Source: an uncultured Actinomycetota bacterium | GTDB lineage: Bacteria > Actinomycetota > Actinomycetes > DATJPE01 | Direction: 5' to 3' | Length of the DNA: 64,000 nucleotides | Assembly (NCBI GenBank): GCA_963819985.1 | Contig: CAWFYH010000002.1 | Span: forward strand, 385,404 to 449,403 | Shown here: positions 1 through 64,000 of the stretch, piece after piece | How the letters are laid out: each line of letters opens with the position of its first letter | Position numbering within the stretch: the first letter of the stretch is position 1 | The notes under the pieces: generated by a model | The model's input: only the letters and a program-made list of their open reading frames with translations | Told to the model about the DNA's origin: nothing | The model's database searches: none | Program-made: the position numbers and the translations under genes

Positions 1-196
1 CTCCAAGGGCCTCGATGATGGTCCTGGTGTGCACCACGTCGAGGCCCGCGCTCAGGCCATGGATGGTGGAGGTTCCGTCCGCCAGTGCCGCCAGCATCAG
101 CGCGCGGTGCGACACCGACTTGTCGCCGGGAACCCGCACGGTGCCCCGAAGGGGACGCCCTCCCGGGACCAAGACCGTCGACGCTCGGTCTTTCAC
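1..196 (-). CDS. aroA: 3-phosphoshikimate 1-carboxyvinyltransferase (EPSP synthase), N-terminal fragment; gene runs off the window start
   Basis: Minus-strand translation from the GTG at about 196 gives [65 protein letters not shown]. This matches the conserved EPSPS N-terminus (PGDKS.SHRA..LAALA.G.S). The start overlaps the upstream gene stop as GTGA. Not in the ORF table because the gene is truncated by the window edge. Confidence 0.7.
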
Positions 197-918
197 CGGA
201 TGGCGCCGGGCTCTAGCCGGGTCTCGACGACCGCCCCATCGATGAGCTCCACGCGGTAGGCCGCCTTGCCGGAGCCGGCGGCGTCCTCGACGACGGCGAC
301 CGGCTCGAGCCCCTCGTACAGGATTCCCGTGCCGTCGTCGGTGGCGTAGGACAGGGGCAGGGTGCCCTCGGTGACGAGGCGCTGGAGGAGCGGTCGGCGC
401 TGCTCCTCGGAGTCGTAGTGGACGCCGTTGCCGTAGGGGAGCAGCGCCAATCCGTTCGTGACCGGCACGAGCTCGGGTCCGAACGAGTCCGTGGGACCGC
501 CCACGTGCCAGCAGATCGATCCCGCGCTCACCCCGCTGAGGATGACTCCCGCGTCCCAGGCCTCGCGCATGATCTCGTCGACTCCGTGCAGCCGCCACAG
601 GGCAAGCAGGTTGGCCACGGATCCGCCGCCGACCCAGACCACGTCCGCGCCGAGAATCAGCTCGCGCGGGTCCGCGTTGGGCATCATGGTCAGCCGTAGA
701 TGGGACACGTCGACCGACCAACCACGGAAAGCATCGAACGTGGAGAGCAGATAGCCGGCATCGTCGCTGCTGGCGGTCATCACCAAGCAGACCTTCGGCC
801 GCTCGGCTCCCGACAGCTGCAACGCCTCGGCCATCAACCCGCCAGGTCGCATGGTGCGGTAGGCGTCACCGGCCACGAAGCCGCCGCTGGTGGCAAGGAT
901 GCGGGAAGTGCGTGTCAT
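193..918 (-). CDS. Peptidase S51 family (dipeptidase E / cyanophycinase-like, class I glutamine amidotransferase-like fold)
   Basis: ORF 193..969. An internal start [13 protein letters not shown] fits the S51 N-terminus. The Ser-His-Glu catalytic region GVSAGSICW is present, and the composition is ordinary. Confidence 0.6.
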
Positions 919-1024
919 TGAGCCGAGTCTGCCAGGGGAAGTCGACCGCTCCGCAGGCCCCTGGGGCACGCCGGCCTGTGGATGACGCGCACGCGGTTAG
1001 GTCCGACAGGGCCAGGCTGGACCG

Positions 1025-2323
1025 ATGGCTCCCAGGACGCCCCCGGCCCTGCCCGGAATGAGCATCACCAGAGCGCTCGGGCGGGGGACCGACCCTCCGT
1101 GGGTGGCACGGGCCGACGACGGGACCTGGATCGTGGTACGGCTCGGGAAACGCCCTCCGACGCTGCCCGAGCATGACGGGATCCTGACGGTGCTGGGTTC
1201 CGTCACGGACGGCGGGGGAGCGCGGTGGACGGTCACGCCGTACGTCTCCGGCAGCGGATTGGACCGTCGCGTCGACCGCCTCGGCATCGTCTCCGTGGAC
1301 GAGGCGGCGACCTGGCTGGGCAAAGTCGCCTTGGCCCTATCCGCGCTGCACGCCGACGGTCTCGTCCACGGCGACCTGCACTCGGCTCGCGTCCTCCTGG
1401 CGCCGGGCAACAAGGTGTTGTTGGACGCCACCTGCGCCAGGGGTGGCACGGCCGCGGAGCGGACACGGGACGTCGCCGCACTCGGCGAGCTGGCCTTGAC
1501 CATCGTTGGCGACGAGGGCGGCGGCACTTATGCCCGGGTCGCAGGGCAGGCGTGCGACGGCAAGGTCGACGCCGCGTCGTTAGCGGAGGCGCTGTTGGGG
1601 AAGGCCACATCCTCCCCGTCTCCGGGGCGACCGCGAAGGCGCCAGGTCGGTCGCGTCGGCATCCTCGTGGTGGTGGGCTGTGCAGCAGTCGTTGCCGCTT
1701 CGATCCTGGGATCGAAGCTGGTGTCCCCCCAGCCACGCCCTGCGGTGCTGCCGTCGAGCGCGTCTCAGACTCCAGCTGTGGCAGCTGACACCGCGTCGTC
1801 GGGCCCATCTGCGGTTGCTCGGGACGTGAGCCCACGCCCCCCGGCTGCTCCGCCCATACTGACTCCTCCACCCATATTGACTCCCCCACCCATACTGACT
1901 GCTCGACCCATATTGACTCCGCCAGCCAGCACGGCGGCTGTCTCATGGACGTCGGTGCTGGCCGACCTTGATGCAGCCCGTGGACGAGCACTGTCAGCGC
2001 CGCAGCCGGCTCGGGCAGCGAGCTTCGATGCTCCCGGGAGCCCGGCCTATCGCCGAGACCGTGCGTTGCTCGACGAACTCGACGCTGCGCAGATCGTGGT
2101 TCGCGGGTGGCGTACGGAGCTGGTATCCGTACGTCCCCGCCTGGTCACTGCCGACCGCGTCGAGCTATTCGTGGTCGACCGCCTCGGAGCGCACACGCTG
2201 CGATCGGTCGACGGCACCGTGGTGGACCGTCGGTCAGCTCGCCCTCAGGCGCGCTGGCTTGTCCGGCTCGACGCCACCTCCGATGGGTGGCGGATTGCCA
2301 AAGTGACCGCGGCGGACCGCTGA
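1025..2323 (+). CDS. Membrane-anchored pseudokinase-like protein with PILTPP tandem repeats and a C-terminal extracytoplasmic domain
   Basis: The N-terminal domain has a degenerate kinase catalytic-loop-like motif HGDLHSARVLL and no Gly-rich loop. There is a single TM segment (VGILVVVGCAAVVAASILG), then PPILTPPPILTPPPILTARPILTPP encoded by 4 x 18-nt repeats at about 1850-1925, then a conserved-looking C-terminal domain. Confidence 0.55.
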   Translation: MAPRTPPALPGMSITRALGRGTDPPWVARADDGTWIVVRLGKRPPTLPEHDGILTVLGSVTDGGGARWTVTPYVSGSGLDRRVDRLGIVSVDEAATWLGKVALALSALHADGLVHGDLHSARVLLAPGNKVLLDATCARGGTAAERTRDVAALGELALTIVGDEGGGTYARVAGQACDGKVDAASLAEALLGKATSSPSPGRPRRRQVGRVGILVVVGCAAVVAASILGSKLVSPQPRPAVLPSSASQTPAVAADTASSGPSAVARDVSPRPPAAPPILTPPPILTPPPILTARPILTPPASTAAVSWTSVLADLDAARGRALSAPQPARAASFDAPGSPAYRRDRALLDELDAAQIVVRGWRTELVSVRPRLVTADRVELFVVDRLGAHTLRSVDGTVVDRRSARPQARWLVRLDATSDGWRIAKVTAADR

Positions 2324-2340
2324 CTTCAGCGAACAAGCCC

Positions 2341-3228
2341 TCAGATCACGCTGGCGAAGGCCTCGTCGAAGGTCGGGTGGGTGAACGCGAATCCCGAGTC
2401 GAGCAGCTTGCCGGGGGCCACCCTGGTGCTGCGGAGGACCTCTGAGGAGAAACCTCCCAGAATCGTACGCAACGCGAAGGCGGGCACCGCGAACACCGTC
2501 GGCCGGTGCAGGAGGCGCCCCATCGACTTGGTCATGTCCACGTTGCGGATCGACGCCGGGGCGGTCAGGTTCACGGGACCGCTCAGGTCCGGGTGGTTCA
2601 ACAGCCAACTGAGCGCAGCCACCTGGTCTGTGAGGGAGATGATGGACCACCACTGTTGGCCCGAACCGAGACGGCCGCCGAGGCCCAGTTTGAACAACGG
2701 CATCATCCGTCCCCAGGCTCCGCCGCCGGATGCGACCACAAGCCCAGATCGGGCCGAGACGACGCGGATCCCGGCGTCACGCGCTGGCTGCGCCGCTTCC
2801 TCCGCTGCTACGAGGACGTCGGAGGCGAATCCCACGCCCTTCGGTCCGTCCTCATCGACCTCGATGTCGCCGGTGTCGCCGTAGTAGCCGATGGCGCTGC
2901 CACCGACAAATACCGAGGGGACAGGATCGAGGGCGGCCATGGCTCGCGTCAAAGTCTTCGTGCCAAGGACACGGCTGTCGAGGATCTCGCGTTGATACGC
3001 ATCGGTCCATCGGTGGTCGCCGATGCCGGCGCCGGCGAGGTTGATGACTGCGTCGGTGCCGGTCAGCTCCGCCGCATCGATTTCCTCGCGCATGGGGTCC
3101 CACGAGATCTCGTCGCTCGCCACGGCACGGCGCCGCACGAGCCTGAAGACGTCATGACCGTCCGTGCGCAGGGATGGGACCAGGGCAGACCCCATGAGGC
3201 CAGACGCACCGCTGACGACGATCTTCAC
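2341..3228 (-). CDS. TIGR01777/SDR39U1-family NAD-dependent epimerase (YfcH-like)
   Basis: MKIVVSGASGLMGSAL matches the Rossmann GxxGxxG motif. The length (about 295 aa) and a C-terminal DUF1731-like region fit the family. Confidence 0.8.
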   Translation of the reverse strand: MKIVVSGASGLMGSALVPSLRTDGHDVFRLVRRRAVASDEISWDPMREEIDAAELTGTDAVINLAGAGIGDHRWTDAYQREILDSRVLGTKTLTRAMAALDPVPSVFVGGSAIGYYGDTGDIEVDEDGPKGVGFASDVLVAAEEAAQPARDAGIRVVSARSGLVVASGGGAWGRMMPLFKLGLGGRLGSGQQWWSIISLTDQVAALSWLLNHPDLSGPVNLTAPASIRNVDMTKSMGRLLHRPTVFAVPAFALRTILGGFSSEVLRSTRVAPGKLLDSGFAFTHPTFDEAFASVI

Positions 3229-3271
3229 CCATTGATCCTGCCTGGGTCCGAGTCGTCTCGCGAGTTGAGGG

Positions 3272-4681
3272 CTATCCGCCCCTCCTCGGCTGCCACGGTT
3301 CCTGCCAGCCGCCGTACCTGCTGATCAGCTTGTTCGCCGACGAGGGACCCCATGTATTCGGTTCGTACGCCGTCACCGGAGGTTGGTCGTCCAGCAACGG
3401 TTGCATGACCCGCCACGTCTCTTCGACACCGTCCTGACGAGTGAACCTCGTGCTGTCGCCCTTCATGGCAGCAAGGAGCAGCACCTCGTAGGGCGTTGGG
3501 CTCTCTCCTCCCTCCGCGGCGAATGTCATGTCGAGATGGACAGGGGCAGCATCCACGGAGTCGCGACGTTCGGCGTCCACGGAGATCCGCACCCCCGCCT
3601 CCGGGTCGACCCGGATGACGATCTGGTTGGGGTCCATCCGTCGGTCCCACACCTTGAACCCGAGTTTCGGCGGATGCCTGAAGATGAGCCTGACCTCGGT
3701 CTGCTTGACCGGCAGCCGTTTGCCGGTGCGGATGAAGAACGGCACACCTGCCCAGCGCCAGCTCTCGATGTCGAGGCGAAGGGCGGCGTACGTCTCCGTA
3801 TCGGATCCGTTCGCAACCCCGTCGATCTCCTGGTATCCGGTGTACTGCCCTCGCACGTAGTTGGCGGGATCGGCCGGCAGCATGGCATGGAACACGGCGA
3901 CCTTGGCGTTCTTGATCGTTCTTGGATCCCCTGCCGAGGGAGCCTCCATGGCGACCGAGGCCACGAGCTGCATGAGGTGGTTGACCACCACGTCGCGCAG
4001 CGCCCCGACGGGATCGTAGAAGTGACCGCGGTCCTCCACGCCAACCGTCTCGGCCATGGTGACCTGCACCGACCTGACGTAGTTCCGGTTCCACATCGGT
4101 TCGAGGATCGTGTTGGCGAATCGCAGGTGCAGGATCTCGGTGAGTCCGGTCTTCCCCAAGAAGTGATCGATCCGGTACAGCTGCTCCTCGTCGATGTACT
4201 GGTGAAGTTCCGCCGCGAGGGCTCGAGCCGACTCGGCGTCGTGCCCAAAGGGCTTCTCGACGACAACACGGGAGGACGATGTGAGGCCCGCCTTGTGCAG
4301 CCCTGCCGTCACCCGACCGAACAACGATGGCGGGATCTCGAGGTAGAACACCGGGTGCGCGCTCTCGTGCAACGACTTGGCGACCTTGTCGTATGTCCCC
4401 GCATCACCGAAGTCTCCGGAGACGTAGGACAGCCGTGCGGCGAAGCGCGCAAACACGTCCTCGTCCAGGTCCTCGCCGGCCGCGACGATCGACTCGCGAG
4501 CGCGTGCCCGGAGCTGCTCGACGTCCCAGTCGTCGAAGGCCACCCCAAGGATCGGGACCGTGAGCAGCTCGCGTGCCTCCAAGCGATACAGCGAACGGAA
4601 GGTCATCACCTTGGCCAGGTCGCCGGTGATCCCAAAGATCACCAAGGCGTCGGCCGGTGCGTCGTAGACGTGTTGCGGCAT
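3272..4681 (-). CDS. zwf: Glucose-6-phosphate 1-dehydrogenase
   Basis: Conserved motifs present: IFGITGDLA (NADP binding), EKPFGHD and RIDHFLGK (G6PD signature). The likely start is MPQHVYD, not the upstream ATG of the ORF track. Confidence 0.85.
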
Positions 4682-4682
4682 C

Positions 4683-5597
4683 TCAGTCCTGCTCTCGTAG
4701 GCCCCAGGAGGCCGTAGTGGTCTCACCGGGGGCAAGGCGAGTGACGTCCTCGCCGGTCCGGAAGGCGTTGGGCGGGCAGGTCATCGGCTCGACAGCGAGA
4801 CCCTGGCGACGGCGGTCGGCGGGGAGCGGATCGCCGGTGAACAGCATGAGATGGGTATAGCCCTCACCCATCCATAGCTCGAGTGCTCGACCGGCGGTGG
4901 GGTCAGCAAGCTGCACGCAGGCATTTCCGTCGTCGTCGCGCGCGAGATCGGTGAAGGCGTGATCGAGGACGGTGCCCTCGATCGGTCGGCCAGCTCGGAA
5001 GTCGTACGTCGTCCCGTCCACCGGTTTGCGCGAGTGCGGGATGCCTCGTTCGTCATGGTTGAGGACCGTCTCTGCGGGGCTCGTGAGCTCCAAGGTGTCG
5101 ACCAGCTGCCCGCCACCACTGAGGTAAGGGTGCGCACCCATGCCGAACGGGCAGTCGGTGTCTCCGACGTTGGTGGCCGACGTCGTGACGGTCAGCCCTG
5201 CCGCGTCCAACGTGTAGTCGACCCGCAGGGAGACTGTGAACGGATAGCCGGGCTGTGAGTGGAGCACGTAGCCCAACGACACCGCGTTGGCCTGCGCGAT
5301 CAAGGTGGACCAGTTCGCCCAACGGGTGAGACCGTGGATCGCGTTGCGTCGGCTCGGCTCGGTGAGCGCGAGTTCGTGATCAGTGTTGTTCCATGAGTAG
5401 TGGCCGTCCTCGATTCTGTTCGGCCACGGCGTCAACAGCTGACCGCGCCCGGCGTCGGCCATCGCCTCGACCGGATATCCCTCCAGGACGTCGCCACGCG
5501 CGGTCGAATAGAAGCGCACGCCGCCGCCGACCTCGACGACCACGGCGCGCTGGTCTTCGAAGGCCAGCGCATGCTGGGTGCCCGAGGGTCGGATCAC
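4683..5597 (-). CDS. Aldose 1-epimerase family protein (galactose mutarotase-like)
   Basis: ORF 4683..5597 has a mutarotase-like composition, and the HPYLSGG and NHDERGIPH motifs resemble the aldose-epimerase fold. Adjacent to zwf. Confidence 0.65.
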
Positions 5598-5607
5598 CAG
5601 CCGACGC

Positions 5608-7515
5608 TCAGAGGCCGAGATCGGATTCGAAGGCGCCCTCTTCGAGGCGAGCCTTGAGCGCGGTCAAGAAGCGGGCGGCGTCGGCGCCGTCGACCAACCG
5701 GTGGTCGTAGGTGAGCGCGAGATACGCCATCGAACGCACGGCGATCACGTCGCCGCCCGTCTCGTCGCTGACCACCACGGGGCGACGGACCACGGCGCCG
5801 GTGCCGAGGATCCCGACCTGCGGCTGGTTGATGATGGGGGTATCGAACAGGGCGCCGCGGCTGCCGGTGTTGGTGAGGGTGAACGTCCCGCCCGACAGCT
5901 CGTCCGGGGTGATCTTGTTGTTGCGCGTGCGATCGGCGAGGTCGTTGATCTTGCGGGCGAGTCCGGCGATGTTCAGATCGCCGGCGTCGCGGATGACCGG
6001 GACCAGCAGACCACGGTCGGTGTCGACTGCGACGCCGAGGTGTTCGGCCTCGTGGTAGGAGACCGTCCCCGCCTCGGTGTCGATGCTCGCGTTGAGCTGC
6101 GGGAAGCTGCGCAGGGACTCGATGGTGGCCTTGGCGAAGAAGGGCAAGAATGACAACTTGACCCCTTCGCGGGCCTCGAAGTCTGCCTTGGCGCGCTGCC
6201 TCAGGCTCGCGATTCGGCTGACGTCGACCTCGACGACGCTGGTCAGCTGGGCTGAGGTCTGCAGCGAGGCGACCATGCGCTCGGCGATCACCTTGCGCAG
6301 CCGCGACATGGGTTCGGTACGTCCCCGCAGCGGTGAGGGTGCCTGGGCGCTGCCCGAGGCTGGCGTCGCTGCTGGAGCTGTCGACGGGGCCGCCGGCTCG
6401 GGCTGTGGGGAAGGTGCGGCAGCCGTACGAGCTCGAGCTGCCGCTTCGAGCACGTCTTGCTTGCGGATCCGGCCGCCAACCCCGCTGCCGGTGACAGTGG
6501 ACAGATCGACCGAGTGCTCCGCGGCCAGCTTGCGAACCAGCGGGGTGACATAGGTCGCGTCGGATGCTTCTCCGGAGTCCGCGGGTTCGGCGGCAGCCGC
6601 GCTGGCGGTCTCCTGTTGCGCCGACGGCTGCTGGGTTGGCGCGCCGGGCGGCGGGGCGGCGGCCGGGGCCGGCTCGGAGGCGGCCGCCGCAGTCTGCGGC
6701 GCAGCCTGGGTCTGAGACCCCGAAGGTGCGGGCGGTGATACCAGCGACGGGCCGGGTCGGAACGGCGATCCGCCTGTGGCGGGTGGCTCGGCAGCCGGCA
6801 CCGGCTGCGCTGATTCCGTTGCGCCTGCGGCTCCGATGCGTCCAAGCACCGCGCCGACCTCGACGGTCTCGTCCTCGGCCACGTCGATGGACAGCAGCGT
6901 GCCCGCTGCCGGGGAGGGGATCTCGGTGTCGACCTTGTCGGTGGAGACCTCCAGCAACGGCTCGTCGGCAGCGACCTCGTCGCCGACGACCTTGAGCCAG
7001 CGCGTGACGGTGCCCTCCGTCACGCTCTCACCAAGCGCGGGGAGCACCACCGCCGTGTCGTCGCTGCCGGCACCGGAATCGGGGGTTGGAGACTCCTCGG
7101 GTTGGGACTGTGCTGGTTGGCTGTGTTCAGGTTGGCTCTGTTCAGGTTGGCTCTGCTCGGGTTGGGGCTGTGCGGGTTGGGGCTGCTCCGGCTGGCTCTG
7201 TTCGGGCAACTCTGACGATGGGGTCGCTTCCTGGCCACCCGTGGACTGATCGTTGCTGTCATTGCCACCGCTGCTGCCGGCATCTCCGATGACGGCGAGC
7301 TCGCCTCCGACCTCAACCACGGCGTCCTCGCCGGCCACGATGCGGGTGAGCACACCCGATGCGGGACTCGGGATCTCGGTGTCCACCTTGTCGGTCGAGA
7401 CCTCCAGCAACGGCTCGTCGGCCTGGACCGTGTCACCCTCCGCCTTCAGCCACCGCGTGACGGTGCCTTCGGTGACACTCTCGCCCAGCTGGGGCATCGT
7501 GACGGAGACCGGCAT
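5608..7515 (-). CDS. sucB: Dihydrolipoyllysine-residue succinyl/acyltransferase E2 component (two lipoyl domains, PSBD, catalytic domain)
   Basis: Two lipoyl motifs [15 protein letters not shown]...[13 protein letters not shown], a P/A/E/Q-rich linker with repeats (QPEQSQPEQ), and the C-terminal catalytic motif [14 protein letters not shown]. The Mtb synteny equivalent is dlaT. Confidence 0.9.
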
Positions 7516-7579
7516 CGGGTTGACTCCTCGGGTCGGGGGCGGAGGGTGGTCAGTGGTCAGTGGTCAGTGGTCAGTGGTC

Positions 7580-8962
7580 TTAACCGTGCGCGTGCAGGGG
7601 TTTGCCGGCAAGCACGAGGTGCGCTTCACCCATCGCCTCCGACATCGTCGGGTGCGGGTGGATCAGGTTGGCGACGTCGTCGGCGTAGGCCTCCCAGTTG
7701 TAGATGAGCTGGCCCTCGGCGAGCAGCTCGCCGACCCGGCTGCCGACGAGGTGCAGGCCGACAACTGGTCCATCGACGAGTGCGACCAGCTTGACCGCCC
7801 CAGCCGTCTTGAGGATCTGGCTCTTGCCGTTGCCGGCAAGGTCGTAGGTGACGGTGCGCACCTTGTCGGGGCCGTACCGCTCCTGCGCCTGCGCCTCGGT
7901 GATCCCCACCGAGGCCACTTCGGGCTCGCAGTAGGCGATGCGGGGGACACCGTCGTAGTCGATGGGGCGCGGGTTGAGGCCACCTACGTGCTCGGCCACG
8001 AGGATGCCTTCGGCGAATCCGACGTGCGCCAGCTGCAAGGTCGGGATCAGATCTCCGACGGCGTAGATGCCGGCGACGTTGGTGCGGCACAGGTCGTCGG
8101 CCAGCACGAAACCGCGATCCATGGCGATCCCCGCCTCCTCATAGCCGAGTCCGGCAGAGGTGGGGCCGCGCCCGACGGCGACCAGGAGCAGGTCGGCCTC
8201 GATCTGCTCGCCGCCCTCCAGGGAGACCATGACGCCCGTGGCCGTGTGCTCGACTCCGGCAAACCTCGCACCGAGGTGGGTCTTGATGCCGCGCTTGCGG
8301 TAGGCCCGCTCGAGCAACTTGGAGCTGGCCTCGTCCTCGAGGGGTACGAGGTGGGGGAGCGCCTCGACGATGGTGACCTCGGCGCCGAACGACTTCCAGA
8401 CCGAGGCGAACTCGACGCCGATGACGCCGCCGCCGAGAACGACGACCGAACGAGGAACGTAATCGAGGTTCAGGGCCTGATCGCTGGTCATCACTCGGGC
8501 ACCGTCGATCTCGAGCCCTGGGAGCGATCGAGCGTATGACCCGGTTGCGAGCACGACGTTGCGGCCGGTGTAGGTGGTGTCGCCGACCGAAACCGTTGTT
8601 GGCGAGGAGAGTCGGCCTTCGCCCTCGACATAGGTGATGCTCCGGCTCTTCACCAGGCCCTGCAGGCCCTTGTGCAGACGGCTCGTGACGCCGTCCTTGT
8701 AGGCGTTCACGCCCGCCATGTCGATGCCGTCCAGCGTCGCTCGGACGCCGAACTGCTCGCTCTCTCGGGCTCCGTCGGCGATCTCGCCGGCGTGCAGCAG
8801 GGCTTTGGTGGGGATGCATCCCCTGTGCAGACACGTGCCGCCCACCTTGTCGCGCTCGACCAGGACGACCGATAGGCCCAGTTCGGCCCCGCGCAGCGCG
8901 CACGCATAGCCGCCACTGCCACCTCCGAGGATGACGAGGTCGTACGTCGTCTCGTCGCTCAC
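7580..8962 (-). CDS. lpdA: Dihydrolipoyl dehydrogenase (E3)
   Basis: FAD motif DLVILGGGSGGY, redox-active disulfide GGTCLHRGCIPTK and C-terminal HAHPT-like end HAHG. The likely GTG start is at 8962 (VSDETTYDLVILGG); the ATG further upstream adds an Arg-rich artefactual extension. Confidence 0.9.
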   Translation of the reverse strand: MSDETTYDLVILGGGSGGYACALRGAELGLSVVLVERDKVGGTCLHRGCIPTKALLHAGEIADGARESEQFGVRATLDGIDMAGVNAYKDGVTSRLHKGLQGLVKSRSITYVEGEGRLSSPTTVSVGDTTYTGRNVVLATGSYARSLPGLEIDGARVMTSDQALNLDYVPRSVVVLGGGVIGVEFASVWKSFGAEVTIVEALPHLVPLEDEASSKLLERAYRKRGIKTHLGARFAGVEHTATGVMVSLEGGEQIEADLLLVAVGRGPTSAGLGYEEAGIAMDRGFVLADDLCRTNVAGIYAVGDLIPTLQLAHVGFAEGILVAEHVGGLNPRPIDYDGVPRIAYCEPEVASVGITEAQAQERYGPDKVRTVTYDLAGNGKSQILKTAGAVKLVALVDGPVVGLHLVGSRVGELLAEGQLIYNWEAYADDVANLIHPHPTMSEAMGEAHLVLAGKPLHAHG

Positions 8963-9101
8963 CGTCGTTGCTCCCGTCGGGTCGTCGTGGCTACCGCGCC
9001 GCCCATCCTCGCACCTTTGCCGTCGGCTTCTCCAATGGGCCTGACCCGCTTCCCCGTCCCGCTTCGCCGATTGTGCGGGGCGACTTCTGTAGCCTCCGCA
9101 C

Positions 9102-9446
9102 GTGGGACTGTTCAAGCGCAAGCAGCGACCCGGCACGCTGCGCGCAGCTGTCAGCGAGGACCGGAAGCATCTCGAGGCCTTCGCGGCGGATCATCCAGGG
9201 ACCGAGGCGTTCGTCGAACCCAGGACCACGGTCACTGAGACGACGGTCGTGCTGGTGGCCGTGGACGGTGAGTGGACGCGCCGCAGGGTTCCCTCACCGG
9301 AGGTGGCACACGCGTGGGCACAAGGGCTGTCGATGCCCATCTACGACGCGGCGATCGTCGGCTACCCGCAGCGCATGCGCGACTGGACCAGCCGACGCGC
9401 CGCCGAGCAGAAGGCGCGACGGCGTACTGACCCGCCACCGAGCTGA
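9102..9446 (+). CDS. Small conserved hypothetical protein (114 aa)
   Basis: The ORF has a balanced composition, sits between lpd and pepA, and has no recognisable motif. Confidence 0.4.
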   Translation: MGLFKRKQRPGTLRAAVSEDRKHLEAFAADHPGTEAFVEPRTTVTETTVVLVAVDGEWTRRRVPSPEVAHAWAQGLSMPIYDAAIVGYPQRMRDWTSRRAAEQKARRRTDPPPS

Positions 9447-9493
9447 GCGCCAGTCTGTCGTCTCCCCGGACGCGTCTCCCAGGTCGGCAGGGC

Positions 9494-10990
9494 CTAGGCC
9501 GAGAGATCCTCCGCGAGTTGGACCAGGGTCCGCACAGCGAAGCCCGTACCACCTTTGGGTGTGTAGCCCCAGGGTGATCCGTGCTCAAAGGCCGGTCCGG
9601 CGATGTCGAGGTGGGCCCACGTGTAGCCCTCGACGAACTCCTTGAGGAAGGTTCCCGCGGACAACATGCCGCCGTAGCGGGAGTTGTCGAGGTTGGCGAT
9701 GTCAGCCACCTGTGACTCCAGGCCCTTGCGGAGCTCGGGCGGCAACGGCATCGGCCACATGGCTTCGCCAGCAGTCTCGGACGCGGCGTGGACCGCGGAC
9801 CGGAAGTCGTCGTCGTTGGACATGATCCCGGCGACCCGGCTGCCTAGGGCGACCAGCTGTGCTCCGGTCAGCGTGGCCACGTCGACGATGAAGTCGGGGT
9901 CGTCCTCGGTCGCACGCACGAGGGCGTCGCACATGACCAGGCGACCTTCGGCGTCGGTGTTGAGCACCTCGACGGTACGGCCGCCGTAGGCGGTGAACAC
10001 GTCCGAGGGCCGTTGGGCCGTGCCGGAGGGCATGTTCTCGGCCATCGCTGCGTAGGTGGTCACGTTGACGGGGAGACCTAGACGCGCGATCGCCAGCGAG
10101 GCGCAGATCACCGCAGCGGCACCGCCCATGTCGCTCTTCATCCACTCCATGCCGAGGGCAGGTTTGATCGAGATACCGCCGGTGTCGAAGGTGATGCCTT
10201 TACCGATGAGCGCGAGGTGCCGGGTCGCCTCGGGGTGTCGGTAGGAGAGCCTCAGCAGCCGCGGTGGCGCGTCCGAGCCAAGCCCAACCGCAAGGATCCC
10301 GCCGTAGCCGCCCGTCTTGAGAGCTTTCTCGTCGAGGATCTCCACCTCAAGGCCGACCTCGCTTGCCGCCTCAGCGGCCCTGGAGGCGAAACTCGGCGGT
10401 CGGAGATCGTTGGGCGGTGTGTTGACGTAGTCGCGTGCGAGGTGGACCGACTCGGCCACGGCCTGCCCACGACGCACGGCCGCGCGGGCTGTCTTGTCAC
10501 TTGGCGCGTAGCCCGCGATGACCGCGCTGCCGAGCAATGACTTCTGGTCGCTCTTGCTGACTCCACGGAAGGTGTTGAAGGAGTAGGCGCCAAGGAGGGC
10601 GCCGGTGCCCACAGCCTCGATGTCGGAAGGCCCTTCGACCGGGAGGGCGAGCACGGCACGGCGTACTCCGGTGAGGCTGCGGGTGGCCGCTCCAGCGGCG
10701 CGACGCAGGGCTTCGGCCGAGAACGACTTCTCCAGCTGTCCCATGCCCACGGCCGCGACGACGGTGGCCGCGATACCGCGCGGAGACGGGACCTTGACGA
10801 CCTCGTCGGGCGCACCGGTGGCTCCCAGACTGGACAGCGTCGAGGGCAGACCGGCCAGCTTCTTGAGGGTCTTCTTGTCAGCCACGATCACCAGGGACTT
10901 CCGGGTCTTTCCGGTGGTGGCCACGCCGACGATCAGAGCGTCGGCCTTCACAGTGGCGGCATCGTTGCCGTTCAGTGCAAGTGAGGTCAT
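9494..10990 (-). CDS. pepA: Leucyl aminopeptidase (M17 family)
   Basis: M17 signature NTDAEGRLVMCDAL and metal-binding residues in the C-terminal catalytic domain. Corresponds to Mtb pepB by synteny. Confidence 0.9.
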   Translation of the reverse strand: MTSLALNGNDAATVKADALIVGVATTGKTRKSLVIVADKKTLKKLAGLPSTLSSLGATGAPDEVVKVPSPRGIAATVVAAVGMGQLEKSFSAEALRRAAGAATRSLTGVRRAVLALPVEGPSDIEAVGTGALLGAYSFNTFRGVSKSDQKSLLGSAVIAGYAPSDKTARAAVRRGQAVAESVHLARDYVNTPPNDLRPPSFASRAAEAASEVGLEVEILDEKALKTGGYGGILAVGLGSDAPPRLLRLSYRHPEATRHLALIGKGITFDTGGISIKPALGMEWMKSDMGGAAAVICASLAIARLGLPVNVTTYAAMAENMPSGTAQRPSDVFTAYGGRTVEVLNTDAEGRLVMCDALVRATEDDPDFIVDVATLTGAQLVALGSRVAGIMSNDDDFRSAVHAASETAGEAMWPMPLPPELRKGLESQVADIANLDNSRYGGMLSAGTFLKEFVEGYTWAHLDIAGPAFEHGSPWGYTPKGGTGFAVRTLVQLAEDLSA

Positions 10991-11037
10991 GTCGGCAGCC
11001 TAGTCACGCTGCGTCGCGTACGCGTTAGGGTCCGCGC

Positions 11038-12144
11038 GTGACCTCGACAGAAGAGCTGCGCCGTTCGCCCCTGGACTCCAGCCACCGGGCACTGCAGGCC
11101 AAGATGGCCGATTTCGGCGGCTGGGAGATGCCGATCGAGTACGCCACGGGTGGCGTCCTCAAGGAACACGCCGCCGTGCGCGAGACCGTCGGCGTGTTCG
11201 ACGTCAGTCACCTCGGGAAGGCCAGAGTCGTGGGGGACGGCGCAGCGGACTTCGTCGATGCCTGCCTCACGAACTCGCTGGCCCGGATCCGTCCTGGGCA
11301 AGCGCAGTACACCCTGTGCTGCGACGAGTCGGGGGGAGTAGTGGACGATCTCATCGCCTATCTCCGTTCGCCGTCTGAGGTGCTGCTGGTCCCCAACGCG
11401 GCCAACAACGCAGACGTCGTGGCCCGATTGACCGCCGCCGCGCCACCCGAGGTGGTTGTCAGTGATGAGCACGAGACCTACGGAGTCATCGCCGTCCAGG
11501 GGCCACGATCCGCCGAAGCGTTGTCCGCGATTGGTCTCCCCACCGACCACGACTACATGAGCTGGGTGGAGGCCGAGTGGGCCGGCGAGCCGGTCGTGGT
11601 CTGTAGAACCGGCTACACCGGAGAGCATGGATACGAGTTGTTGCCCACGTGGTCGTCCACCCCGCGCTTGTGGGAGGCACTGCTCGGCGCCTGCGAAGCC
11701 GTCGGCGGCCGACCCGCGGGGTTAGGCGCCCGCGATACGCTCAGAACGGAGATGGGCTATCCGCTGCACGGGCAGGACCTCAGCAGGAAGATCACACCGG
11801 TGCAGGCGCGCTCGGGCTGGGCGGTCGGTTGGGACAAGCCGACTTTCTGGGGGCGAGCAGCTCTGCTGGCCGAGCGGGCGGCCGGGCCGGAGCGGGTTCT
11901 TCGCGGTCTCGAGGCCCTTGACCGAGGCATCCCACGACCCCACATGCCGGTGACCAAGGATGGTGTTGCGGCGGGTCACGTGACCTCGGGGACCTTTTCG
12001 CCCACTCTTCGCGTCGGAATCGGGCTCGCCCTCCTCACGCCCGATGTGACCGAGGGCGACCAGGTCGAGATCGACGTACGCGGGCGCCCCAGTCGCTTTA
12101 GCGTGGTCCGACCGCCGTTCGTCGACGCAGATCCCAAGCGCTAG
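11038..12144 (+). CDS. gcvT: Glycine cleavage system T protein (aminomethyltransferase)
   Basis: N-terminus [31 protein letters not shown] is the classic GcvT start. Length 368 aa. Confidence 0.9.
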
Positions 12145-13244
12145 ACCCCGTCACCGTTTCGGATCGCGGCTCGTGGGACCTCAGCCTGCTCGAACGTCGA
12201 CATCTCAGCGAGAGTCACCTGGGCCGCGCGCAAGACTGGTAGGGCCAACAGCGCGCCGGTTCCCTCGCCGAGATGCAGGGAGAAGTCGACGACGGGTGTG
12301 AGCCGGAGCCGTTCGAGTGCGGCCGTCTGCGCGGGTTCGGGTGAGCGATGACCGGCGAGCCACCACAACCGAGTGCGGTGGGCGATCCGCTGCGCGACCA
12401 GGGCGGCCGCGCACGAGACCACGCCGTCGAGCAGCACCGGCGTCCTTCGGATCGCCGCCTGGACGAGGAAGCCGGTCATTCCTGCGATGTCCGCGCCACC
12501 ACAGACAGCCAAGACCTCGATCATGTCCCCGGTAGCCCGACGCCCTCGCCGGGCGCAGTCGCGGACCGCCGCGCACTTCGTCATCCAGGTGTTGTCGTCG
12601 ATGCCGGTGCCGCGACCGACCATCGAGGCCACGTCCGACCCGGTGAGGACTGCGGTCAGCGCTGCCGCGGCGGTCGTGTTGCCGATGCCCATGTCACCCG
12701 GGATCAACAGATCGGCTCCCGCGTCGACCTCCTCGTCGGCGATTCGCTGCCCGGCGACGAATGCCGCCGTGGCCTCCTCAGACGTCAAAGCCGGTCCGAT
12801 CGCCAGGTCAGCCGAGGATCGCCGGATCTTGTGCTCCGTCACCGACGCCGGGACCGCCGCGTCGACGGCTTCCCAGTCGATGTCGACGGCGAGGTCGACG
12901 ACCCTCACCTTCACGTCGTTCAGCCGGGCGAGCGCGTTCACCGCGGCGCCACCGGCCAGGAAGTTGCGGACCATCGAAGCCGTGACCTCGGGGGGATAGG
13001 CGCTCACCCCTGACCGGGCCACCCCGTGGTCACCGGCGAAGATCACCACCGTCACTCGATCCAACGGCCGCGGTGGACAACTGTCCTGCACGGACGACAG
13101 CCAGACGGACAGTTCCTCCAAGCGGCCAAGCGAGCCGGCAGGTTTGGTGAGCTCGCCCTGACGCTCCTGGGCTTGCTGCGCAGCGTCGGCCGAGGGCGAG
13201 CCGACCGCGGCATCGAGCGCCGGCAGGTCGATGGAGTGACTCAT
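12141..13244 (-). CDS. cobT: Nicotinate-nucleotide--dimethylbenzimidazole phosphoribosyltransferase
   Basis: Motifs [21 protein letters not shown] and [10 protein letters not shown] are characteristic of CobT. Last gene of, or immediately after, the B12-regulated operon. Confidence 0.85.
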
Positions 13245-13422
13245 GACGCGGGCGCCTGGTCGATTGAGCTGACGGCACGGCGAGTCATCGGCACCGAACC
13301 TCTGAGCGGGATCGACCGACCTGTCACCGTCGGCACGACAGCCACGGCGCCTGGACCGACCTCGTTGGACACGGGCACCACAGTCGCACGTGTCGTGCGC
13401 ACCGCAAGCAGCAACCCGTGCA

Positions 13423-14253
13423 TCAGCCAGGCACCCGTGCGTGGACTTCTTGGGGAGGCTGGAACACGATGGGCGCCTCGAAGGCGGCTCGTCGCGAAGC
13501 GCGACGCAGGGTACGCAGCAGGGGGGCGCCGAGGGCGATCACCAGGATGAAGGTGCCCGCTGCTCGGGCCACGTCGAAACCCAGCGAGGTGGCCACGCAG
13601 AACGCGAGGAACCGAGCCAGGTTCTCCGTGACCGGGTCACCCGGCACGAACGCAAGCCCGGAGGACAGCCCCCCCGTGAACGGCCAGAACCACAAGTTGA
13701 GCAGGAAGCCGTACGCGATTGCTGCCGCGGCGCCATAGGTCGCGACCAGCATGAGCTCAACGCGGCCGCGGGCCGGCGGCAAGCAGCCCGCGCCAAACCC
13801 GACCCATGCGGCACCGAGCATCTGGAACGGCAGCCACGGCCCGACGCCTCCCGTCAGCAGCGCCGACGCGAACAGGGTGACGGCGCCGAGCAGGAAGCCG
13901 AAGCCGCGCCCGAGGACGCGTCCGCCGAGGATGACGAGCAGAAGGACAGGGGAGAACCCCGTGATTCCGCCACCGAAGGGCCGCAGGGCTGCGCCGACGG
14001 CGGCCAGGACGCCGAGCAAGGCCACGGCCTTGGCGTCGAGCCCGCCCTCGGAGATCTCGGCGAGGAGGACGCCGAGCAAGAGGGGGAGCAGAACCGCGAA
14101 GACGAGCGGGGCGTCGCCTGAGTGGGCGAGGTCGGAGCCCGGATCGGCCAGCAACGGCCAACCGAAGGCGATGACCCCAACCGTCGTCACGAGCGCGAGG
14201 GCAGCTGCAGATCGGGGGCGAAGGCGCAGCGCCCGACCGGCGCGGCTGGTCAT
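13423..14253 (-). CDS. ECF transporter substrate-specific (S) component, multi-TM; candidate cobalamin/corrinoid-specific (CbrT-like)
   Basis: Hydrophobic protein with six to seven predicted TM helices and no ATPase motifs. It follows the A and T components with 4-nt overlaps. The operon is under a cobalamin riboswitch. Confidence 0.65.
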   Translation of the reverse strand: MTSRAGRALRLRPRSAAALALVTTVGVIAFGWPLLADPGSDLAHSGDAPLVFAVLLPLLLGVLLAEISEGGLDAKAVALLGVLAAVGAALRPFGGGITGFSPVLLLVILGGRVLGRGFGFLLGAVTLFASALLTGGVGPWLPFQMLGAAWVGFGAGCLPPARGRVELMLVATYGAAAAIAYGFLLNLWFWPFTGGLSSGLAFVPGDPVTENLARFLAFCVATSLGFDVARAAGTFILVIALGAPLLRTLRRASRRAAFEAPIVFQPPQEVHARVPG

Positions 14254-15866
14254 CCCGCCTCCGGCAGAACCGCCGCGACGTCGGCCACCGTGAGCCAGGG
14301 CTGCGGCGCCAGGATCTTGGCTGTCTGAGGCGCAAAGGCAGGCGAGGAGATCACGATGTCCGCAGTGACGCCATCAGCCACCACCTCACCATCGGCGAGC
14401 ACCACAACTCGGTCAGCCGCCTCCGCCACGAGCTCGACGTCGTGGGTGGCTACCACCACGGCGGTGCCGCTCGCCGCCCGCGCGCGCAAGACCTCGACCA
14501 GCCGCCGCTTGGTCGGGTAGTCGAGACCACGCGTGGGTTCGTCCAGGAGCAGGACGGAGGGATCGGCCGCAAGAACCACAGCGAGAACCAGGGCTAGGCG
14601 TTGTCCCTCAGACAGGTCTCTGGGGTGAGTGGCCGGGTCGATGCCCGGCACAAAGGACTCGAACAGAGCCGCAGTTGTCCCGGGGGCAGCGCCGGAGTCG
14701 CCGTCGGCCGCCGCGCACTCGCGCGTCACGGTCTCGGCGAACAGCAGGTCGGCCGCCTCCTGAGGCACCAGGCCTGCTCGCTTCAGCAGGTGTCGTGGGC
14801 TGAGGTCAGCGGGGGCGTCGCCGCCCATGATCACCTGGCCGTCGTCGGGCCGCCGCAATCCCACCATCGCGCCGAGCAGGGTCGACTTGCCCGCGCCGTT
14901 GCGGCCCATGACTGCGACTACCTCGCCCGCCGCCATCGTGAGGTTCACCCTGCGCAAAGCTGTGGTGGACCCGTGCCGGATCGTCACGTCCCTCAGCTCC
15001 ACGCGCACCTCGCTCGCAGCACCCATAGGCCGCCCGCGCGGAGTCGGAGGTAGGAGCCCGAGGCTTTCGCGTAAGGGTCCCGCCATCCGCCGGGCATCTC
15101 GAACCGACAGCGGCAGCGGCCGCCAGCCGGCCAACCGGCCGAGCTCGACGACCGGAGGGACCACCGGGGACGCCGAGAGGATCGTTGCCGGATCACCGGC
15201 CACGAGGCCGCCGTCTCCGGTCAAGCGCACCACCCGGTCGGCGTACTGGACCACTCGCTCCAGCCGGTGCTCGGCTACCACCACGGTTAGTCCTAGGTCG
15301 TGCACCAACCGGTGCAGGGCACCGAGTACGTCGTCGGCGGCTCCGGGGTCAAGGGCCGACGTGGGTTCGTCGAGCACCAGGATGTGCGGGTGGGCCGTGA
15401 GGACCGACCCGATGGCTACCCGTTGGCGCTCGCCCCCCGAAAGCGTTCGCAGCGGGCGATGACGCAGCTGGGCTAGACCGAGGAGGTCCAGAGTCTCTTC
15501 CACCCGCTTGCGCATGACGTTGGCCGGTAGCCCCAAAGACTCCATTCCGTAGGCGAGCTCGTCCTCGACCAGGTCGGTGACGAACCCTGCCAACGGGTCT
15601 TGGCCCACCACACCGACGACGTCAGCCAAGTCGCGTGGTCGGTGGGTGCGGGTGTCGCGGCCCCCGACCGTCACCCGCCCGCCGAGCGTGCCTCCGGTGA
15701 AGTGGGGCACGTGCCCGTTCATGGCGCCCAGCAGCGTCGACTTGCCTGAGCCCGTACGTCCTACGACCAGGCAGAGCTCACCTTCATTCACGTGGAGGTC
15801 GATGTCGCCCAGGATGGGGTGCGCGGTGTCGGGGTAGGTGACACTGACCGACTGGAAGTCGATCAT
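14250..15866 (-). CDS. ECF transporter duplicated ATPase (two ABC ATP-binding domains fused; CbrU-like EcfA1-EcfA2)
   Basis: Two Walker A motifs GRTGSGKSTLL and GRNGAGKSTLL, two LSGG-type signatures (LSGGERQRV, LSEGQRLAL) and two Walker B motifs (LVLDEPTS, LLLDEPTR). Confidence 0.9.
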   Translation of the reverse strand: MIDFQSVSVTYPDTAHPILGDIDLHVNEGELCLVVGRTGSGKSTLLGAMNGHVPHFTGGTLGGRVTVGGRDTRTHRPRDLADVVGVVGQDPLAGFVTDLVEDELAYGMESLGLPANVMRKRVEETLDLLGLAQLRHRPLRTLSGGERQRVAIGSVLTAHPHILVLDEPTSALDPGAADDVLGALHRLVHDLGLTVVVAEHRLERVVQYADRVVRLTGDGGLVAGDPATILSASPVVPPVVELGRLAGWRPLPLSVRDARRMAGPLRESLGLLPPTPRGRPMGAASEVRVELRDVTIRHGSTTALRRVNLTMAAGEVVAVMGRNGAGKSTLLGAMVGLRRPDDGQVIMGGDAPADLSPRHLLKRAGLVPQEAADLLFAETVTRECAAADGDSGAAPGTTAALFESFVPGIDPATHPRDLSEGQRLALVLAVVLAADPSVLLLDEPTRGLDYPTKRRLVEVLRARAASGTAVVVATHDVELVAEAADRVVVLADGEVVADGVTADIVISSPAFAPQTAKILAPQPWLTVADVAAVLPEAG

Positions 15867-17005
15867 GCCGCCACCTCGTGCTCGAGGTCGCGGCCGCTGT
15901 CCTTCGAGGCGACCATTGCCGGCCCTGGACGCGCTTCCTGGGGCGGCGTGGTCCAGGTGGGCAGCAGTCCGACCAGGATCGCGAGGGCCGGGAGAAGCGG
16001 CACGACCGGCCAGGCCAACGGGCTGGACGGGATGAGCAGACCGGGCACGTCCTTAGCCGCCGCCAGGATCAGCACGATGGCCGGTACGGCGCCGGACGCG
16101 ACGGTCGACCACTCCGGCCACAGCCACGGGTCGGGCCGGTAGCGCGTGCGGATGCTGCGACGACTCGCGAGCCCAAACCCGACCGTGGCCAGGATCGCAC
16201 CGACCAGCACTGCGCCGAGGCCGAGGCCAGACGGGCTGTCCGCATCGAGCAGGCCGTACAACCCGAGGACCATCCCCAAGAGTCCGCCAAGAACGAGGGT
16301 CGCGGTGACCCGCCGAGAGCGTGTCGACACCTCGGCTCGTCGACCGTAGCCGCGCGCATCCATCGACGCCGCCAGCCGGAGGGAGCGCTGCAGGGCACCT
16401 TCCAGGGCGGGGAGGGCCACGGCCCCGAGCCCGGCGAGCCCGTGGTCAGAGCGGCCGCGCAGACGCCGGGCCTGTCGCAGCCGCTGCACGTCTTCGACGG
16501 CCTGCGGGGCCAGGGTCAAGGCCACGATCACGGAGACGCCGACCTCGTAGAGAGCTCCTGGCACGGCCTTGAGCAGCCGGCTCGGGTTGGCCAGAGCGTT
16601 GGCGGCGCCAACGCAGGCGATCATCGCGGCGATCTGGCAACCGTCGCGAAGAGCAGAGGCCAGACCCTCCAGAGTTATCGGACCGCCCACGTCGACGCCT
16701 GCTGCCCAACCAGGGAGGGGCAGTTGCGGCAAGTCGACCAGCACCGTCGGCCCCGCGTCGGCCCCGAACACCACCTCGAAGGCCATGCGTACGGCGATGA
16801 CGATTGCGCCCAGCACCAACGCAGCTCGGAAGGCGCGTGCCCACGGGGCGCTGGTCCGCCGGGCCGCGACCACGTAACCCGCGACGACCACCAGCAGCGC
16901 TAGCAACACCAGGTTGTTGGTCGAGCTCGCCGCAGCAGCCAGCCCCAAGGCCCACAGCCACCAGGCCCCGGGATGCAGCGCGCGAGCGCCTGCCGACGTT
17001 CTCAT
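15863..17005 (-). CDS. ECF transporter transmembrane (T) component (CbiQ/EcfT family)
   Basis: ORF 15863..17515 trimmed to an internal ATG at 17005 (MRTSAGARALHPGAWWLWALGLAAAAS...). Upstream of that the frame is Arg-rich nonsense. Multi-TM protein with an EcfT-like ARG-containing loop. The start overlaps the upstream gene stop (ATGA). Confidence 0.75.
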   Translation of the reverse strand: MRTSAGARALHPGAWWLWALGLAAAASSTNNLVLLALLVVVAGYVVAARRTSAPWARAFRAALVLGAIVIAVRMAFEVVFGADAGPTVLVDLPQLPLPGWAAGVDVGGPITLEGLASALRDGCQIAAMIACVGAANALANPSRLLKAVPGALYEVGVSVIVALTLAPQAVEDVQRLRQARRLRGRSDHGLAGLGAVALPALEGALQRSLRLAASMDARGYGRRAEVSTRSRRVTATLVLGGLLGMVLGLYGLLDADSPSGLGLGAVLVGAILATVGFGLASRRSIRTRYRPDPWLWPEWSTVASGAVPAIVLILAAAKDVPGLLIPSSPLAWPVVPLLPALAILVGLLPTWTTPPQEARPGPAMVASKDSGRDLEHEVAA

Positions 17006-17910
17006 GCGGCATCCCGTGGGGCTGCTGAGCGGAAACGCAGCGCGGCGGCCGCGCCGACGAGGAGCACGAGGACACCCCCCAGCAGGACCCCGAGTGGCGT
17101 TCCCGACGACGACCCGCCGGCAGGAGGCGGGGCGGCTCCGACAGCGAGCGCCGGGCCGCTGGAGTCCGGACCAGCGCTGGCCGTCGCTGGGCCGTCGGTG
17201 GCCGAAGGTGATGGTGTAGGCGTAGCAGCCATCTTGGTAGATCGGGCTTTCGAGCCGGTTCCTTCGGTGCTCGGCGAGGTGCGGGAGGCGGTCGGGCTCT
17301 TCATGGTCGAGGAGGATGTTGGTGCCGGTGACTTGGTCGGCCCGCTCTTCGTAGGCGCCGGTTTCGGTGTCGGGCTGGAGGCCTTGACCACGACGCCGCA
17401 CTCGTCCGCGGGGTAGCCCGACAACCCGCAGACCAGACCGCTGCTGAGGCGTGGCTGGTAGCCGGCCGTGGTCAGTGCGGTGAGGCCCCTGCTGCCGTCG
17501 GGTACTACCGCGCACGTGCCTCGTACACCTCCCGGAGGCGACTCTCCGGGCGGGGAGTCAGCTGCCGTGCCGTAGTCGACGACGACGGCCACGCGATCCT
17601 TGCCCGCCGGTCGGGGGGTCTTCCCGCAGATGGTGTTGAACGCGTTTCCCACGGACACCCTCGGCTGGGGAGCCTGCGGGTTCGGCGCAGCAACGACGAA
17701 GCGCCAACCTTCGACGCTCCCGTCGTCTACGGAGTGTCCAGCAGGTCCTAGAGGCCCGTAGGTCCAGGCCGCCTCGGACGGGTTGGCATACCAATAGCTC
17801 CAGTAGCGAAAGCCCGACGCCGCTTCCGCTGGGGCAGCCGCAATCACCATCCCGGCGACGGCGAGCGTGGAAGCGACGATGGTTGCGACGGCCGCCCGGC
17901 GGGCGTTCAC
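17002..17910 (-). CDS. Secreted Cys-containing protein with S/T/P-rich stalk and C-terminal TM anchor, function unknown (first of two surface proteins in the B12-riboswitch operon)
   Basis: GTG start at 17910 gives the signal peptide VNARRAAVATIVASTLAVAGMVIAAAPAEAAS. The mature domain (about 150 aa) has 4 Cys and the motif GFRYWSYWYA. It is followed by a PT/S-rich linker and a hydrophobic C-terminal segment LGVLLGGVLVLLVGAAAAL plus a basic tail. Confidence 0.6.
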   Translation of the reverse strand: MNARRAAVATIVASTLAVAGMVIAAAPAEAASGFRYWSYWYANPSEAAWTYGPLGPAGHSVDDGSVEGWRFVVAAPNPQAPQPRVSVGNAFNTICGKTPRPAGKDRVAVVVDYGTAADSPPGESPPGGVRGTCAVVPDGSRGLTALTTAGYQPRLSSGLVCGLSGYPADECGVVVKASSPTPKPAPTKSGPTKSPAPTSSSTMKSPTASRTSPSTEGTGSKARSTKMAATPTPSPSATDGPATASAGPDSSGPALAVGAAPPPAGGSSSGTPLGVLLGGVLVLLVGAAAALRFRSAAPRDAA

Positions 17911-19247
17911 GCCCCAGTCGCCTCCCCGTTGTGGCGTCGGCGGGTAGCAGCGATGAGCACCGCCCCTGATCCAACGAGTGCGATGCCACCCAGGATGACC
18001 AGCGGATTGGTTGCTCCGGTATCGGGCAGCCCCGGATCGCTGCTTCTCTCCGCTGGTGCCGGGGACGTGCTCGTGGTCGGCTTCGGTGTCGGTTGGGCCG
18101 CCGGAGTCGTCATGGTGGCGGCGATGCGTGCGGAAAAGTCTGAGACGTCCTTGCCGAGGGTCGCCCCGGCAACCGCCGCTAGCCCGAGAGCTCCAGGGCT
18201 CTCCTTGGACTGCGCGGCCGACGCTGATCTGCCTGACGAGCGCTGGGTCGAAAACTTGCTTGCCGGTGCCGGACCAAGATCGCTGACCATCGTGGCGTAC
18301 AACGACTCCGCTGCAACGTGACCGGTCCGCGTCGCGGCGAAGCTGAGCACGGCCCACCCCGAGTTTCCGCCGCTCACCGCGTTAGCGGTGACCTGAGTCT
18401 CGAGCCAAGCCGAGCCCCATCCCGCGACGGTGTCCGCAGCTGAGTTGTCGACCGGACAGGTGAAAGCGGGCACCTCGTCGGCCCAGGAGGCAGTAGCAGC
18501 GGGGCCGTCAGCCAAGCTGAGGCCGGCCACTCCCGGGACCGCCTGGACGGTCGAGAGCAGGTCGGGCGCGCCGCCCGAGTACGGCGAAGCGATACCGCCC
18601 TGGTCCTTGCCCGCACCGGAGCAGTCCACCTGAAAGCTGGCGACGTAGTCCACCGCATCCGGGTCGACAGCGGCGCCGTCGGTGCTGCGGGCCATCAGGA
18701 CGAGCCCTGTGGAATTAAGGTCGGAGTCACCACCAGGGATGTACGGCCAGCCGCCGTCCTTGTTGCGTGCATCGGTGAGGAAGCCGAGCGCGGACTCAGC
18801 CTCGGCCTTGTGACCGACGGCGGCGAGGGCCTGCGAAGCGAGCGCTGCGCTGTTGGTGTCCTCGCCGGAGAAATTCACCGGATCCGCTGCGACACATGAA
18901 CCGCTCGGATCCGGATTGAAGGCCATGAAGCCACCGTCGGAGCACTGCTGGTCCAGCAGCCACCGCACCGCGTCATCGGCGGGCCGGTCTCCCGCAGCCA
19001 CGATGCCGAGGATGCCCAGCGACTGCCGGAACACTCCGTCGTAGCTCGGGTCGGCGGTCCCGTACAGACCGACGAGAGCCGGATCGACCTTGGGGGCGGC
19101 CGTCGCGCTGGTGGCCAAGAGCGGCAAGCCGAGCAGGACGGCCGCGAACGCAACTCCCACCGCGGAGGTCCGGCGCACGCGTCGGCTCGGAGCCGCGGAG
19201 CTGCGGTTGAGTTGGTTGAGCTGGTTGAGCTGGTTGAGCTCAGACAC
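17907..19247 (-). CDS. Sortase-anchored (LPDTG) surface protein with prenyltransferase/squalene-oxidase-type alpha/alpha-toroid repeats
   Basis: GTG at 19247 gives VSELNQLNQLNQLNRSSAAPSRRVRRTSAVGVAFAAVLLGLPLLATSATA (signal peptide). The body contains repeated GG(W/F) and QxxDGG(W/F) motifs (QQCSDGGFMAF, NKDGGWPYIPGG) typical of terpenoid-cyclase/prenyltransferase beta-subunit repeats. The C-terminus is LPDTGATNPLVILGGIALVGSGAVLIAATRRRHNGE, a sortase sorting signal. Confidence 0.75.
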   Translation of the reverse strand: MSELNQLNQLNQLNRSSAAPSRRVRRTSAVGVAFAAVLLGLPLLATSATAAPKVDPALVGLYGTADPSYDGVFRQSLGILGIVAAGDRPADDAVRWLLDQQCSDGGFMAFNPDPSGSCVAADPVNFSGEDTNSAALASQALAAVGHKAEAESALGFLTDARNKDGGWPYIPGGDSDLNSTGLVLMARSTDGAAVDPDAVDYVASFQVDCSGAGKDQGGIASPYSGGAPDLLSTVQAVPGVAGLSLADGPAATASWADEVPAFTCPVDNSAADTVAGWGSAWLETQVTANAVSGGNSGWAVLSFAATRTGHVAAESLYATMVSDLGPAPASKFSTQRSSGRSASAAQSKESPGALGLAAVAGATLGKDVSDFSARIAATMTTPAAQPTPKPTTSTSPAPAERSSDPGLPDTGATNPLVILGGIALVGSGAVLIAATRRRHNGEATGA

Positions 19248-19349
19248 TGGTGTGCCTCTCGAGAGCGGTCCAAGGCCTCGCCCGGGAACCCACTCGTGAC
19301 AGCGCCCCCGTCTCGCCGACCGAAGGTCAGACGATGGACAAGGGCGCGG

Positions 19350-19560
19350 ACTCGGGTCTGGGTGACCCGGGCTCCGCCCCGTAGACCTCGACGGTTTAAG
19401 GGAGCCGCTCGCGCCTGCCCAGGTATCCCGGCTCGTCGTCACCCGCGAAGGTGGCGACCTACGGTTGCGGGTCAGCGCCGGAATTCGACCGGACTTCCCC
19501 TGGGCCTGCACGTGTTCAGTTGTGGGCTGACCGTCTCACCTTCGGAGCAGGCGTGTCAAA
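19350..19560 (-). promoter_or_regulatory. Cobalamin (AdoCbl/B12) riboswitch in the 5' leader of the ECF/surface-protein operon
   Basis: The minus strand reads ...GGTGAGACGGTCAGCC...CAGGGGAAGTCCGGTCGAATTCCGGCGCTGACCCGCAACCGTAGG...GACGAGCCGGGATACCTGGGCAGG. This matches the conserved cobalamin riboswitch core (GGGAAgYCGGTGnnAATCCGGCGCnGnCCCGCnACnGT) and a B12-box-like AGCCGGGATACCTGGGC. It is followed by a GC-rich hairpin before the GTG at 19247. Confidence 0.85.
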
Positions 19561-19612
19561 GAACGTCGAGCGGGCCGTGAAACTCGCGCAGGGCTAGGTT
19601 GAGTCAGGTGTT

Positions 19613-21043
19613 GTGGGAGGCCGCGTCGTGACTGGGGACGAGTTGGCGACGGCGTCGGCCGTGGAACTGGTGAAGCAATACCGACGAAGGGCAGTTTCGC
19701 CTGTCGAGGTCGTGGAGAACCTGCTCGCTGGGTGCCTGGCACTCAACCCGAAGCTGAACGCTCTCGTCCTGGTCGATGAGGAGCTTGCCCTTGAACAAGC
19801 TCGAGCCGCCCAGGATCGCTATCGCCGCGGCAACCCACGCGGTCCCCTGGATGGGGTGCCAGTGTCGATCAAGGATGTGCTCTTGACGTCGCGCTGGCCA
19901 ACCCGACGAGGGTCGGCCAGCCTTCCTCCGGCTTCTCCCGCGCAGGTCGACGCACCCTCTACCGCCCGATTGCTCGAAGGTGGTGCCGTGACCTTCGGCA
20001 AGACAACCACGCCGGAGCTCGGCTGGAAGGCCGTCACGGATGGACCGGCCGGCCCGCCAACGCGCAATCCATGGAATCTCGAACTCACGACCGGTGGCTC
20101 GAGCGGTGGCGCGGCCGCCTGTGTGGCCGCCGGTCTCGGACCGATCGCGATGGGCTCTGATGGAGGGGGCTCGATCCGGATCCCGGCAGCATTCTGCGGC
20201 GTTGCCGGCCTGAAAGCCTCCTATGGCCGCATCCCGGTGTGGCCACCGAGTCTGTTCGGCGACGTCTCCCACGCCGGCCCATTGGCGCGGACGGTGGACG
20301 ACCTGGTGGCGGCGCTGCACGTACTCGAGGCACCAGACGAGCGCGACCGAACCTTCCCCGCCCACCTATACCCGTCCGTGTCGTACGACCTGCCACCGCG
20401 AAGCTTGCAGGGGGTGCGAGTCGGTGTCCTGAATCCTCTTCCGTCCGTCACCGATCCGCAGGTGGCTGCCGTGTTCGGCGATACCGTCGCAATTCTTCGC
20501 GACGCCGGTTCGGTGGTGTCAGAGGTACGGGTGTCGTTGGACGGCGTCGTCGATTCGTTCAAGACCTTGTGGTTCAGCGCTTTGGCGAGGTTCGTGGACG
20601 AGCTGTCGGTCGAGACCATCGGTGGCATGGATCCGCAGCTCGTCGAATGCGCGCGAGCAGGTCGGGGCATGTCAGCGATCGAGCGTCAATCCGCAACCGA
20701 GCGCCGGGCCCGACTTTGCCGAGATGCGGCGCTTGTCTTCGACGACGTCGACGTCCTGGTCATGCCCACCGTTCCCATCTGCGCATTCGAGGCAGGACGC
20801 GATGTTCCCGACACCTCTGGCATGCAGTGGTGGCCGGACTGGACGCCGCTCACGGTTCCCTTCAACCTCACCGGACAACCCGCGGTCTCGGTTCCCGCCG
20901 GCTTCGACCACGCGGGACGGCCGATCGGACTGCAGCTCGTCGGGCGGTTCGGCGACGACGCAAACCTGCTGGCGATCGCTCGCTCCTACGAGCTCGCTCG
21001 CGGGTCCCTGCCGCCACCACCAATCCGTAGGCTCCAGCCATGA
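19613..21043 (+). CDS. Amidase signature (AS) family amidase
   Basis: AS signature GGSSGGAAACVAAGLGPIAMGSDGGGSIRIPAAFCGVAGLKASYGRIP with the catalytic Ser-cisSer-Lys region. Confidence 0.85.
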   Translation: MGGRVVTGDELATASAVELVKQYRRRAVSPVEVVENLLAGCLALNPKLNALVLVDEELALEQARAAQDRYRRGNPRGPLDGVPVSIKDVLLTSRWPTRRGSASLPPASPAQVDAPSTARLLEGGAVTFGKTTTPELGWKAVTDGPAGPPTRNPWNLELTTGGSSGGAAACVAAGLGPIAMGSDGGGSIRIPAAFCGVAGLKASYGRIPVWPPSLFGDVSHAGPLARTVDDLVAALHVLEAPDERDRTFPAHLYPSVSYDLPPRSLQGVRVGVLNPLPSVTDPQVAAVFGDTVAILRDAGSVVSEVRVSLDGVVDSFKTLWFSALARFVDELSVETIGGMDPQLVECARAGRGMSAIERQSATERRARLCRDAALVFDDVDVLVMPTVPICAFEAGRDVPDTSGMQWWPDWTPLTVPFNLTGQPAVSVPAGFDHAGRPIGLQLVGRFGDDANLLAIARSYELARGSLPPPPIRRLQP

Positions 21044-21252
21044 CGTGGACATGGCGGTTTGAAACAGCCGATGGCGCGGCGTTGCCGGCCACCGACGAGC
21101 GACCCGAGCCTCCGAGCTTCCCGACTCAGGCTGACGCCGAAAGCTGGATCGGCGAAGCCTGGCGAGAGTTGCTGGACGGCGGCGTCGACCAAGTAACCCT
21201 GCTGGAGGAAGCGACGGTTGTTTACGGGCCGATGAGTCTGCATCCGTCCTGA
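21040..21252 (+). CDS. Small hypothetical protein (70 aa), translationally coupled to the amidase
   Basis: ATGA overlap with the amidase stop. Acidic, ordinary composition and no motif. Confidence 0.35.
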   Translation: MTWTWRFETADGAALPATDERPEPPSFPTQADAESWIGEAWRELLDGGVDQVTLLEEATVVYGPMSLHPS

Positions 21253-21318
21253 GGGCACCCGCAGGTGGCCCGCTCTTCTAGACGAGTCGGTTGGCCAGGG
21301 TCGGCTTTCCCAGGATTG

Positions 21319-22314
21319 TCACGGTCGGTCGCTGGGACTCTGCGTCTTGGCCGGATCGCGCTCCACGACCGGACCCACGACCTCGTCGATCGCTCCTAGG
21401 AGGTCGTCGTCGAGGGTGACTCCTGCAGCCTTGACGTTCTCAGTCACCTGTTCGGGACGTGAAGCCCCCATGATGGCTGCCGCGACGTTGGGATTCTGGA
21501 GCACCCAAGCAACGCCGAGCTGAGCCATCGTGAGGCCGGCCTGCTCGGCCAACGGACGCAGTTGCTGCACGCGGGTGAGGACGTCGTCGGTGCGGTAGTC
21601 ATCGAGATAGTCGGCCGACTTGGGTGCAGCGGCTCGAGATGCCTCGGGGGGAGGCTGCCCGGGCAGGTACTTCCCCGTGAGAACTCCCTGGGCCAACGGA
21701 CTCCACACGATCTGGGACAGCCCGAGCTCCTCGCACGTGGGCACGACCTCGGCCTCGATGACCCGCCAGAGCATGGAGTACTCCGGCTGGTTGCTGACCA
21801 ACGGAACGTGCAGCTCGCGGGCCAGCTCCGCCGCGGCGCGGATCTCCTCCGCTCGCCACTCCGAGACCCCGATGTAGTGCGCCTTGCCGGCGCGCACGAT
21901 GTCAGCGAAGGCGACCATCGTCTCCTCGAGCGGCGTGCGGTAGTCGTATCGGTGCGCCTGGTAGAGATCGACGTGATCGGTCTGGAGTCGTTCGAGGGAA
22001 TGGTCGATCGAAGCCAGAATGTGCTTGCGGGACAGGCCCCGGTCGTTGACCCCATCGTTCATCGGCCAATAGACCTTCGTGAAGATCTCCAGGCCCTCGC
22101 GTCGCTCGCCGGATAGCGCCTTGCCGAGCACGGTCTCCGCGCGGCCGGTGGCATAGATGTCCGCGGTGTCGAAGGTGGTGATCCCGGAGTCGAGCGCCGC
22201 TCTGACACACGCGATGGCTGCGCCGTCGTCGATCTGGGACCCGTGGGTGACCCAGTTGCCGTAGGCGATCTCGCTGATCTGCAGGCCGGAACGGCCGAGG
22301 TATCGATGCTCCAT
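21319..22314 (-). CDS. Aldo/keto reductase family oxidoreductase
   Basis: N-terminus MEHRYLGRSGLQISEIAYGNW...DTADIYA is the AKR signature. Length 331 aa. Confidence 0.85.
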   Translation of the reverse strand: MEHRYLGRSGLQISEIAYGNWVTHGSQIDDGAAIACVRAALDSGITTFDTADIYATGRAETVLGKALSGERREGLEIFTKVYWPMNDGVNDRGLSRKHILASIDHSLERLQTDHVDLYQAHRYDYRTPLEETMVAFADIVRAGKAHYIGVSEWRAEEIRAAAELARELHVPLVSNQPEYSMLWRVIEAEVVPTCEELGLSQIVWSPLAQGVLTGKYLPGQPPPEASRAAAPKSADYLDDYRTDDVLTRVQQLRPLAEQAGLTMAQLGVAWVLQNPNVAAAIMGASRPEQVTENVKAAGVTLDDDLLGAIDEVVGPVVERDPAKTQSPSDRP

Positions 22315-22359
22315 GGGCTCAGCCTAGGGAGGGGGGCCGCAGTGTCGAAAGACCGCCTG

Positions 22360-22929
22360 TCAGTCGAGCGGAGTGCCGATCGCGACTCTCGGCTTCGGGA
22401 TGCGCAATCTGCGCAGCTGCAGGCTGCGCATCACCGCATAGAACGTGTGCCCGCCGGACGTTTCGTCGGGGAAACGCCGGCTCAGCTCGCGCTTGAGCTG
22501 GAAGCGAATTACTACGGCGTCGACGATCACGGCGAGGATCAGGGCGTAGAAGCCCAGGTAGGTGAAGGCGGCCATCCCTGGGATGAAGCCCAGGACCACG
22601 ACCAGCAAGGCGCCGGGGAGGACCAGCTCACCGACTCGCCGCCGGCGGTCGACGAAATCGCGGGCGAATCCGCGCACTGGTCCTTGATCGCGGGCGGGCA
22701 GGTACCGCTCGTCACCGGCCATGAGACCTGCGCGTCGAGTGCTGCGGGCCTGAGACTGCGCTGCGCGCGCCTGCGCCTTGGCCTGCTTGGAGTCGCGCGG
22801 CACCTTGACTCGGGCCTGACGCGCAGCCTCGGCTTCCTTGCGGCTGGGCGTCGGCCGGCCCTTGGTGCCGGTGGGTGCCCCGTCGACCGAGACATCGGCC
22901 GGACCCGGAGCTGAGCGACGCTTGAACAC
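22360..22929 (-). CDS. DUF3043 family membrane protein (Rv2206-like)
   Basis: Likely GTG start VFKRRSAPG. The protein has a basic N-terminal region and two C-terminal TM helices (LVVVLGFIPGMAAFTYLGFYALILAVIV). Its position between nadA and cobT/glycerate kinase matches Mtb Rv2206 synteny. Confidence 0.65.
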   Translation of the reverse strand: MFKRRSAPGPADVSVDGAPTGTKGRPTPSRKEAEAARQARVKVPRDSKQAKAQARAAQSQARSTRRAGLMAGDERYLPARDQGPVRGFARDFVDRRRRVGELVLPGALLVVVLGFIPGMAAFTYLGFYALILAVIVDAVVIRFQLKRELSRRFPDETSGGHTFYAVMRSLQLRRLRIPKPRVAIGTPLD

Positions 22930-22969
22930 AAGCCAAGGATACGGGGGCAGGCAATCCTTCGCGCGCGAG

Positions 22970-24142
22970 TCAGTCCTTGGCGCTAGGGCCGGGGAGCGCG
23001 AGCATGCGGTCGAGGGCGATCTTGGCCCAACGGCTGGGCTCGTCATCGACGTGGATCGTGTTGACGACGCGACCGTCCACAAGGTTCTCCAACGCCCACA
23101 CCAGGTGCGGCAGGTCGATGCGATTCATCGTCGAGCAGTAGCAGACGGTTCGATCGAGATAGCTCACCGAAAGCTCGGGGTGCGCGGCGGCGAGTCGGCG
23201 CACCAGGTTGAGCTCGGTCCCCAGCGCCCAGGAGGTTCCTGGTGGAGCCGCATCCAGGGTTTGGACGATGAACTCCGTCGAACCCACCAGATCTGCGGCG
23301 CGCACGACCTCGTGTTGGCACTCGGGGTGCACCAGGACGGTCACCCCAGCAACCCGCTCCCGGATCTCGTTCACGCTGTCCAAGGTGAACCGGCCATGAA
23401 CCGAGCAGTGACCCCGCCACAGGATCATCTTGGCGTCGCGCAGCTGCTCTACGGTCAAGCCGCCTCCGGGCTTGTGCGGGTCGAACACGACGCAGTCACC
23501 CAGCTCCAGCCCGAGCTCCAGGACGGCCGTGTTACGGCCCAGATGCTGATCGGGAAGGAACAGCACCCGATCGCCTTGCTCGAAGGCCCAGCGCAAGGCG
23601 CGCCCGGCGTTGGAGGACGTGCAGACCGTGCCGCCGTACCTGCCCGTGAAGGCCTTGATCGCGGCCGAGGAGTTCATGTACGTCACCGGGACGGTGCTGG
23701 TGTCCAGTCCGGCGTCGGCGAGCAGGTCCCAGCAGTCCTCCACCTGACCGATGGCTGCCATGTCGGCCATGGAGCACCCCGCGGCCAGGTCGGGGAGGAT
23801 GACCTGCTGCTCGTCGCTGGTCAGGATGTCCGCGGACTCGGCCATGAAGTGCACGCCGCAGAACACGATGAAGGGGGCGTCGGGTCTAGCGGCGGCCTCG
23901 CGCGCCAGCTTGAAGGAGTCGCCGGTCACGTCGGCGAAGGCGATGACCTCGTCGCGTTGATAGTGGTGGCCCAAGACGAACACGCTTTCGCCGAGGCTGG
24001 TCTTCGCCCGATGCGCGCGAGCGACCAGGTCCGGATCCGAAGCCGAAGGCAGTTCGCCCGGGCAATCCACCCCTCGCTCACTGACCGCGTCGGCGGCTGT
24101 GCCGAGCAGGAACAGGTCGACTGGAGCGCTCATGGTCGTCAC
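22970..24142 (-). CDS. nadA: Quinolinate synthase
   Basis: CGVHFMAESADIL and the Cys ligands (CSVHG, CYCSTMNRI) give NadA motifs across three pseudo-repeats. Length 390 aa. Confidence 0.85.
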   Translation of the reverse strand: MTTMSAPVDLFLLGTAADAVSERGVDCPGELPSASDPDLVARAHRAKTSLGESVFVLGHHYQRDEVIAFADVTGDSFKLAREAAARPDAPFIVFCGVHFMAESADILTSDEQQVILPDLAAGCSMADMAAIGQVEDCWDLLADAGLDTSTVPVTYMNSSAAIKAFTGRYGGTVCTSSNAGRALRWAFEQGDRVLFLPDQHLGRNTAVLELGLELGDCVVFDPHKPGGGLTVEQLRDAKMILWRGHCSVHGRFTLDSVNEIRERVAGVTVLVHPECQHEVVRAADLVGSTEFIVQTLDAAPPGTSWALGTELNLVRRLAAAHPELSVSYLDRTVCYCSTMNRIDLPHLVWALENLVDGRVVNTIHVDDEPSRWAKIALDRMLALPGPSAKD

Positions 24143-24227
24143 CTCGGGAGGAGCAGGTCGGGCTGATGACGCTGAAATCGAGTCAACCGGGCCATCGTGT
24201 CACAGCGCGGTGGGCCAAGATCGGCGC

Positions 24228-25277
24228 GTGCACATCGTTATCGCGCCAGACAAGTTCGCCGGCTCACTGACCGCTCTGGAGGCGGCATCGGCGGTCGAAC
24301 GAGGCTGGCTTCGTGGCGATCCGCACGCCACCTGCGCCCTCGTGCCGTTGTCCGACGGAGGTCCGGGATTCGTGGAGGTCCTGCACTCAGCATTGGGGGG
24401 CGAACTGGTCGCTGTGACGATCACCGGACCGCTCTCGGAGCCTGTCCAGGCCCAGATCCTGGTCCATCACGGGTCGCTAACCAGCGACCAGCCGACCGTT
24501 TACGTGGAATCCGCTCAGGCCTGCGGGCTCCAGGCGCTGCCACCGAATCGTGGACCTGATGAGAGCACGGCGCTGGCGGCATCAAGCTTCGGTGTCGGCC
24601 AGCTGCTCGAGCGGGCCCGTGAGCTCGGGGCCGACCGCGTGGTTGTCGGTGTCGGGGGCACGGCCTCGACCGATGGTGGGCGGGGGTGTGTCGAGGCGCT
24701 CGGCTCGAGCTGGTCGCAAGATGTCGAGCTCCTTGTCGCCACCGATGTCACGGGGCCGCTCCTCGGACGCCGGGGGGCCGCGTGGACGTACGGTCCCCAG
24801 AAAGGCGCCGATCCGAAGAGTGTGCAGATCCTGGAAAGTCGCCTCCGGGCATGGGCCGAAAAGACACAGGGAGACCCCGACGCGCGCGGCATGGGGGCGG
24901 GCGGCGGCCTTGCCTATGGCCTCAGCCTGCTCGGGGGGCGCGTGGTGGCCGGACTCGAGACCGTTGTCCAAGCTGTGGGCCTTCGGTCCGAGATGACCGA
25001 GGCCGATCTGGTCGTCACTGGCGAGGGGCGCCTCGACGAGTCCTCCATCCTCGGCAAGGTGCCGGGTGGGGTCGCCGCGCTGGCAGCTGAGCTTGATCGC
25101 CCGTGCTTGGTGCTCGCTGGGGACCGGGAGATGGATGACGAGTCCCTGCGCGGGACGGGAATCACCGACGTCCACACACTCGTGGAGGCCTTCGGGCCGG
25201 AAGCGGCGCTCGTGGACCCGGCCGACCGGCTCGCTGAGCTCGCCGAACGGGTTGCCCAAGCCTGGCGGAGTCGGTGA
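24228..25277 (+). CDS. Glycerate kinase (GK-I family)
   Basis: Start chosen at the in-frame GTG (VHIVIAPDKFAGSLTA); the upstream ATG would overlap the nadA start. Motifs APDKFKGS-like at the N-terminus and TGEGRLDESS...GK at the C-terminus. Confidence 0.8.
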   Translation: MHIVIAPDKFAGSLTALEAASAVERGWLRGDPHATCALVPLSDGGPGFVEVLHSALGGELVAVTITGPLSEPVQAQILVHHGSLTSDQPTVYVESAQACGLQALPPNRGPDESTALAASSFGVGQLLERARELGADRVVVGVGGTASTDGGRGCVEALGSSWSQDVELLVATDVTGPLLGRRGAAWTYGPQKGADPKSVQILESRLRAWAEKTQGDPDARGMGAGGGLAYGLSLLGGRVVAGLETVVQAVGLRSEMTEADLVVTGEGRLDESSILGKVPGGVAALAAELDRPCLVLAGDREMDDESLRGTGITDVHTLVEAFGPEAALVDPADRLAELAERVAQAWRSR

Positions 25278-25367
25278 AGACGATCGGGTGTGTCACCATG
25301 GAACAGATAGGTCAGCCGCCAGGTTGACGTGATCAGACAGCCCTAGCCGAGCCCGCAGGAGTAGATC

Positions 25368-25754
25368 GTGACCATCCAGGACGAGACCACTACCGACAGC
25401 GCCGCCCCCGCGACGCCGGAGGCCCCTGCCACGGGGATCGTCGTCACGGACGTGGCTTCGGCCAAGGTGCGCGCCCTGCTCGACCAGGAGGGCCGCGACG
25501 ACCTCGCCCTGCGCGTGGCGGTGCAGCCGGGTGGCTGCTCAGGGCTGCGCTACCAGCTGTTCTTCGACGAGCGGCACCTCGACGGGGACGTCGTTCAAGA
25601 CTTCAGCGGCGTCGACGTTGTCGTCGACCGGATGAGCGTTCCCTATCTCGGTGGGGCCGTTATCGACTTCGTCGACACCATCGAAAAGCAGGGCTTCACG
25701 ATCGACAACCCCAACGCCACCGGTTCCTGCGCCTGTGGAGACTCCTTCAGCTGA
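25368..25754 (+). CDS. HesB/IscA-family iron-sulfur cluster insertion protein (ErpA/SufA-like)
   Basis: C-terminal CxC...GSCACGDSF motif GCSGLRYQL...ATGSCACGDSFS. Corresponds to Mtb Rv2204c by synteny. Confidence 0.85.
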   Translation: MTIQDETTTDSAAPATPEAPATGIVVTDVASAKVRALLDQEGRDDLALRVAVQPGGCSGLRYQLFFDERHLDGDVVQDFSGVDVVVDRMSVPYLGGAVIDFVDTIEKQGFTIDNPNATGSCACGDSFS

Positions 25755-25819
25755 CGGCTCGCAACGGGGTAGTTCGTTACGGCTATGGCCGCCCTGAACT
25801 TCCCCAATGCGAAGAGGGA

Positions 25820-26029
25820 TCAACAGCCGTAGGTCGGCAAACCGTCGACCAAGGCGAAGGCTTCAGCTGGGACATCGACCAGGGCTGCTGAGTCGAGGCC
25901 GGGGGAGACCCCAGGAGCCCTTCCGCAGGTGAGATCGAGCACGACCCGGACACCGATCGCTCGTCCGTCGGCGACCAGTCTGTCCAGGGAGCCCGTCTGC
26001 GCGGACGATGGGGCGGGCGCGGTCATGCT
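25820..26029 (-). CDS. Small hypothetical protein (about 70 aa) ending in -PTYGC
   Basis: Only the C-terminal 70 codons of ORF 25820..26317 are compositionally protein-like; the upstream part overlaps adoK in antisense. Weak call. Confidence 0.2.
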   Translation of the reverse strand, partial: SMTAPAPSSAQTGSLDRLVADGRAIGVRVVLDLTCGRAPGVSPGLDSAALVDVPAEAFALVDGLPTYGC

Positions 26030-26159
26030 CATGACCTCACGGTAGGCACCGCATCCGTGCCGAACCAGGTCTACCCGTGGGTAGTCTTTCGTGTCGTTGG
26101 GATCGACCAACCCTGACTCCGAAACCGCGAGCACCCGACCCGAGGGCGAGCAGACCGCC

Positions 26160-27146
26160 ATGCAGATCGCTGTCACCGGTTCCATCGCGACCGACCACCT
26201 GATGACCTTCCCGGGTCGATTCTCTGACTCGCTGATGGCTGACAAGCTCGACAAGGTCTCGCTGTCCTTCCTGGTGGAGGAGCTGGAGATCCGCCGGGGA
26301 GGGGTCGCGGCGAACATCGCTTTCGGGATGGGCTGCCTGGGGCAGCGTCCCTTGCTCGTAGGGGCAGTGGGTCCGGACTTCGCGGACTACCGCTCCTGGC
26401 TGGAGCGGCACGGCGTCGATACCGGATCGGTGCACATCAGCGACGTACGCCACACGGCGCGCTTCATCTGCACCACCGATCGCGACCAGAACCAGATTGC
26501 CTCTTTCTACGCCGGAGCCATGAGCGAGGCGCGCGGGATCGAGCTCAAACCCGTGGCAGATCGGGTGGGTGGCCTCGACCTCGTCGTCATCGGCGCCAAT
26601 GACCCCGAGGGGATGCTGCGCCACACCCAGGAGTGCCAGCAGCGCGACTACCCGTTCGCCGCGGACCCGTCGCAGCAGCTCGCGCGGATGGAGGGGCCAG
26701 AGATCCGACAACTTGTCGACGGCGCTGCATTTCTCTTCACCAATGAGTACGAGGCTGCGCTCACCGAGTCCAAGACGGGCTGGTCGTCTGACGACGTCCT
26801 GAAGCGGGTGGACGTACGGGTCACGACGCTCGGCGCCGCCGGTGCCAAGGTCGAACGGTCCGGCGAACCTGTCGTCACCGTGACCTGCCCTGTCGAGACT
26901 CGCAAGGCAGACCCAACAGGAGTCGGAGATGCTTTCCGCGCCGGCTTTCTCTGTGGAGTCGCTTGGGGGCTGACGCACGAGCGCTCGGCGCAGGTGGGCG
27001 CGCTGCTCGCGACCCACGTCATCGAGACCGTGGGGACCCAGGAATACACCCTGACTCAGCGCACCTTCCTGCAGCGCTTGGAGCAGGCCTACGGCCCCGC
27101 AGCGGCCGAGGACGTCGGGGCGCACTTGGCCTGTCCCCGTCTGTAG
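26160..27146 (+). CDS. adoK: Adenosine kinase (PfkB/ribokinase family)
   Basis: Start MQIAVTGSIATDHLMTFPGRFSDSL is near-identical in pattern to the mycobacterial AdoK N-terminus. PfkB motifs DPTGVGDAFRAGFL present. Synteny with Rv2202c. Confidence 0.85.
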   Translation: MQIAVTGSIATDHLMTFPGRFSDSLMADKLDKVSLSFLVEELEIRRGGVAANIAFGMGCLGQRPLLVGAVGPDFADYRSWLERHGVDTGSVHISDVRHTARFICTTDRDQNQIASFYAGAMSEARGIELKPVADRVGGLDLVVIGANDPEGMLRHTQECQQRDYPFAADPSQQLARMEGPEIRQLVDGAAFLFTNEYEAALTESKTGWSSDDVLKRVDVRVTTLGAAGAKVERSGEPVVTVTCPVETRKADPTGVGDAFRAGFLCGVAWGLTHERSAQVGALLATHVIETVGTQEYTLTQRTFLQRLEQAYGPAAAEDVGAHLACPRL

Positions 27147-27178
27147 AACGCGGCCAAGCATCCGACCGGAGTCACGGT

Positions 27179-27817
27179 GTGATCGAACTCGTGCCAGGTG
27201 TCGACCACGTCGGTCGCGGCCTCGACCTTGCGCCCGACACGCTCGTGTGGGCCTACCGTCACGGCCTGTTCCCCATGCCCGGACGGCGGCACGTCGACTG
27301 GTTCTCACCCGACCCTCGCGGAGTGCTGCCGCTGGGGTCTCTGCGAGTCAGTCGATCCCTTCGACGGTCGTGCACCCGAATGTCGATAACGGTCGACCAA
27401 GACTTCGACCAGGTAGTGGCCGGGTGCGCGGACCCCAGCCGACCGGGGGGCTGGATCAATGCGGACTTCCGGGCTGCGTACTCAGCCCTGCACGCCCGTG
27501 GTATCGCCCACTCGGTCGAGGTGCGTGACGACTCCGGTTCGCTCGTCGGCGGGCTGTACGGCGTCTCGCTGGGTGGTCTGTTCGCGGGGGAGTCGATGTT
27601 TCACGCCGTGACGGACGCATCCAAAGTGGCACTGGTGGCTCTGGTCGATCTCCTGCGCGCAGCGGGTGCGACCGGCCGGCTGTTGGATGTCCAGTGGTGG
27701 AGCCCACATCTGGGTTCGCTGGGGGTTGTGCCGATCCCCAGACAGGACTATCTGTCGAGGCTGTCCGTGGCCCTGGCGCTGCCCTCGCCTGACTGGGCCA
27801 CCCTGCGCACCGAATAG
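27179..27817 (+). CDS. aat: Leucyl/phenylalanyl-tRNA--protein transferase
   Basis: Motif GGLYGVSLGGLFAGESMFH (conserved L/F-transferase region). GTG start VIELVPGVDHV. About 212 aa. Confidence 0.8.
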   Translation: MIELVPGVDHVGRGLDLAPDTLVWAYRHGLFPMPGRRHVDWFSPDPRGVLPLGSLRVSRSLRRSCTRMSITVDQDFDQVVAGCADPSRPGGWINADFRAAYSALHARGIAHSVEVRDDSGSLVGGLYGVSLGGLFAGESMFHAVTDASKVALVALVDLLRAAGATGRLLDVQWWSPHLGSLGVVPIPRQDYLSRLSVALALPSPDWATLRTE

Positions 27818-28044
27818 GCGCGTGCCTGGGAAGCTTTCCCAAGAGCCTCGCTGCCCAGGAACTCGTGCCCGCGCATCGAGCACCAGGCAGGCACGTCAAC
27901 GGCAGCAGCGGGGTCGTCTGCGAGCAGGACCAAGATGGCTCCGTCGTCGATCAGCCGGATCTGGCGGGCCAGCTCGATGATGGGTAACGGGCACGCAACC
28001 CCGAGCTGATCGACGATCTGCCTGTGCGGGTAGCTCTCGCTCAT
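27748..28044 (-). CDS. TusA-like sulfurtransferase (sulfur carrier, CPxP motif)
   Basis: LGVACPLPIIELARQI is the TusA CPxP active-site motif. The 4-nt overlap with the upstream cysteine desulfurase suggests a sulfur-relay pair. The 3' end overlaps the convergent aat by about 70 nt. Confidence 0.7.
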   Translation of the reverse strand: MSESYPHRQIVDQLGVACPLPIIELARQIRLIDDGAILVLLADDPAAAVDVPAWCSMRGHEFLGSEALGKASQARAYSVRRVAQSGEGSARATDSLDR

Positions 28045-29261
28045 AGGCGGTCGGCGCCAAGCGCGGATCGGACTCGGGCTACGGCGCCCGGGAGGATCTC
28101 CAGGAAGCGGTCAACGTCAGACTCCCGGACGCCGCGAGGCAGCGACACCCGGATGTTGCCCTGCGACAGAGCCCCCATGGCCACCAGGACGTGCGAAGGC
28201 TCGAGACTGCTGGAGCTGCACGAGGACCCGGACGAAACCGAGAATCCCGCGTGGTCGAGCTCGTCCAGGACGGCTTCACCGTCGACATAGAGGCTCGAGA
28301 AGGTCACAACGTGCGGCAGCCGGTCCTCGGCCGGTCCCAGCACGATGCTGTCAGGTACTCGAGCCAGCACCGTGCGACGGATCCGGTGGACGAGCGAGCC
28401 GAGACGCGCATCCTCCTCCACCGACTGCTGGGTGGACGCCTCCAGCGCTGCAGAGGCCGCAAGGATCAAGGCGACCGTGGGGAACCCGGGGACTCGGTGT
28501 CCTTCACGGTCGTCGGTGGGCCAGGCCGCACGCCAACGCGTACCGCCTCGTACTGCGAGGACCCCGACACCGGCTGGTCCGCCCCACTTGTGTGCCGAGC
28601 CCGACAGCACGGACCACTCCGCGGTCATCCGCGTGGAGCGACCCAACGTTTGCGCAGCATCGACCAGCATCGGCACACCGGCCCTAGAGCACACGGCGGC
28701 CGCCTCGGTGAGCGGCTGCAAGGTTCCGACCTCATGGTTGGCCGACTGCAGACAGGCCAGGGCCACGTCGGGCGCCGAGACAGCCGCCGTCCACCGATCG
28801 AGGTCCAACCGACCGGCTCCGTCGACCGCGACGAGCTCGACCGTTCCACCCTGTGCTCGGTGGTGCTCGGCGGCCTTGAGCACCGCGGAGTGCTCGACGG
28901 TTGAAGTCACGAACCGATGTCCGGCCCGGCGACGCCCCTCCAGGAGCCCACGGATTCCCAGATGCACGCTCTGTGTCCCGGACGCGCAGAACGAGACCTC
29001 ATCGGCACGGCAGAACAGCTGGGTGGCGACACCCTCGCGAGCGTGGTCGAGGGCGATCCGGACCCGCCGCGCCGAGCCGTACCGCCTGTCTGGGTCGGCC
29101 CACAGAGTGGGATCCGAGGTCTCGGCTAGGTCGCCGAGCAGCTCATGCAACACTCGCCTCGCCGCGGGATGGAGCGGCTCGCCGGAGGCCGCGTCGAGGA
29201 AGCCGGCCGGCGGGGAGGGGGTCACCTCCCAGCCGCTGGGGGCAGGCACTCCCGAGGTCAC
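28041..29261 (-). CDS. Cysteine desulfurase (class V aminotransferase, NifS/IscS/SufS-like)
   Basis: PLP-lysine region SGSAHKWGGPAGVGVL and the overall fold signature. 406 aa. Confidence 0.8.
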   Translation of the reverse strand: MTSGVPAPSGWEVTPSPPAGFLDAASGEPLHPAARRVLHELLGDLAETSDPTLWADPDRRYGSARRVRIALDHAREGVATQLFCRADEVSFCASGTQSVHLGIRGLLEGRRRAGHRFVTSTVEHSAVLKAAEHHRAQGGTVELVAVDGAGRLDLDRWTAAVSAPDVALACLQSANHEVGTLQPLTEAAAVCSRAGVPMLVDAAQTLGRSTRMTAEWSVLSGSAHKWGGPAGVGVLAVRGGTRWRAAWPTDDREGHRVPGFPTVALILAASAALEASTQQSVEEDARLGSLVHRIRRTVLARVPDSIVLGPAEDRLPHVVTFSSLYVDGEAVLDELDHAGFSVSSGSSCSSSSLEPSHVLVAMGALSQGNIRVSLPRGVRESDVDRFLEILPGAVARVRSALGADRL

Positions 29262-29338
29262 CGAAACAGCCTAGGTTGTACGGCGCGCGCACACCCTCCC
29301 GCCGCTTCCATCCGACCCCTTCTGCGCTACTGTCTGCC

Positions 29339-30259
29339 ATGGGTTCGGTCCCGTTGAATCAGCGTCTCAAAGTTTCCGTCACGTCCACCGGGGAGCGCCA
29401 GTCCGTGAGCTTCAGCAGCATCACCGGTCCTGCGGGTCCGCGTCGACGTCTGCGGACCCTCGCCTTGGGGTCCGCAGTGACGCTGAGCCTCCTGCTCAGC
29501 GGCTGCTCCTCCGACGAGATGCCGCGGCTTGGACTGCCGGAGCCGGTGACCGAGCAGGGCAAGATCACCTTGTCGCTGTGGCAGGGCTCCTGGTTCGCCT
29601 TGCTCGCGGTCGGGGCGCTGGTGTGGGGCCTGATCATCTGGAGCATCATCGTCTACCGGCGTCGATCGGAAGCCGAGATTCCCGTCCAGACCCGATACAA
29701 CGTGCCGATCGAGGTTCTCTACACCGTCGTTCCGCTCATGATGGTGCTCGTCCTGTTCTTCTACACCGCCCGCGACGAGGCAGAACTCACTTCCCTCAGC
29801 GACCAGCCTGACCAGGTCGTCCACGTCGTTGCCTACAAGTGGTCCTGGACGTTCAACTACGTCGATGAGCAGACCTACGACATCGGCAACAATGCCGACC
29901 TGCCCGTGCTCTACCTCCCGATCGGCGAGACGGTTCGTTTTGAGCTCACGTCACCTGACGTCATCCACTCCTTCTGGGTGATCCCCTTCCTGATCAAGAT
30001 GGACGTGGTGCCAGGGCGGACGAACGCTTTCCAGGTGACGCCCAACCAGCTCGGTACGTTCAGGGGCAAATGCGCTGAGCTGTGCGGCGTCAATCATTCA
30101 CGAATGCTGTTCGAGGTGCGGGTCGTCACTCCCGAAGAGTTCGCGCAGCACATGACCGACCTACGAGCCCAAGGTCAGGTCGGCGAGCTGCAGGACGGCC
30201 GGACCAGTGACCAGGCATCGACCGGACAAGGCCGAACCACGATCGGAGGCAACGGGTGA
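29339..30259 (+). CDS. ctaC: Cytochrome c oxidase subunit II (lipoprotein)
   Basis: Signal peptide plus lipobox LLLSGC, two TM helices, and CuA ligands in ...H...[12 protein letters not shown]. Start at MGSVPLN; the ORF-track start further upstream is an Arg-rich artefact. Confidence 0.9.
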
Positions 30260-31986
30260 CCCTCCTCGAAGAGCCTGGCGCGCCCACCACGACTCCGGCG
30301 CCCCCCCGGAAGGTGCGAGAGCCCCGCGGCAAGATCATTGTCCGTTGGATCACGACCACCGACCACAAGACGATCGGCTACCTCTACCTCATTACCTCGT
30401 TCGCGTTCTTCCTCTTCGCCGGCGCCATGGCGATGATCATGCGAGCCGAGCTCGCGGTCCCTGGACTGCAGTTCGTGAGCAAGGAGCAGTACAACCAGCT
30501 GTTCACGATGCATGGCTCGATCATGCTGTTGCTTTTCGCGACCCCGTTGTTCGTTGGGTTCGCCAATGTGATCATGCCGTTGCAGATCGGCTCACCAGAC
30601 GTCGCTTTCCCCCGCCTGAACATGTTCAGTTACTGGCTGTTCTTGTTCGGCGGCCTCATCGTTGTCTCCGGCTTCTTCACCCCGGGCGGCGCTGCGGCCT
30701 TTGGTTGGTTCGCCTACGCCCCCCTCAACGACATCGTGAACTCGCCAGGGGTAGGAGCGGATCTGTGGATCATGGGTTTCGTCCTGAGTGGTCTCGGGAC
30801 CATTCTCGGTGGGGTCAACTTCATCACCACGATCTTCTGCATGCGGGCCCCGGGCATGACGATGTTCCGGATGCCGATCTTCACCTGGAACATCTTGGTG
30901 ACCTCGATCCTGGTGCTCATGGCGTTCCCGGTGCTTGCTGCCGCGCTGCTTGTGCTCGAGGCGGACCGCATCTTCGGCTCGCAGGTGTTCACGTCAGCTA
31001 ACGGTGGGCCAATCCTGTGGCAGCACCTGTTCTGGTTCTTCGGACATCCCGAGGTCTACATCATCGCGCTGCCGTTCTTCGGCATCGCCAGCGAGATCCT
31101 CCCCGTGTTCAGCCGAAAGCCCATCTTTGGCTACAAGACGCTCGTCTTGGCGACGCTGACCATCGCCGCACTCTCGGTAGCCGTGTGGGCACACCACATG
31201 TACGTCACCGGCGCGGTGCTCCTGCCGTTCTTCGCCTTCATGACCATGCTCATTGCGGTGCCGACCGGGGTGAAGTTCTTCAACTGGACGGGCACCATGT
31301 GGCGCGGCTCATTGAGTTTCGATACTCCGATGCTCTGGACGATTGGCTTCTTGGTCACCTTTTTGTTCGGTGGCCTGACCGGAGTCATCTTGGCGTCGCC
31401 CCCACTGGATTTCCCGATCTCGGACAGTTACTTCGTGGTGGCTCATTTCCACTACGTGGTGTTCGGCACGGTCGTATTCATGATGTTCGCCGGGTTTTAC
31501 TACTGGTGGCCGAAAATGACCGGGCGCATGCTCGATGAACGGCTCGGGAAAGTTCACTTCTGGCTGTTGTTCATCGGTTTCCAGGGCACCTTCCTCGTAC
31601 AACACTGGTTGGGTGCAGAGGGCATGCCACGTCGCTACGCCGACTACCTTCCAGGCGATGGGTTCACCTTCCTCAACTCCTTCTCGACGATCTTCGCTTT
31701 CGTGCTCGGTGCGTCCACGTTCCCCTTCCTGTGGAACGTCTATCGCACGACCAAGACCGCCCCGCTGGTCGAGACCGACGATCCCTGGGGCTGGGGGCGT
31801 TCGCTGGAGTGGGCCACATCCTGCCCACCACCTAGGCACAACTTCGTCAGCCTTCCGCGGATCCGTTCCGAGTCGCCGGCCTTTGATCTGCACTACCCGG
31901 ACATCGCGGCTGGCGGCCCCGACCTGGTGGCATTGGCCGTGTCCGGTGGCGGCTCTAGCTCTGCTGCCGACGGGAAGGGGGTGTAG
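30256..31986 (+). CDS. ctaD: Cytochrome c oxidase subunit I
   Basis: Motifs [17 protein letters not shown] and 12 TM helices. GTG start overlapping the ctaC stop. Confidence 0.95.
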
Positions 31987-31989
31987 CCC

Positions 31990-32385
31990 ATGAAGGTCGA
32001 AGGACGCATCTTCATGGGGATCTGTGCCTTCTTCGCGGTCACCGCGACCGCCTACTGGCTGCTGTCCTACGAGCCAGCTGGGACGGCCGCCCTGGGGTTC
32101 ACGGCCTTCATGGCATTCCTCGTCGGCTATTACCTGCTGTTCACTTCACGACGCATCGACGAGCGGCCCGAGGACGACCTGGCGGCGGAAGTCTCTGATG
32201 GGGCGGGAGACATGGGGGTGTTTGCGCCGTACAGCTGGATGCCGCTCGCGGTAGCCGCCAGTGCCTCGGTGACAGCGCTTGGTACCGTGTTTGGCTGGTG
32301 GTTGGCCATCACTGGCGTGATCTTCCTGCTCCTGTCCGTGGCGGGATTCGTCTTCGAGTTCTACCGAGGAGACCACGCTCACTGA
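31990..32385 (+). CDS. ctaF: Cytochrome c oxidase subunit IV (actinobacterial CtaF)
   Basis: 131-aa protein with 4 TM helices, starting MKVEGRIFMGICAFFAVTATAYWLL, typical of actinobacterial CtaF. Position is immediately after ctaD. Confidence 0.8.
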   Translation: MKVEGRIFMGICAFFAVTATAYWLLSYEPAGTAALGFTAFMAFLVGYYLLFTSRRIDERPEDDLAAEVSDGAGDMGVFAPYSWMPLAVAASASVTALGTVFGWWLAITGVIFLLLSVAGFVFEFYRGDHAH

Positions 32386-32399
32386 GTGCGCCATACTGA

Positions 32400-32462
32400 A
32401 GTATGCGCAGACTGAAGTTTGCGCAGACTGAAGTTCGCGCATACTGAAGGTCAAGCATTCTG
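32400..32462. promoter_or_regulatory. Four tandem 16-bp direct repeats (ACTGAAGTnTGCGCAg) upstream of the L,D-transpeptidase gene; putative transcription-factor operator
   Basis: ACTGAAGTATGCGCAG / ACTGAAGTTTGCGCAG / ACTGAAGTTCGCGCAT / ACTGAAGGTCAAGCAT are followed by another TTGCGCAT half-site and a TTGACG -35-like hexamer just before the GTG at 32519. Confidence 0.5.
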
Positions 32463-32518
32463 GACATCGCGCAAGGTGGACCCTTGCGCATAACAACTGA
32501 CGTATTGAGGCTGTTGAC

Positions 32519-33724
32519 GTGCTCACGTTCGGCTCAAACCGGACCGATGCTTCCCCTGTGAAGCGCCTTCCGGCATTGCTTGCTGTCGTCGCGCTGGCGG
32601 CGACGGCTTGCCAGGCAGCCGATGCCACGACCGTTTCCGGGGAACGAGACGGTTCCGCTGTCGTGGCGCCGTACTCCCAGACCTCGATCAAAGTCAGCCC
32701 CAAGTCGGGCAAGTCGAAGGTCGATCCGAGCAAAGTAGTCGTGGTGAGCGCGGAGAACGGCGCCCTCAGCGCCGTGCGCGTCACCGGTGCCAACCACAAG
32801 GTCAAGGGCTCGATCGGGCCGGACGGGGTATGGCGGTCCTCCGGTTCCTCGCTGCGCTTCGCCACCAGATATACGGTGACCGCCCGCGCCGTGGACTCCG
32901 CCGGCCACACCGCGATGGCGGTGTCCACGTTCAAGACCGTGAAGCCGAAGGCCGAGCTGACCACCAGCATCTCGCCGATCGCCGGCCAGACCGTCGGTGT
33001 GGGGATGCCGATCATCGTGCGGCTGAGTGCTCCGGTCACCAACCGGGCGGCCGTCCAGCAGGGGCTGTCGGTCACCACCTCGCGCGAGGTGGTTGGCTCG
33101 TGGAGCTGGATCTCCGATCACGAGGTGCACTGGCGGCCGAAGACGTACTGGCCGGCCGACACCCAGGTGAGCATCGGGGTCCAGCTCGACGGGGTGAAGG
33201 CCGGCGGCGGGGTGTGGGGGGCGGAGGACCGTACGATTCCGTTCACCATCGGTAGCGCCACGGTCAGCACGGTCGACATCCTGAAGCACACGCTGACTGT
33301 CACCGAGGGTGGCAAGGAAGTGCGGGTCATCCCGATCACGACCGGTAAGGACGGGTTCATCACCCGTGAAGGCATCAAGGTCATCACGAGCAAGGAGCGC
33401 TACCGCGTGATGGATGCCTCAACGATCGACATCCCGAAGGATTCCCCCGACTACTACCGGCTCAAGGTGGAGTACGCCATGCGGCTGACCTGGTCGGGTG
33501 AGTTCCTCCACGCGGCTCCGTGGTCTGTGGCCAACCAAGGGCACGACAACGTCTCGCACGGCTGCACAGGGATGTCCCTGGAGGATGCGAAGTGGCTGTT
33601 CGAGCAGTCCAAGATCGGTGACCCTGTCAAGTTCACCGGCTCGGATCGGCCGCTGGAGTCGGGCAACGGCTGGACCGACTGGAACGTCAGCTGGTCGCAA
33701 TGGAAGGCCGGTAGCGCCCTGTAG
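32519..33724 (+). CDS. L,D-transpeptidase lipoprotein (YkuD catalytic domain plus Ig-like domains; LdtMt2-like)
   Basis: Lipobox LAATAC, bacterial Ig-like N-terminal domains and the catalytic motif SHGCTGM (the SHGC(I/T) consensus of Ldt enzymes). Confidence 0.85.
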   Translation: MLTFGSNRTDASPVKRLPALLAVVALAATACQAADATTVSGERDGSAVVAPYSQTSIKVSPKSGKSKVDPSKVVVVSAENGALSAVRVTGANHKVKGSIGPDGVWRSSGSSLRFATRYTVTARAVDSAGHTAMAVSTFKTVKPKAELTTSISPIAGQTVGVGMPIIVRLSAPVTNRAAVQQGLSVTTSREVVGSWSWISDHEVHWRPKTYWPADTQVSIGVQLDGVKAGGGVWGAEDRTIPFTIGSATVSTVDILKHTLTVTEGGKEVRVIPITTGKDGFITREGIKVITSKERYRVMDASTIDIPKDSPDYYRLKVEYAMRLTWSGEFLHAAPWSVANQGHDNVSHGCTGMSLEDAKWLFEQSKIGDPVKFTGSDRPLESGNGWTDWNVSWSQWKAGSAL

Positions 33725-34028
33725 GGTCGCCAGCGCCCCCCCAACGGGATTTCCGAAAGTCAAACAGTTCGGCTTTCGGGGGTCAGGGACCCCGTAATCG
33801 GAACAGTTCGACTTGCGCCCCTCGTCAGCCGGCGTGGTGTGGAGAGTCGGTCGGAGAGTTTCGTTGAGAACTCGCGGCGGAGCCGCGGTGAAGCAGAAAC
33901 TCGGAGACCCGACTCTCCACACGAGGTCGGTGCGGGCAGGTCGGAGCGGGGGGAGTACTGGTTAGTGCGGTTCGGCGTCGAGCTGGCGCTGTTGTTCTTC
34001 GACGAGCTCTTGCGCGTGATGGGCGGCG

Positions 34029-35612
34029 TCATGGAGCTCTTGTTCGGAGGGGTCGTGCACGTTCTCCCCGAAATACCAGCGGGACAGGCGTGACCGGACC
34101 CGAGCGACTGCACCGTTCGGGGCAGGCACACCGTTCTCGTCGATGAGTCTCGGGGGGTGGCAGTGCGAGCTCACGCTTGGAACCCGCCTGCAGCAGGGTC
34201 ACGCGCTCCTCATCGCTGATGGGCGCGTGCACCTCGATGAACTCACCCGACGGGAGGCGGCGAATGACGCCGGTCTCTCGACCGTGCAGCAGACGTTCGC
34301 GGTCCTTGCGCTGGAGGCCGATGCAGGTGCGCTTGGTGATGATGTAGGCGATCGGCGGGAGTACGAAGACACCGATCCGGACGAACCAGATCATCGCGTT
34401 GATCGAGACATCGAAGTGTGTGGCGATGATGTCGTTGGCGCCGGCCACCCACAGCAGGAGGTAGAAGGTGATTGCCATCACCCCGAGGCCGGTGCGGGTG
34501 GGTTGGTTGCGAGGGCGGTCCAGGATGTGGTGCTCGCGCTTGTCGCCGGTGACCCAGGCCTCGATGAAGGGATAGAGCGCCAAGGCGGTGAACATGACCC
34601 CTGGGAGCACCACCGACGGGATGAAGATGTTCCAGCTGATCGTGTGCCCGAAGGCGTTCGTCTCCCAGTTGGGGAAGATGCGCAGCATGCCATCGAGGAA
34701 GCCGATGTACCAGTCTGGCTGAGAGCCTGCCGTGATCTGCGAGGGGTTGTATGGCCCGAACAACCACACCGGGTTGATCGTCGCGATGGCCGACAGCAGC
34801 ACGCAGATGCCGAACACGATGAAGAAGAAGCCGCCTGCTTTGGCGACGTACACCGGCAGGAGGGGATAGCCGACGACGTTCCTCTCGGTGCGACCAGGGC
34901 CGGGGTATTGCGTGTGCTTGTGGAAGACGACCATCAGCAGGTGGACGCTGATCAGCGCGAGGATGGCGCCGGGAATCAGCAGGATGTGGACGGAGTACAG
35001 CCGCGGTATGAAGTCGTCGCCGGGGAACTCCCCCCCGAAGATGAACATCGCCAGATAGGTGCCGACGACCGGGATCGCCTGCACGATTCCCTCCGCGATG
35101 CGGAGCCCGGTGCCGGACAGCAGGTCGTCGGGGAGCGAGTAGCCAGCGAAGCCCTCGAGGACGCCCATCGTGAGGAGTCCGACACCGATCAGCCAGTTGA
35201 ACTCACGTGGTTTGCGAAACGCCCCCGTGAAGAAGATCCGGAACACGTGCACGGAGATGGCCGCGACGAAGATCAGGGCAGACCAGTGGTGCACCTGCCG
35301 CATGAGCAGACCACCACGGATGTCGAAGGAGATGTCCAGCGTGGAGGAGTACGCCTCCGACATCTTCACGCCGTTGAGCGGCACGTAGGAACCGTGATAG
35401 ATGACCTCGACCATGGACGGCTTGAAGAACAGCGTCAGGTAGGTGCCGGTCAGCAGCAGGATGATGAACGTGTAGAGCGCGATCTCTCCGAGCATGAAGG
35501 ACCAGTGGTCGGGGAAGACCTTCCGCATGTTTTTGCGCAGCAGGGTTGCGCCCGCAGTGCGGTCGTCGAGGTAGACGCCGGCCTTGCCGATCGGAGTGGC
35601 TGGGCTGCTCAT
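34029..35612 (-). CDS. qcrB: Cytochrome bc1 complex cytochrome b subunit
   Basis: Cytochrome b motifs: heme-ligand His in LMRQVHHWSALIFV and ISVHLLMVVFHKH. About 8 TM helices and an extended C-terminus typical of actinobacterial QcrB. Confidence 0.9.
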   Translation of the reverse strand: MSSPATPIGKAGVYLDDRTAGATLLRKNMRKVFPDHWSFMLGEIALYTFIILLLTGTYLTLFFKPSMVEVIYHGSYVPLNGVKMSEAYSSTLDISFDIRGGLLMRQVHHWSALIFVAAISVHVFRIFFTGAFRKPREFNWLIGVGLLTMGVLEGFAGYSLPDDLLSGTGLRIAEGIVQAIPVVGTYLAMFIFGGEFPGDDFIPRLYSVHILLIPGAILALISVHLLMVVFHKHTQYPGPGRTERNVVGYPLLPVYVAKAGGFFFIVFGICVLLSAIATINPVWLFGPYNPSQITAGSQPDWYIGFLDGMLRIFPNWETNAFGHTISWNIFIPSVVLPGVMFTALALYPFIEAWVTGDKREHHILDRPRNQPTRTGLGVMAITFYLLLWVAGANDIIATHFDVSINAMIWFVRIGVFVLPPIAYIITKRTCIGLQRKDRERLLHGRETGVIRRLPSGEFIEVHAPISDEERVTLLQAGSKRELALPPPETHRRERCACPERCSRSGPVTPVPLVFRGERARPLRTRAP

Positions 35613-36667
35613 CCGCGCTCCCAGAAACTCGGGCCGACGGGTTGGGTGAAGCCTTCGCGCGCGACGATGTAGCCCTCAGAGTCGACGTCGATCGCTAGTT
35701 GGGGGAGAGAGCGCGCAGCCGGACCGAAAATGACATGGCCGGCATCGGCGAGATCGAAGGTCGACTGGTGGCAGGGACAGAGCATGTGGTGAGAGCGCTG
35801 TTCGTACAACCCCAATGGGCAACCGACGTGGGTGCACACTTTGGAGAAGCACAAGATCCCCGCCACGTCCCAGTCGTCGCCCTGCTGGGCCACGATCTCT
35901 TCGGGTCGGAGCCGGATCAGCATGAGCGTGGCCTTGGCACGGGCGTTGAGGGTGCCCTCTTCCTCCTCAACTTCGGGAAGGTTGGCTGGGATTGCGTTGA
36001 CCAGACCACCGATCGGGATGTCCTCGGGCCGCAGGGGGAGGGGCGCCGGACCGTCGGTGACGATCCGGACACCTGGGTAGATGATCGTTTCCCGCAGCTT
36101 GTTCTTGGGCAGCGGGCCGAGGTCGCGCAGCATGATCACCGCGGGAAGCGGTAGCAGCAGCATGGCGCCGAGCAAGGTGCGCCGGATCAGCGAGCGCTCA
36201 CGGATGCCGCTCTCGGCGACGCCTTCGGTGAGGATCTCCTCGAAGGCCTCTCGGTCTTCGGGTGGGGAGTTCACGCGATGGCGCTCTTCGACGATCTCCT
36301 CGTCGGTCATCAGCTTCTTGGCCCAGTGGATGGCGCCGACGCCGATGAGCAGGATGGCGATCCCGAGGGACAAGCCGAGGAAGAAGTTGGAGGCCGAGGG
36401 CTCGAGCAACCCCGGGATGATGACGATGGTTTCGTCGGCCCGTGGGAAAGCGACGAAAGCGACGATGAAGCCGAGGGTGGCCAGCGCCGACAACCCGAAC
36501 GCCAGGGCTACCTGACGCTCATTGCGGCGGGCCGCACGTGGATCTTGGTCGGACAACCGCGGCCGATGCGCGGGCAGCCCTGGAGCGAGCCGTTCTATCT
36601 CGGACGAGGGGGCGTGACCGCTTTCTGCGTTTGCAGTCGCTGGGCTGAAGTCGTCGTGGTCGCTCAT
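35609..36667 (-). CDS. qcrA: Cytochrome bc1 Rieske iron-sulfur subunit
   Basis: Rieske boxes CTHVGCP and CPCHQS. Three N-terminal TM helices (actinobacterial type). Confidence 0.9.
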   Translation of the reverse strand: MSDHDDFSPATANAESGHAPSSEIERLAPGLPAHRPRLSDQDPRAARRNERQVALAFGLSALATLGFIVAFVAFPRADETIVIIPGLLEPSASNFFLGLSLGIAILLIGVGAIHWAKKLMTDEEIVEERHRVNSPPEDREAFEEILTEGVAESGIRERSLIRRTLLGAMLLLPLPAVIMLRDLGPLPKNKLRETIIYPGVRIVTDGPAPLPLRPEDIPIGGLVNAIPANLPEVEEEEGTLNARAKATLMLIRLRPEEIVAQQGDDWDVAGILCFSKVCTHVGCPLGLYEQRSHHMLCPCHQSTFDLADAGHVIFGPAARSLPQLAIDVDSEGYIVAREGFTQPVGPSFWERG

Positions 36668-37452
36668 GAGACTTTCGCCCCGATCCAGACGGCGGCTGCG
36701 CCGAGCAGGATGATCCCGACGATCCAGACGAAGATGCCTTCGGACACCGGTCCGACCCGCCCGAGTGCCAACCCGCCAGGATTCGGCGCGACATCGACGG
36801 TGCGGATGTACTTGATGATCTGTCGCTTCTCGTCGGGCGTCAGCGTCTTGTCTCCGAAGACGGGCATCGACTGCGGACCAGTGATCATCGCCTCCCAGAT
36901 CCGGCTGGGATCGGCCTCGGTGAGCCTGGGGGCATGCTTGCCCCGCGTGAGCGCCCCGCCCGATCCGGCAAAGTTGTGGCAGGACGCGCAGTTGGTGCGG
37001 AACAGGATCCCGCCAGCGGCCAGGTCGGCGTCGGTGTAGTCGAGCTCTTCGGCCGACGGGATCGCCGGGCCAGGTGACAGCGAAGCGACGTAGCCGGCCA
37101 GCGCGGCGATCTCGTCGTCTGAATAGCTGATCGGGCCACCGCCGGCCTGCGGACCCGGGGCGGCCAGCGGCATGCGACCGGTGCCCACCTGGAAGTCGAC
37201 GGCCGCCGAGCCGACACCGATGAGCGTCGGACCGTTCGACGTGCCCTGGGCGTTGAGCCCGTGGCAGGTGGAGCAGCCAGCGACGTACAACTGACGTCCT
37301 TCGGTCACTTGCTGGCTCGTGGCCGTCACCGCTGCCGCACCGGCATCGGTGCTACGTGCTGCAGCGTAGAGCGAGCCCACAAGAACCAGACCGAGGCCGA
37401 GCACGACCGCCTTAGCCAGCGGGTGTCGTCGGCGTAACGACAATGAGGTCAC
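36664..37452 (-). CDS. qcrC: Cytochrome bc1 diheme cytochrome c subunit
   Basis: Two heme c motifs CSTCHG and CASCHN and a C-terminal TM anchor. Start trimmed to GTG (VTSLSLRRRHPLAKAVVLGLGLV) with a GGGGAG SD; the upstream ORF extension is artefactual. Confidence 0.85.
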   Translation of the reverse strand: MTSLSLRRRHPLAKAVVLGLGLVLVGSLYAAARSTDAGAAAVTATSQQVTEGRQLYVAGCSTCHGLNAQGTSNGPTLIGVGSAAVDFQVGTGRMPLAAPGPQAGGGPISYSDDEIAALAGYVASLSPGPAIPSAEELDYTDADLAAGGILFRTNCASCHNFAGSGGALTRGKHAPRLTEADPSRIWEAMITGPQSMPVFGDKTLTPDEKRQIIKYIRTVDVAPNPGGLALGRVGPVSEGIFVWIVGIILLGAAAVWIGAKVS

Positions 37453-37463
37453 AGCGCTCCCCG

Positions 37464-38090
37464 TCACTGGATGAGATAGATGGTCGCGAACAGGCCGATC
37501 CAGACAACGTCGACGAAGTGCCAGTAGTAGGAGACGACGATCGCACTGGTGGCTTGGTCGTGGGTGAAGCGCCGCGCCGCGTAGGTGCGACCCAAGATGA
37601 ACAGGAACGCGATGAGTCCACCTGTGACGTGCAGCCCGTGGAAGCCCGTCGGCAGGTAGAAGACCGAGCCGTAGGCAGAGCTCGACAGGGTCAGGCCTTC
37701 CTTCACGAGCTCGGTGTATTCGAAGATCTGCCCACCGATGAAGACGGCGCCCATGACGAAGGTGATGACGAACCATCGTCGTAGCCCGACCACGTCGCCA
37801 CGCTCCGCGGCAAAGACCCCGAGCTGGCAGGTCACCGACGAGAGCACGAGAATCGTGGTGTTGACAGTGGCGAACGGAACGTTGAGCAGATCAGTGCCCT
37901 GGGCCCAGACTTCCGGGCCATTGACGGCCCGCAACGTGAAGTACATCGCGAACAGGGCGGCGAAGAACATCAGCTCCGAACTGAGCCAGACGATCGTCCC
38001 GACGGACACCATGTTGGGCCGGTTGGCCGCAGAATGCGGGTGAGCGGGTCGAGGGGTCACCGCCGATGCTGTCGCCACGGTCGACATCAT
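37464..38090 (-). CDS. ctaE: Cytochrome c oxidase subunit III
   Basis: 5-TM protein with the conserved C-terminus [15 protein letters not shown]. Gene order ctaE-qcrC-qcrA-qcrB is conserved in Actinobacteria. Confidence 0.9.
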
Positions 38091-38152
38091 GGCAGGAGAT
38101 GGCCCGCTGTCCACCCCCGACCCCCGGGTCGGGGACGCCTATCCTGAACTTT

Positions 38153-39127
38153 GTGGGTTCAACGGCGTTGCTGGTGTCTGGGATCGGATTCCGGCCTGCG
38201 CACGGTGGAGGCTCGGGAGTCCTGCCCGAGCTCACCTGGCAGAGCGCGCTGACGGCTTGGTCTTTCGCGTGGCTCCCGGCTCTGTTCGTGGTGGTTGCCG
38301 GCAGCTTGTACCTGTTCGGCGCCCGGCGGCTGCGAGCCCGGGGGGATCAATGGTCGCCCTGGCGCTCCCTCGCGTTCGTCGGGGCGGGGCTGGGGACGGT
38401 GGTGATCGCCACCCAGAGCGGGCTCGCGACCTATGACACGACCTTGCTGTGGGTCCACATGGTCCAGCACATGCTCCTGGCCATGTTCGCACCGGTGTTC
38501 CTGGCGCTGGGAGCCCCTATCACCCTGGCGCTGCGCACGTTGCCGTCGCGGCCCCGAAGGGGCTTGTTGGCCGTCATCCACTCGTGGCCGGCCAAGGTCG
38601 TCACGTTCCCCGTGGTGGCCGGCGCGCTGTTCATCGCCACCCCGTTCGCGCTGTACTTCACCGGGCTGTACGAGCTGACGCTGCGCAACGACCTCGTCCA
38701 CGAGATCAACCACATGCACTTTCTCCTGGTGGGCTGTCTTTGGTACTGGCCGCTGCTCGGGCTCGACCCGATGCCGAACCGCCTCTCCTACGGCTTCCGG
38801 ATGTTGGCCTCCTTCTTGGTGCTGCCCTTTCATGCCTGGTTGGGCATATCGATCATGTCGGCGTCGACGGTGCTGGGTGGTGACTGGTACTACGCGCTTG
38901 GCCGGACCTGGGGACCTGCTCCCATCGACGATCAGCAGATTGCCGGTGGGCTTCTCTGGGCGACCGGAGATGTCATCGCGCTGCTCGTGGTCGTGATCAT
39001 CTTCTTCCAGTGGGTCAAGGCCTCGGAGCGCGAGGCGCGTCGAGAGGACCGCCGGCTGGACGCGTTGGACGCTGCCGCTGCCAGGGCGGAGGCCTTGGGT
39101 GGGGAGCCATCGGCACGAGGCTTGTAG
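38153..39127 (+). CDS. Cytochrome c oxidase assembly factor CtaG-like (caa3-CtaG/COG3336 family membrane protein)
   Basis: Polytopic membrane protein with conserved His/Met-rich motifs (LWVHMVQHMLLAMFAPVFL, HEINHMHFLL). Divergent from ctaE. The start is uncertain (a GTG at 38153 was chosen to avoid overlap with ctaE). Confidence 0.6.
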   Translation: MGSTALLVSGIGFRPAHGGGSGVLPELTWQSALTAWSFAWLPALFVVVAGSLYLFGARRLRARGDQWSPWRSLAFVGAGLGTVVIATQSGLATYDTTLLWVHMVQHMLLAMFAPVFLALGAPITLALRTLPSRPRRGLLAVIHSWPAKVVTFPVVAGALFIATPFALYFTGLYELTLRNDLVHEINHMHFLLVGCLWYWPLLGLDPMPNRLSYGFRMLASFLVLPFHAWLGISIMSASTVLGGDWYYALGRTWGPAPIDDQQIAGGLLWATGDVIALLVVVIIFFQWVKASEREARREDRRLDALDAAAARAEALGGEPSARGL

Positions 39128-39136
39128 CATCAGGGC

Positions 39137-39574
39137 GTGACCAGCGACGACTCTCCACGCGATACAGCGCCAGGGCAGGCTCGCGTCCTCGTCTACAGCG
39201 ACGACGCCACGGTCCGCAGCGCCGTACGCAGAGCGCTCGGTCGGCGGCCCGCCGCGGACCTGCCGGTGCTTGATCTGTTCGACGTGGCGACCGAACCGGC
39301 CGTCATCGCGGCGATGGATCGTGGCGGTTTCGACCTGGTGATCCTTGATGGCGAAGCCGTGCCGGCCGGCGGCATGGGAATCTGCCGCCAGCTCAAGGAC
39401 GAGATCTACCGCTGCCCCCCGGTCCTGGTGCTCACCGGACGTGCGGACGACGCCTGGCTCGCCACCTGGTCACGCGCCGATGCGGCGGTACCACACCCGC
39501 TGGATCCACGAGCCCTCGCCGCTGCCGCGGCGACCCTGCTGCGTGACCGGCTGGCGCGCCAGCCGGTTGCCTGA
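39137..39574 (+). CDS. Stand-alone response-regulator receiver (REC) domain protein
   Basis: Acidic pocket VLVYSDD, putative phospho-Asp in DLVILDGEA and conserved Thr in VLVLTG. There is no output domain, and the conserved Lys position is atypical (VPHP). Confidence 0.55.
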   Translation: MTSDDSPRDTAPGQARVLVYSDDATVRSAVRRALGRRPAADLPVLDLFDVATEPAVIAAMDRGGFDLVILDGEAVPAGGMGICRQLKDEIYRCPPVLVLTGRADDAWLATWSRADAAVPHPLDPRALAAAAATLLRDRLARQPVA

Positions 39575-39585
39575 CCAGTCGTTTC

Positions 39586-40650
39586 GTGCCCGAACTCACC
39601 TGGCCGAGCCTGCTCAGCTCCCTTCTCGCGGCAGAGGACCTGTCTGTCGATGAGGCCGGATGGGCGATGGACGAGGTCATGTCCGGACGGGCGTCCGCGG
39701 CGCAGCTGGCGGCGTTCCTGGTAGCTCTGCGAGCCAAGGGCGAATCGGTCGACGAGCTCGACGGCTTGTCGAAGGCGATGCTCGGGCACAGTCGGCGCAT
39801 CGACGTGGCCGGACCGGTGGTCGATGTGGTTGGCACCGGTGGTGACTTGGCGTGGACGGTCAATATCTCCACGATGGCCGCACTCATCGCAGCTGGTGCG
39901 GGTGCTCGTGTGGTGAAGCACGGCAACCGCGGCGCAACGTCGCCCTGTGGCACCGCCGACGTGCTGGAGGAGCTGGGCCTCGACCTCAGTCTCGAACCAG
40001 CACAGGTCGTCGAGGTTTTCGACGAGACCGGGATCACCTTCTGTTTCGCACCGGTTCACCACCCCTCGATGCGCCACGCAGGACCCACGAGGCGCGAGCT
40101 AGGGATCGGTACGGCGTTCAACGTGCTCGGCCCGCTGACCAATCCCGCCCAGCCAGCTGCCCAGGCGGTCGGTTGCTCGGATCCGCGGCTTGCGGCGCTG
40201 ATGGCGGAGGTCTACGCGCGCCGCGGGGTCAACGCCTTGGTGTTTCGCGGCGATGACGGGTTGGACGAGCTCACGATCACCACCACGTCTCGCGTCTGGG
40301 TCGTCAGCGCTGGCTCGGTGAACGAGGTCAGCCTCGACCCCCGCGAACTGGGCATCGCCCCGGCCACCCTCGAGGACCTGCGGGGCGGGGACCGAGAGGT
40401 CAATGCTGTCGCGATTCGTACGTTGTTGTCCGGTGCGTCCGGCCCGGTGCGCGACGCAGCCGTCCTCAATGCCGCTGCGGCGCTGGTGGTCCTGGACGCA
40501 ACAGCCTCGACGGCTGGTCTGGGCGACGGCACAGACCTCGCGGTCCGGCTCAAGCAAGCCTGCGGCCGAGCGTCCGAATCCGTGGACTCCGGTGCTGCGT
40601 CGGCCGTTCTGGACCGCTGGGTGCTCGCCAGCCAGGCGCGCAGCAGCTGA
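39586..40650 (+). CDS. trpD: Anthranilate phosphoribosyltransferase
   Basis: N-terminal helical domain and the motifs GTGGD and KHGNR. 354 aa. Confidence 0.9.
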   Translation: MPELTWPSLLSSLLAAEDLSVDEAGWAMDEVMSGRASAAQLAAFLVALRAKGESVDELDGLSKAMLGHSRRIDVAGPVVDVVGTGGDLAWTVNISTMAALIAAGAGARVVKHGNRGATSPCGTADVLEELGLDLSLEPAQVVEVFDETGITFCFAPVHHPSMRHAGPTRRELGIGTAFNVLGPLTNPAQPAAQAVGCSDPRLAALMAEVYARRGVNALVFRGDDGLDELTITTTSRVWVVSAGSVNEVSLDPRELGIAPATLEDLRGGDREVNAVAIRTLLSGASGPVRDAAVLNAAAALVVLDATASTAGLGDGTDLAVRLKQACGRASESVDSGAASAVLDRWVLASQARSS

Positions 40651-40696
40651 GCAGGAGCCATCCGGCCAGGAAATGACCCCGGCACGACAGGTGACG

Positions 40697-42457
40697 TCAG
40701 AGCACGGTGGCGCGCGTGGGCCGACCCAGGGCTCGCCCGGCAGCGTCGCCCCCGGACACATCCCAGCTTGTGACGGCCCCGTGTTCGGCCCAGGCGGCCG
40801 CGCCGCGAACGGGGGAAGCCCAGGTGCCGTCCACCCGGACCAGTCGGGTCGTCGGGCTGTCGAGCCACCGTAGGACGCACTCGGTCTCCTCGGCCGAGGC
40901 CGAAGGGGAGGTGCGGGCCGCGACGTGCTCCCCGGTGGCCACGAGAGCCTCGACGGTGGGCCACGGATCGAGTCCTCGTGCGACAGTCGCCGTACCCGCC
41001 AACCGGGCGTGCCGAACCAGCGCGATCTCCCACCCAAGATCTGGCCCTCGACGAGCGGCCACCAGCTCACGGCAAGCCGCCAGCCCGGTGATCCGCTGGG
41101 AGCGGGCTGCGATCCGAACGAAGGTGGCCATCCGATCGCGGTGAGCGGCAGCCTCCTCAAAACGCTGGGACTCGGACAGGCGTGAGATGCGGCGGGTGAC
41201 CGCCGTAACCAGCGCGCCGGGGTCGCTCGTCACGGCTGTCCGTGCTGCGTCGACGTGCTGGGCGTATTCGTCGATGCTCTCGCGTCCGTCACACGGGGCG
41301 CCGCAGCGACCCATCTCGGAGAGTACGCAGGCGGTGCCGGTTGCTCGAGGTGAAAGTCGCGTCTTGCACTGTCTGAGCGGAAAGGCCTCGTGCAGCGCAG
41401 CAACGGCCTGCTCGGCCGCGCGGCGACCGCCGAAAGGGCCGAGGTAGGTCGCGCCATCGTCGCGGACGTCGCGCACCACCGACAGGCGCGGGAACGCCTC
41501 GACCGTCAGCTTGACCCACAGGGCACGCTCGGGAAATCGAGACCTCCGGTTGTAGCGCGGCTTGAGCTCGGCGATCAGCCGGAGCTCACGGACCTCCGCC
41601 TCCAGACCCGTCGGGCAGGGAATGTGTCGGACCGATTCGGCCAGGCCGACCATCTCGCCCATCCGCGTTCGGGTCTCGCTGGCCGTGAAGTAGGAGCGCA
41701 CTCGAGCTCTGACATCGAGGGACTTGCCAACGTAGAGGGGGCGCCCTGCAGCGTCCTGAAAGACGTAGACGCCGGGTGCGTGGGGAAGCCCCTCAGCCAG
41801 GTGTCGTTTGCGCCGCTGTGTGCTCGAGACTCGGGAGGAGTAGGTGAGCAGCTCCTCGAAGGACTGGACACCTTCGGTGCCGACCCGCTCGATCAGTCCG
41901 TGCAGGACGTCGACCGTGGCTCGGGCATCAGCAAGCGCACGGTGGGTGGGCATCGTCGACGCCCGGAAGTGGCGCGCGAGAGTGGCCAGCTTGCAATCGC
42001 GCACTTCCTCACGTCGGAGGACGCGGCGCGCCAGCTTGGCCGTGTCGAGGACTGCCAGCGAAGGCCATCCGCGGCCGCACTGGGCCGCGGCCGCCCGCAG
42101 GAACCCCACGTCGAACGGGGCATTGTGGGCCACGAGTACGGCGTCCCCGGCGAAGCCGAGGAACTCGGGCAGCGCGAGCTCGATGGAGGGTGCCCCGGCG
42201 ACCATCGAGTCGGTGATTCCGGTAAGCACACTGATGAACGGCGGGATCGACGACTGGGGGCGGACCAGGGTCTGGAACTCGCCGAGCACCTCGCCCCCAC
42301 GCACCTTGACCGCTCCGATCTCGGTGATGGCGCAGTCTCGGGGTGAGCCGCCGGTCGTCTCGAGGTCGACGACCACGAACGTCACCTCACGCAGCGGCTG
42401 GCCCAGCTCGTCGAAGGACGACTGTCGGCTGGTCACAGGGCGGGAAGTCATCGACAT
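40697..42457 (-). CDS. DEDDh 3'-5' exonuclease (DnaQ/epsilon-like) fused to a GIY-YIG (UvrC/Cho-like) nuclease domain; Rv2191-like
   Basis: Exo motifs VVVDLETTG (Exo I), HNAPFD (Exo II) and HRALADA (Exo III), followed by GIY-YIG (GVYVFQDAAGRPLYVGKS). Synteny next to trpD, as for Mtb Rv2191. Confidence 0.85.
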   Translation of the reverse strand: MSMTSRPVTSRQSSFDELGQPLREVTFVVVDLETTGGSPRDCAITEIGAVKVRGGEVLGEFQTLVRPQSSIPPFISVLTGITDSMVAGAPSIELALPEFLGFAGDAVLVAHNAPFDVGFLRAAAAQCGRGWPSLAVLDTAKLARRVLRREEVRDCKLATLARHFRASTMPTHRALADARATVDVLHGLIERVGTEGVQSFEELLTYSSRVSSTQRRKRHLAEGLPHAPGVYVFQDAAGRPLYVGKSLDVRARVRSYFTASETRTRMGEMVGLAESVRHIPCPTGLEAEVRELRLIAELKPRYNRRSRFPERALWVKLTVEAFPRLSVVRDVRDDGATYLGPFGGRRAAEQAVAALHEAFPLRQCKTRLSPRATGTACVLSEMGRCGAPCDGRESIDEYAQHVDAARTAVTSDPGALVTAVTRRISRLSESQRFEEAAAHRDRMATFVRIAARSQRITGLAACRELVAARRGPDLGWEIALVRHARLAGTATVARGLDPWPTVEALVATGEHVAARTSPSASAEETECVLRWLDSPTTRLVRVDGTWASPVRGAAAWAEHGAVTSWDVSGGDAAGRALGRPTRATVL

Positions 42458-42576
42458 TGCGTTTCGACGGTACGAGCCGGCTCCGACATTGCCCGCTAGG
42501 CACACCGCGCTGGACAGCGCGTTCAGCCTAAGAACGCCGTCAACGGTCAGGCATCGGGCCGCGTAGTCTCAGCGCC

Positions 42577-42882
42577 GTGACAGTTCCACACCCGCCCACG
42601 AGTGCGCTGCCGCCCGAAGGAAGCAGGTGGCGCTGCTCCCGTTGCGGCAATCTGACCCGCTTCGATGTCACTCGGTCCAGCCGGGTCCGTGAGTTCGTGC
42701 ACCTGCAGCTGTCGGGCGAGGGACACGTTGAAGAGGTCGAGGTGCTCTCAGAGTCCGTCGAATCCGTGCGTTGCCGATGGTGCAACACCGACGGCACGGT
42801 CGAGGTCGTGCCGACGGCTGCCTCAGACAGCGAAGCTGGCCCTGCGTCCCCGGCGGCTCAGGACGCAGCCGCGGGCGCGTGA
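42577..42882 (+). CDS. Small zinc-ribbon protein (two CxxC pairs)
   Basis: CSRCGN...CRWCN. GTG start. The stop overlaps the start of the downstream CoA-transferase (GTGA). Confidence 0.45.
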   Translation: MTVPHPPTSALPPEGSRWRCSRCGNLTRFDVTRSSRVREFVHLQLSGEGHVEEVEVLSESVESVRCRWCNTDGTVEVVPTAASDSEAGPASPAAQDAAAGA

Positions 42883-44063
42883 GCGCTCCGCTCGCGGGGG
42901 TGCGCGTGCTCGACCTCACGCGTCTCTTGCCGGGCGGCTACGCCACGTTGTTGCTCGCCGACCTCGGTGCTGAGGTGCTCAAGGTCGAGCAACCGGGCGT
43001 GGGGGACGGCTTGCGGGCGGCGGGGCCGTACGACTCCAACGGCGTTAGCGCGTCGCACGCGTGGCTCAACCGAGGCAAGCGCTCGTTGACGCTCGACTTC
43101 AAGTCGGCCGACGGTGCGCAGATCCTGCGCGAGTTGATCGCGGCGTACGACGTGATGATCGATTCGTTTCGGCCTGGGGTTCTCGAACGCCTTGGTCTCG
43201 ACCAGAACTCCATCTCCCAGCTGAATCCCCGACTGGTGCACGTCTCCATCACGTTTCGTGGCCGACAGGGCCTCCCCGAAGCAGTGGCCACCAGGGCGGG
43301 TCACGACATCAACGCCCAAGCACTGGCTGGGCTGCTGGCGCAGACCGATCTCGGTTCGCCCGATGTGTCAACGCCCGCTGTGCAGGCGGCCGACCACACG
43401 GTCGGCCTGCAGACCGCGTTGGCGGTGCTCTCGATGCTGCGGATCAGCGAGAGCACCGGTCAGGGCGGATTCTGCGACCTCGCCATGACCGACGCCGCCT
43501 ATTCGCTGTTGGGACTGACCGCGGCGGGCCAGGTCTATGTCGGCGCCGCTGGGGTGGAGCATCGGATGCTCACCGGTGGGCTTGCCTGCTACGCCGTGTA
43601 TGCCTGTGCCGATGGCCGCCAACTGGCCGTCGGCGCGCTCGAACCCGTGTTCTTCGAGCGTCTGCTGAAGGCGCTCGGGCTCGATGAGAGCCTGGCTCAG
43701 GCACAGTACGTCCCGGCCGCTCAGCCGCGCCTGCGCGCCGAGCTGAGCTCATGCCTGCTCACGCGTGCCCGCGACGACTGGATGACTGCCCTGGCAGTAG
43801 TCGACTGCTGCGTGAGTCCCGTTCGCGATGTCGCCGAGGCACTTGCCGATCCAGTGGCGTTGACGCGTGGCGTTGTCGAGTCTGCCGGCCCGCTCAGGCG
43901 GCTCGGTCCCGTGCTCCGTTGGCCGGAGGCGGAGTCCGACGCGGTCTCGGCAGTGGCAGAAGGTCGGGCGCCGGACTTGGGCTCTGACACCGACACTGTG
44001 CTCGGCGAGCTGGGCCGTTCCTTGGGTGACGTGGCCGCTCTGCGCGAGCGGGGTGTGGTGTGA
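42879..44063 (+). CDS. CoA-transferase family III (CaiB/BaiF; alpha-methylacyl-CoA racemase-like)
   Basis: N-terminus LAGVRVLDLTRLLPGGYATLLLADLGAEVLKVE and a catalytic Asp region in the mid-domain, typical of family III CoA transferases. Confidence 0.8.
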   Translation: MSAPLAGVRVLDLTRLLPGGYATLLLADLGAEVLKVEQPGVGDGLRAAGPYDSNGVSASHAWLNRGKRSLTLDFKSADGAQILRELIAAYDVMIDSFRPGVLERLGLDQNSISQLNPRLVHVSITFRGRQGLPEAVATRAGHDINAQALAGLLAQTDLGSPDVSTPAVQAADHTVGLQTALAVLSMLRISESTGQGGFCDLAMTDAAYSLLGLTAAGQVYVGAAGVEHRMLTGGLACYAVYACADGRQLAVGALEPVFFERLLKALGLDESLAQAQYVPAAQPRLRAELSSCLLTRARDDWMTALAVVDCCVSPVRDVAEALADPVALTRGVVESAGPLRRLGPVLRWPEAESDAVSAVAEGRAPDLGSDTDTVLGELGRSLGDVAALRERGVV

Positions 44064-45382
44064 GCACCCCCCCTGAGGTGGTTCTCCCGGGTCCGGTTCG
44101 CGACCGCGTTGTGACCATCGCCTCGGACGCGCTGGGGGTCCTCGATCCGCTGGAGATACCCACGAGGCTGCGCTCGATCGCGAAATTCGCTCCCGCGAAA
44201 AGGGCGCGCTTGGCGTCGGGGCCGCTCTCGACCGTCCTCGAAACCGACTCCGCTTTCGCCGCTCGCGTGGGCGAGCTGGCCCGCGCTGCTGAGCCCGACC
44301 TTTGCCGTGAGCTCATCGCGGGCCGGGTTCCCCCCGCGGCGGAGCCGGTCGAGGTCGCTGCTCTGGCCTACCTGTTGAAGGCGCCGAGGTGGCCGGAACG
44401 GGTTGCGGCTGCTTCCGCGGAGCTGGGCTCCCGCGTGGCCCAGGACCAGGCCGCGGGTGCCGAGCTGTCTCGCCTCCGTGAACAGCTCGATGCCGTTCGA
44501 GTTCAGGGACGATCGGCGCTAGAGGCAGCTCGGCGGGAGAGCGAGCAGCTTCGCAGTGAGTTGGGCAGCATGCGGCGTACGGTCGCCGACGCCCGGCGCG
44601 CCGTGGCAGCGGCCGAGCGCAGCGCCCAGGAAGCCCGCGAAGCCGAGGTCGCCGGACGAGCTGAGGCCGACCGCCGCATGGCCAGCGCCGATGCGCAAGA
44701 GCGACGCACCAGGGAGCGGCTCGCGGAGCTCGAGGGCTTGGTCGAGACCTCGAGGCGGAGCGCCAAACAGGGTCGATCGGTCGAAGACGTGCGTCTCCGC
44801 TTGCTGATCGACACCTTGCTGGGCGCAGCAACCGGCCTTCGCCGTGAGCTCGCCTTGCCTCCGGTTGGTCAGGGTGAACGCCCGGCGGACGTGGTGGCCG
44901 GTGACGTCGGTGCGCAGGCGGGAGCCTCCGGTGTCGAGGCGGCTCGCGCTCGTGGTCTCGGTCACGACGATCCGGCCGCGCTTGACCAACTCCTCGCGCT
45001 GCCACAGGCGCACCTCGTCGTGGATGGCTACAACGTCACCAAGACCGGGTTCGGTGGAATCGCGCTCGACGCTCAGCGGGCCCGGCTGATCACGGGGCTG
45101 ACTGCCGTGGCAGCCCAGACGGCGGCCGAGGTCACCTGTGTGTTCGACGGGGCCGAGCTGGACCGGCAGACTCCCACCGGCTCTACCCGTGCGGTCAGGG
45201 TCGTCTTCTCACCGCCGGGTGTCACCGCCGACTCGGTGATCCGTCGGCTGGTCAGGGAGGAGCCACCGGGACGGCCGGTGATCGTGGTGTCGAGCGACCG
45301 TGAGGTGATCGACGGAGTGGTCGCGGCCGGCGCCCGAGCAGTCTCGTCGAAGGCGCTGGTGCGCCGCCTCGACCGAGGCTGA
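44060..45382 (+). CDS. NYN-domain (YacP-like) protein with N-terminal coiled-coil region
   Basis: C-terminal HLVVDGYNV...VRVVFS...VIVVSSDREV matches NYN/PIN-like RNase-fold motifs. The middle region is a long Ala/Arg/Glu-rich coiled coil. Confidence 0.6.
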   Translation: MSTPPEVVLPGPVRDRVVTIASDALGVLDPLEIPTRLRSIAKFAPAKRARLASGPLSTVLETDSAFAARVGELARAAEPDLCRELIAGRVPPAAEPVEVAALAYLLKAPRWPERVAAASAELGSRVAQDQAAGAELSRLREQLDAVRVQGRSALEAARRESEQLRSELGSMRRTVADARRAVAAAERSAQEAREAEVAGRAEADRRMASADAQERRTRERLAELEGLVETSRRSAKQGRSVEDVRLRLLIDTLLGAATGLRRELALPPVGQGERPADVVAGDVGAQAGASGVEAARARGLGHDDPAALDQLLALPQAHLVVDGYNVTKTGFGGIALDAQRARLITGLTAVAAQTAAEVTCVFDGAELDRQTPTGSTRAVRVVFSPPGVTADSVIRRLVREEPPGRPVIVVSSDREVIDGVVAAGARAVSSKALVRRLDRG

Positions 45383-45556
45383 TCAGAACCGCCTCGACCG
45401 GTGACTCGACGAGTGGTTGCGAACGGGGCGATTGCACACCGTGGATTGCCCCGTTCGTTGCCATTCGGCTCGGACCCGACCGAGATTCGGGACCCTGCCC
45501 CCAAGAAACTGTCGGTGCCGCTGCCTAGCGTCTGTGGGGAAGGAGAGGTGGTCGTG

Positions 45557-45802
45557 ATGCTCATCGACTGTGGCACCTGCGAGATGCGAGACCTGGCGTG
45601 CGACGACTGTGTCGTCACGGTCCTGCTGGGCCCGACCCGCCTGGAGTCGGGTCAGCCGGCCTACGCACCGATGCTGGATGCGCAGGAACGCAACGCCCTA
45701 GCGGTCCTGGCCGCCTCGGGTCTGGTGCCTCCACTGCGGCTGACCACGATCGACCCGCCACCCGATGACGACACAGAGCAACGCATCCACCACGCAATGT
45801 GA
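45557..45802 (+). CDS. Small Cys-containing hypothetical protein
   Basis: MLIDCGTCEMRDLACDDC suggests a possible metal-binding or anti-sigma-like role. Weak call. Confidence 0.3.
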   Translation: MLIDCGTCEMRDLACDDCVVTVLLGPTRLESGQPAYAPMLDAQERNALAVLAASGLVPPLRLTTIDPPPDDDTEQRIHHAM

Positions 45803-45994
45803 GATCCACCACGCGGTCGCGACCAAACCGACGGCGGCTGGCGCGGAATCGTCGCTCTCCCGGGTGACGACGGTGTGGCAGGTTTGATTCCGGCCCCGCT
45901 GGTGGCTACTGTGCTCGCGGATGTCGGTTCGACGCCTCTCGCCCGAGAGGCATCCGGCGTCTCCGCTCAATCCGATGTGAACGAGCTCCATCGC

Positions 45995-46135
45995 CTAGGT
46001 GGCGGAGTCCGCGAGCAACGGAACCGGGGAACCATGTTCCTGGGGTGAATCACCGGCGATCCGTCGCCGGAGTAGGGCGACTTCCCCGCCCGAACCCGTC
46101 AGCTCACCCGGTAGGCGGTCGAGGAAGAGGAGAGC
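45995..46135 (+). ncRNA. ydaO/kimA-type cyclic-di-AMP riboswitch in the leader of the NlpC/P60 hydrolase gene
   Basis: Contains CGGGGUGAAUC, GUAGGGCGA(N)UCCCC and GCCCGAACCCGUCAGCUCACCCGGUAGGCGGUCGAGGAAGAGGAGAGCC. These are near-identical to the conserved ydaO elements (CCGAACCCGUCAGCUAACCucGUAAGCG...GAGGAG). An SD GAGGAG lies 10 nt before the GTG at 46143. Confidence 0.85.
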
Positions 46136-46142
46136 CGCCTTC

Positions 46143-47225
46143 GTGGCGACCCGCCATCGCGCAGCCGTACGGCGTTCGCTTGCCGCCCTTGCTGCCGTCG
46201 TCTGCGCCCTGACCTTGGCCCCCGCGATCAGCCAGGCCGATCCACAGCCCACCGTCTCCGAGGTCGAGAGACGCGTAGCGGCTCTGCAGGACGATGCCGA
46301 GGCCGCGACCGAGGCCTATCTGGCGGCCAAGCTGGACGCCGACAAGGCGCAGCAGCAGCTGGACAAGGTCAACGCCAAGGTGCGCCGCTCCGAGGCCCAG
46401 CTGGCCGCCCTGCAGAAGACGGTGGGCGGGTTCGCGGCTGCTGCCTATCGGTCCGGTGGCCTGGATCAAAGCTTCGCGTTGCTGCTGGCTGACGACCCCG
46501 GCACCTTCCTCGAACAGGCCAGCGACCTCGACGGCATCGCCCGCCGGCAGTCCGACATCATGCACAAGGTTGCCGTGGCAACCCAGCAGCTTTCCGCTGA
46601 CAAGCTGATCGCCAAGCAGCAGGCGGCGACTCTCGAAGCGATCCGCGCCGACATGGCCACCAAGAAGGCCGCGATCGACGCCAAGGTGGCCGAGGCTCAG
46701 CGGCTGCTAGCCACGCTCAAGGCCGAGGAGCGCCGCAAGCTCGAGGCCCGGCAGGCCGCAGCCCGAGCCGCCAGCGCAGCCGAGGCACAACGGGCTGCGC
46801 AGGCCGCGCGCGCCTCCCGCGACACTCGCAGCACGAGCGGCGGTGGCTCGCCCAGCTACGGCTCGTCCACGCCGGTGTCGGGCCGCGCCGCGGGTGCTGT
46901 GCGCTTCGCGCTGGCCCAGGTCGGCAAGAGCTACGTCTACGCGGCCACCGGGCCCAATTCCTACGACTGCTCCGGGCTGACCATGGCCGCCTACCGCTCG
47001 GTGGGCGTCTACCTCCCGCACCAGTCCAGCGCGCAGTACAACTCCGGTCGGCACATCCCGGCCAGCCAGCTGCAGCCCGGCGATCTGGTGTTCTACTACT
47101 CGCCGATCCACCACGTGGGCATCTACATCGGCGGTGGCCGGATCGTGCACGCAGCGAACCCGTCCACCGGCGTGGCCATCGCACCGCTCTACTCCATGCC
47201 CTACGTCGGGGCCGTTCGACCCTGA
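46143..47225 (+). CDS. Secreted NlpC/P60 peptidoglycan endopeptidase with N-terminal coiled-coil (RipA/RipC-like)
   Basis: GTG start and signal peptide ...VCALTLAPAISQA. A long coiled-coil (Ala/Gln/Lys/Glu-rich) precedes the C-terminal NlpC/P60 domain with the catalytic Cys in YDCSGLTMAAY and His in HHVGIYIGGG. Confidence 0.85.
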   Translation: MATRHRAAVRRSLAALAAVVCALTLAPAISQADPQPTVSEVERRVAALQDDAEAATEAYLAAKLDADKAQQQLDKVNAKVRRSEAQLAALQKTVGGFAAAAYRSGGLDQSFALLLADDPGTFLEQASDLDGIARRQSDIMHKVAVATQQLSADKLIAKQQAATLEAIRADMATKKAAIDAKVAEAQRLLATLKAEERRKLEARQAAARAASAAEAQRAAQAARASRDTRSTSGGGSPSYGSSTPVSGRAAGAVRFALAQVGKSYVYAATGPNSYDCSGLTMAAYRSVGVYLPHQSSAQYNSGRHIPASQLQPGDLVFYYSPIHHVGIYIGGGRIVHAANPSTGVAIAPLYSMPYVGAVRP

Positions 47226-48160
47226 CGGAGGCCCGTCCGGCCGTCCTGGCCGCCCGCTACACCTCGCGCCGGCTGGTCCTCGGGCTGTCGCTGGTAGTCG
47301 CGTGTCTCGCTGGTTGCTCCGGCGGCACCGTCTCGGCTCAGCATGGGTCCACTCCGGTTGATCTGACCGTTGGGTCTGGAGCCGAAGGAGTAACCCGGGG
47401 TCGAGGGCACGCTGTTGCGGCTCCCGGAGCGGTCGTGGAGGGCGAGACGCTGACGGCTGTGGCCCGAGCCGCCGACGTTGGTGCGCGGGCGGTCGATGCC
47501 GTCTGGGGCGGCAGCTGGGCCGTCGACGAGGGCCAGCTGGTCACCGTGGTCGTCGGTGACACTCATACGGTCCGGCTGGGCCTGCGCGAAAGCCCAGACG
47601 GTCACGGACCGTCGCCAGCACCGCGGGTGCGGGTGGCTGCTGTCACGGTGCCAACGTGGGGTTCGGCCGGGCCAACCGTCCTGGTCGACGGGGGAGTGTG
47701 GGCCAACCTCTCGGCTACCGGAAGGTCGGTGGTCATCACCCATGAGCTCGTGCACCTCGCGACGGGGTCGGTGCGGTCCCAGGCGCCGCCGTGGCTGGAG
47801 GAAGGATTCGCGGACTGGGTGGCCTGGAACCAAGGCGACCTGCCGGCCAGCAAGGTAGCTCGCGAGGCGATCCTGGAAGCCCAGGAGGACGGACTTCCGA
47901 ACCGACTGCCCGGGGACAGTGACTTCGCCCCAGGAGCCACGAGCTCGCCGGTCGCCTACGGTCAGGCCTACCTAGCGGCGCGGCTGATTGCGGAGACGTA
48001 CGGCGAAACGGTCCTGGTCGATCTCGTGCGTCGCGTCGACTCTGGGGCCGAGGTCGACTCGGCCCTACGGCAGCTCACCGGGCGCGGATTGGCCGACCTG
48101 ACGTTGGGCTGGCAGCGCGACCTCGAGGGTCGTGTCGCTATCGAGTCCGCCGTGTCCTGA
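47222..48160 (+). CDS. Lipoprotein with HExxH zinc-metallopeptidase motif
   Basis: Lipoprotein signal RYTSRRLVLGLSLVVACLAGCSGG. HELVH motif with a downstream EEGFADW. No canonical ATG/GTG is in frame upstream of the lipobox, so the start may be a CTG at 47222 overlapping the upstream stop. The start is uncertain. Confidence 0.5.
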   Translation: MTEARPAVLAARYTSRRLVLGLSLVVACLAGCSGGTVSAQHGSTPVDLTVGSGAEGVTRGRGHAVAAPGAVVEGETLTAVARAADVGARAVDAVWGGSWAVDEGQLVTVVVGDTHTVRLGLRESPDGHGPSPAPRVRVAAVTVPTWGSAGPTVLVDGGVWANLSATGRSVVITHELVHLATGSVRSQAPPWLEEGFADWVAWNQGDLPASKVAREAILEAQEDGLPNRLPGDSDFAPGATSSPVAYGQAYLAARLIAETYGETVLVDLVRRVDSGAEVDSALRQLTGRGLADLTLGWQRDLEGRVAIESAVS

Positions 48161-48203
48161 ACTGCCGGTCTCCTGCGACGCGACTGCCCCATAAGGTCGG
48201 GGC

Positions 48204-49346
48204 GTGCCCCGCACCCTGGTCGTGACCAATGACTTCCCGCCTCGACCGGGAGGCATCCAGACGTTCGTTGCCGAGCTGCTGGCCCGCCAGCCGGCCGACT
48301 CTCTGGTGGTCTATGCCTCCACCTGGCGGGGAAGTGAGGCCTATGACCGCGCGTTGCCCTATCCGGTCGTGCGCTACCCCCATCGAGTCATGCTGCCGAT
48401 CCCGCCTGTGGCCTCTCAGGCCGCCCGGCTGCTGACTGAGTACGACTGCACCTCAGTGCTCTTCGGTGCCGCGGCGCCGCTAGGCCTGCTGGCGGGTCGC
48501 CTCCGTGCAGCTGGCGCTCGGCGCGTGGTCGCCCTCACGCACGGGCACGAGGCCGGGTGGGCGGGGGTGCCGGGTGCTGCCGGGCTGCTCCGCCGATCGG
48601 TCGAGGGGCTGGACGTGACGACGTACCTCGGCTCGTACACCCGAGACCGGATCGCGCGCGCGATCAGTCCGTCAGCAGCCGCCAAGCTGGTCCGGCTGGC
48701 GCCAGGGGTCGACAGCGATACTTTCCGGCCCGACGTAGACGGATCGCTGGTGCGGGAGAGGTACGGCCTCGCTGGTCGGCCGGTCGTGGTTTGCGTGTCC
48801 CGCCTGATGGCGCGCAAGGGACAAGACACGCTGATCTCCGCCTGGCCCTCGATCACGGCCGAGGTGCCTGGTGCCGCGCTGCTGCTCGTCGGCGGTGGGC
48901 CAGCCCGAAGATCGCTGGAGAAGACCGTGGTCGGTGCGGGACTGGCCGATGACGTGATCTTCACCGGATCGGTGCCGTTCACGGAGCTTCCGGCTCACTA
49001 TGCGGCTGGCGACGTCTTTGCGATGCCTTGTCGCACGCGCAACCGCGGTTTGGACGTCGAGGGCCTCGGGATCGTCTATCTCGAGGCGTCGGCAACCGGA
49101 CTACCCGTGGTGGCCGGGGACTCCGGCGGCGCGCCCGACGCGGTGCTGGAGGGCGAGACCGGCTACGTCGTGCCCGGCGGTGACTCCGTAGAGCTGGCCG
49201 CGCGCCTCGTCGCCCTGCTCGGCGACCCTGACCTACGACGGCGCCTGGGAGAGCGCGGTCGGGCGTGGGTCGTGGCGGACTGGGGCTGGGATGCAGCAGC
49301 CGCCCGGTTGGGCGAGTTGCTTACCCCTGAGTTACTGAGGCCCTGA
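48204..49346 (+). CDS. GT4-family glycosyltransferase (PimB-like mannosyltransferase)
   Basis: GTG start. C-terminal EX7E-type motif (GIVYLEASATGLPVVAGDSGGAPDAVLEGETGYVV). Synteny with Mtb Rv2188c. Confidence 0.8.
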   Translation: MPRTLVVTNDFPPRPGGIQTFVAELLARQPADSLVVYASTWRGSEAYDRALPYPVVRYPHRVMLPIPPVASQAARLLTEYDCTSVLFGAAAPLGLLAGRLRAAGARRVVALTHGHEAGWAGVPGAAGLLRRSVEGLDVTTYLGSYTRDRIARAISPSAAAKLVRLAPGVDSDTFRPDVDGSLVRERYGLAGRPVVVCVSRLMARKGQDTLISAWPSITAEVPGAALLLVGGGPARRSLEKTVVGAGLADDVIFTGSVPFTELPAHYAAGDVFAMPCRTRNRGLDVEGLGIVYLEASATGLPVVAGDSGGAPDAVLEGETGYVVPGGDSVELAARLVALLGDPDLRRRLGERGRAWVVADWGWDAAAARLGELLTPELLRP

Positions 49347-49360
49347 GTAACCCTGGCTGG

Positions 49361-51343
49361 CTACGTGTTGACGGGCACCGGGATCCGCGCGCCTCTGGGC
49401 AGGAGGGCGAACGCGGCCAGGTAGAGCAGCCCGGCGATCCCGAGCAGGGCGGGGTATCCGACGATCAGCGCGGTGTATTCGAGACAGCCACCGACCATGG
49501 CCCCCAGCAGGTTCGCCCCGAAAGCGGTCGTCGCGTCGGCCGTGTCGGCGAACCGTTTGGCGAACACGACATTCGCGCAGAAGATCGGCAGGAAGGCCAG
49601 CGTCGTGGCGGCGATCAGCCGAGGCACGAGAGGCAGGCCGAGCAGCTTGTCGTTCGGGACGACGTACGCCAGGGCCAGCGAAGCGGCGAGCAGGGCATAC
49701 ATCACCGGTAGTGACGGCGTCCGTACTCTTCGTGTCGTCTCCACGGCGGCCAGCACTGCCAGCAGCACCCCCATGAAGACGATGGCGTTCACCACCCACG
49801 TCGTGCCGAACAACAGGGCGAATCCGGTCACCGACTTGGTCTCGAGGAGCAGGAAGGCGGCCCCGAGGAAGAACAGGTCGGCGTAGGGCCGCATCCGACG
49901 GAACGGTCCCCCGACGACACGGACGGCGAGCAGGCTGACGAACAGCACCATGCCGAGGGCGTAGAGATAGATCGCCGGGATCCCGTGGTCCTTGAGGTAG
50001 AGGAACGGTCGGTCGTCCGTGGCTGGTGCCGGCCCGCCGAGCGAGGCGAGGGTGACCGATTCGGCGCCGGTGCCACAGGTCTGGTCCTCGGGCGTCTTGC
50101 CAACGACGATGACGGCCCGCACCGAGCTCAGCAGGTCGATGCACGGGTCATGACCGAACGCGGTGGCCGCGGTGTTGCCGAGGCGGCCCACGAGCCAGTC
50201 CTCGCGGTAGTAGTTGTACATCGCGAAGGCCCCGCCGGGCTTCAGGTGCTCCTCGGCCGCCTTGAGAGACTCCTCGGTGAACAGGTAGCTCTCCAGGCGC
50301 AGCTGCGACGCCCCGGCCACCAGGGTCAGCGAGTCCGGGAGTGCGAAGATAATCAGGTCGTACTGCTTGTCGGTCTGCTCGAGGAACGCGCGACCGTCAT
50401 TGATGTGCAGGTCAACTCGCGGATCCGCGTACGGGTTGTCGGGGTTCTTCTGCTCGCCGATCTGGGCGATACGGGGGTCGATCTCGACGGCATCGATGTG
50501 CTTGGCGCCATGGTCGAGGGCGAGCTGGACGTCGGTGCCCGAGCCGGCGCCGACGATGAGAACGTCATCGAGCGGGTTGTCGCCGATGCGCTCGTACGGC
50601 ACCAAGTACTGCGGGTCCGCCTTGGCCTTGTCGACGGCCCTCTCGAAGTCCTGGTGAGGCACCCCGTTGACGTCGATGCGGGTGATCGGACCGACTGTGG
50701 ACGTCTTGACCTTGTAGTACGGCGACCACGAGATCCCGGCACCCGCCGACTCGAACACCAGCGCGCCGACCATGGCCACCGCAGCAACCGAGACCCACAG
50801 GCTCGGCTTTGGTGCGAACAGGATCAGGATCAGGATCGCCGCGATTGTGCCCCAGACGAACGACGGCGCGCGCAGGAAGCTGAGCAGGGTGAACGACACG
50901 ATGCCGATGAGGCTGCCGATGATGTCCCAGCGGTAGGCCTCGAGGCGCTCGAGCTGCGCAAAGCAGCCCGCGACCAGCTCGCCCGGACCGGCCAGGATCA
51001 GGGCGACCATGCAGAAGATCACTGGCAGCGCGACCCACGCCGGCGGGCCGCTCGTGCTCAGGCTGGTGAAGAAGACGACGCTGTCGCCGGTGCGGTTGAC
51101 GCTGACCGGGAACGCGAGCACGAGCAGGACCAGGGCTGCCAGTGCGACCGGGAAGTAGTACGGCTTCGCGCGCTCGGGCTTCCAGCGCAAGAACCCGAGT
51201 CCGACACCGAGGAAGGACCCCAGCAGCACGAAGTTGCTGAAGTACCCCAGGTGGATGACGTTGCCGGTCAACCAGCGGATGAGCGCCAGCTCGAGGAACA
51301 GCATGAGCGCGCTGGCAAGCACCAGGCGGAGACGTACGTTCAC
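49361..51343 (-). CDS. Polytopic membrane protein fused to a spermidine-synthase-like aminopropyltransferase/methyltransferase domain
   Basis: N-terminal 7+ TM helices. The central domain has the Rossmann motif VLIVGAGSGTDVQ and DAVEIDPRI (spermidine synthase-like), followed by more C-terminal TM helices. 660 aa. Confidence 0.7.
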   Translation of the reverse strand: MNVRLRLVLASALMLFLELALIRWLTGNVIHLGYFSNFVLLGSFLGVGLGFLRWKPERAKPYYFPVALAALVLLVLAFPVSVNRTGDSVVFFTSLSTSGPPAWVALPVIFCMVALILAGPGELVAGCFAQLERLEAYRWDIIGSLIGIVSFTLLSFLRAPSFVWGTIAAILILILFAPKPSLWVSVAAVAMVGALVFESAGAGISWSPYYKVKTSTVGPITRIDVNGVPHQDFERAVDKAKADPQYLVPYERIGDNPLDDVLIVGAGSGTDVQLALDHGAKHIDAVEIDPRIAQIGEQKNPDNPYADPRVDLHINDGRAFLEQTDKQYDLIIFALPDSLTLVAGASQLRLESYLFTEESLKAAEEHLKPGGAFAMYNYYREDWLVGRLGNTAATAFGHDPCIDLLSSVRAVIVVGKTPEDQTCGTGAESVTLASLGGPAPATDDRPFLYLKDHGIPAIYLYALGMVLFVSLLAVRVVGGPFRRMRPYADLFFLGAAFLLLETKSVTGFALLFGTTWVVNAIVFMGVLLAVLAAVETTRRVRTPSLPVMYALLAASLALAYVVPNDKLLGLPLVPRLIAATTLAFLPIFCANVVFAKRFADTADATTAFGANLLGAMVGGCLEYTALIVGYPALLGIAGLLYLAAFALLPRGARIPVPVNT

Positions 51344-51420
51344 GGGGCGGGCATCCTTCGGGTCGGAGTCCCGAGGAATCTACCTGGCCCGCTCTGGCCT
51401 CCCGACCAAGGGCGCGGTCG

Positions 51421-51653
51421 TCAGGGGCCGCAGTCGGTCGAGACCCCGATGTTCGCTGAGACTCCATCGTTGATCGTGGTGCAGCTGTCGTGGTTGAGGT
51501 TGTTGATCAGGCTGCCAAAGGCAAAGACCACGAGGACGATGAGCGCCGCGACTCCGGCGACCATCAAGGCGTATTCGGCTGACGTGGCGCCTCGGTCTGG
51601 AGCTGGTACCGGTTGCGTTCAACAGGCATCGCTTGGCCTTCATGCGTGACTCC
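51421..51653 (-). pseudogene. Flp-family type IVb pilin gene with apparent +1 frameshift (copy 1 of 3)
   Basis: Frame A encodes the leader MKAKRCLLNATGTSSRP.... The Flp core DRGATSAEYALMVAGVAALIVLVVFAFGSLINNLNHDSCTTINDGV...DCGP* lies in the +1 frame with no in-frame start. Confidence 0.5.
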
Positions 51654-51718
51654 CTAGACGTGAGAGTGGGGCGCCGGTAGCTGACCGGCGCCCCACACTG
51701 CATCGGATGTACGGCAGA

Positions 51719-51934
51719 TCAGGCGCACTCTGCTGCGTTGGTCGTTGCCGCCGACCCGCTGTCGTCTGCGATCGACGCGCAGGTGTCGCCGAAGATGTTG
51801 TGGATCAGGCTGCCGAATGCAAAGACAACCAGCACGATCAGGGCGGCGATGGCCGCGACGAGCAGGGCGTACTCAACGGCCGACGCGCCCTCTTCGGACT
51901 TTGCGGCCTGCATGGTGCGGATACGAGCGAGCAT
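51719..51934 (-). CDS. Flp-family type IVb pilin (copy 2)
   Basis: MLARIRTMQAAKSEEGASAVEYALLVAAIAALIVLVVFAFG has the Flp motif (G/ATAVEY plus hydrophobic helix). About 71 aa. Confidence 0.75.
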   Translation of the reverse strand: MLARIRTMQAAKSEEGASAVEYALLVAAIAALIVLVVFAFGSLIHNIFGDTCASIADDSGSAATTNAAECA

Positions 51935-52091
51935 GTTGTTTCCTCCGGCTACCGGTTGCTGAACCCCCCTCGGACCCAGCGTTGGCTCCATGGTGCGGGA
52001 TCGGGGTCCTCGTCCACATCGCCGTGACGTTCAGGGTTCGGTAGTCCGAACGGACGATCCTGATCTTGGGTTCAGGTGGCCCTAGAGACGG

Positions 52092-52301
52092 CTATGAACA
52101 GGCCTGCGGCGCGGTGGCGATGCTGTTGGTGCCGATGTCCTCACAGTTGGAGTCGTACACGGCGCCCGCCACGGCGAAGGTCGCGAAGACGATGCTCACG
52201 CAGACGGCGACGATGCCGGCGACCAGCAGGGCGTACTCGACAGCGGTCGCACCCTGGTCGCGGGCGGCGAGGAGTTGGCGCAGTCGGGTCATGCCCGCCA
52301 T
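52092..52301 (-). CDS. Flp-family type IVb pilin (copy 3)
   Basis: M(AGM)TRLRQLLAARDQGATAVEYALLVAGIVAVCVSIVFATFAV. The start is at the MAGM or MTRL methionine. Confidence 0.75.
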   Translation of the reverse strand: MAGMTRLRQLLAARDQGATAVEYALLVAGIVAVCVSIVFATFAVAGAVYDSNCEDIGTNSIATAPQACS

Positions 52302-52347
52302 GGTCCCCGATTGGGACTCACGTCGGAACCCTCCAAAAGGCTGAGGG

Positions 52348-52998
52348 TCAACGTATCCCTCCGGCCGGTCCGTCCTGAGTGATGAGGCCCAGACGCAGGG
52401 CCGACATGAGCGCCTGGGCTCGGTTGGCTGCGCCGAGCTTCTCGTAGAGCTTGGAGATGTGGGTCTTGGTCGTGGACTCGCTGATGTAGAGCTGCTTGGA
52501 GATCTGGGCCACTCCGAGGCCGTCGGCGAGCAGCTGCAGCACCTCCTTCTCGCGAGGCGAGAGCTGAGGTCCACTCGGAGCCAAGCGGCGTTTCATCGCC
52601 TCGGCCAGGTCGTTGGCGGTGAAGGCTTTGGGGGACGCCGCCGCGTGCCGAGCAGCAGCGAGTACGTCGTCCGTGGGCGCGTCCTTGGGCACGAACGCGC
52701 TCGCGCCTGCGTCAAGCGCGCCGAACAGCTGCTCGTCGCCGGCATACATGGTGAGGACAACCAGGCCGATGTCGGCGCGCTCCTTGCGGATCGCCCGCAC
52801 CAGATCGAGGCCGCTGCCGTCCGGCAGCCGTACGTCGATCACCATGACATCGGGACGCATGCCGGCATGCTTGCGCAGCGCCTCGTCGATCGACCCGGCC
52901 TCGCCCAGGACATCGAAGTCCTCGCTGCGCTCGAACGCCCTGCGCAGGCCCTGGCGGATCAGCTCGTGGTCGTCAACGAGCAGCACCGTCGTAGGCAC
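52348..52998 (-). CDS. NarL/LuxR-family response regulator
   Basis: REC domain (VLLVDDHELIRQG, DVMVIDVRLPDGSG) plus a LuxR HTH (LSPREKEVLQLLADGLGVAQISKQLYISESTTKTHISKLYEKLG). GTG start with an AAGGGAGAG SD. Overlaps the HK gene end. Confidence 0.85.
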   Translation of the reverse strand: MPTTVLLVDDHELIRQGLRRAFERSEDFDVLGEAGSIDEALRKHAGMRPDVMVIDVRLPDGSGLDLVRAIRKERADIGLVVLTMYAGDEQLFGALDAGASAFVPKDAPTDDVLAAARHAAASPKAFTANDLAEAMKRRLAPSGPQLSPREKEVLQLLADGLGVAQISKQLYISESTTKTHISKLYEKLGAANRAQALMSALRLGLITQDGPAGGIR

Positions 52999-54652
52999 CG
53001 GCTCTCCCTTCGTTGGTCCCCTCAATAGAAGGACGCGGTGGCGGCCCTCCGATGACGACGTCCACGACGGTGCCACCGTCGTCGCGTGGCTCCACGCTCA
53101 ACGTCGCGCCTATCCTTGTTGCTCGTTCACGCATGATTTCAAGACCGTAGCTGTCCGAGCGTCCCGCACCGAGACCCTCTCCGTCGTCCTCGACACGCAG
53201 GAGGGCCGTAGGTGGGGCGATTCGGCAGGTTACCCACAGGTTCTTGGCCCGAGCATGCTTGCGCACATTCGTGATGGCCTCTTGGGCGATTCGCAGCATC
53301 TCGGCCTCGGTGTCCGCCCGCAGGCGGCTGGGCGACTCATCGAGCACCAGGTGGACCGTGAGGGGCGAGGTTGCGCCGATGCCTCGGGCGTAGTCGGACA
53401 GGGCTGCCCCCAACCCCATGGTTGGCTGGACCTCGCTGCGGAGGTCGAAGATGGAAAGGCGCAGCTCGCTGATGATCCGGGTGAGCTCGTGGCGGAGTTC
53501 TTGGAGCTGCTGGCGTTGCTCTTCGTTGTCTGCGCGGTAGGAGAGGTCGTCGACCGCGTAGCCGAGCGAGGCGAGCTCCTGCGCGATCCCGTCGTGGATC
53601 TCCCGAGCAAGTCGACGTCGCTCTTCGGCCGTAGCGATCGACCTGACCTCGGAGAAGAGCAAGGCCGTCTCCAGGCGCAGTGCCCCATCGGCGACCGCTG
53701 CGGCTCCTTCATCGAGCTGTTCCTCGGTGAAAGCGGCTTCGGTGCGCTCAATTCCTACGAGGCCGATTGTGCGCACTCCTACCCGGAGCGGTAGGACGGC
53801 TGAGTAGCCGCCTGACCCGGCTGTGAACGTTCCTTGGCGGCGTTGGGGGTGGCCAGTGGTCCAGGCCTCTGCCCAGGCGGAGTCGTCGTCGAGCGCAGGG
53901 GTCCAGTCCGCCCGGTCGACCCCGGCGAACGCCATCGGCACCAAGCGACCGCCTTCAGAGCGCACATAGACCGCAGCGCGGGAGAAGAACACTCCAGAAC
54001 GGAGACTCTGGAGCATCCCCTGGGACAACGAGACAGGGTCGAGCCCGCCGGACAGCTGCCGCGAGACGACCCGCAGCTGCGACAGGAGTCGATAGGCGGC
54101 CGTGTAGGAGGACTGGCTGGCTTCGATCTGTTGGTCGCGCACCCGGCGGACCCAGGCGGCCAGCAGGCCCAAGGCGAGGGCCAGCACGATCCACTGTGAG
54201 ACGTAGGTGATGTAGTTGCGAACGTCCTCGGGCGGTTCGTTCGCCACGCCAGCAGCGACAAAGACCGCAGAGGACAGCCCGGTGACCAGGATCACCGCGC
54301 TCACTCCTCCGACCAGGCCGGCCTCCAACGCCGGCGCGGCCAGATACGGCAGCAGGGCGGACGAAAGCTCGCCGTTCCCCGCGATCAACCAGGTGGCTGC
54401 CACCGCCTCGACCACGGGTCTCCACCAGGTCACCACAGCGCTCCGGACCGGGATCGAGGCGAGCACCGCGATGAGCAGCAGCCCCAACAGCGCCCCCGGC
54501 TTGGCGTCCGCCGTGCCATCGATGATGGCCAACCCGAGACACAGGCCATAGACGACCGCGCGTCCGACCACCGCCACCAGCGGCAGGTCGGACAGCGACC
54601 TCGGGCGTCCCTCCACCCCCCAAGGGTCGCAGACGTACGCCGAATCCCCCAT
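52973..54652 (-). CDS. Sensor histidine kinase, NarL-partner type (HisKA_3 plus HATPase_c), multi-TM N-terminus
   Basis: About 5 N-terminal TM helices. H-box EIHDGIAQELASL (HisKA_3). ATPase domain with N and G boxes (...EAITNVRKHA..., DDGEGLG). Start at MGDSAYV. Confidence 0.85.
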   Translation of the reverse strand: MGDSAYVCDPWGVEGRPRSLSDLPLVAVVGRAVVYGLCLGLAIIDGTADAKPGALLGLLLIAVLASIPVRSAVVTWWRPVVEAVAATWLIAGNGELSSALLPYLAAPALEAGLVGGVSAVILVTGLSSAVFVAAGVANEPPEDVRNYITYVSQWIVLALALGLLAAWVRRVRDQQIEASQSSYTAAYRLLSQLRVVSRQLSGGLDPVSLSQGMLQSLRSGVFFSRAAVYVRSEGGRLVPMAFAGVDRADWTPALDDDSAWAEAWTTGHPQRRQGTFTAGSGGYSAVLPLRVGVRTIGLVGIERTEAAFTEEQLDEGAAAVADGALRLETALLFSEVRSIATAEERRRLAREIHDGIAQELASLGYAVDDLSYRADNEEQRQQLQELRHELTRIISELRLSIFDLRSEVQPTMGLGAALSDYARGIGATSPLTVHLVLDESPSRLRADTEAEMLRIAQEAITNVRKHARAKNLWVTCRIAPPTALLRVEDDGEGLGAGRSDSYGLEIMRERATRIGATLSVEPRDDGGTVVDVVIGGPPPRPSIEGTNEGRAGAYDGAAR

Positions 54653-55748
54653 GTTGACGCCCGCCGAACGGGTGAGCGGCGGGTGGGCCGTGCGGCGTGT
54701 CTTCGAGCATTCCCCCCCGAGAGCCGCCGCACTTCGCCAGACTGCTCGGGTGGAACAACTGCGCGCACTCAGCGAGGTCCTGAGCACGTCCGACGGTCAG
54801 CTCAGCGCCGGGAAGTCAGCCGCAGCTCGGGTGTGGGGGACTGGTTTCGAGCCCCTCGACGCCTATCTCAACGGTGGGTTGCGGTCGGGCGAGCTCACGC
54901 TCGTCGGCGGGCCCCAGGGTTTGGGCAAGACGACCTGGGTGTTGCAGTTGATTCGCAACGTCGTGGCCGCTGGCCAGCCGGCGCTGTATTTCTCCTACGA
55001 GCACGACGCGCCACTCATTCTCGAGCGCGTCCTTGCCGTCGAGGCTGGCCTCCAGCTGGGGGTCGAGGCTCTGCCGCTCAAGCGCATCCGCGAGGCCATG
55101 GAGGCGGGGGACGGCCGCAGCGGCACGCTCGCCGAGCGTTTGCGGGAGACCCACGGCGGCGCGGAGGCCGTTCGCGCTGTCCAGGCGTGGGGTGATCGGC
55201 TGTTCGTCCACCGCTCCAGCGGCACGACGACGAGCATCGAGGTCATCCGGGACGCTGTGGAGCAGGTGCGTTCGGCATCGGGGGCACAGCCGCTCGTCGT
55301 CGTCGACTACCTGCAGAAGGTCGCCATGCCGGGTGGCCCGGAGTTCGAGGACGAGCGCGTCACCTCCACCGTGGAGGCGCTCAAGGACCTGTCCCTGGAT
55401 GCGGACGTGCCCGTTGTGGCCATCGTGGCCGCCGACCGGGAGGGCATCGCCTCGGGTCGCCGACTTCGCACTCACCACCTGCGGGGTTCCTCGGCGCTGG
55501 CCTACGAGGCCGATGTGGTGCTGCTGTTCAACGACAAGTACGACGTTGTCGCGCGCCACCACCTCATCTATGACGTCAGCAACGCGGAGCGGTTCCGTAA
55601 CTTCGCGATCATGTCGATCGAGAAGAACCGCAACGGCCTCGACCACATCGACCTGGAGTTTCGTAAGCGCTTCGAGCAGGGGCGCTTCGAGCCAGATGGT
55701 CGCGTCGTGTCCGAGCAGCTCGTCGACGAGCGCGTCTACGTCGAGTAG
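54651..55748 (+). CDS. KaiC/RecA/DnaB-C-terminal-domain-like P-loop ATPase (single domain)
   Basis: Walker A GGPQGLGKTT, Walker B LVVVDYLQK, and a RecA-like core. The start is uncertain: the ATG at 54651 overlaps the divergent HK start codon. Confidence 0.6.
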   Translation: MLTPAERVSGGWAVRRVFEHSPPRAAALRQTARVEQLRALSEVLSTSDGQLSAGKSAAARVWGTGFEPLDAYLNGGLRSGELTLVGGPQGLGKTTWVLQLIRNVVAAGQPALYFSYEHDAPLILERVLAVEAGLQLGVEALPLKRIREAMEAGDGRSGTLAERLRETHGGAEAVRAVQAWGDRLFVHRSSGTTTSIEVIRDAVEQVRSASGAQPLVVVDYLQKVAMPGGPEFEDERVTSTVEALKDLSLDADVPVVAIVAADREGIASGRRLRTHHLRGSSALAYEADVVLLFNDKYDVVARHHLIYDVSNAERFRNFAIMSIEKNRNGLDHIDLEFRKRFEQGRFEPDGRVVSEQLVDERVYVE

Positions 55749-55767
55749 CTACGCCGTCAAGGCCGTG

Positions 55768-55815
55768 AGTTGGTAGACAGAACGGGCGCTCTAGCGCCCG
55801 TTCTGCCTACCAACT
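55768..55815. repeat. 48-bp palindromic element, copy 1 (23-bp inverted arms)
   Basis: AGTTGGTAGaCAGAACGGGCGCT-CT-AGCGCCCGTTCTGCCTACCAACT. One mismatch between the arms. Lies between the convergent KaiC-like and DUF559 genes. Confidence 0.85.
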
Positions 55816-56853
55816 GATCTGGAGGCCGAGGGCCCGCGCCAGCCGACGCGCGACGCCTGCGGGGTCGCATCGCAGAGCTGAAGCGGCGACGCGCACGACG
55901 AGGGCGTCCTCTGCGATGGCCAGGTCGCTTTGTCGGTCCATGTCATCCCACCAACGCAGGGCGTCGAGATGGACGCCACCATCGACCTCGAGGTGGACCG
56001 CTCGTCCATCGGCACGGCGGTACCACCCGTCCAGGTAGCGCCGACGACCTTTGGAGTCTCGACGTACCCCCTGCCGGAGGGGTTGAGGCAGGCCGTAGCG
56101 GGAGCTCAGCTGGGACAAGTCGAGCTCAGCCATCGACTGAACGCCGCCCTCCGCGTCGATCAGCAGTCGGCGGAGCGCCTTGCTGTGCCGAATTTGACCC
56201 GCTGTGTCGAGCACGTCGAGTAGACCGTCGATGCGTACCAGACGCTGCTGAATCGCCGCCAGGACAAGCCCGCAGGCCTGGCGGCGATTGCGCGTCCAAC
56301 TAGCGGCGTCGACGACCGCCCGCTCCGGCCGCACGATCGGCAGAGCCCGGCTCGGATGCCGATTCTCCTCCCTCAGCCGCCGAGACACGTGCACCCTCAT
56401 CCAGGGCAGCGATCGAGTACGGCATCCGTGGCCCACCACCACGTGGACGGTGTCACGTTCGAACCCGCGAAGCCCCCAGACCTCCGCTGCAGTCCACGCG
56501 CACACCAGCGCCCCAGAGCCAGCGTGAGTGACGGCCACCCAGCAGCGCGTCTCCTGGCTGAGCGGCCCGCGATGCAGCACGACAGCACGACCGACCAGTC
56601 GCCACCGCCGCGCTCGGAGATGGTCGCGAAGCTGATGACGATTCACACCAACGCTCGCCAACTGTTGTCGGCTAAGGACACCTGCTTGTTGGTCGGCCAG
56701 ATCTGCAACATCTTGATTGGGGAGCGCTGACAGTGGCCGCGACAGCAGCCACGAACCCTGAGGCAGAGCGTCTGGAGCAAGCTGCCAACCGACTGTCATG
56801 GCAACACTTTGGGCCAGTCCGAGGCAGTACGGCGCCCTGTCCACAGCCCGCAT
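55807..56853 (-). CDS. DUF559 domain protein (Vsr/restriction-endonuclease-like fold), with N-terminal AbiEi-like region
   Basis: C-terminal RYLDGWYRRADGRAVHLEVDGGVHLD...RQSDLAIAEDALVVRV matches the DUF559 pattern. The gene is flanked by identical palindromic repeats. Confidence 0.65.
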   Translation of the reverse strand: MRAVDRAPYCLGLAQSVAMTVGWQLAPDALPQGSWLLSRPLSALPNQDVADLADQQAGVLSRQQLASVGVNRHQLRDHLRARRWRLVGRAVVLHRGPLSQETRCWVAVTHAGSGALVCAWTAAEVWGLRGFERDTVHVVVGHGCRTRSLPWMRVHVSRRLREENRHPSRALPIVRPERAVVDAASWTRNRRQACGLVLAAIQQRLVRIDGLLDVLDTAGQIRHSKALRRLLIDAEGGVQSMAELDLSQLSSRYGLPQPLRQGVRRDSKGRRRYLDGWYRRADGRAVHLEVDGGVHLDALRWWDDMDRQSDLAIAEDALVVRVAASALRCDPAGVARRLARALGLQISW

Positions 56854-56866
56854 CCCCGAAGCCGCG

Positions 56867-56914
56867 AGTTGGTAGGCAGAACGGGCGCTACAGCGCCCGT
56901 TCTGCCTACCAACT
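56867..56914. repeat. 48-bp palindromic element, copy 2 (perfect 23-bp inverted arms)
   Basis: AGTTGGTAGGCAGAACGGGCGCT-AC-AGCGCCCGTTCTGCCTACCAACT, immediately upstream of the DUF559 start. Same sequence as copy 1. Confidence 0.85.
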
Positions 56915-56949
56915 CAGAGCAGCAGGAGGCGGAGTTGCGACGGCTGCGG

Positions 56950-59561
56950 TCAGAGGCCGTAGTCGATGCGTTCGGCAGCCGCTCGGTCGTCCTGGTCGCG
57001 TAGGTCGCCAAGCACCCGAGAGAGCTGTCGTGCATCCAACGCCGCGCTCAGGATGTCCGCGGATGCCTCGGCCAGTCGGGCGAGACTGAGCAGGTCCCGC
57101 TCGGCGAATGGCGGATCATCGTCGCGGGCGATGAGCAGGATGCCGCCCACAGCGCGCACTGGAGCCGCCACGAGATGTTTGTGGGACGCGAGCGGGGCAC
57201 CGGCCAGCGGCAGCCGCGCCACGTCGGTGCGGTCGATGATGACCCCCTTGTGGCGGCTGGCGATGGTGGTGACCAGCCATGCGTCACCTTGGAGCACGAA
57301 GCGATGCTCCAGCCGTCGCAGACCTTCCCCGGCGGCTACCCGCCAGACGTCTCCGTCGGGCAGCAGGAGGGCCCCGGCCGTGGCGTTCGTGCGGGCGAGA
57401 GCGTCGCTGACGACGAGCGAGCCGGCCTCGATGACACCGTAGACCTCGTGACTGCGGCCAAGCAGGGCACGTACGAGCGCCGGCGTGGACCGTGGATCAT
57501 CCGGCATCGAGTCGCGCAGGTCAACGACCGAAACTGACGTAGGAATGGGGCTTGGGCCTGACGCGTCGAAATGGGTCATGGGGACCGTCGGCGGATCCAG
57601 CTCGGGGACCACTGGCGGCACCGAGTTGGGCGCGTCGCGCCAGTCCTCCAGCGGCGCCTGGCCGGCGCCTGGCCTCCCGCCAGGCGCCTTGAAGACCTGG
57701 CTGAGATCGACCGTCGGGGTTTCGTCTCTGTCACTCGGCGCCAGCGAGTTGGCGAACGCGGAGCTTGGCTCGGGTGCCGTGATCGGGCCAAGGTCTTCAG
57801 ACATCAGGTCAACGGATGCGAAGCGCAGCGAAGCCATTTCGGCGTAGACCCCAGCGCGCTGTGTCGGCGTCGGGGTAGCTGCTGGCTGTTGGGCTTCAGT
57901 CGTGGTGGATTCGAGGACGTAGCTTGCAGCTGGGGCGACCACGACCACGGGCTCGGTGTCTTTGGGTTCCCAGGATGACGGAGCGGGCTCATCCAGCGGT
58001 GGCTCCGACGCAGGGACAGGTGCCGGGACAGCGGACTTGGCGTTGGCCTTGGCAGCGGCGGCACGAGTCCGCTTGCGCTTGGCCGGTGCTCGCGCGGGGG
58101 CAGCCTCCGCAGGCACCTCGGTGTCGATGGCCTCCGCCGTTGCTGACTCTTCAGCAGTGGCTGGTTCGGCGTGCGTTGCAGTGGCGTACGGCTCGTCCGC
58201 GGGTTCGAGGTCGGCCACTGTGTCGGGAATCGCGGCGAGGCGGTCTTCTTCAGCAGCGCGGGCTTCCTCGGCTGCGAGGCGCTCTTGTTCGACACGGACT
58301 TCTTCTGCGACACGGACTTCTTCTGCGACGCGAGCTTCTTCGGCGGCCGTTCTTCTTCGGCGAGGCGTTCAACTTCGAGGCGACCTTCTTCGGCGAGGCG
58401 TTCTTCTTCGGCGAGGCGTTCTGCTTCGAGGCGGGCTTGTTCGGCGAGGCGTTCTTCTTCGGCGAGGCGTTCTGCTTCGAGGCGGGCTTGTTCGGCGAGG
58501 CGTTCTTCTTCGGCGAGGCGTTCTGCTTCGAGGCGGGCTTGTTCGGCGAGGCGTTCTTCTTCGGCGAGGCGTTCTGCTTCGAGGCGGGCTTGTTCGGCGA
58601 GGCGTTCTTCTTCGGCGAGGCGTTCTGCTTCGAGGCGGGCTTGTTCGGCGAGGCGTTCTTCTTCGGCGAGGCGTTCTGCTTCGAGGCGGGCTTGTTCGGC
58701 GAGGCGTTCTTCTTCGGCGAGGCGTTCTGCTTCGAGGCGGGCTTGTTCGGCGAGGCGTTCTTCTTCGGCGAGGCGTTCTGCTTCGAGGCGGGCTTGTTCG
58801 GCGAGGCGTTCTTCTTCGGCGAGGCGTTCTGCTTCGAGGCGGGCTTGTTCGGCGAGGCGTTCTTCTTCAGCCCGCCGCGCTGCTTCGGCTTCGAGGCGCT
58901 CTTGTTCGAGGCGAGCTTCCTCTGCTAGCCGTTCCTTTTCGAGGCGAGCCTCTTCAGCGGCGCGGGTCGAAGCCTTGTCCTGCTCAGGCGGGGCAGCCTT
59001 GGATCGTCGGCCGAACCGGCGACCTTTGGCAGCCGGTTTCCCTGAAGCTTTCGACTTCGACTTCGACTTGGCCGCATGGCCTGCAGCGGACTGCTGCGGG
59101 TCAGCAACGGGTTCCTCAGGCGCCGCCTCGGGTGGCGCCGCGAGCGGTGCTTCAATTCGCAGCGAGCTGCCAGATGCGCCCTCGCCAACAGCCGCGCCAG
59201 GCTCCATACCCACCTGAGGCAAGGACTGGGCTGTGCCAACAGAGGTGCCGAGCCGGTCCTGGGTAATCGGCGGGTCGAGCACCGCGACCGACGGCCGACT
59301 GCTCGGGTCGAAGGCGTCCCACTCTCCGTGCTTGGACGCCACCAGCAGGGCCGGAGCGGTGAGGCCCTTGTCTCGAAGCATGTCCAAGGTCGCCACGGCA
59401 TCGGCTGGGAGTTCCTGCTCGATCACGACCACGTCCGCCATCCCCGGCGTGATCTCAAGCTTCCCGATCAGGGTGGGGCGCACCTCGATGATTTCATCTG
59501 CGGCGGCACCCAGTCCGAACGACAACGACGGGTTTCGCGCGATGAGGAGCAGGCAGGTCAT
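56950..59561 (-). pseudogene. Large Tad-locus-associated protein: N-terminal about 95-aa domain, ER/K-rich tandem-repeat region (9 x 17 aa), degenerate ER repeats, Ala/Pro-rich linker and C-terminal GAF-like domain; apparent 1-nt frameshift near 58340-58370
   Basis: Frame 1 (ORF 57804..59561) encodes [13 protein letters not shown]... then ([17 protein letters not shown])x9, and becomes R/P/S-rich nonsense after about 58350. Frame 2 has no stop from 58368, continues with a degenerate ER repeat ([38 protein letters not shown]), and runs through ORF 56950..58218 with a GAF-like C-terminal domain (GVIEAGSLVVSDALARTN...GGILLIARDD). Together these indicate a single disrupted or mis-assembled gene. 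Confidence 0.5.
58370..58900 (-). repeat. Nine near-identical 51-nt tandem repeats encoding an ER/K-rich single-alpha-helix-like motif
   Basis: Plus-strand unit GTTCTTCTTCGGCGAGGCGTTCTGCTTCGAGGCGGGCTTGTTCGGCGAGGC is repeated head-to-tail. All six frames are open across it, which explains the stacked ORFs in the track. Confidence 0.9.
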
Positions 59562-59565
59562 GCAC

Positions 59566-60510
59566 TCACCCGATCGCGAAGAGATTTTGCAGGATGTTGA
59601 TCGCGGCCGGACCGAGGATAACCACGAACAGGGACGGCAGGATGCAGAAGATCAGCGGGAACAAGATCTTCACCGGCACCTTTTGAGCGGCCTCCTCAGC
59701 GCGCTGCGAGCGCTTGATCCGCATCTCCTTGGCCTGGATCCGCAGGACGTTGGCGATCGGTATACCGAACGCATCCGCCTGGACCATCGCGGTGGCAAAC
59801 TGCCGCAGGTCGGGCAGATTGGTGCGCTCGCCCATGGCTCGAATCGCTTCGGTACGGCCGACGCCGATCTGCATCTCCTGCAAGACACGGAAGAACTCGG
59901 CAGCGAGGGGTCCCTCGCTGTTCTTGGCAACCTGCGCCAAAGCTCCGTCGAAGGACATGCCCGCTTCAACGGAGATCGTCAGCAGGTCGAGCGCGTCCGG
60001 GAGCTCACGGCGCATCCGCTCGGTGCGCTCGTAGGCCATCTGGTAGAGGATCACGTTCGGAGCGAAGAATCCGCCGGCAGCGCCAAGCGCGATCACGCCG
60101 AGCGTGACGACGAAGCTCCAACCAAAGAGCAGCGAGAACGCGGTGGCGACCAAGGATCCAGAGATCAGGCCCAGCATCTTGAAGGCCAGCACGCGCTCGA
60201 CGTCCCAACCCTCGGGGCTGCCGGCCAGGTCGAGCTGCCTACGGATGCCGGTCTTCTGACCCTCTGCGGTGAGTTTGCCGCCGCCCTTGGTGAGCCGAGC
60301 GAACAACGGATTGAACACCCGGTCCGCGAACGATTGATCCAGCTCGGCGCGCACCATCGACTGAGGAGCATTGTTGATCGCCTCGACGGCAGCCAGTGAC
60401 CGACCCACGCCGGTGCGTCCCGTGCTGACGACCCCGAAGGCCAGCAGCAGCAGGACGACTCCGAGGAAGATCCCCCCGAGACCAAGGATGAGCTGCAGTG
60501 TCGAATCCAT
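59566..60510 (-). CDS. tadC: Tad pilus inner-membrane platform protein TadC (GspF-like)
   Basis: T2SSF-like domain with 3 TM helices. 314 aa. Adjacent to the TadB and TadA homologues. Confidence 0.8.
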
Positions 60511-60511
60511 G

Positions 60512-62488
60512 TCAGACCTCCACCTGCACGACGCGCCGTAGCCAGAAGATGCCGACGACCAACATGAAGGCGCCGAAGCCGAGCAGCAGCAGGCCGAGCG
60601 CCGTTGTGTAGAGCGGCTCGAGGTAGCTCGGCCTCACCAGGATCAAGAAGACGGCGAACAGAATGGGAATCAGGGCGATGATGACGGCAGACAGTCGTCC
60701 TTCGGCGGAGAGCACCTGGACCTGACGGCGCAGCCGTTCCCGTTCCCGCAGGGTTGCGGCAACAGTCGTCAGCACTTCGGCCAGGTTGCCACCGACCTCT
60801 CGTTGCACCCGGATGGCAAGGACGACCCAGTGGAAGTCTTGAGAGTTCATCCGATCGGCGATGTTGTCGAGGGCCTCCTCGATGGGGACGCCGAGCCGGG
60901 CCTCCACCAGAGCCCGGTTGAACTCCACCGACATCGGCTCGTTGCCCTCGCGGACGATGGTGTCGACAGCCTGCGGGAGCGAATAGCCGGCGGACAGGGA
61001 TCCGGCCAACAGCTGCAAGGTGTCTGGGAGCTGTGCGTAGAAGGCTGCCTGACGGCGCGACTCCTTGACCTTGAGATAGGTCCAGGGAAGCACGACTCCG
61101 AGGGTCAGACCGACCAACGCGGCCATCAGTCGTCCACCGGTCAGCAGCAGCAGGAGCAGCGCGCTGCCGATGGCGATCCCGACGTGGACCAGCGCCCATT
61201 CTCCGGGTTTCAGTGGCAGCCCCGCAGCCTCGAGACGCCGTTCGAGCAGGTCCTCGACATCACGGCTGCGCACCGCCTTGTCGGCCAGGTCGACAGCAGA
61301 CCGAGCAACTTGGGTGTCGCCCAGCGCCGTGCTTGTGGTCTCGGCCTCCTTGCGCATCGTCCGACCACCGAGGGTGTAGATCGACATCCGGCCGCGCACG
61401 GTGTTGGTGCGCTTGCGTCCGGCTCGGATGAAGGCAACAGCAAGCATCAGGGCGACACCGACGAAGATTGCGGCCAGGCCGAGCCATAGCCATGTCTCGT
61501 CAACGCGGTCATAGAACGCCGGTGCCGACACCGGGATCGGGCCGGATCCTTCCGCAACGGTGTTCTCGCCTGAACCTTGTGGCGCCCCAGGGAGGGGCAC
61601 AAACGCGGTGTCGGTGATCGTCGTCTGCCCGGCCACGGCCGAAACCGAAACGGTGCTCCCGGTGCTGGCCAGCTCAGGGGGCACGGTGACCGTGACCCGA
61701 AGCTGGTTGTCGAGCGCCCGCGCGCTGGCGGCGAACGATGCCGCCAACTCCGCCGCTCCGCTGGCCTCCACGACCTTGCCGCCGGTAGCCGAGGCCATCG
61801 TCGTCAGAGTTTTCAGTTGGGCCTCGGTGGTGCTCAGCGCGACAGCGTCGAGGGTGACCCCGGAAGAGGCGACGTCGTCGGTGGCCTCTTTGAGGGACGC
61901 CCGACTGCGGGTGTCGGAACCGTCGCTCAGCAACAGGATGCTCCGGACACCAGTCTGTCCGGCTGTCTCCGCGGACTTGACGACCGCGTCGTAGAGCGCC
62001 GTGCCCCCCTTGGCCTCAAGGTTGTCGATCGCTTGGGTGATCGCGCCGTGGTCCAGAGTCGGCGCGACCAGCACGGACACCTTGTCGTTGAACGAGACCA
62101 GCCCGACCTTGACGTCCTTTGGAGCTGTCGTGACGTAGGTGTCGGCTGCCTCCTTGGCGGAGGCGATGCGTTCACCCTTCATCGAGGTCGAAGTGTCGAT
62201 TGTCAGCACGGCCGTACGGTCGACTGGCGTGAGCCCACCGATCAGCGCGGCGGTGGACGCGACCGGGGTGCCGTCGATGCTGACCTGAACCGACGCGGGG
62301 TCGAGGCTGGCGCCTTCTGGCAGGTCGGAGGCCGAGAAGACCAGGGTGACCGTGCCGTCGTCTCCCGGCTTGACCTCACTGATCCGACCTACCGGATCGG
62401 CGGCGGCCGGCCCGACCACGACTACGGATAGGGCCAAGGCGGCCGCCACAGCCGTCAGTCGTCCCCCACGGGTGAGCAGGCTGGTCAT
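60512..62488 (-). CDS. tadB: Fusion protein: secreted von Willebrand factor A (vWA, MIDAS) domain plus TadB-like (GspF) membrane platform domain
   Basis: Signal peptide, then a vWA domain with the MIDAS motif DTSTSM and LLLSDGSDT, then an Ig-like/linker region and a TM helix. The C-terminal 300 aa resemble TadB/GspF, with TM helices at the end. Confidence 0.7.
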   Translation of the reverse strand: MTSLLTRGGRLTAVAAALALSVVVVGPAAADPVGRISEVKPGDDGTVTLVFSASDLPEGASLDPASVQVSIDGTPVASTAALIGGLTPVDRTAVLTIDTSTSMKGERIASAKEAADTYVTTAPKDVKVGLVSFNDKVSVLVAPTLDHGAITQAIDNLEAKGGTALYDAVVKSAETAGQTGVRSILLLSDGSDTRSRASLKEATDDVASSGVTLDAVALSTTEAQLKTLTTMASATGGKVVEASGAAELAASFAASARALDNQLRVTVTVPPELASTGSTVSVSAVAGQTTITDTAFVPLPGAPQGSGENTVAEGSGPIPVSAPAFYDRVDETWLWLGLAAIFVGVALMLAVAFIRAGRKRTNTVRGRMSIYTLGGRTMRKEAETTSTALGDTQVARSAVDLADKAVRSRDVEDLLERRLEAAGLPLKPGEWALVHVGIAIGSALLLLLLTGGRLMAALVGLTLGVVLPWTYLKVKESRRQAAFYAQLPDTLQLLAGSLSAGYSLPQAVDTIVREGNEPMSVEFNRALVEARLGVPIEEALDNIADRMNSQDFHWVVLAIRVQREVGGNLAEVLTTVAATLRERERLRRQVQVLSAEGRLSAVIIALIPILFAVFLILVRPSYLEPLYTTALGLLLLGFGAFMLVVGIFWLRRVVQVEV

Positions 62489-62490
62489 GG

Positions 62491-63879
62491 TCAGCGTCCG
62501 AACTTCTCGAAGGCGAAGATCTCCGTATCGACCTGGACCCCGTTGGCGGAGAGCTTGTCGAGGAACTTGGCTCGAAGGCCGGTTGACTTGAGGTAGCCGA
62601 GCGACCGATCGGCCTCGTCGAAGCCGAGCCCGTGGTCGAAGAGGAACAGGTCCTGCAAGGTGATGATGTCGCCCTCCATGCCGACGACCTCGGTCACGTG
62701 GGTGATGTGCCGCGTGCCGTCCTTGAACCTGGCCTGGTGGACGATCAGATCGATGGCGCTGGCCACCTGCTCACGGATAGCCCGGACCGGAAGGTCGACT
62801 CCAGCCATCAAGACCATGGTCTCGACTCGGGCGAGCACGTCGCGTGGAGCGTTGGCGTGCACGGTGCAGATGGATCCGTCGTGACCGGTGTTCATGGCCT
62901 GGAGCATGTCGAGCGCGGCGGCGTCACGGATCTCACCCACGACGATGCGGTCGGGGCGCATCCGGAGCGCGTTGCGGACCAGATCGCGGATCTTGACCTC
63001 GCCCTTGCCCTCGATGTTGGGTGGACGGCTCTCTAGCCGTAGCACGTGCTCCTGGTGCAACTGAAGCTCGGCTGCGTCTTCGATGGTGACAACTCGCTCG
63101 TCCTCGGGAATGTAGGACGACAAGACGTTCAGGGTGGTCGTCTTGCCCGCACCCGTACCCCCGGAGACCAGGATGTTCAGCTTGCCGCGTACGCACTTCT
63201 CGAGGAAGTCGGCCGTGACCCGGCTCATCGTGCCGAACCCGATCAGGTCGTCCACCTGGTAGGGGTCGGCTGAGAACTTCCGGATCGTCAGCAGTGAGCC
63301 GTCAAGCGCCAGGGGCGGGATGACGGCGTTGACCCGGCTGCCGTCGGGGAGCCGGGCATCGACCATCGGGCTGGATTCGTCGACCCGGCGACCAACGCGG
63401 CCGACGATCTTGTCGACGGTGCGGCGCAGGTGGGCCTCGTCGTTGAACTGGCCTTCCACCTGGAAGATCCGACCGCTGCGCTCGACGTAGATCGAATCGG
63501 GACCGTTGACCATCACCTCGGTGATGTCGGGGTCGCGCAAGAACGGCTCGAGCGGTCCGTAGCCCAAGATGTCGTCCGCGACCTCCTGGGCGATCCGAGC
63601 CCGGTCCTGCACGGTGAGAGGTGTCTCCTCCTGGGCGAGCACTTCCTGCAGGGTGAGCCGGACCTTCTGCTCCAGCTCGGACTGGGTCAAGCGGGCGTCG
63701 TAGAGCTGTGGTCCCAGGTTTTCGAGCAAGGTCTGGTGCACGGTCTGCTTGAGCTCGGCGAACGGGTCAGTGGTCCGCCGGTGCTTGGAGCGGTTGACCA
63801 GAGCGTCGCTCTGCGGCTCCATGCTGGAGTCGACCCCGCGAGCGCGGCGGGCCTCGGCGAGGCGGTCGGAGAGACTCAT
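62491..63879 (-). CDS. tadA: Tad pilus secretion ATPase TadA/CpaF
   Basis: Walker [13 protein letters not shown], Walker B VVGEIRD and the His box. 462 aa. The start ATG overlaps the stop of the upstream gene (TGATG). Confidence 0.9.
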
Positions 63880-64000
63880 CAGGTCCTCGTCTTTCTGCGC
63901 AGCAGCCCGCGCCGGTCGGTGCGAAGCTCGTACGGGACGGACTGGTCGACGGAAGGCGCGGTCAGCACGTAGTTGTCGGCGAAGGATCGGATCGCGAGGC
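63880..64000 (-). CDS. C-terminal fragment of upstream Tad gene (probably TadZ/CpaE-like ParA-family protein); runs off the window end
   Basis: Minus-strand frame ...FADNYVLTAPSVDQSVPYELRTDRRGLLRRKTRT* ends with a TGA overlapping the tadA ATG. Identity is inferred from canonical tadZ-tadA order only. Confidence 0.4.

Follow-up and report, generated by a model that had tools for sequence, protein, structure and literature searches.

On the minus strand of the window (the whole 64-kb stretch of DNA analyzed here), a cobalamin riboswitch is followed by five genes, which encode two envelope proteins and the components of an ECF transporter. Gene A (17907-19247) encodes a 446-aa, sortase-anchored protein with a predicted alpha/alpha-toroid fold, distantly related to the SCO2321 family, and gene B (17002-17910) encodes a 302-aa protein of the SCO2322 family (PF28005). 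They are followed by the genes for an ECF T component (CbiQ/EcfT family; 15863-17005, 380 aa), a fused double ECF ATPase (A-A'; 14250-15866, 538 aa), and an ECF S component, the substrate-capture subunit (13423-14253, 276 aa). All four junctions are 4-nt overlaps of start and stop codons (GTGA once and then ATGA three times), which indicates translational coupling. The same strand carries cobT (12141-13244), encoding nicotinate-nucleotide--dimethylbenzimidazole phosphoribosyltransferase (Pfam DBI_PRT, 416 bits; NCBIfam PRK00105, 444 bits), 178 nt past the S gene, and cobU and cobS were absent from the 64 kb of the window. An earlier note on this DNA had proposed two surface proteins ahead of T, a double ATPase, S, and then cobT, and the domain matches and overlaps agree with that layout.

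A cobalamin riboswitch upstream of the operon

An Rfam covariance-model search placed the core of RF00174 at 19422-19499 on the minus strand with 36.9 bits (gathering score, 31.5), and the E value was 9.3e-6 when the whole 64-kb window was searched against all families and 6.5e-8 for the local region. By this score, the element belongs to the cobalamin riboswitch family (RF00174, clan CL00101), and the core sequence quoted in the earlier note is present. The match in the window spans only model positions 46 to 168, namely, the core and the B12-box region "GAGCCGGGAUACC"; full-length matches (1 to 189, or 1 to 149 of RF01482) were obtained in the homologous leaders L004, L007, L038, L075, and L081. 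RF00174 also scored above the gathering score in seven of nine relatives tested and in one cultured Nostocoides genome. Our own covariance model of the leader, built from eight homologous leaders, gave 157 bits at the window element and set the aptamer boundaries at 19395-19541 on the minus strand; the range first suggested (about 19350-19560) was correct but slightly generous. With this model, 71 of 80 related loci were found to carry a riboswitch ahead of the operon and on its strand.

The conservation of the leader extends to both its sequence and its fold. Across the eight leaders, 39 columns are invariant, including GGGAA...CCGG...CCCGCAACCGT and AGCCGG..ACC. In a helix test on 51 homologous leaders, 92% of the cells pair, compared to 26 to 47% with the partners slid; double changes occur in 51 cells, and none of 500 shuffles reached this result. 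Within one helix, compensatory changes were seen in all four pairs. The element thus combines the conserved core, the B12-box, and covariation-backed helices of the riboswitch family. The expression platform would run from the aptamer toward the ribosome-binding site GAGAGG and the GTG start at 19247, a stretch in which a search for intrinsic terminators gave none. It is important to consider that the substrate of the transporter does not follow from the riboswitch by itself, because genes for cobalt uptake and for biosynthesis are also under the control of cobalamin riboswitches.

The transporter, its genomic context, and its substrate

T matches Pfam CbiQ over residues 11 to 222 (32 bits; cut-off, 25) and has seven hydrophobic segments, three of them past residue 250; about 150 aa of membrane sequence extend its C terminus, and its gene is kept 3' of B in related loci. 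The ATPase carries two ABC_tran stretches (173.6 bits), and its best NCBIfam matches are ECF_ATPase_1 and ECF_ATPase_2, with two stretches each. The S component also has seven hydrophobic segments; its match to ECF_trnsprt (24.7 bits) is below the Pfam cut-off of 30.7, and 19 of 24 S orthologues match this family, with a best E value of 7.6e-13. With T, two ATPase domains, and S encoded together, the module has the composition of a group I ECF transporter. S gave no match to CbiM/NikM and appears as a generic ECF S component.

The label "CbrTUV-like," given to this transporter earlier, was not confirmed at the sequence level. Neither phmmer with the window protein nor hmmsearch with a 24-sequence profile related S to any solved S component, CbrT included, at an E value of ≤10 in PDB sequences. 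S components diverge fast, so the two may still share a substrate. ECF-CbrT of Lactobacillus delbrueckii imports cobalamin and cobinamide (Santos et al. 2018, PMC5997447), and CbrTUV systems go back to a prediction by Rodionov et al. 2009, as cited in PMC5997447 and PMC8123684. Both transporters are ECF-type ABC importers tied to B12 metabolism, and the dual substrates of CbrT fit the cobU/T/S context described below. However, in the locus studied here, a dedicated module of the group I-like kind, with an enlarged T and two ATPases fused in one protein, stands under its own riboswitch, and two extracytoplasmic accessory proteins are cotranscribed with it; no such proteins have been described for ECF-CbrT.

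Gene content was counted in 61 related loci with full flanks. The full set, in the order A-B-T-ATPase-S, occurs in 50 of them, B with the ECF genes in 6, and A with B in 5, and a riboswitch was found in 68 of the 73 loci with enough upstream sequence. The surface genes are therefore strongly co-conserved with the riboswitch and the ECF module across Actinomycetota, a point that the earlier note had listed as a check of its proposal. The conserved loci come from Streptomyces, Actinacidiphila, Nanopelagicales, Micrococcales, Motilibacteraceae, Jiangellales, and Marmoricola. The two candidate proteins are conserved widely, and 466 relatives were counted in one genome per species. In 21 loci, including those of the closest relatives (L001 to L003), the ECF genes are followed by cobU-cobT-cobS. 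As a separate observation, A is dispensable in some lineages (the 6 loci above), and no ECF genes lie beside A-B in 5; in L013, cobT comes straight after a riboswitch-A-B unit, and the neighborhood contains no ECF genes.

Since cobU-cobT-cobS encode the pathway of cobinamide salvage and nucleotide-loop assembly, their position behind the ECF genes suggests that the substrate is a corrinoid and not cobalt. Many Streptomyces make B12, and cobalt transporters are often under cobalamin riboswitches, so the module could instead import cobalt (or nickel) for B12 synthesis, with A and B as metal or metallophore binders and the four invariant or near-invariant Cys of B as ligands. The names of the matches also suggest this function: T hits CbiQ, a family named "cobalt transport protein," and some of the ATPase matches likewise carry the name of cobalt transporter ATPases. 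Both CbiQ and CbiO, however, are families of the ECF module in general. Moreover, the matches of S are to ECF_trnsprt and to riboflavin-type S components; CbiM/NikM gave no match, there was no CbiN, and the neighbors are the salvage genes cobU, cobT, and cobS, not chelatase or corrin-ring genes. The paired Cys residues of secreted actinobacterial proteins would mostly form disulfides. Consequently, we consider cobalt import very unlikely.

As a second alternative, the ECF system may import dimethylbenzimidazole or alpha-ribazole, lower-ligand precursors of the kind proposed for CblT, or some other small intermediate of the B12 pathway, and A and B would then serve that compound or be only structural. 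B12 riboswitches control CblT-type genes, and the first gene past the S gene in the window is cobT, whose product activates the lower base; in relatives, however, the operon adds cobU (cobinamide kinase/guanylyltransferase) and cobS, which suggests that incomplete corrinoids are salvaged. A CblS-type kinase was not seen, and two large envelope proteins, one of them with a toroid cavity, would be an unusual investment for a small membrane-permeant base. On these grounds, the import of a lower-ligand precursor seems unlikely.

The two envelope proteins

Protein A has an N-terminal signal peptide and, at its C terminus, an LPDTG motif, a hydrophobic segment (a transmembrane helix at residues 413 to 431), and an RRRH tail. 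The sortase signal scored 19.8 with TIGR01167 (cut-off, 15.9) and 19.8 with Pfam Gram_pos_anchor (borderline against a cut-off of 20), and LPxxG is kept in the family consensus; these signals mark A as a sortase-dependent surface protein. The match to NCBIfam NF053823 (SCO2321 family membrane protein, equivalog) is full length (residues 29 to 438 against profile positions 3 to 404), but its 167.8 bits are below the cut-off of 300. From this profile and the shared location, A is best described as a putative, more distant SCO2321 relative occupying the same genomic position.

Structure matches place the toroid of A nearest to enzymes (terpene cyclases and GH families) and not to B12 carriers, with intrinsic factor at rank 57. 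A has weak prenyltransferase/squalene-cyclase matches and shares both the fold and QW-like repeats with class II terpene cyclases. A might be an extracytoplasmic terpene-cyclase/prenyltransferase or glycoside-hydrolase-like toroid enzyme acting on an envelope lipid or glycan, with B as its partner and only a regulatory link to B12. However, the DxDD general acid of class II terpene cyclases (squalene-hopene type) was not found in A: the cyclase motif P-D-V-D/C-D-T-A aligns to P-D-L-L-S-T-V (family consensus, PDxLATV), so that DxDD falls on D-L-L-S in A and on DxLA in the consensus. The absence of this acid makes a nonenzymatic binding role plausible. Prenyl diphosphate substrates would not be expected outside the membrane, and in 50 of 61 loci, A stands under a B12 riboswitch and is translationally coupled to the transporter, which makes an enzymatic role highly improbable.

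Protein B starts with a signal peptide, followed by a beta-rich domain of 150 aa in which four Cys are invariant or nearly so; a stalk of about 95 aa, rich in Pro, Thr, and Ser, then leads to a transmembrane anchor at the C terminus. It belongs to the SCO2322 family NF040672 (139.3 bits; cut-off, 85), and PF28005, named "SCO2322," has a precomputed match on P0001, a protein identical to B. The SCO2322 family has 2,741 representatives at an E value of ≤1e-3 among 1.84 billion proteins.

The earlier note had compared A and B to human transcobalamin, intrinsic factor, and haptocorrin, and this analogy stood only in part. With hhalign, the B hairpin YWSYW...DGxVEGWRF aligned to the C-terminal hairpin of transcobalamin, and in sets of 150 column shuffles, the score of this alignment was reached 0 times with native B and 2 times with permuted B. 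Furthermore, one natural protein (P0151) fuses a B-like domain to toroid domains. On the other hand, neither Cobalamin_bind PF01122 nor DUF4430 PF14478 matched A, B, 98 B homologues, or P0151 at an E value of ≤10, and ten artificially permuted B sequences likewise gave no such match. Profiles of A and B did not match the carriers among PDB sequences either, and by sequence profile both proteins fall outside the carrier family. The carriers (e.g., 2BB5, 2PMV, 4KKJ, and 5NO0) are single polypeptides, whereas A and B are two; A is much nearer to terpene cyclases, and the alignment of B takes a circular permutation and fails in Pfam DUF4430, Foldseek, and HMM tests. A more far-reaching but doubtful reading is that A and B form a bipartite, envelope-displayed corrinoid clamp, in which the toroid makes up one face and a circularly permuted, transcobalamin-beta-like domain the opposite one, and which would be spread widely among Actinomycetota, Streptomyces included. 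If true, this clamp would be the first extracellular cobamide capture in monoderms and the first known accessory receptor of an ECF transporter, and it could be a bacterial relative of the animal B12 carriers or a striking convergence.

Probable corrinoid acquisition in the monoderm envelope

Because A and B are co-conserved with the riboswitch and the ECF module, and many relatives continue into cobU-cobT-cobS, a role of both proteins in corrinoid acquisition is the best reading. We consider it probable that the locus serves corrinoid uptake and salvage in Actinomycetota as an operon repressed through its cobalamin riboswitch, with A and B as likely corrinoid binders. At low intracellular (adenosyl)cobalamin, the leader RNA would permit expression of the five translationally coupled genes. 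Outside the membrane, A would be joined to peptidoglycan by sortase, and B would expose its small, disulfide-type, beta-rich domain on a Pro/Thr-rich stalk held by the C-terminal membrane anchor. There, A and/or B would most likely bind corrinoids (cobalamin and/or incomplete ones, such as cobinamide) directly within the thick envelope and pass them to the membrane-embedded S component. Import would be driven by the dedicated ECF module (T and the fused double ATPase), and CobT would complete the nucleotide loop of imported incomplete corrinoids, with CobU and CobS added in the same operon in relatives.

The closest functional parallels may be BtuG, BtuH, and BtuJ, surface cobamide-binding lipoproteins of Bacteroides with proven binding (PMC6143338, PMC8941943, and PMC13616437). 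They are also surface-exposed accessories from riboswitch-controlled cobamide transport loci that capture the vitamin outside and hand it to a transporter. However, the folds are unrelated (a beta-propeller in BtuG and a globular domain of a novel type in BtuH), and A and B had no HMM match to Pfam families of the BtuG/BtuH/BtuJ type. The Bacteroides proteins are proven binders in the outer membrane that feed the TonB-dependent BtuB, whereas A and B are candidate binders, sortase- or membrane-anchored in a monoderm envelope, that would feed an ECF S component. A similar logic seems to apply to the Isd-type heme relay of Gram-positive cocci and to LhaSTA, the heme ECF transporter of Staphylococcus lugdunensis (PMC7299338), with wall-anchored (sortase) and membrane-anchored receptors that pass a tetrapyrrole through the thick wall to a membrane importer. 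Those systems differ in their ligand (heme), their NEAT-domain receptors, and their Fur regulation, in place of the riboswitch found here.

The locus bears on how monoderm bacteria obtain scarce cobamides through a thick wall; a review from September 2026 calls Gram-positive extracellular cobamide binders "entirely uncharacterized" (PMC13616437). No paper on the function of the SCO2321 or SCO2322 (PF28005) family was found in the searchable literature, and as far as that literature goes, a role of A and B in corrinoid acquisition has not been described before. The locus supplies two proteins that, judged from their sequences and gene neighborhoods, are the best current candidates for extracellular B12 capture in Gram-positives, and the tractable genera that carry them include Streptomyces and Nostocoides. 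If A and B bind corrinoids, ECF transporters, thought to rely on S alone for capture, would gain an extracytoplasmic receptor layer, and the SCO2321 and SCO2322/PF28005 families would gain a function. Models of B12 competition for soil and freshwater Actinomycetota would then change as well.

A riboswitch-led operon conserved across Actinomycetota

The Rfam scan of the 64-kb window returned two matches in all above gathering score. On the minus strand, positions 19422-19499 matched the cobalamin riboswitch model (RF00174) with 36.9 bits against a gathering score of 31.5 (E 9.3e-6). The match covered model positions 46-168, made up of the conserved core and the region of the B12 box, and was reproduced in a local scan. 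This confirmed the cobalamin riboswitch that the earlier note had read upstream of the operon, and the core sequence quoted there is present in the window. The second match was a c-di-AMP (ydaO-type) riboswitch at 45991-46132 on the plus strand (78.9 bits, E 1.2e-16). It is followed by an ORF (45999-47225, plus strand) for a secreted protein with coiled coils, the C-terminal sequence of which resembles, by eye only, an NlpC/P60 cell-wall hydrolase; the association of this riboswitch with such a secreted protein is known in Actinomycetota.

The minus-strand operon has the gene order described earlier, namely, two surface proteins, an ECF T component, a double ATPase and an S component joined by 4-nt overlaps, and then cobT. 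Protein A (17907-19247; 446 aa) comprises a signal peptide, a Pro/Thr linker and an LPDTG motif, after which come a hydrophobic segment and the tail RRRH, with weak matches to prenyltransferase/squalene-cyclase repeats. Protein B (17002-17910; 302 aa) starts with a signal peptide and a 150-aa domain, which a stalk of ~95 aa, rich in Pro, Thr and Ser, joins to a C-terminal transmembrane helix. By this architecture, A is anchored in the wall and B tethered to the membrane, both being extracytoplasmic. Downstream of B, on the same strand, lie a CbiQ-type T component (380 aa), an ATPase with two ABC domains (538 aa) and an S component with seven hydrophobic segments and a match to the ECF S-component family (276 aa). 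Start and stop codons overlap by 4 nt at all four junctions from A to S (GTGA, ATGA, ATGA and ATGA), indicating that the five genes are coupled in translation, and cobT follows on the same strand, 178 nt beyond the S gene (gap 13245-13422). The CbiQ match of the T component is confined to residues 11 to 222 of 380, and the C-terminal third (15863-16340, minus strand) adds ~150 residues with three extra hydrophobic segments. This extension, which tblastn found kept in relatives, is an unusual enlargement for an EcfT. The ECF module, with its fused ATPase and this larger T component, is a dedicated one. At the N terminus of A, between the start codon and the signal peptide, a 9-nt tandem repeat, GGTTGAGCT (plus strand), occurs in four copies (19205-19240, minus strand; TRF score 65) and encodes LNQLNQLNQLN; this tract could be slippage prone.

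The riboswitch recurs with these genes. A cobalamin/AdoCbl riboswitch scored above the Rfam gathering score in seven of nine tested loci and also in the complete genome of a cultured organism, Nostocoides sp. HKS02. Our own covariance model, made from eight homologous leaders, detected one element per locus in 71 of 80 loci; among the 73 loci whose upstream sequence was long enough, it did so in 68. In every case the element was on the strand of the operon and immediately preceded A, or B in loci lacking A. Across 51 leaders, the helices were 92% paired, compared with 26 to 47% when the partners were slid, and compensatory changes occurred at all four pairs of one riboswitch helix. No convincing intrinsic terminator, and no plainly sequestering hairpin, emerged from a search of the leader; since no intrinsic terminator was seen, translational control or Rho-dependent termination is the likely mode of action in this G+C-rich leader. 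Immediately 3' of the aptamer lies the motif GCGAGCGGCUCC (19395-19420, minus strand). The eight leaders in the alignment come from distant lineages, and most of them keep this motif, which may be part of the expression platform, perhaps acting as an anti-RBS or pairing in a pseudoknot.

The query of the genome scan was a B-domain alignment of 14 sequences, and the scan covered GTDB at one genome for each species; it found 466 relatives and showed the source bacterium to be related to uncultured soil Actinomycetota MAGs. Most of the best 80 loci of these 466, which were fetched and searched by tblastn with the six window proteins, showed the order A-B-T-ATPase-S, in lineages including Streptomyces, Actinacidiphila, Nanopelagicales, Micrococcales, Motilibacteraceae, Jiangellales, Marmoricola and Phycicoccus. 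Counts were restricted to the 61 loci with enough flanking sequence on both sides: 50 held A, B and the ECF genes, bearing out the co-conservation of the surface genes with the ECF module that the earlier note had named as a check; six held B and the ECF genes without A, and five held A and B without adjacent ECF genes. Therefore, given these counts and the covariation of the riboswitch, the riboswitch, A, B and the ECF genes are a conserved regulon and not a chance juxtaposition. Because five loci (L013, L028, L032, L053 and L058) show the riboswitch, A and B with no ECF genes adjacent, the pair may serve a transporter encoded elsewhere in such cases. An acyltransferase-3 gene comes next in L032, and L028 has cobU, cobT and cobS matches upstream, on the opposite strand.

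The gene gcvT lies downstream of the operon both in the window (11038-12144, plus strand) and in Nostocoides. An aldo/keto reductase gene lies upstream there, confirmed by Pfam in L013, and a window ORF at 21319-22314 (minus strand) resembles one by eye only. Because this flanking synteny is conserved, the operon seems to have resided in the chromosome for a long time and not to be a mobile island.

Salvage genes and the transported substrate

The strongest new evidence on the substrate comes from the genes downstream. In 21 loci, the S gene is followed by an MBL-CobU fusion, cobT and cobS; these loci include the closest relatives (L001 to L003), whose proteins are 64 to 91% identical to those of the window, and in L001 the cobU-cobT-cobS stretch occupies 12413-15808. 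The fusion protein (470 aa) joins a metallo-beta-lactamase-fold domain to CobU, the cobinamide kinase/guanylyltransferase, and the cobS product is cobalamin-5'-phosphate synthase. CobU, CobT and CobS together carry out nucleotide-loop assembly, by which imported cobinamide becomes a complete cobamide. In L013, the riboswitch, A and B lead directly into cobT, with no adjacent ECF genes. The fusion was located at L010:12526-13938, at L001:12413-13852 and in ~15 other loci, with the MBL domain N-terminal, and in L020, L022, L028 and L039 the match was restricted to the CobU half. The window keeps cobT alone, its stop overlapping the end of the convergent gcvT (12141-12144). Tblastn found neither cobU nor cobS within the 64 kb, so these genes were either lost or are elsewhere in the genome.

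The adjacency of cobT would also suit an ECF transporter that takes up the lower-ligand base or another small intermediate, an alternative that we consider unlikely. Cobalt uptake, with B binding the metal through its cysteines, is a slightly poorer prospect still, being opposed by the salvage-gene context and by the type of S component. The latter matched the generic family of ECF S components as well as S components of the riboflavin type; no match to CbiM/NikM was found, and CbiN was likewise absent. For these reasons, a corrinoid (cobalamin and/or cobinamide) is much better supported than cobalt as the probable substrate. CbrTUV was reportedly defined by Rodionov et al. in 2009. The S component had no detectable sequence similarity to solved S components, CbrT included, and the S-family profile retrieved nothing useful from PDB sequences; the earlier label "CbrTUV-like" therefore has to be narrowed, as "CbrT-like" describes the likely function and not family membership.

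Surface protein families and the transcobalamin comparison

Proteins A and B appear to be members of catalogued families without assigned function. B scores 139 bits with the NCBIfam model "SCO2322 family", above its cut-off of 85, and matches Pfam PF28005, named SCO2322, while A matches "SCO2321 family membrane protein" over its full length but below threshold (168 bits; cut-off 300). Among 1.84 billion representative proteins, a profile search gave 2741 representatives of the B family at E <=1e-3, and the searched literature yielded no paper placing SCO2321/SCO2322 in a functional context. The possibility that A is an envelope enzyme seems remote, as the DxDD motif is missing and A is coupled to a transporter. 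AlphaFold2 models were obtained for A (pLDDT 82.6; toroid core >90) and for the B domain (pLDDT 94.9; seven strands and two helices). Invariant residues are W8, W20, G39, R41 and D83 in B and, in A, those of the DGGW and D.NST loops.

The earlier note had likened the pair to a split version of the animal B12 carriers (transcobalamin, intrinsic factor and haptocorrin). Pfam scans were run on B and 98 homologues, on ten B sequences permuted artificially and on the metagenomic protein P0151; they found neither DUF4430 nor Cobalamin_bind, the families of the carrier beta and alpha domains. Foldseek gave the B model no PDB match at E <1, and the B-family profile found nothing useful among PDB sequences. 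Among the fold matches of B, transcobalamin-type carriers had the lowest rmsd and the highest identity (15 to 17%) at noise-level scores, and Cas10 palm-like domains ranked above them. The presence of the carriers in this list of model matches carries some weight, because that family had been predicted in advance.

P0151 (729 aa; L082:303-2492) has an N-terminal B-like (PF28005) domain followed by two toroid domains and is the sole credible natural fusion of the two kinds. In it, the B domain has its two halves in reversed order: hhalign aligned its N-terminal domain with artificially permuted B over the full length (probability 98.6%, E 9e-16) and with native B as two swapped pieces, and on these alignments we regard circular permutation within PF28005 as established. 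Its 2.6-kb contig carries another toroid protein gene upstream, and no riboswitch was seen on it. P0131 (664 aa) and P0201 (730 aa) were rejected as A-B (Rosetta-stone) fusions; both are frameshift artefacts whose middle parts hold an Arg/Gly-rich out-of-frame stretch and then B's own signal peptide. Such artefacts arise easily because the genes overlap by 4 nt and a single indel suffices.

In permuted order, B has the same succession of secondary structure as the transcobalamin beta domain, and hhalign against a transcobalamin profile of only two sequences aligned 87 of the 97 residues of that beta domain (P 0.02; 2 of 150 shuffles scored as high). Native B aligned its YWSYW...DGxVEGWRF hairpin to the carrier FWQLL...DGETIELRL hairpin (P 0.011; none of 150 column shuffles scored as high). 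P0151 itself gave no alignment with the same two-sequence profile (P 0.62), and a homologue search with its N-terminal domain for unpermuted B-like domains returned two fragments only and therefore no bridge from B to DUF4430. A distant kinship of B with the transcobalamin-beta/DUF4430 fold is conceivable but rather doubtful. The corrinoid-acquisition part of the earlier interpretation is well supported by context, and its structural part, a "split transcobalamin," is weak.

A putative capture relay for corrinoids

The best explanation, and in our judgment a fairly probable one, is a corrinoid uptake and salvage operon with capture of corrinoids by A and B. At low cobalamin the operon would be expressed. 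Corrinoids would be bound by A within the wall and by B, held on its ~95-residue stalk, and be handed on to the S component for import by the ECF module; CobU, CobT and CobS would complete incomplete ones, after which cobalamin would switch the operon off. The remaining small share of probability goes to A and B assisting the ECF complex in a different manner.

Riboswitches and B12-related ECF transporters are known kinds of element. The surface-protein pair before the transporter, its membership in the regulon and its link to cobU, cobT and cobS are undescribed in the literature found, although Rodionov et al. (2009) may list the genes as co-regulated hypotheticals. The proposal resembles in its logic the BtuG/BtuH/BtuJ relay of Bacteroides (PMC6143338, PMC8941943, PMC13616437). 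In Gram-positive cocci, haem relays anchored by sortase, among them one that supplies an ECF transporter (PMC7299338), offer an analogy only. In a September 2026 review (PMC13616437), the extracellular cobamide binders of Gram-positive bacteria are described as entirely uncharacterized. What would be new here is a cobamide uptake locus under riboswitch control for a monoderm envelope, in which putative surface capture proteins of unrelated families feed an ECF transporter.

Follow-up and report, generated by a model that had tools for sequence, protein, structure and literature searches.

The locus raises the question of why a single nuclease-type gene should lie between two copies of one long palindrome, in the interval between two other genes. 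In the window (the whole 64-kb stretch of DNA that was analysed), the unit and its neighbours are arranged as follows.

54651-55748, plus strand: left neighbour, a DnaB_C/KaiC-like ATPase gene
55768-55815, no strand: gene-downstream palindrome copy, 48 bp, arms of 23 nt, loop CT
55807-56853, minus strand: nuclease ORF, intact, 348 codons; likely start at ATG 56799, giving 330 aa
55891-56031, minus strand: nuclease core segment (ORF residues about 275-321), motif YLD...hLEVDGxxH...D..R
56566-56715, minus strand: winged-helix segment (ORF residues 47-96), Pfam AbiEi_4 match at E = 2.6e-4, below cut-off
56866-56915, no strand: gene-upstream palindrome copy, perfect, 24-nt arms, loop AC
56950-58218, minus strand: right neighbour, a GAF-like protein gene upstream of tad/Flp pilus genes

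The initial annotation of this DNA had described a nuclease gene bracketed by two copies of a perfect 48-bp palindrome, one overlapping the 3' end of the ORF and the other 14 nt upstream of its start, the whole lying between a KaiC/RecA-like ATPase gene and a tad-associated gene. Both palindromes were found where they had been placed, and the neighbours match the description. The right copy is indeed perfect, but the left one carries a single mismatch (A instead of G at 55777, a G.T wobble when read on the gene strand), and the centres are unlike, CT on the left and AC on the right. As claimed, the nuclease ORF runs into the left palindrome, which contains its last two codons and stop; the right palindrome is upstream of the start, but at a measured distance of 13 nt from ATG 56853. 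Since homologues start near residue 40 of the 348-codon ORF, ATG 56799, 67 nt from the right palindrome, is more likely to be the true start.

The two copies are, by a wide margin, the longest and best inverted repeats of the 64-kb window, with predicted hairpin energies of -54 to -62 kcal/mol (z = -7 to -10). A search of the 64 kb that allowed up to 3 mismatches per 23-nt arm revealed no further copy, and an exact search with the arm in species-representative genomes and viral contigs gave zero matches. Nothing in Rfam 15 reached the gathering score; the weaker matches, nearly all of them to precursors of eukaryotic microRNAs, are of the sort that any long hairpin draws. Chance, or a simple local duplication of no function, would explain a window with just two copies, which is all that speaks for it. 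This explanation is refuted by the control, in which 0 of 100 dinucleotide shuffles yielded a palindrome match, and by the recurrence of the same architecture in 61 of 72 independent loci and the strong covariation described below.

When the window protein was compared with Pfam, only AbiEi_4 was matched (E = 2.6e-4, 21.5 bits versus a curated cut-off of 25). The DUF559 label of the initial annotation holds for the family, 11 of 38 homologues matching PF04480 and the family profile matching 3HRL in the PDB at E = 0.009, but not for the window protein itself, in which PF04480 gave nothing at E <= 0.01. All acidic residues that are invariant in the family are present in the window protein; the invariant positions, numbered on the sequence as trimmed to 309 residues, are D236, E250, G253 and D265. 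An AlphaFold2 model of the protein had a pLDDT of 93, and Foldseek matched the N-terminal ~200 residues to AbiEi 6Y8Q (E = 6e-5, probability 1.0) and to Rv2827c (1ZEL, E = 4e-4). We take the protein to be an AbiEi-fold DNA-binding module with a C-terminal Vsr/DUF559-type PD-(D/E)XK nuclease fused to it. The DNA-binding module is absent from the initial annotation.

The protein thus resembles two known groups, each in one of its parts. The first ~200 residues share the fold of the antitoxins of type IV AbiE systems (6Y8Q, Rv2827c 1ZEL), but no gene for an AbiEii nucleotidyltransferase toxin lies next to the window ORF or its relatives at loci L001, L082 and L204, the module is fused to a nuclease, and the repeats flank the gene on either side and also lie away from it. 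The C-terminal motif hLEvDGxxH...D..R is that of DUF559/Vsr-like endonucleases (PF04480; 3HRL), from which the window protein differs in falling below Pfam detection. No Pfam or NCBIfam match to Y1_Tnp (HUH) was observed in the window protein. The nuclease gene is intact, which argues against an insertion scar, one of the two origins initially suggested. At E <= 1e-30 the family numbers 2,113 clusters (50% identity), rising to about 17,000 at E <= 1e-10. One 99%-identical homologue, P0001, is a 193-aa fragment on a 978-kb contig.

Homologue loci were collected from different actinobacterial genomes with a 15-sequence alignment, because a broad alignment of 38 sequences was too heterogeneous to find loci with. 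Out of 80 loci, 72 had full flanks, and the two 450-nt gene flanks of each were locally aligned with one another. The best alignment reached a score of 18 or more in 61 of the 72 loci, while shifted controls (n = 263) had a mean of 12 and a 95th percentile of 14. The sequence common to both flanks is a palindrome of 44-52 bp; in the same loci, long palindromes are found at 1.04 per kb in the gene flanks versus 0.03 per kb elsewhere. This family-wide association did not figure in the initial annotation, which had instead invoked multiple divergent gene copies per genome; in this subfamily, the 80 loci come from 80 assemblies, one locus per assembly, and the gene is single-copy. Its synteny is kept within families in many lineages, its contexts differ between lineages, and the family had no match in plasmid records and one weak match in phage records. 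We conclude that in many lineages the nuclease-palindrome unit is vertically stable rather than recently mobile. Clear pseudogenes are few among the loci, where frameshifts in long-read MAGs are ambiguous.

The two flanking copies of a locus share sequence, and that sequence varies between loci; extra palindromes near a gene are mostly of the same class as its flanking copies. The GGTAGGC type of the window was observed only with the closest relatives, at L204 (81% identity), L205 (66%), L050 and L001, the last of which carries a GTTAGGC variant, and a 30%-identical homologue, at L110, has a palindrome class of its own. The cognate palindrome types therefore track the protein tree.

To describe the element, a dyad-anchored profile was built from 83 hairpins, whose median length is 48. 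At positions 22-16 the profile reads TTGTCAG (T 75%, T 74%, G 90% and T 89% at the first four positions and G 83% at the last), and the centre is GCTATAGC-like (GCYA|TRGC in the profile). The outer heptamer, TTGTCAG in the family and TTGGTAG in the window lineage, thus stands at a fixed distance of 16-22 nt from the dyad; it lies inside the stem and is present on both arms. The GTAG of the window variant is not kept across the family. TTGTCAG bears a resemblance to the PafBC/RecA-NDp promoter; this candidate was rejected because the spacing is wrong for it and the bases that follow vary.

Double-sided changes were seen at all 13 variable pairs in a set of 60 solo 48-mers, and the covariation score was 0.45, versus 0.13 in shuffles (none of 500 reached 0.45) and 0.07-0.11 when the partners were slid. 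Orthologous copies and copies from the same locus also differ by compensated changes (L010, L025, L016/19/20). Thus, the variable stem stays complementary through compensatory changes. Mismatches were 27 G.T and 29 A.C; this lack of strand bias points to an element that is symmetric at the level of DNA rather than to a sense-strand RNA hairpin, which was rejected for want of a G.U bias.

With the element defined, the integron-like cassette boundaries of the initial annotation could be assessed. A single gene between two perfect or imperfect palindromes of attC-like length is what an integron-type gene cassette would look like, and the ends of the L001 palindrome, GTTAGGC...GCCTAAC, fit the letters of GTTRRRY and RYYYAAC. 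The motif order, 5'-GTTRRRY...RYYYAAC-3', is nevertheless the reverse of attC, where R'' (RYYYAAC) is at the 5' side, and most family members have TTGTCAG instead. The near-perfect stems have none of attC's defining extrahelical bases, one and the same gene family recurs where integron cassettes carry diverse cargo, and neither an integrase nor a cassette array was found in the window region or the 10-kb flanks surveyed. An integron-type origin is effectively refuted.

Palindromes of the family are also found away from the gene. A scan of metagenomes gave at least 124 matches, and among the matches listed, 108 of 124 are exactly 48 nt long; in a viral-contig control there were 9 matches, none of 48 nt. 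Among the matches listed from soil metagenomes, 18 are clear solo copies and 1 is gene-adjacent. One 48-mer subfamily is present on at least nine contigs as near-identical copies with unrelated flanks. Around nine such near-identical solo copies no direct target duplication was found, only a palindromic CCG|...|CGG extension in common, and a MITE of a DDE transposon was rejected on this ground. Of the REP/MITE-like character that had been proposed for the repeats, then, the dispersed, REP-like part stands and the DDE-type MITE does not. In the homologue loci, a few family palindromes lie kilobases away from the nuclease gene. No solo copy was found in the 64-kb window or in two relatives (21 kb each), so in the window lineage the element may be confined to sites next to the gene.

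The position of the solo copies has a bearing on whether the palindromes are simply regulatory or insulating hairpins. They are intergenic and mostly just after gene ends (among the matches listed, 16 in tandem, 9 in convergent and 3 in divergent contexts), and the window copies likewise lie 19-35 nt past their neighbours' stop codons, the left copy 19 nt past the stop of the DnaB_C-like gene and the right copy 35 nt past that of the GAF-like gene. The upstream copy would then be an operator for AbiEi-type autoregulation, both copies would serve as factor-independent terminators and so insulate a nuclease gene that is potentially toxic, the solo copies would be ordinary terminators of a lineage-specific sequence class, and the protein would mobilise nothing. 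The AbiEi fold fits such a role, AbiEi proteins reportedly binding inverted repeats in their own promoters.

Several observations speak against it. The tails after the two hairpins are GATCTGG and CAGAGCA, with no T-run after either, and no terminator-like or promoter-like site was found within 55600-57100; a canonical intrinsic terminator (stem-loop plus T/U run) was rejected for this reason, although termination may occur without a U-tract. The sense strand shows no G.U bias, and termination requires neither a heptamer at a fixed distance nor a conserved centre. Near-identical copies at unrelated loci, upstream and downstream copies that share a sequence differing from locus to locus, and a unit that is present or absent as a whole between close relatives are also not expected of hairpins that only regulate. 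We regard this explanation as quite improbable. In the initial annotation, simple terminators were to be assumed if the palindrome were unique to its two sites and relatives showed no empty-site allele; palindromes of the family are dispersed, and an empty site exists.

That site was found when syntenic loci were compared, as the initial annotation had advised. The site of the window cassette is filled and intact in the window, filled by a pseudogene in L204, reduced to a remnant in L082, the closest relative, and without a cassette in L083. The spacer of L082 holds a partial palindrome arm and a 41-nt fragment of the nuclease coding region that is 76% identical (0 of 1000 shuffles reach its score); L082 is therefore a decayed remnant, and its reading as a pristine empty site was rejected. 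An apparent target homology in L082, GCCTACCA, is alone not significant and was likewise set aside. We conclude that the palindrome-gene-palindrome cassette is occasionally gained, then decays and is lost. The mobile cassette of the initial annotation is thus borne out as a unit of gain and loss (window, L204, L082 and L083), but not as a recently mobile one in the many lineages where it is vertically stable.

Intact, pseudogene, remnant and empty states at one site are also seen with free-standing homing-endonuclease genes. Those differ in that here the presumed recognition sites are intact on both sides rather than disrupted by the gene, and synteny is stable across whole families. Hairpin-forming ends and insertion without target-site duplication are shared with IS200/IS605 elements and their palindrome-bearing derivatives; unlike these, the unit has no TnpA (HUH) and no TnpB gene, and its palindromes are full and symmetric rather than subterminal, imperfect hairpins.

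Gain and loss of the whole unit at the window's site would also be produced by an autonomous cassette with att-like ends. Such a cassette would use a solo palindrome already in place as its entry point, through recombination or break repair, which would leave two direct copies, and would exit when these recombine; the nuclease would then not be the source of solo palindromes, which would be landing pads or footprints. The flanking copies indeed resemble each other more as direct than as inverted repeats (18 versus 5 loci, p = 0.011), both copies at L050 have the same arm asymmetry, gene contexts vary between lineages, and L020 has a family palindrome embedded precisely at the dyad of a second one. 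Yet neither the empty L083 nor the remnant L082 has a single intact palindrome at the site, no recombinase is encoded, and there is one gene copy per genome, in long-term synteny. At L010, L025 and L007, moreover, the inner stem of the upstream copy is not that of the downstream copy, and each copy is still self-complementary, which is unexpected if the outer and inner arms come from target and element. The same loci also led to the rejection of a model in which an element whose ends are 24-bp inverted repeats had inserted into a solo palindrome at its dyad. An att-like cassette is, in our judgement, unlikely.

We consider it somewhat probable that the region is a REPtron-like unit of a kind widespread in actinobacteria, in which a nuclease gene present once per genome and its cognate palindromic repeats come and go together as one cassette. 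RAYT genes are single-copy, mostly vertically inherited and bracketed by palindromic repeats that are also dispersed intergenically (PMC5581495, PMC8266576), and REP/REPIN repeats combine a short conserved motif with a variable paired stem, the repeat type co-varying with the protein lineage (PMC8266576, PMC5581495). The present unit likewise has a single-copy, mostly vertical nuclease-type gene between short palindromic repeats (61 of 72 loci), repeats dispersed in intergenic DNA (here from metagenome contigs), a conserved short motif with a variable stem that is kept paired, and a repeat type that changes along with the protein lineage. A contig may also carry more than one system, as at L110.

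The two kinds of system differ in their enzyme, an AbiEi-fold plus PD-(D/E)XK protein here and a HUH Y1 transposase (TnpA-REP) there, and in their host phylum, here Actinomycetota, with copies per genome that look few in the window lineage. A REP consists of a 5' GTAG tetranucleotide and an imperfect palindrome and is recognised as single-stranded DNA. Against this asymmetric arrangement of GTAG followed by a stem-loop, the element described here is a 48-bp near-perfect palindrome with the motif in the stem on both arms, and its flanking copies tend to be direct, while REPs around RAYT genes are inverted. That the enzyme is not a HUH transposase counts against the REPtron-like reading, as does the fact that we know of no copy-out activity of PD-(D/E)XK nucleases. 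The direct likeness of the flanking copies is fitted equally by duplication, gene conversion or att-like integration, and with solo copies at terminator positions a host function could maintain the palindromes without the nuclease.

As to how such a unit might work, we infer that the winged-helix module would recognise the outer heptamer (TTGTCAG, or TTGGTAG in the window lineage) 16-22 nt from the dyad. The element would be extruded as a hairpin or cruciform when it is read, and the nuclease would cut it; host repair or replication would then copy or restore palindromes, preferentially beside the gene. Only tentatively do we propose a second, independently evolved palindrome-propagating system, in which an AbiEi-guided Vsr-fold PD-(D/E)XK nuclease cuts extruded 48-bp palindromes, and hairpin-templated repair or copying keeps their self-complementarity and seeds new copies. 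If so, Actinomycetota would harbour long-lived intragenomic replicator populations, analogous to REPINs and enzymatically unrelated to them.

Only in REP/RAYT systems, to our knowledge, has the link between short palindromic repeats and a dedicated single-copy enzyme been studied well; these systems rely on HUH chemistry and have been described essentially in Proteobacteria. Searches of the literature on DUF559 found no link to flanking palindromes or to AbiEi, those on the motif and on RAYT/REPIN in Actinobacteria found nothing relevant, and no description of the nuclease-palindrome pairing was found in the literature searched or in Rfam. A REPtron-like unit of this kind would mean that a palindrome-repeat life-style evolved more than once, the other time on an unrelated nuclease. 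It would assign a role to a very large nuclease family of 'unknown function' and account for a class of conserved 48-bp palindromes that lie between genes in soil actinobacteria. The nuclease would be specific for both sequence and structure, and its recognition code, a conserved heptamer set at a constant distance from a dyad, would be readable. Gene callers routinely shorten these nuclease genes and pass over the repeats.

In the window, the nuclease ORF lies between two long palindromes, and the positions given for these in the initial annotation were confirmed in the sequence:

55768-55815, left palindrome, one mismatch at 55777, centre different from that of the right copy
55807..56853, (-) strand, nuclease ORF, uninterrupted
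56866-56915, right palindrome, perfect, 24-nt arms and a 2-nt loop

The description of the pair as copies of one perfect palindrome therefore holds for the right copy but not for the left. The pair is unrivalled as an inverted repeat anywhere in the window, and no further copies were found in the 64 kb at up to three mismatches per arm (0 matches in 100 shuffles). Both palindromes are predicted to form hairpins of -54 to -62 kcal/mol on both strands. The left palindrome contains the last two codons and the stop codon of the nuclease ORF. Since homologues begin near ORF residue 40, ATG 56799 appears a likelier start than ATG 56853. A less probable reading is that the hairpins serve only as operator and terminators; a T-run is absent after both hairpins, and no consensus promoter or terminator was found in the palindrome-gene-palindrome region. 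No compositional anomaly was detected in the region of the unit.

The only Pfam detection in the window protein was a sub-threshold AbiEi_4 winged helix, and NCBIfam gave no match. Homologues are ca. 310 aa long, and some carry DUF559, PDDEXK or Vsr-like labels in source records; among 38 homologues, Pfam matches were to AbiEi_4 (16), DUF559 (11), and MTES_1575 (3). The family profile matched the DUF559 structure 3HRL across the hvEvDGxxH...D..R core (E = 0.009), and the window protein keeps all invariant acidic residues of the family. In an AlphaFold2 model (pLDDT 93), the N-terminal ca. 200 residues resembled the AbiEi antitoxin (6Y8Q, E = 6e-5) and Rv2827c (1ZEL), while TnsA, AdnAB, and Cas4 were among the PD-(D/E)XK nucleases weakly matched by the C-terminal part. 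Taken together, these matches and residues identify the protein as a predicted fusion of a sequence-specific DNA-binding module with a nuclease. The family is chromosomal and comprises 2,113 clusters (50% identity) at E <= 1e-30; no match was found on plasmids, and phage records gave one weak match. Public gene calls often shorten its members to about 193-204 aa, starting from an internal M(K/R)VHVSRRL (homologues P0001, P0011, and P0028), and at 6275-7222 of locus L001 a spurious opposite-strand ORF is annotated across the 5' half of the gene, where the full 315-aa ORF is open.

At L001, the first homologous locus, a protein 61% identical to that of the window is found in another gene context, flanked on both sides by hairpin repeats unlike the window's in sequence. 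A survey was made of 80 loci from 80 different Actinomycetota assemblies, including Nocardioidaceae, Propionibacteriaceae, Promicromonospora, Oerskovia, Cellulomonas, Jatrophihabitans, Frankiales, and Micromonospora. The upstream and downstream flanks aligned with a score of at least 18 in 61 of the 72 loci with complete flanks; in controls of identical geometry displaced by 2.4-3.6 kb (n = 263), the mean score was 12 and the 95th percentile 14. The sequence common to both flanks was almost always a 44-52-bp palindrome, located about 100-270 nt upstream and 0-60 nt after the protein match. Long palindromes occurred at 1.04 per kb in gene flanks versus 0.03 per kb in the rest of the loci (35-fold). 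We conclude that the pairing of nuclease gene and palindrome is general, extending beyond the window. The flanking copies were more often direct than inverted (18 versus 5 loci, p = 0.011). The window-type palindrome (GGTAGGC...) is limited to loci encoding the closest proteins (L204, L205, L050, and, as the variant GTTAGGC, L001). At L050, whose palindrome type is nearest the window's, the homologue is split over two reading frames (5001-5832), as a result of either pseudogenisation or a homopolymer error in the long-read MAG; the same three A.C mismatches occur in its two palindromes. At 4079-5573 of L110, a 30%-identical family member is flanked by several tandem copies of a separate palindrome class (CAAGCTGGAC...GTCCAGCTTG), and TTGTCAG-type solo copies are found on the same contig, 5-8 kb from the gene; this genome may therefore hold two repeat systems.

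A dyad-anchored alignment of 83 flanking palindromes (median length 48) revealed TTGTCAG at positions 22-16 and a GCYA|TRGC centre, separated by about 11 variable positions; the window element is a variant of this family, AGTTGGTAG...GCTNNAGC...CTACCAACT. In 60 distinct solo 48-mers, double-sided changes were observed at all 13 variable pairs, with a covariation score of 0.45 versus 0.13 in shuffles (0 of 500 reached the observed value) and 0.07-0.11 with slid partners. The variable zone is thus kept complementary. Compensated changes separate related genomes (L016, L019, and L020; L010 versus L025), and at some loci (L010, L025, L007) the two copies are each self-complementary in spite of differing from one another. 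Such symmetry can be explained by intrastrand pairing or by a process regenerating palindromes from hairpins; base-specific binding of a symmetric dimer was rejected as its cause, because the inner sequences vary freely among copies. Mismatches had no strand preference (27 G.T versus 29 A.C), which argues against a hairpin relevant solely in the mRNA of the gene. Among the 83 palindromes (L003-L080 and the window), downstream copies had a purine-rich centre on the sense strand of the gene in 17 cases versus 3, while upstream copies lacked such polarity (10 versus 15).

A scan of JGI metagenomes with the pattern ACTTGTCAG-N26-34-CTGACAAGT gave at least 124 matches on at least 120 contigs, and 108 of the 124 listed had the family centre and a length of exactly 48 nt; viral contigs, used as a background control, gave nine matches, none of 48 nt. 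Among the matches listed, the gene adjoined the palindrome on about five contigs only, solo copies outnumbered gene-adjacent ones by 18 to 1 where at least 1.4 kb was available on both sides, and solo copies were intergenic (16 tandem, 9 convergent, and 3 divergent contexts). One subfamily was present on nine or more contigs; apart from a shared CCG|...|CGG extension, the flanks of its copies are unrelated, and no direct target duplication was found around them. A few extra copies also lie kilobases from the gene in genome loci (L007, L020), mostly of the same type as the flanking copies of that genome. A less probable rival account is integration of a cassette at solo palindromes. Since family palindromes also bracket a 616-aa TypA/BipA-like GTPase gene (L007, 5894-8312) and a 224-aa ORF (L020, 5895-6697), bracketing is not exclusive to the nuclease gene. 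At 6614-6697 of L020, one family palindrome (TGTCAGACAC...GTCTGACA) is nested precisely within the dyad of a longer one (CCTGTCAGAAGCCCGCGCACG...CGTGCGCGGGCTTCTGACAGG), a hint that existing palindromes can take up new copies at their centres.

None of 81 homologue loci shared the window's neighbour genes, while synteny within families was seen at many; inheritance of the unit is therefore mostly vertical, at sites that differ between lineages. Comparison of syntenic loci in relatives, advised in the initial annotation, was made through the DnaB_C-like neighbour, which is 95% identical to the window's in amino acids and 87% in nucleotides in L082, and 89% in amino acids in L083. In both, the neighbours are convergent (spacers of 109 and 86 bp, respectively), and the nuclease gene and 48-bp palindrome are absent. 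L204 carries the cassette at the window's site, with an 81%-identical protein, an in-frame stop, and both palindromes decayed. The L082 spacer retains a 41-nt stretch 76% identical to nuclease coding sequence (window 56404-56444; 0 of 1000 shuffles reached the score), followed by a partial palindrome arm. Flank identities gave the branching order ((window, L082), L204), L083. In the simplest history, the cassette was gained after the L083 split, stayed intact in the window, was inactivated in L204, and was nearly erased in L082. Such a history amounts to a cycle of gain, decay, and loss.

Chance and the integron-like cassette boundaries suggested in the initial annotation were both excluded. 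No matching Rfam family was found for the element, and literature searches revealed no link of DUF559 or AbiEi-fusion proteins with flanking palindromes, no description of the TTGTCAG-palindrome motif, and no RAYT/REPIN-type system in Actinobacteria. REPtrons are organised around RAYT/TnpA-REP (PMC8266576, PMC5581495). Like them, the unit has a nuclease-type gene that is single-copy, largely inherited vertically, and flanked by its own palindromic repeats, a repeat made of a short conserved motif and a covarying stem, and solo copies elsewhere, seen here in metagenome contigs and a few genome loci. Unlike RAYT/TnpA-REP, the enzyme is no HUH transposase; unlike REP, the 48-bp element is a symmetric palindrome whose motif lies within the stem; and the flanking copies tend to be direct, not inverted. 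By analogy, the unit appears to have REPtron organisation without belonging to the RAYT/TnpA-REP family. In the proposed mechanism, the winged helix would recognise the heptamer, the nuclease would cut an extruded hairpin or cruciform, and host functions would copy or correct the palindromes.

Two other inverted repeats, both unrelated to the 48-bp family, and a tandem array stand out in the window:

32400-32445, imperfect palindrome, 23-nt arms, AGTATGCGCAGACTGAAGTTTGC/GCAGACTGAAGTTCGCGCATACT
51663-51699, G+C-rich hairpin, 16-nt arms, AGAGTGGGGCGCCGGT/ACCGGCGCCCCACACT
58318-58868, 51-nt tandem array, 10.8 copies, 97% identity

The right neighbour appears split between two frames, as overlapping (-) strand ORFs at 56950-58218 (422 aa, GAF-like) and at 57804-59561 (585 aa). 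In L082 this position is taken by one gene of 908 aa, which points to a frameshift or an assembly error in the window. The tandem array lies inside the upstream ORF, 57804-59561, and encodes protein repeats.

Follow-up and report, generated by a model that had tools for sequence, protein, structure and literature searches.

A receiver-GAF gene at the end of an actinobacterial Tad pilus operon, with a one-base frame break that is probably an assembly error

In the stretch of actinobacterial DNA analysed here (64,000 nucleotides; hereafter, the window), the tadZ-tadA-tadB-tadC pilus operon ends with a single gene, predicted to encode an atypical receiver domain and a GAF domain in one chain. As assembled, the locus holds two open reading frames (ORFs) on the minus strand, namely 59561-57804 and 58218-56950; the span from 59561 to 56950 is 2612 nt, i.e., 2 mod 3. 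With one base restored, the whole gene (56950..59561, minus strand) encodes a protein of 870 amino acids, as indicated by the ORFs, the reconstruction and an intact orthologue in a sister species. The two ORFs are thus the halves of a single gene. The frame break most likely arose as an error in the consensus of a metagenome assembled from Nanopore reads alone (probability about 60%), in which case the gene would be intact in the organism.

The gene begins with an ATG at 59561, 4 nt past the stop codon of tadC (59566..60510, minus strand), which encodes the T2SSF platform protein (Pfam T2SSF, E 9e-20). An earlier account made from the letters of the DNA alone, here called the sequence-only reading, had placed the gene directly downstream of tadC, and its position is as described there. 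From the N- to the C-terminus, the repaired protein consists of an atypical receiver, a disordered stretch, an acidic E/R/A/L repeat region of 245 residues, a Pro/Ala-rich linker and a GAF domain; the layout proposed earlier, in which a spacer of charged repeats separates a small N-terminal domain from a GAF domain, is therefore that of the repaired protein. Since no transmembrane segment was found in this protein (the highest 19-residue hydropathy value is 1.27), it is presumably soluble and cytoplasmic.

The position of the break was determined by three-frame translation and by nucleotide alignment to the orthologue from the sister species (L004). Frame A reads ...ERLAEEER and then continues into junk, and frame B continues to the GAF domain. 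The switch lies within GAACGG|CCGCC, which on the plus strand is the CGGCGGCCG run; the site is 58347..58348 on the minus strand, in agreement with the sequence-only reading, which had the frame switching near 58340-58370. Relative to L004, one C is absent; that is, the window has GAACG-GCCGCC where L004 has GAACGCGCCGCC, so that the frameshifted form of the site is GAACGGCCGCC and GAACGCGCCGCC is the form with the extra C. The missing base sits in CGCGCC, not in a homopolymer. A plot of GC content by codon position shows the frame change near 58350 only loosely, as the composition of the repeats dominates it, and the plot was not used as evidence.

L004 is a metagenome-assembled genome (MAG) whose flanking genes share 86-89% nucleotide identity with those of the window. 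Immediately 3' of tadC it carries an intact ORF of 908 amino acids, with the domains in the same order as in the window. The interruption that had been noticed at the repeat boundary is thus a 1-nt indel in what L004 has as one gene. Nor are orthologues beside tad loci consistently split, the outcome that the sequence-only reading had named as contrary to its view; in addition to L004, both domains are found in one chain in 120 of the 159 family members retrieved. Between the window and L004, dN/dS is 0.012 for the GAF domain (at dS 0.83), 0.11 for the N-terminal domain, and 0.22 for the linker, which has 70% amino-acid identity. By the first two of these values, both halves of the gene are under purifying selection, and any real break would have to be extremely recent. 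The GTG at 58218 corresponds to an ordinary Val codon in L004, and a conserved internal start is present in none of the orthologues compared.

The repeat region (58231..58964, minus strand) is made up of E (35%), A (24%), R (18%) and L (15%), with a net charge of -42; if it formed one alpha-helix, its computed length would be about 37 nm. Tandem Repeats Finder reports a period of 51 with 10.8 copies, 97% matches and 0% indels at 58318-58868. Together with exact matching, it delimits nine identical 51-nt units at 58404..58862 on the minus strand, which the sequence-only reading had described as nine essentially perfect repeats. A tenth unit, at 58353..58403, has diverged by 5 mismatches (exact matching). 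It is followed by a mini-array of 18-nt units of the AEEVRV type, with 4.2 copies at 58290..58363, which is read in the second frame (Tandem Repeats Finder and three-frame translation); this mini-array is similar to the 18-nt AEEARA unit of another relative, L005. The array of L004 also has a 51-nt unit, in 11.5 copies, and the units are uniform inside each genome and unlike between the two species. Among relatives, the unit length is 51, 18, 27 or ~6 nt, and in three species of one clade the perfect E/R/A repeats are 6, 9 or 17 residues long. Glu/Arg/Ala-rich arrays are limited to the small clade of the window, each species having its own unit; in most family members, the linker is proline-rich. 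On this comparison, the 51-nt array is a clade-specific substitute for the usual proline-rich linker of the family, and its uniformity in each genome is maintained through unequal recombination or slippage, both of which preserve the frame. A CRISPR or other non-coding repeat was considered and rejected, as the array runs head-to-tail, without spacers, within a conserved ORF. The plus-strand ORFs across the array (e.g., 57956-59266) were likewise set aside, as by-products of a stop-free repeat.

How might a base have been lost at this site? The close relatives of the window are all 'MFD' MAGs, for which Nanopore reads were the sole input to Flye, followed by a single round of Medaka (PMC12313526). 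A Nanopore origin of the window itself is inferred from these relatives and from its only database match (P0001, on a 978-kb contig). Exact-sequence searches with tadC and P0001 brought up neither the contig of the window nor a second assembly of it. In the related Nanopore assemblies, +/-1 indels concentrate in the repeats of the receiver-GAF gene. The array of one of them (L001) has 5% indels, yet its tadZ, tadA, tadB and tadC are intact; that of a second (L002) also has 5% indels; and L005 contains one 19-nt unit, GCCGAAGAGAGCCCGCGCC, that is chimeric between the two variants of its unit, a pattern typical of consensus artefacts. Copies of the gene read outside the MFD assemblies are intact. 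Because biology predicts that arrays gain or lose units in frame, these +/-1 indels point to assembly error.

The possibility that carries the next greatest weight, though we consider it to fall well short of even odds, is a real and recent 1-nt deletion, which would have broken the gene in this strain or population and left either a recently formed pseudogene or a gene split in two. The products would then be a receiver-plus-repeat protein with an out-of-frame tail of ~180 residues and, maybe, a linker-GAF protein started from the GTG at 58218. Consistent with such a deletion, no broken genes are seen elsewhere in the window: all 10 of the 10 other genes tested match their Pfam models over the full length; tadB and tadC are intact, as are the genes for the kinase, the regulator and the ATPase; and tadA is unbroken in the portion present. 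The nine 51-nt units are likewise a perfect array with zero indels. As this remaining consensus is clean, the base rate of indel errors in the window is low. The clean consensus elsewhere, and the location of the missing base outside any homopolymer, both count against assembly error. Moreover, the 422-aa downstream ORF exists in the database as a called protein (P0001). However, the dN/dS values given above leave room only for an extremely recent break; the gene is intact in the sister species; the related Nanopore assemblies show clear indel noise at the same region; and the GTG from which the second product would start is a plain Val codon in L004, with no orthologue having a conserved internal start.

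A regulated switch, by means of phase variation through repeat slippage or a programmed -1 ribosomal frameshift, is very improbable. The frame change does adjoin a highly repetitive, slippage-prone array, and the sequence-only reading had listed phase variation among its options. Nevertheless, with units of 51 and 18 nt, both multiples of 3, slippage leaves the reading frame unchanged, and the indel lies outside any homopolymer; phase variation is excluded on these two grounds. As to ribosomal frameshifting, neither a homopolymer nor an X XXY YYZ slippery heptamer is found at GAAGAAGAACGGCCGCCG. The switch is also not conserved, L004 being in frame and the shift in L005 being elsewhere and of another kind. 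Least probable of all is that two independent genes abut here, one for a receiver-plus-repeat protein and one for a separate GAF protein: for the closest relatives, the proteins called in public databases are indeed no more than C-terminal pieces (221-422 aa), but those pieces sit on indel-ridden long-read contigs in which tadA, tadB and tadC are split too, clean assemblies have one chain, and profile positions 1-389 are matched as one stretch in most hits.

With the break read as a consensus error, the domains of the repaired protein can be considered in turn. Residues 1-113 (59223..59561, minus strand) are predicted by AlphaFold2 to form a (beta-alpha)5 fold, with pLDDT 95.2 and an alternation of strand and helix repeated five times. 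In a Foldseek search with this model, the PDB matches at E <= 0.001 are all receiver (CheY-like) domains, including those of CpaE/TadZ (4dad and 4dn6); no Pfam model, Response_reg included, matches the domain. The small N-terminal domain, to which the sequence-only reading had given no identity, is according to this model an atypical receiver. After beta1, the acidic pair is replaced by A-R-N in the window and by S/T-R-N in the family. Glu48 occupies the phospho-acceptor position in the window, where 59 of 78 family members have Asp; beta4 is followed in the window by Ala75 in place of the canonical Thr/Ser; and the position of the Lys is taken by Asp96 in the window and by Pro in 48 family members. 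These substitutions suggest that the domain is probably non-phosphorylatable. Between it and the repeats, the translation shows a low-complexity segment with a basic patch (58965..59222, minus strand).

Past the repeats, an Ala/Pro/Glu/Thr-rich linker (57487..58230, minus strand), likely disordered to judge from its composition, starts with a conserved motif and leads to the C-terminal domain and a terminal helix (56953..57486, minus strand; stop codon at 56950-56952). The AlphaFold2 model of this domain (pLDDT 91.4) has a GAF fold, with an antiparallel sheet packed against helices, and Foldseek matches it to 305 PDB chains at E <= 1e-3; all 50 matches listed are GAF-type, the best with E 9e-8. 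The structure model thus supports the GAF-like domain of the sequence-only reading, while the Pfam GAF_2 score of the window is itself below the curated threshold (20.6 against 28.6 bits, E 5.5e-4). For one family member (P0009), PF01590 GAF scores 22.8 bits against a cutoff of 22.4.

The architecture is shared by a large, unnamed actinobacterial family. A word-indexed search with the N-terminal domain returned one match only, and it was the full HMM search that gave the family; this profile search found 401 cluster representatives of the receiver-linker-GAF type at E <= 1e-3 and 215 at E <= 1e-30. Repeating the word-indexed search with an 83-sequence alignment added few members, named only 'hypothetical protein' or 'CheY-like chemotaxis protein'. 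Five members (P0007-P0011) are single chains of 377-495 aa, and linker length in the family ranges from 30 to >900 residues. In all six of the sequence-distinct loci whose neighbouring genes were read, the gene has tadC on one side and, on the other, the genes for a KaiC/DnaB-like ATPase, a histidine kinase and a LuxR regulator, together with flp. It adjoins tadC on the same strand in L001, L002, L004, L005, L011, L012, L013 and L014, and with its one base restored the window likewise has both domains immediately after tadC.

The same gene order, i.e., tadC, receiver-GAF, then ATPase, kinase, LuxR and flp, is present in the window. The ATPase (54651..55748, plus strand) is a single-domain member of the RecA superfamily, KaiC/DnaB_C-like by Pfam (DnaB_C, AAA_25 and KaiC), with PDB sequence matches to RecA, DnaB and KaiC. 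A GAF-HisKA_3-HATPase histidine kinase and a LuxR-type response regulator follow at 52348..54787 on the minus strand (Pfam and ORF translations), and after this pair comes a Flp pilin with a GATAVEY motif (~52092-52301; ORF translations). The architecture had been called unusual; in view of a conserved family with 401 representatives and a fixed gene order, this does not hold, and only the E/R-rich array is specific to the clade. No NCBIfam model matches the two halves from the window or six family members, and no Pfam or NCBIfam model spans the whole protein. The results of literature searches on Tad with GAF, and on atypical receivers with TadZ, contain no description of the family.

What might such a protein do? 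On the basis of domain identity, operon position and gene order, we propose that the receiver-GAF protein could act as an adaptor or regulator with two tethered heads. One head, the receiver-like domain, would dock on a cytoplasmic part of the Tad machinery or on one of two neighbours, the ATPase or the kinase; the other, the GAF domain, would bind a small ligand or pair with the GAF domain of a partner. The linker would set the distance between the heads and in this way let a signal act on the assembly of the pilus or on the expression of flp. A more specific idea, which we offer as a long shot, is that the family is an unrecognised regulatory subunit of actinobacterial Tad pili, acting with the KaiC-like ATPase, the GAF kinase and LuxR to couple the state of the pilus to flp or to assembly, with the linker as a length-tunable spacer. 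Were this so, the clade of the window would have traded a floppy proline-rich tether for stiff acidic helices, rapidly evolving, internally uniform and of species-specific length.

Several points follow for the reading of such loci. Tandem repeats in Nanopore-only assemblies draw +/-1 indels, and the 'frameshifted' gene of a long-read MAG described here may serve as an example of one for which annotation as a pseudogene, or as a pair of genes, should be avoided. The pairing of an atypical receiver with a GAF domain would be a conserved, unnamed part of actinobacterial Tad pilus loci. The linkers of the family could provide a natural length series with which to test the effect of tether length on pilus regulation.

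Each part of the protein may be compared with known systems. The GAF domain of the window has a fold in common with those of PtsP (3ci6/3trc) and DosS/DosT/DevS (2w3e/2vzw/2vks), with target TM-scores of up to 0.75; however, its identity to signalling GAF domains is only 12-23%, and the protein differs from signalling GAF proteins in having no enzymatic or DNA-binding output domain. The receiver shares its (beta-alpha)5 fold with the ARD of TadZ/CpaE (4dad and 4dn6, which hold PDB ranks 2 and 3), although the scores of these two are no better than those of ordinary receiver domains. As in that ARD and in pseudo-receivers, the canonical phosphorylation residues are absent, and the TadZ/CpaE protein, too, is encoded in Tad operons. 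Unlike TadZ/CpaE, the protein of the window has no fused ParA/MinD ATPase, and related loci have a separate tadZ; the alignment of the family against the TadZ of L001 gave no relationship (hhalign probability 0.2%).

The repeat region recalls the ER/K single alpha-helices (SAHs) that serve as spacers in proteins of the myosin VI/X and caldesmon type. It is Glu/Arg-rich, with 0.43 opposite-charge i/i+3 and i/i+4 pairs per residue, and its three Leu per 17 residues, ~5.7 apart, form no single hydrophobic seam. It departs from an ER/K SAH in that its charge is unbalanced (E 35% against R+K 18%, net -42), in its 15% Leu and 24% Ala, and in being built of perfect tandem DNA repeats. It may also be compared with TolA domain II and the repeats of surface proteins, which are tandem-repeat linkers under concerted evolution; the units of the window's clade are likewise identical within a genome and different between species. 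In contrast to the proteins with those linkers, that of the window lacks a signal peptide and any membrane segment, carries two signalling-type domains, and is encoded in a pilus operon. Lastly, by analogy, the neighbouring KaiC-like ATPase may recall ArlH, which regulates the archaellum motor.

The gene lies directly after tadC (59566-60510, minus strand; Pfam T2SSF, E 9e-20) and is read on the minus strand as two overlapping ORFs in different frames. ORF A (59561-57804; 585 aa) begins with an ATG 4 nt past the tadC stop codon, and ORF B (58218-56950; 422 aa as called) has the GAF-like end. Tandem Repeats Finder reported a 51-nt array at 58318-58868 (minus strand; 10.8 copies, 97% matches, 0 indels) and an 18-nt array at 58290-58363 (minus strand; 4.2 copies). 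Exact matching located nine identical 51-mers at 58862-58404, and a tenth unit with 5 mismatches at 58403-58353, all on the minus strand. The span 59561-56950 is 2612 nt long, i.e., 2 mod 3, and in a three-frame translation the first frame turns to junk past the repeat, while the second stays open down to the stop at 56950. The array, the span length and the translation thus agree with the repeats, frame switch and GAF-like end noted in the sequence-only reading, whose observation was right in every detail. Nucleotide alignment with L004, the homologous locus of a sister-species metagenome-assembled genome (MAG), reduces the break to 1 base (GAAGAAGAACG-GCCGCCGAAGAAGC in the window, GAAGAAGAACGCGCCGCCGAACAAGC in L004), and restoring this base yields a protein of 870 aa.

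The relatives speak for one gene. Five homologues of the C-terminal half, P0007-P0011 (377-495 aa), are each a single chain; the N-terminal domain aligns with the beginning of ORF A, a linker rich in Pro, Ala and Glu follows, and the GAF region is shared. Species-representative genomes were scanned as well and gave 7 loci, every one in a MAG of Actinomycetota or Frankiales. The closest is L004 (MFD05442.bin.1.346), whose GAF region shares 98% amino-acid identity with the window; because its flanking genes are 86-89% identical in nucleotides, it represents a different species. Straight after its tadC, L004 has a single unbroken ORF of 908 aa comprising, in order, the N-terminal domain, the 51-nt array (11.5 copies, 100% matches), the linker and the GAF domain. 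A full HMM search over 1.84 billion cluster representatives put the family at 401 members with E <= 1e-3, of which 215 reach E <= 1e-30; most members align over the full profile without a break. With L004 intact and both domains in one chain in 120 of 159 retrieved sequences, orthologues are not consistently split in two, the pattern that would have counted against the sequence-only reading.

Relative to L004, both halves of the gene are under strong selection, with dN/dS values of 0.012 for the GAF domain (dS 0.83), 0.11 for the N-terminal domain and 0.22 for the linker; any real break would therefore be very young. We consider the frameshift to be an assembly artefact, with a probability of about 0.6. 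The close relatives are, without exception, MAGs of the MFD set, for which Flye was given only Nanopore reads and a single Medaka round followed (PMC12313526). In MFD assemblies, +/-1 indels are plentiful in the repeats of this gene. The L001 array has 5% indels and at least 8 frame hops, at a locus where tadZ, tadA, tadB and tadC are unbroken; the L002 array also has 5% indels. Outside these two arrays, the loci L016 and L017 are broken throughout. In L005, the sole frame break of a 35-copy, 18-nt array is one 19-nt unit (4974-4992; GCCGAAGAGAGCCCGCGCC), a chimera of the unit variants GAAGAAGCCC and GAAGAGACCC. This unit looks like a product of consensus calling or polishing, and it counts for an artefact because a consensus of misaligned reads yields such chimeras. 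Slippage of units divisible by 3 alters length and not frame, so that an excess of +/-1 indels within arrays is unexpected biologically and expected from assembly error.

A real, recent mutation is possible, though we hold it to be distinctly less probable. The rest of the window is clean, in that 10 of 10 additional genes span their Pfam models end to end; the nine perfect 51-nt units are free of indels; the absent C is located in CGCGCC, where there is no homopolymer; and a Nanopore origin of the window assembly itself is presumed from its relatives. These observations have to be set against the indel-rich MFD arrays and the copies read from non-MFD assemblies, which are intact, as well as against the constraint that leaves a real break little time to have arisen. 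Phase variation, an option of the sequence-only reading, and programmed frameshifting were rejected, since the units are multiples of 3, no slippery heptamer is present, and the shift is missing in L004 and lies at another place in L005.

A model of residues 1-114, built on an alignment of 80 sequences (pLDDT 95.2), shows a (beta-alpha)5 fold. At E <= 0.001, the Foldseek matches of this model in the PDB are receiver domains only; ranks 2 and 3 (E ~1e-4) go to 4dad and 4dn6, atypical receivers from CpaE/TadZ proteins. After beta1, the acidic pair is replaced by A-R-N in the window and by S/T-R-N in the family; after beta5, the Lys is replaced by Asp in the window and by Pro in most members; and at the phospho-acceptor position the window has Glu48, where 59 of 78 aligned members have Asp. 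Judging by these residues, the phosphorylation machinery is absent. That is, the fold is present but the defining catalytic features fail, and we therefore name the domain an atypical or pseudo-receiver; it matches none of the Pfam or NCBIfam models. At the other end, the last 203 residues were modelled with a pLDDT of 91.4, and all 50 listed PDB matches are GAF-type domains (best E 9e-8). The Pfam GAF_2 match of the window copy is under threshold, and the family member P0009 barely makes the PF01590 cutoff. The protein contains no hydrophobic segment (highest 19-residue hydropathy, 1.27) and is presumably cytoplasmic.

The variable part of the family is the linker between these domains, with a median length of ~82 residues, a maximum of 931, and a composition rich in Pro (18%) and Ala (15.5%). 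None of 120 two-domain family representatives has an E/R-rich linker. Glu/Arg/Ala-rich arrays are limited to the small clade of the window, in which the unit differs from species to species: 51 nt in the window and L004, 18 nt (AEEARA; 35 copies) in L005, 27 nt (AEEAETARL; ~31 copies) in L002 and L006, and a degenerate, Ala/Glu-rich 6 nt (~100 copies) in L001. Of the 51 positions of the unit, 5 differ between the window and L004, and each difference is fixed throughout its own array, a signature of concerted evolution. Residues 200-444 of the repaired protein consist of 35% E, 24% A, 18% R and 15% L, and would span ~37 nm as a continuous helix; an Ala/Pro/Glu/Thr-rich segment of 248 aa follows. 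Opposite-charge i+3/i+4 pairs amount to 0.43 per residue, and there is no single hydrophobic seam because the leucines are ~5.7 residues apart, so that a single alpha-helix is a plausible, though unproven, prediction. Counting against it are a charge far off balance (net -42) and the abundance of Leu and Ala.

At every locus with readable neighbours, the order is (tadE-tadG-)rcpC-tadZ-tadA-tadB-tadC-receiver-GAF gene, in which tadB includes a VWA domain. Next come a KaiC/DnaB_C-like ATPase on the other strand, a histidine kinase of the HisKA_3 type that often has a GAF domain, a response regulator of the LuxR type and 1-2 flp pilin genes; the window has the same order. In relatives the start of the receiver-GAF gene overlaps the tadC stop, which, with the 4-nt spacing in the window, suggests co-translation with the platform proteins. 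TadB (60512-62488, minus strand; 658 aa) has a signal-like hydrophobic start and then an N-terminal von Willebrand A domain, a VWA-T2SSF fusion also found in L001, L012, L013 and L014. The ATPase (54651-55748, plus strand) is a single-domain RecA-superfamily protein (Pfam DnaB_C, AAA_25 and KaiC; PDB sequence matches RecA, DnaB and KaiC), with counterparts in L001 (9162-10169), L011 (3619-4689), L013 (12400-13395) and L014 (4511-5512). It adjoins the receiver-GAF gene on the opposite strand in 5 of 5 fully read loci outside the MFD set and in their relatives from the window clade. A KaiC-like ATPase, ArlH, regulates the archaellum motor, itself a relative of the Tad motor, and by analogy the ATPase at these loci could be such a regulator. 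Between it and the receiver-GAF gene, the window has an AbiEi-like gene (55807-56853, minus strand; 348 aa; weak antitoxin-type HTH match, E 2.6e-4) that is missing from L004. There, only ~100 nt separate the end of the GAF gene (6591) from the aligned ATPase region (from 6699), which indicates a ~1.1 kb insertion specific to the window. The longest kinase ORF (604 aa, GTG 54787) overlaps the ATPase (ATG 54651) head-to-head by 137 nt (54651-54787), and kinases of relatives measure 527-567 aa; the true kinase start is therefore probably further downstream. Just downstream of the LuxR regulator, at ~52092-52301 (minus strand), is a Flp-type pilin with a GATAVEY motif (…QGATAVEYALLVAGIVAV…), and related loci have flp genes at the matching place.

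Elsewhere in the window, an ORF ending at 47225 (plus strand) has at its 5' end a c-di-AMP riboswitch (45991-46132, plus strand; Rfam RF00379, 78.9 bits, E 1e-16). By a crude filter, the ~5 kb of 16052-21319 lacks ORFs of 100 aa or more that show the usual GC pattern across codon positions, and it has no rRNA match; it includes a partial cobalamin riboswitch (19422-19499, minus strand; Rfam RF00174, 36.9 bits, model positions 46-168).

The Tad assembly operon thus ends in a gene for a soluble two-domain protein with an extremely constrained GAF domain and a freely evolving linker, and the neighbourhood ahead of flp, an ATPase and a two-component system, is conserved. The receiver-like head may be a docking module, as are other pseudo-receivers, and the GAF head may bind a small ligand or pair with another GAF domain; the adjoining histidine kinase in the window carries one. 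The linker would set the reach between the two heads, and a cytoplasmic signal would thereby be tied to pilus assembly or pilin expression. The domains belong to known types, and the frameshift is probably a trivial matter. In Pfam, NCBIfam and the literature searched, we found no description of the receiver-GAF family as a whole, of its constant position within Tad loci of actinobacteria, or of the replacement, in one clade, of a proline-rich tether by E/R/A arrays that are each internally uniform. The finding is of use chiefly in warning annotators and in pointing to an unstudied Tad accessory module. The N-terminal domain resembles the atypical receiver of CpaE/TadZ (4dad, 4dn6) in fold; it has no detectable sequence relationship to TadZ from this type of locus.
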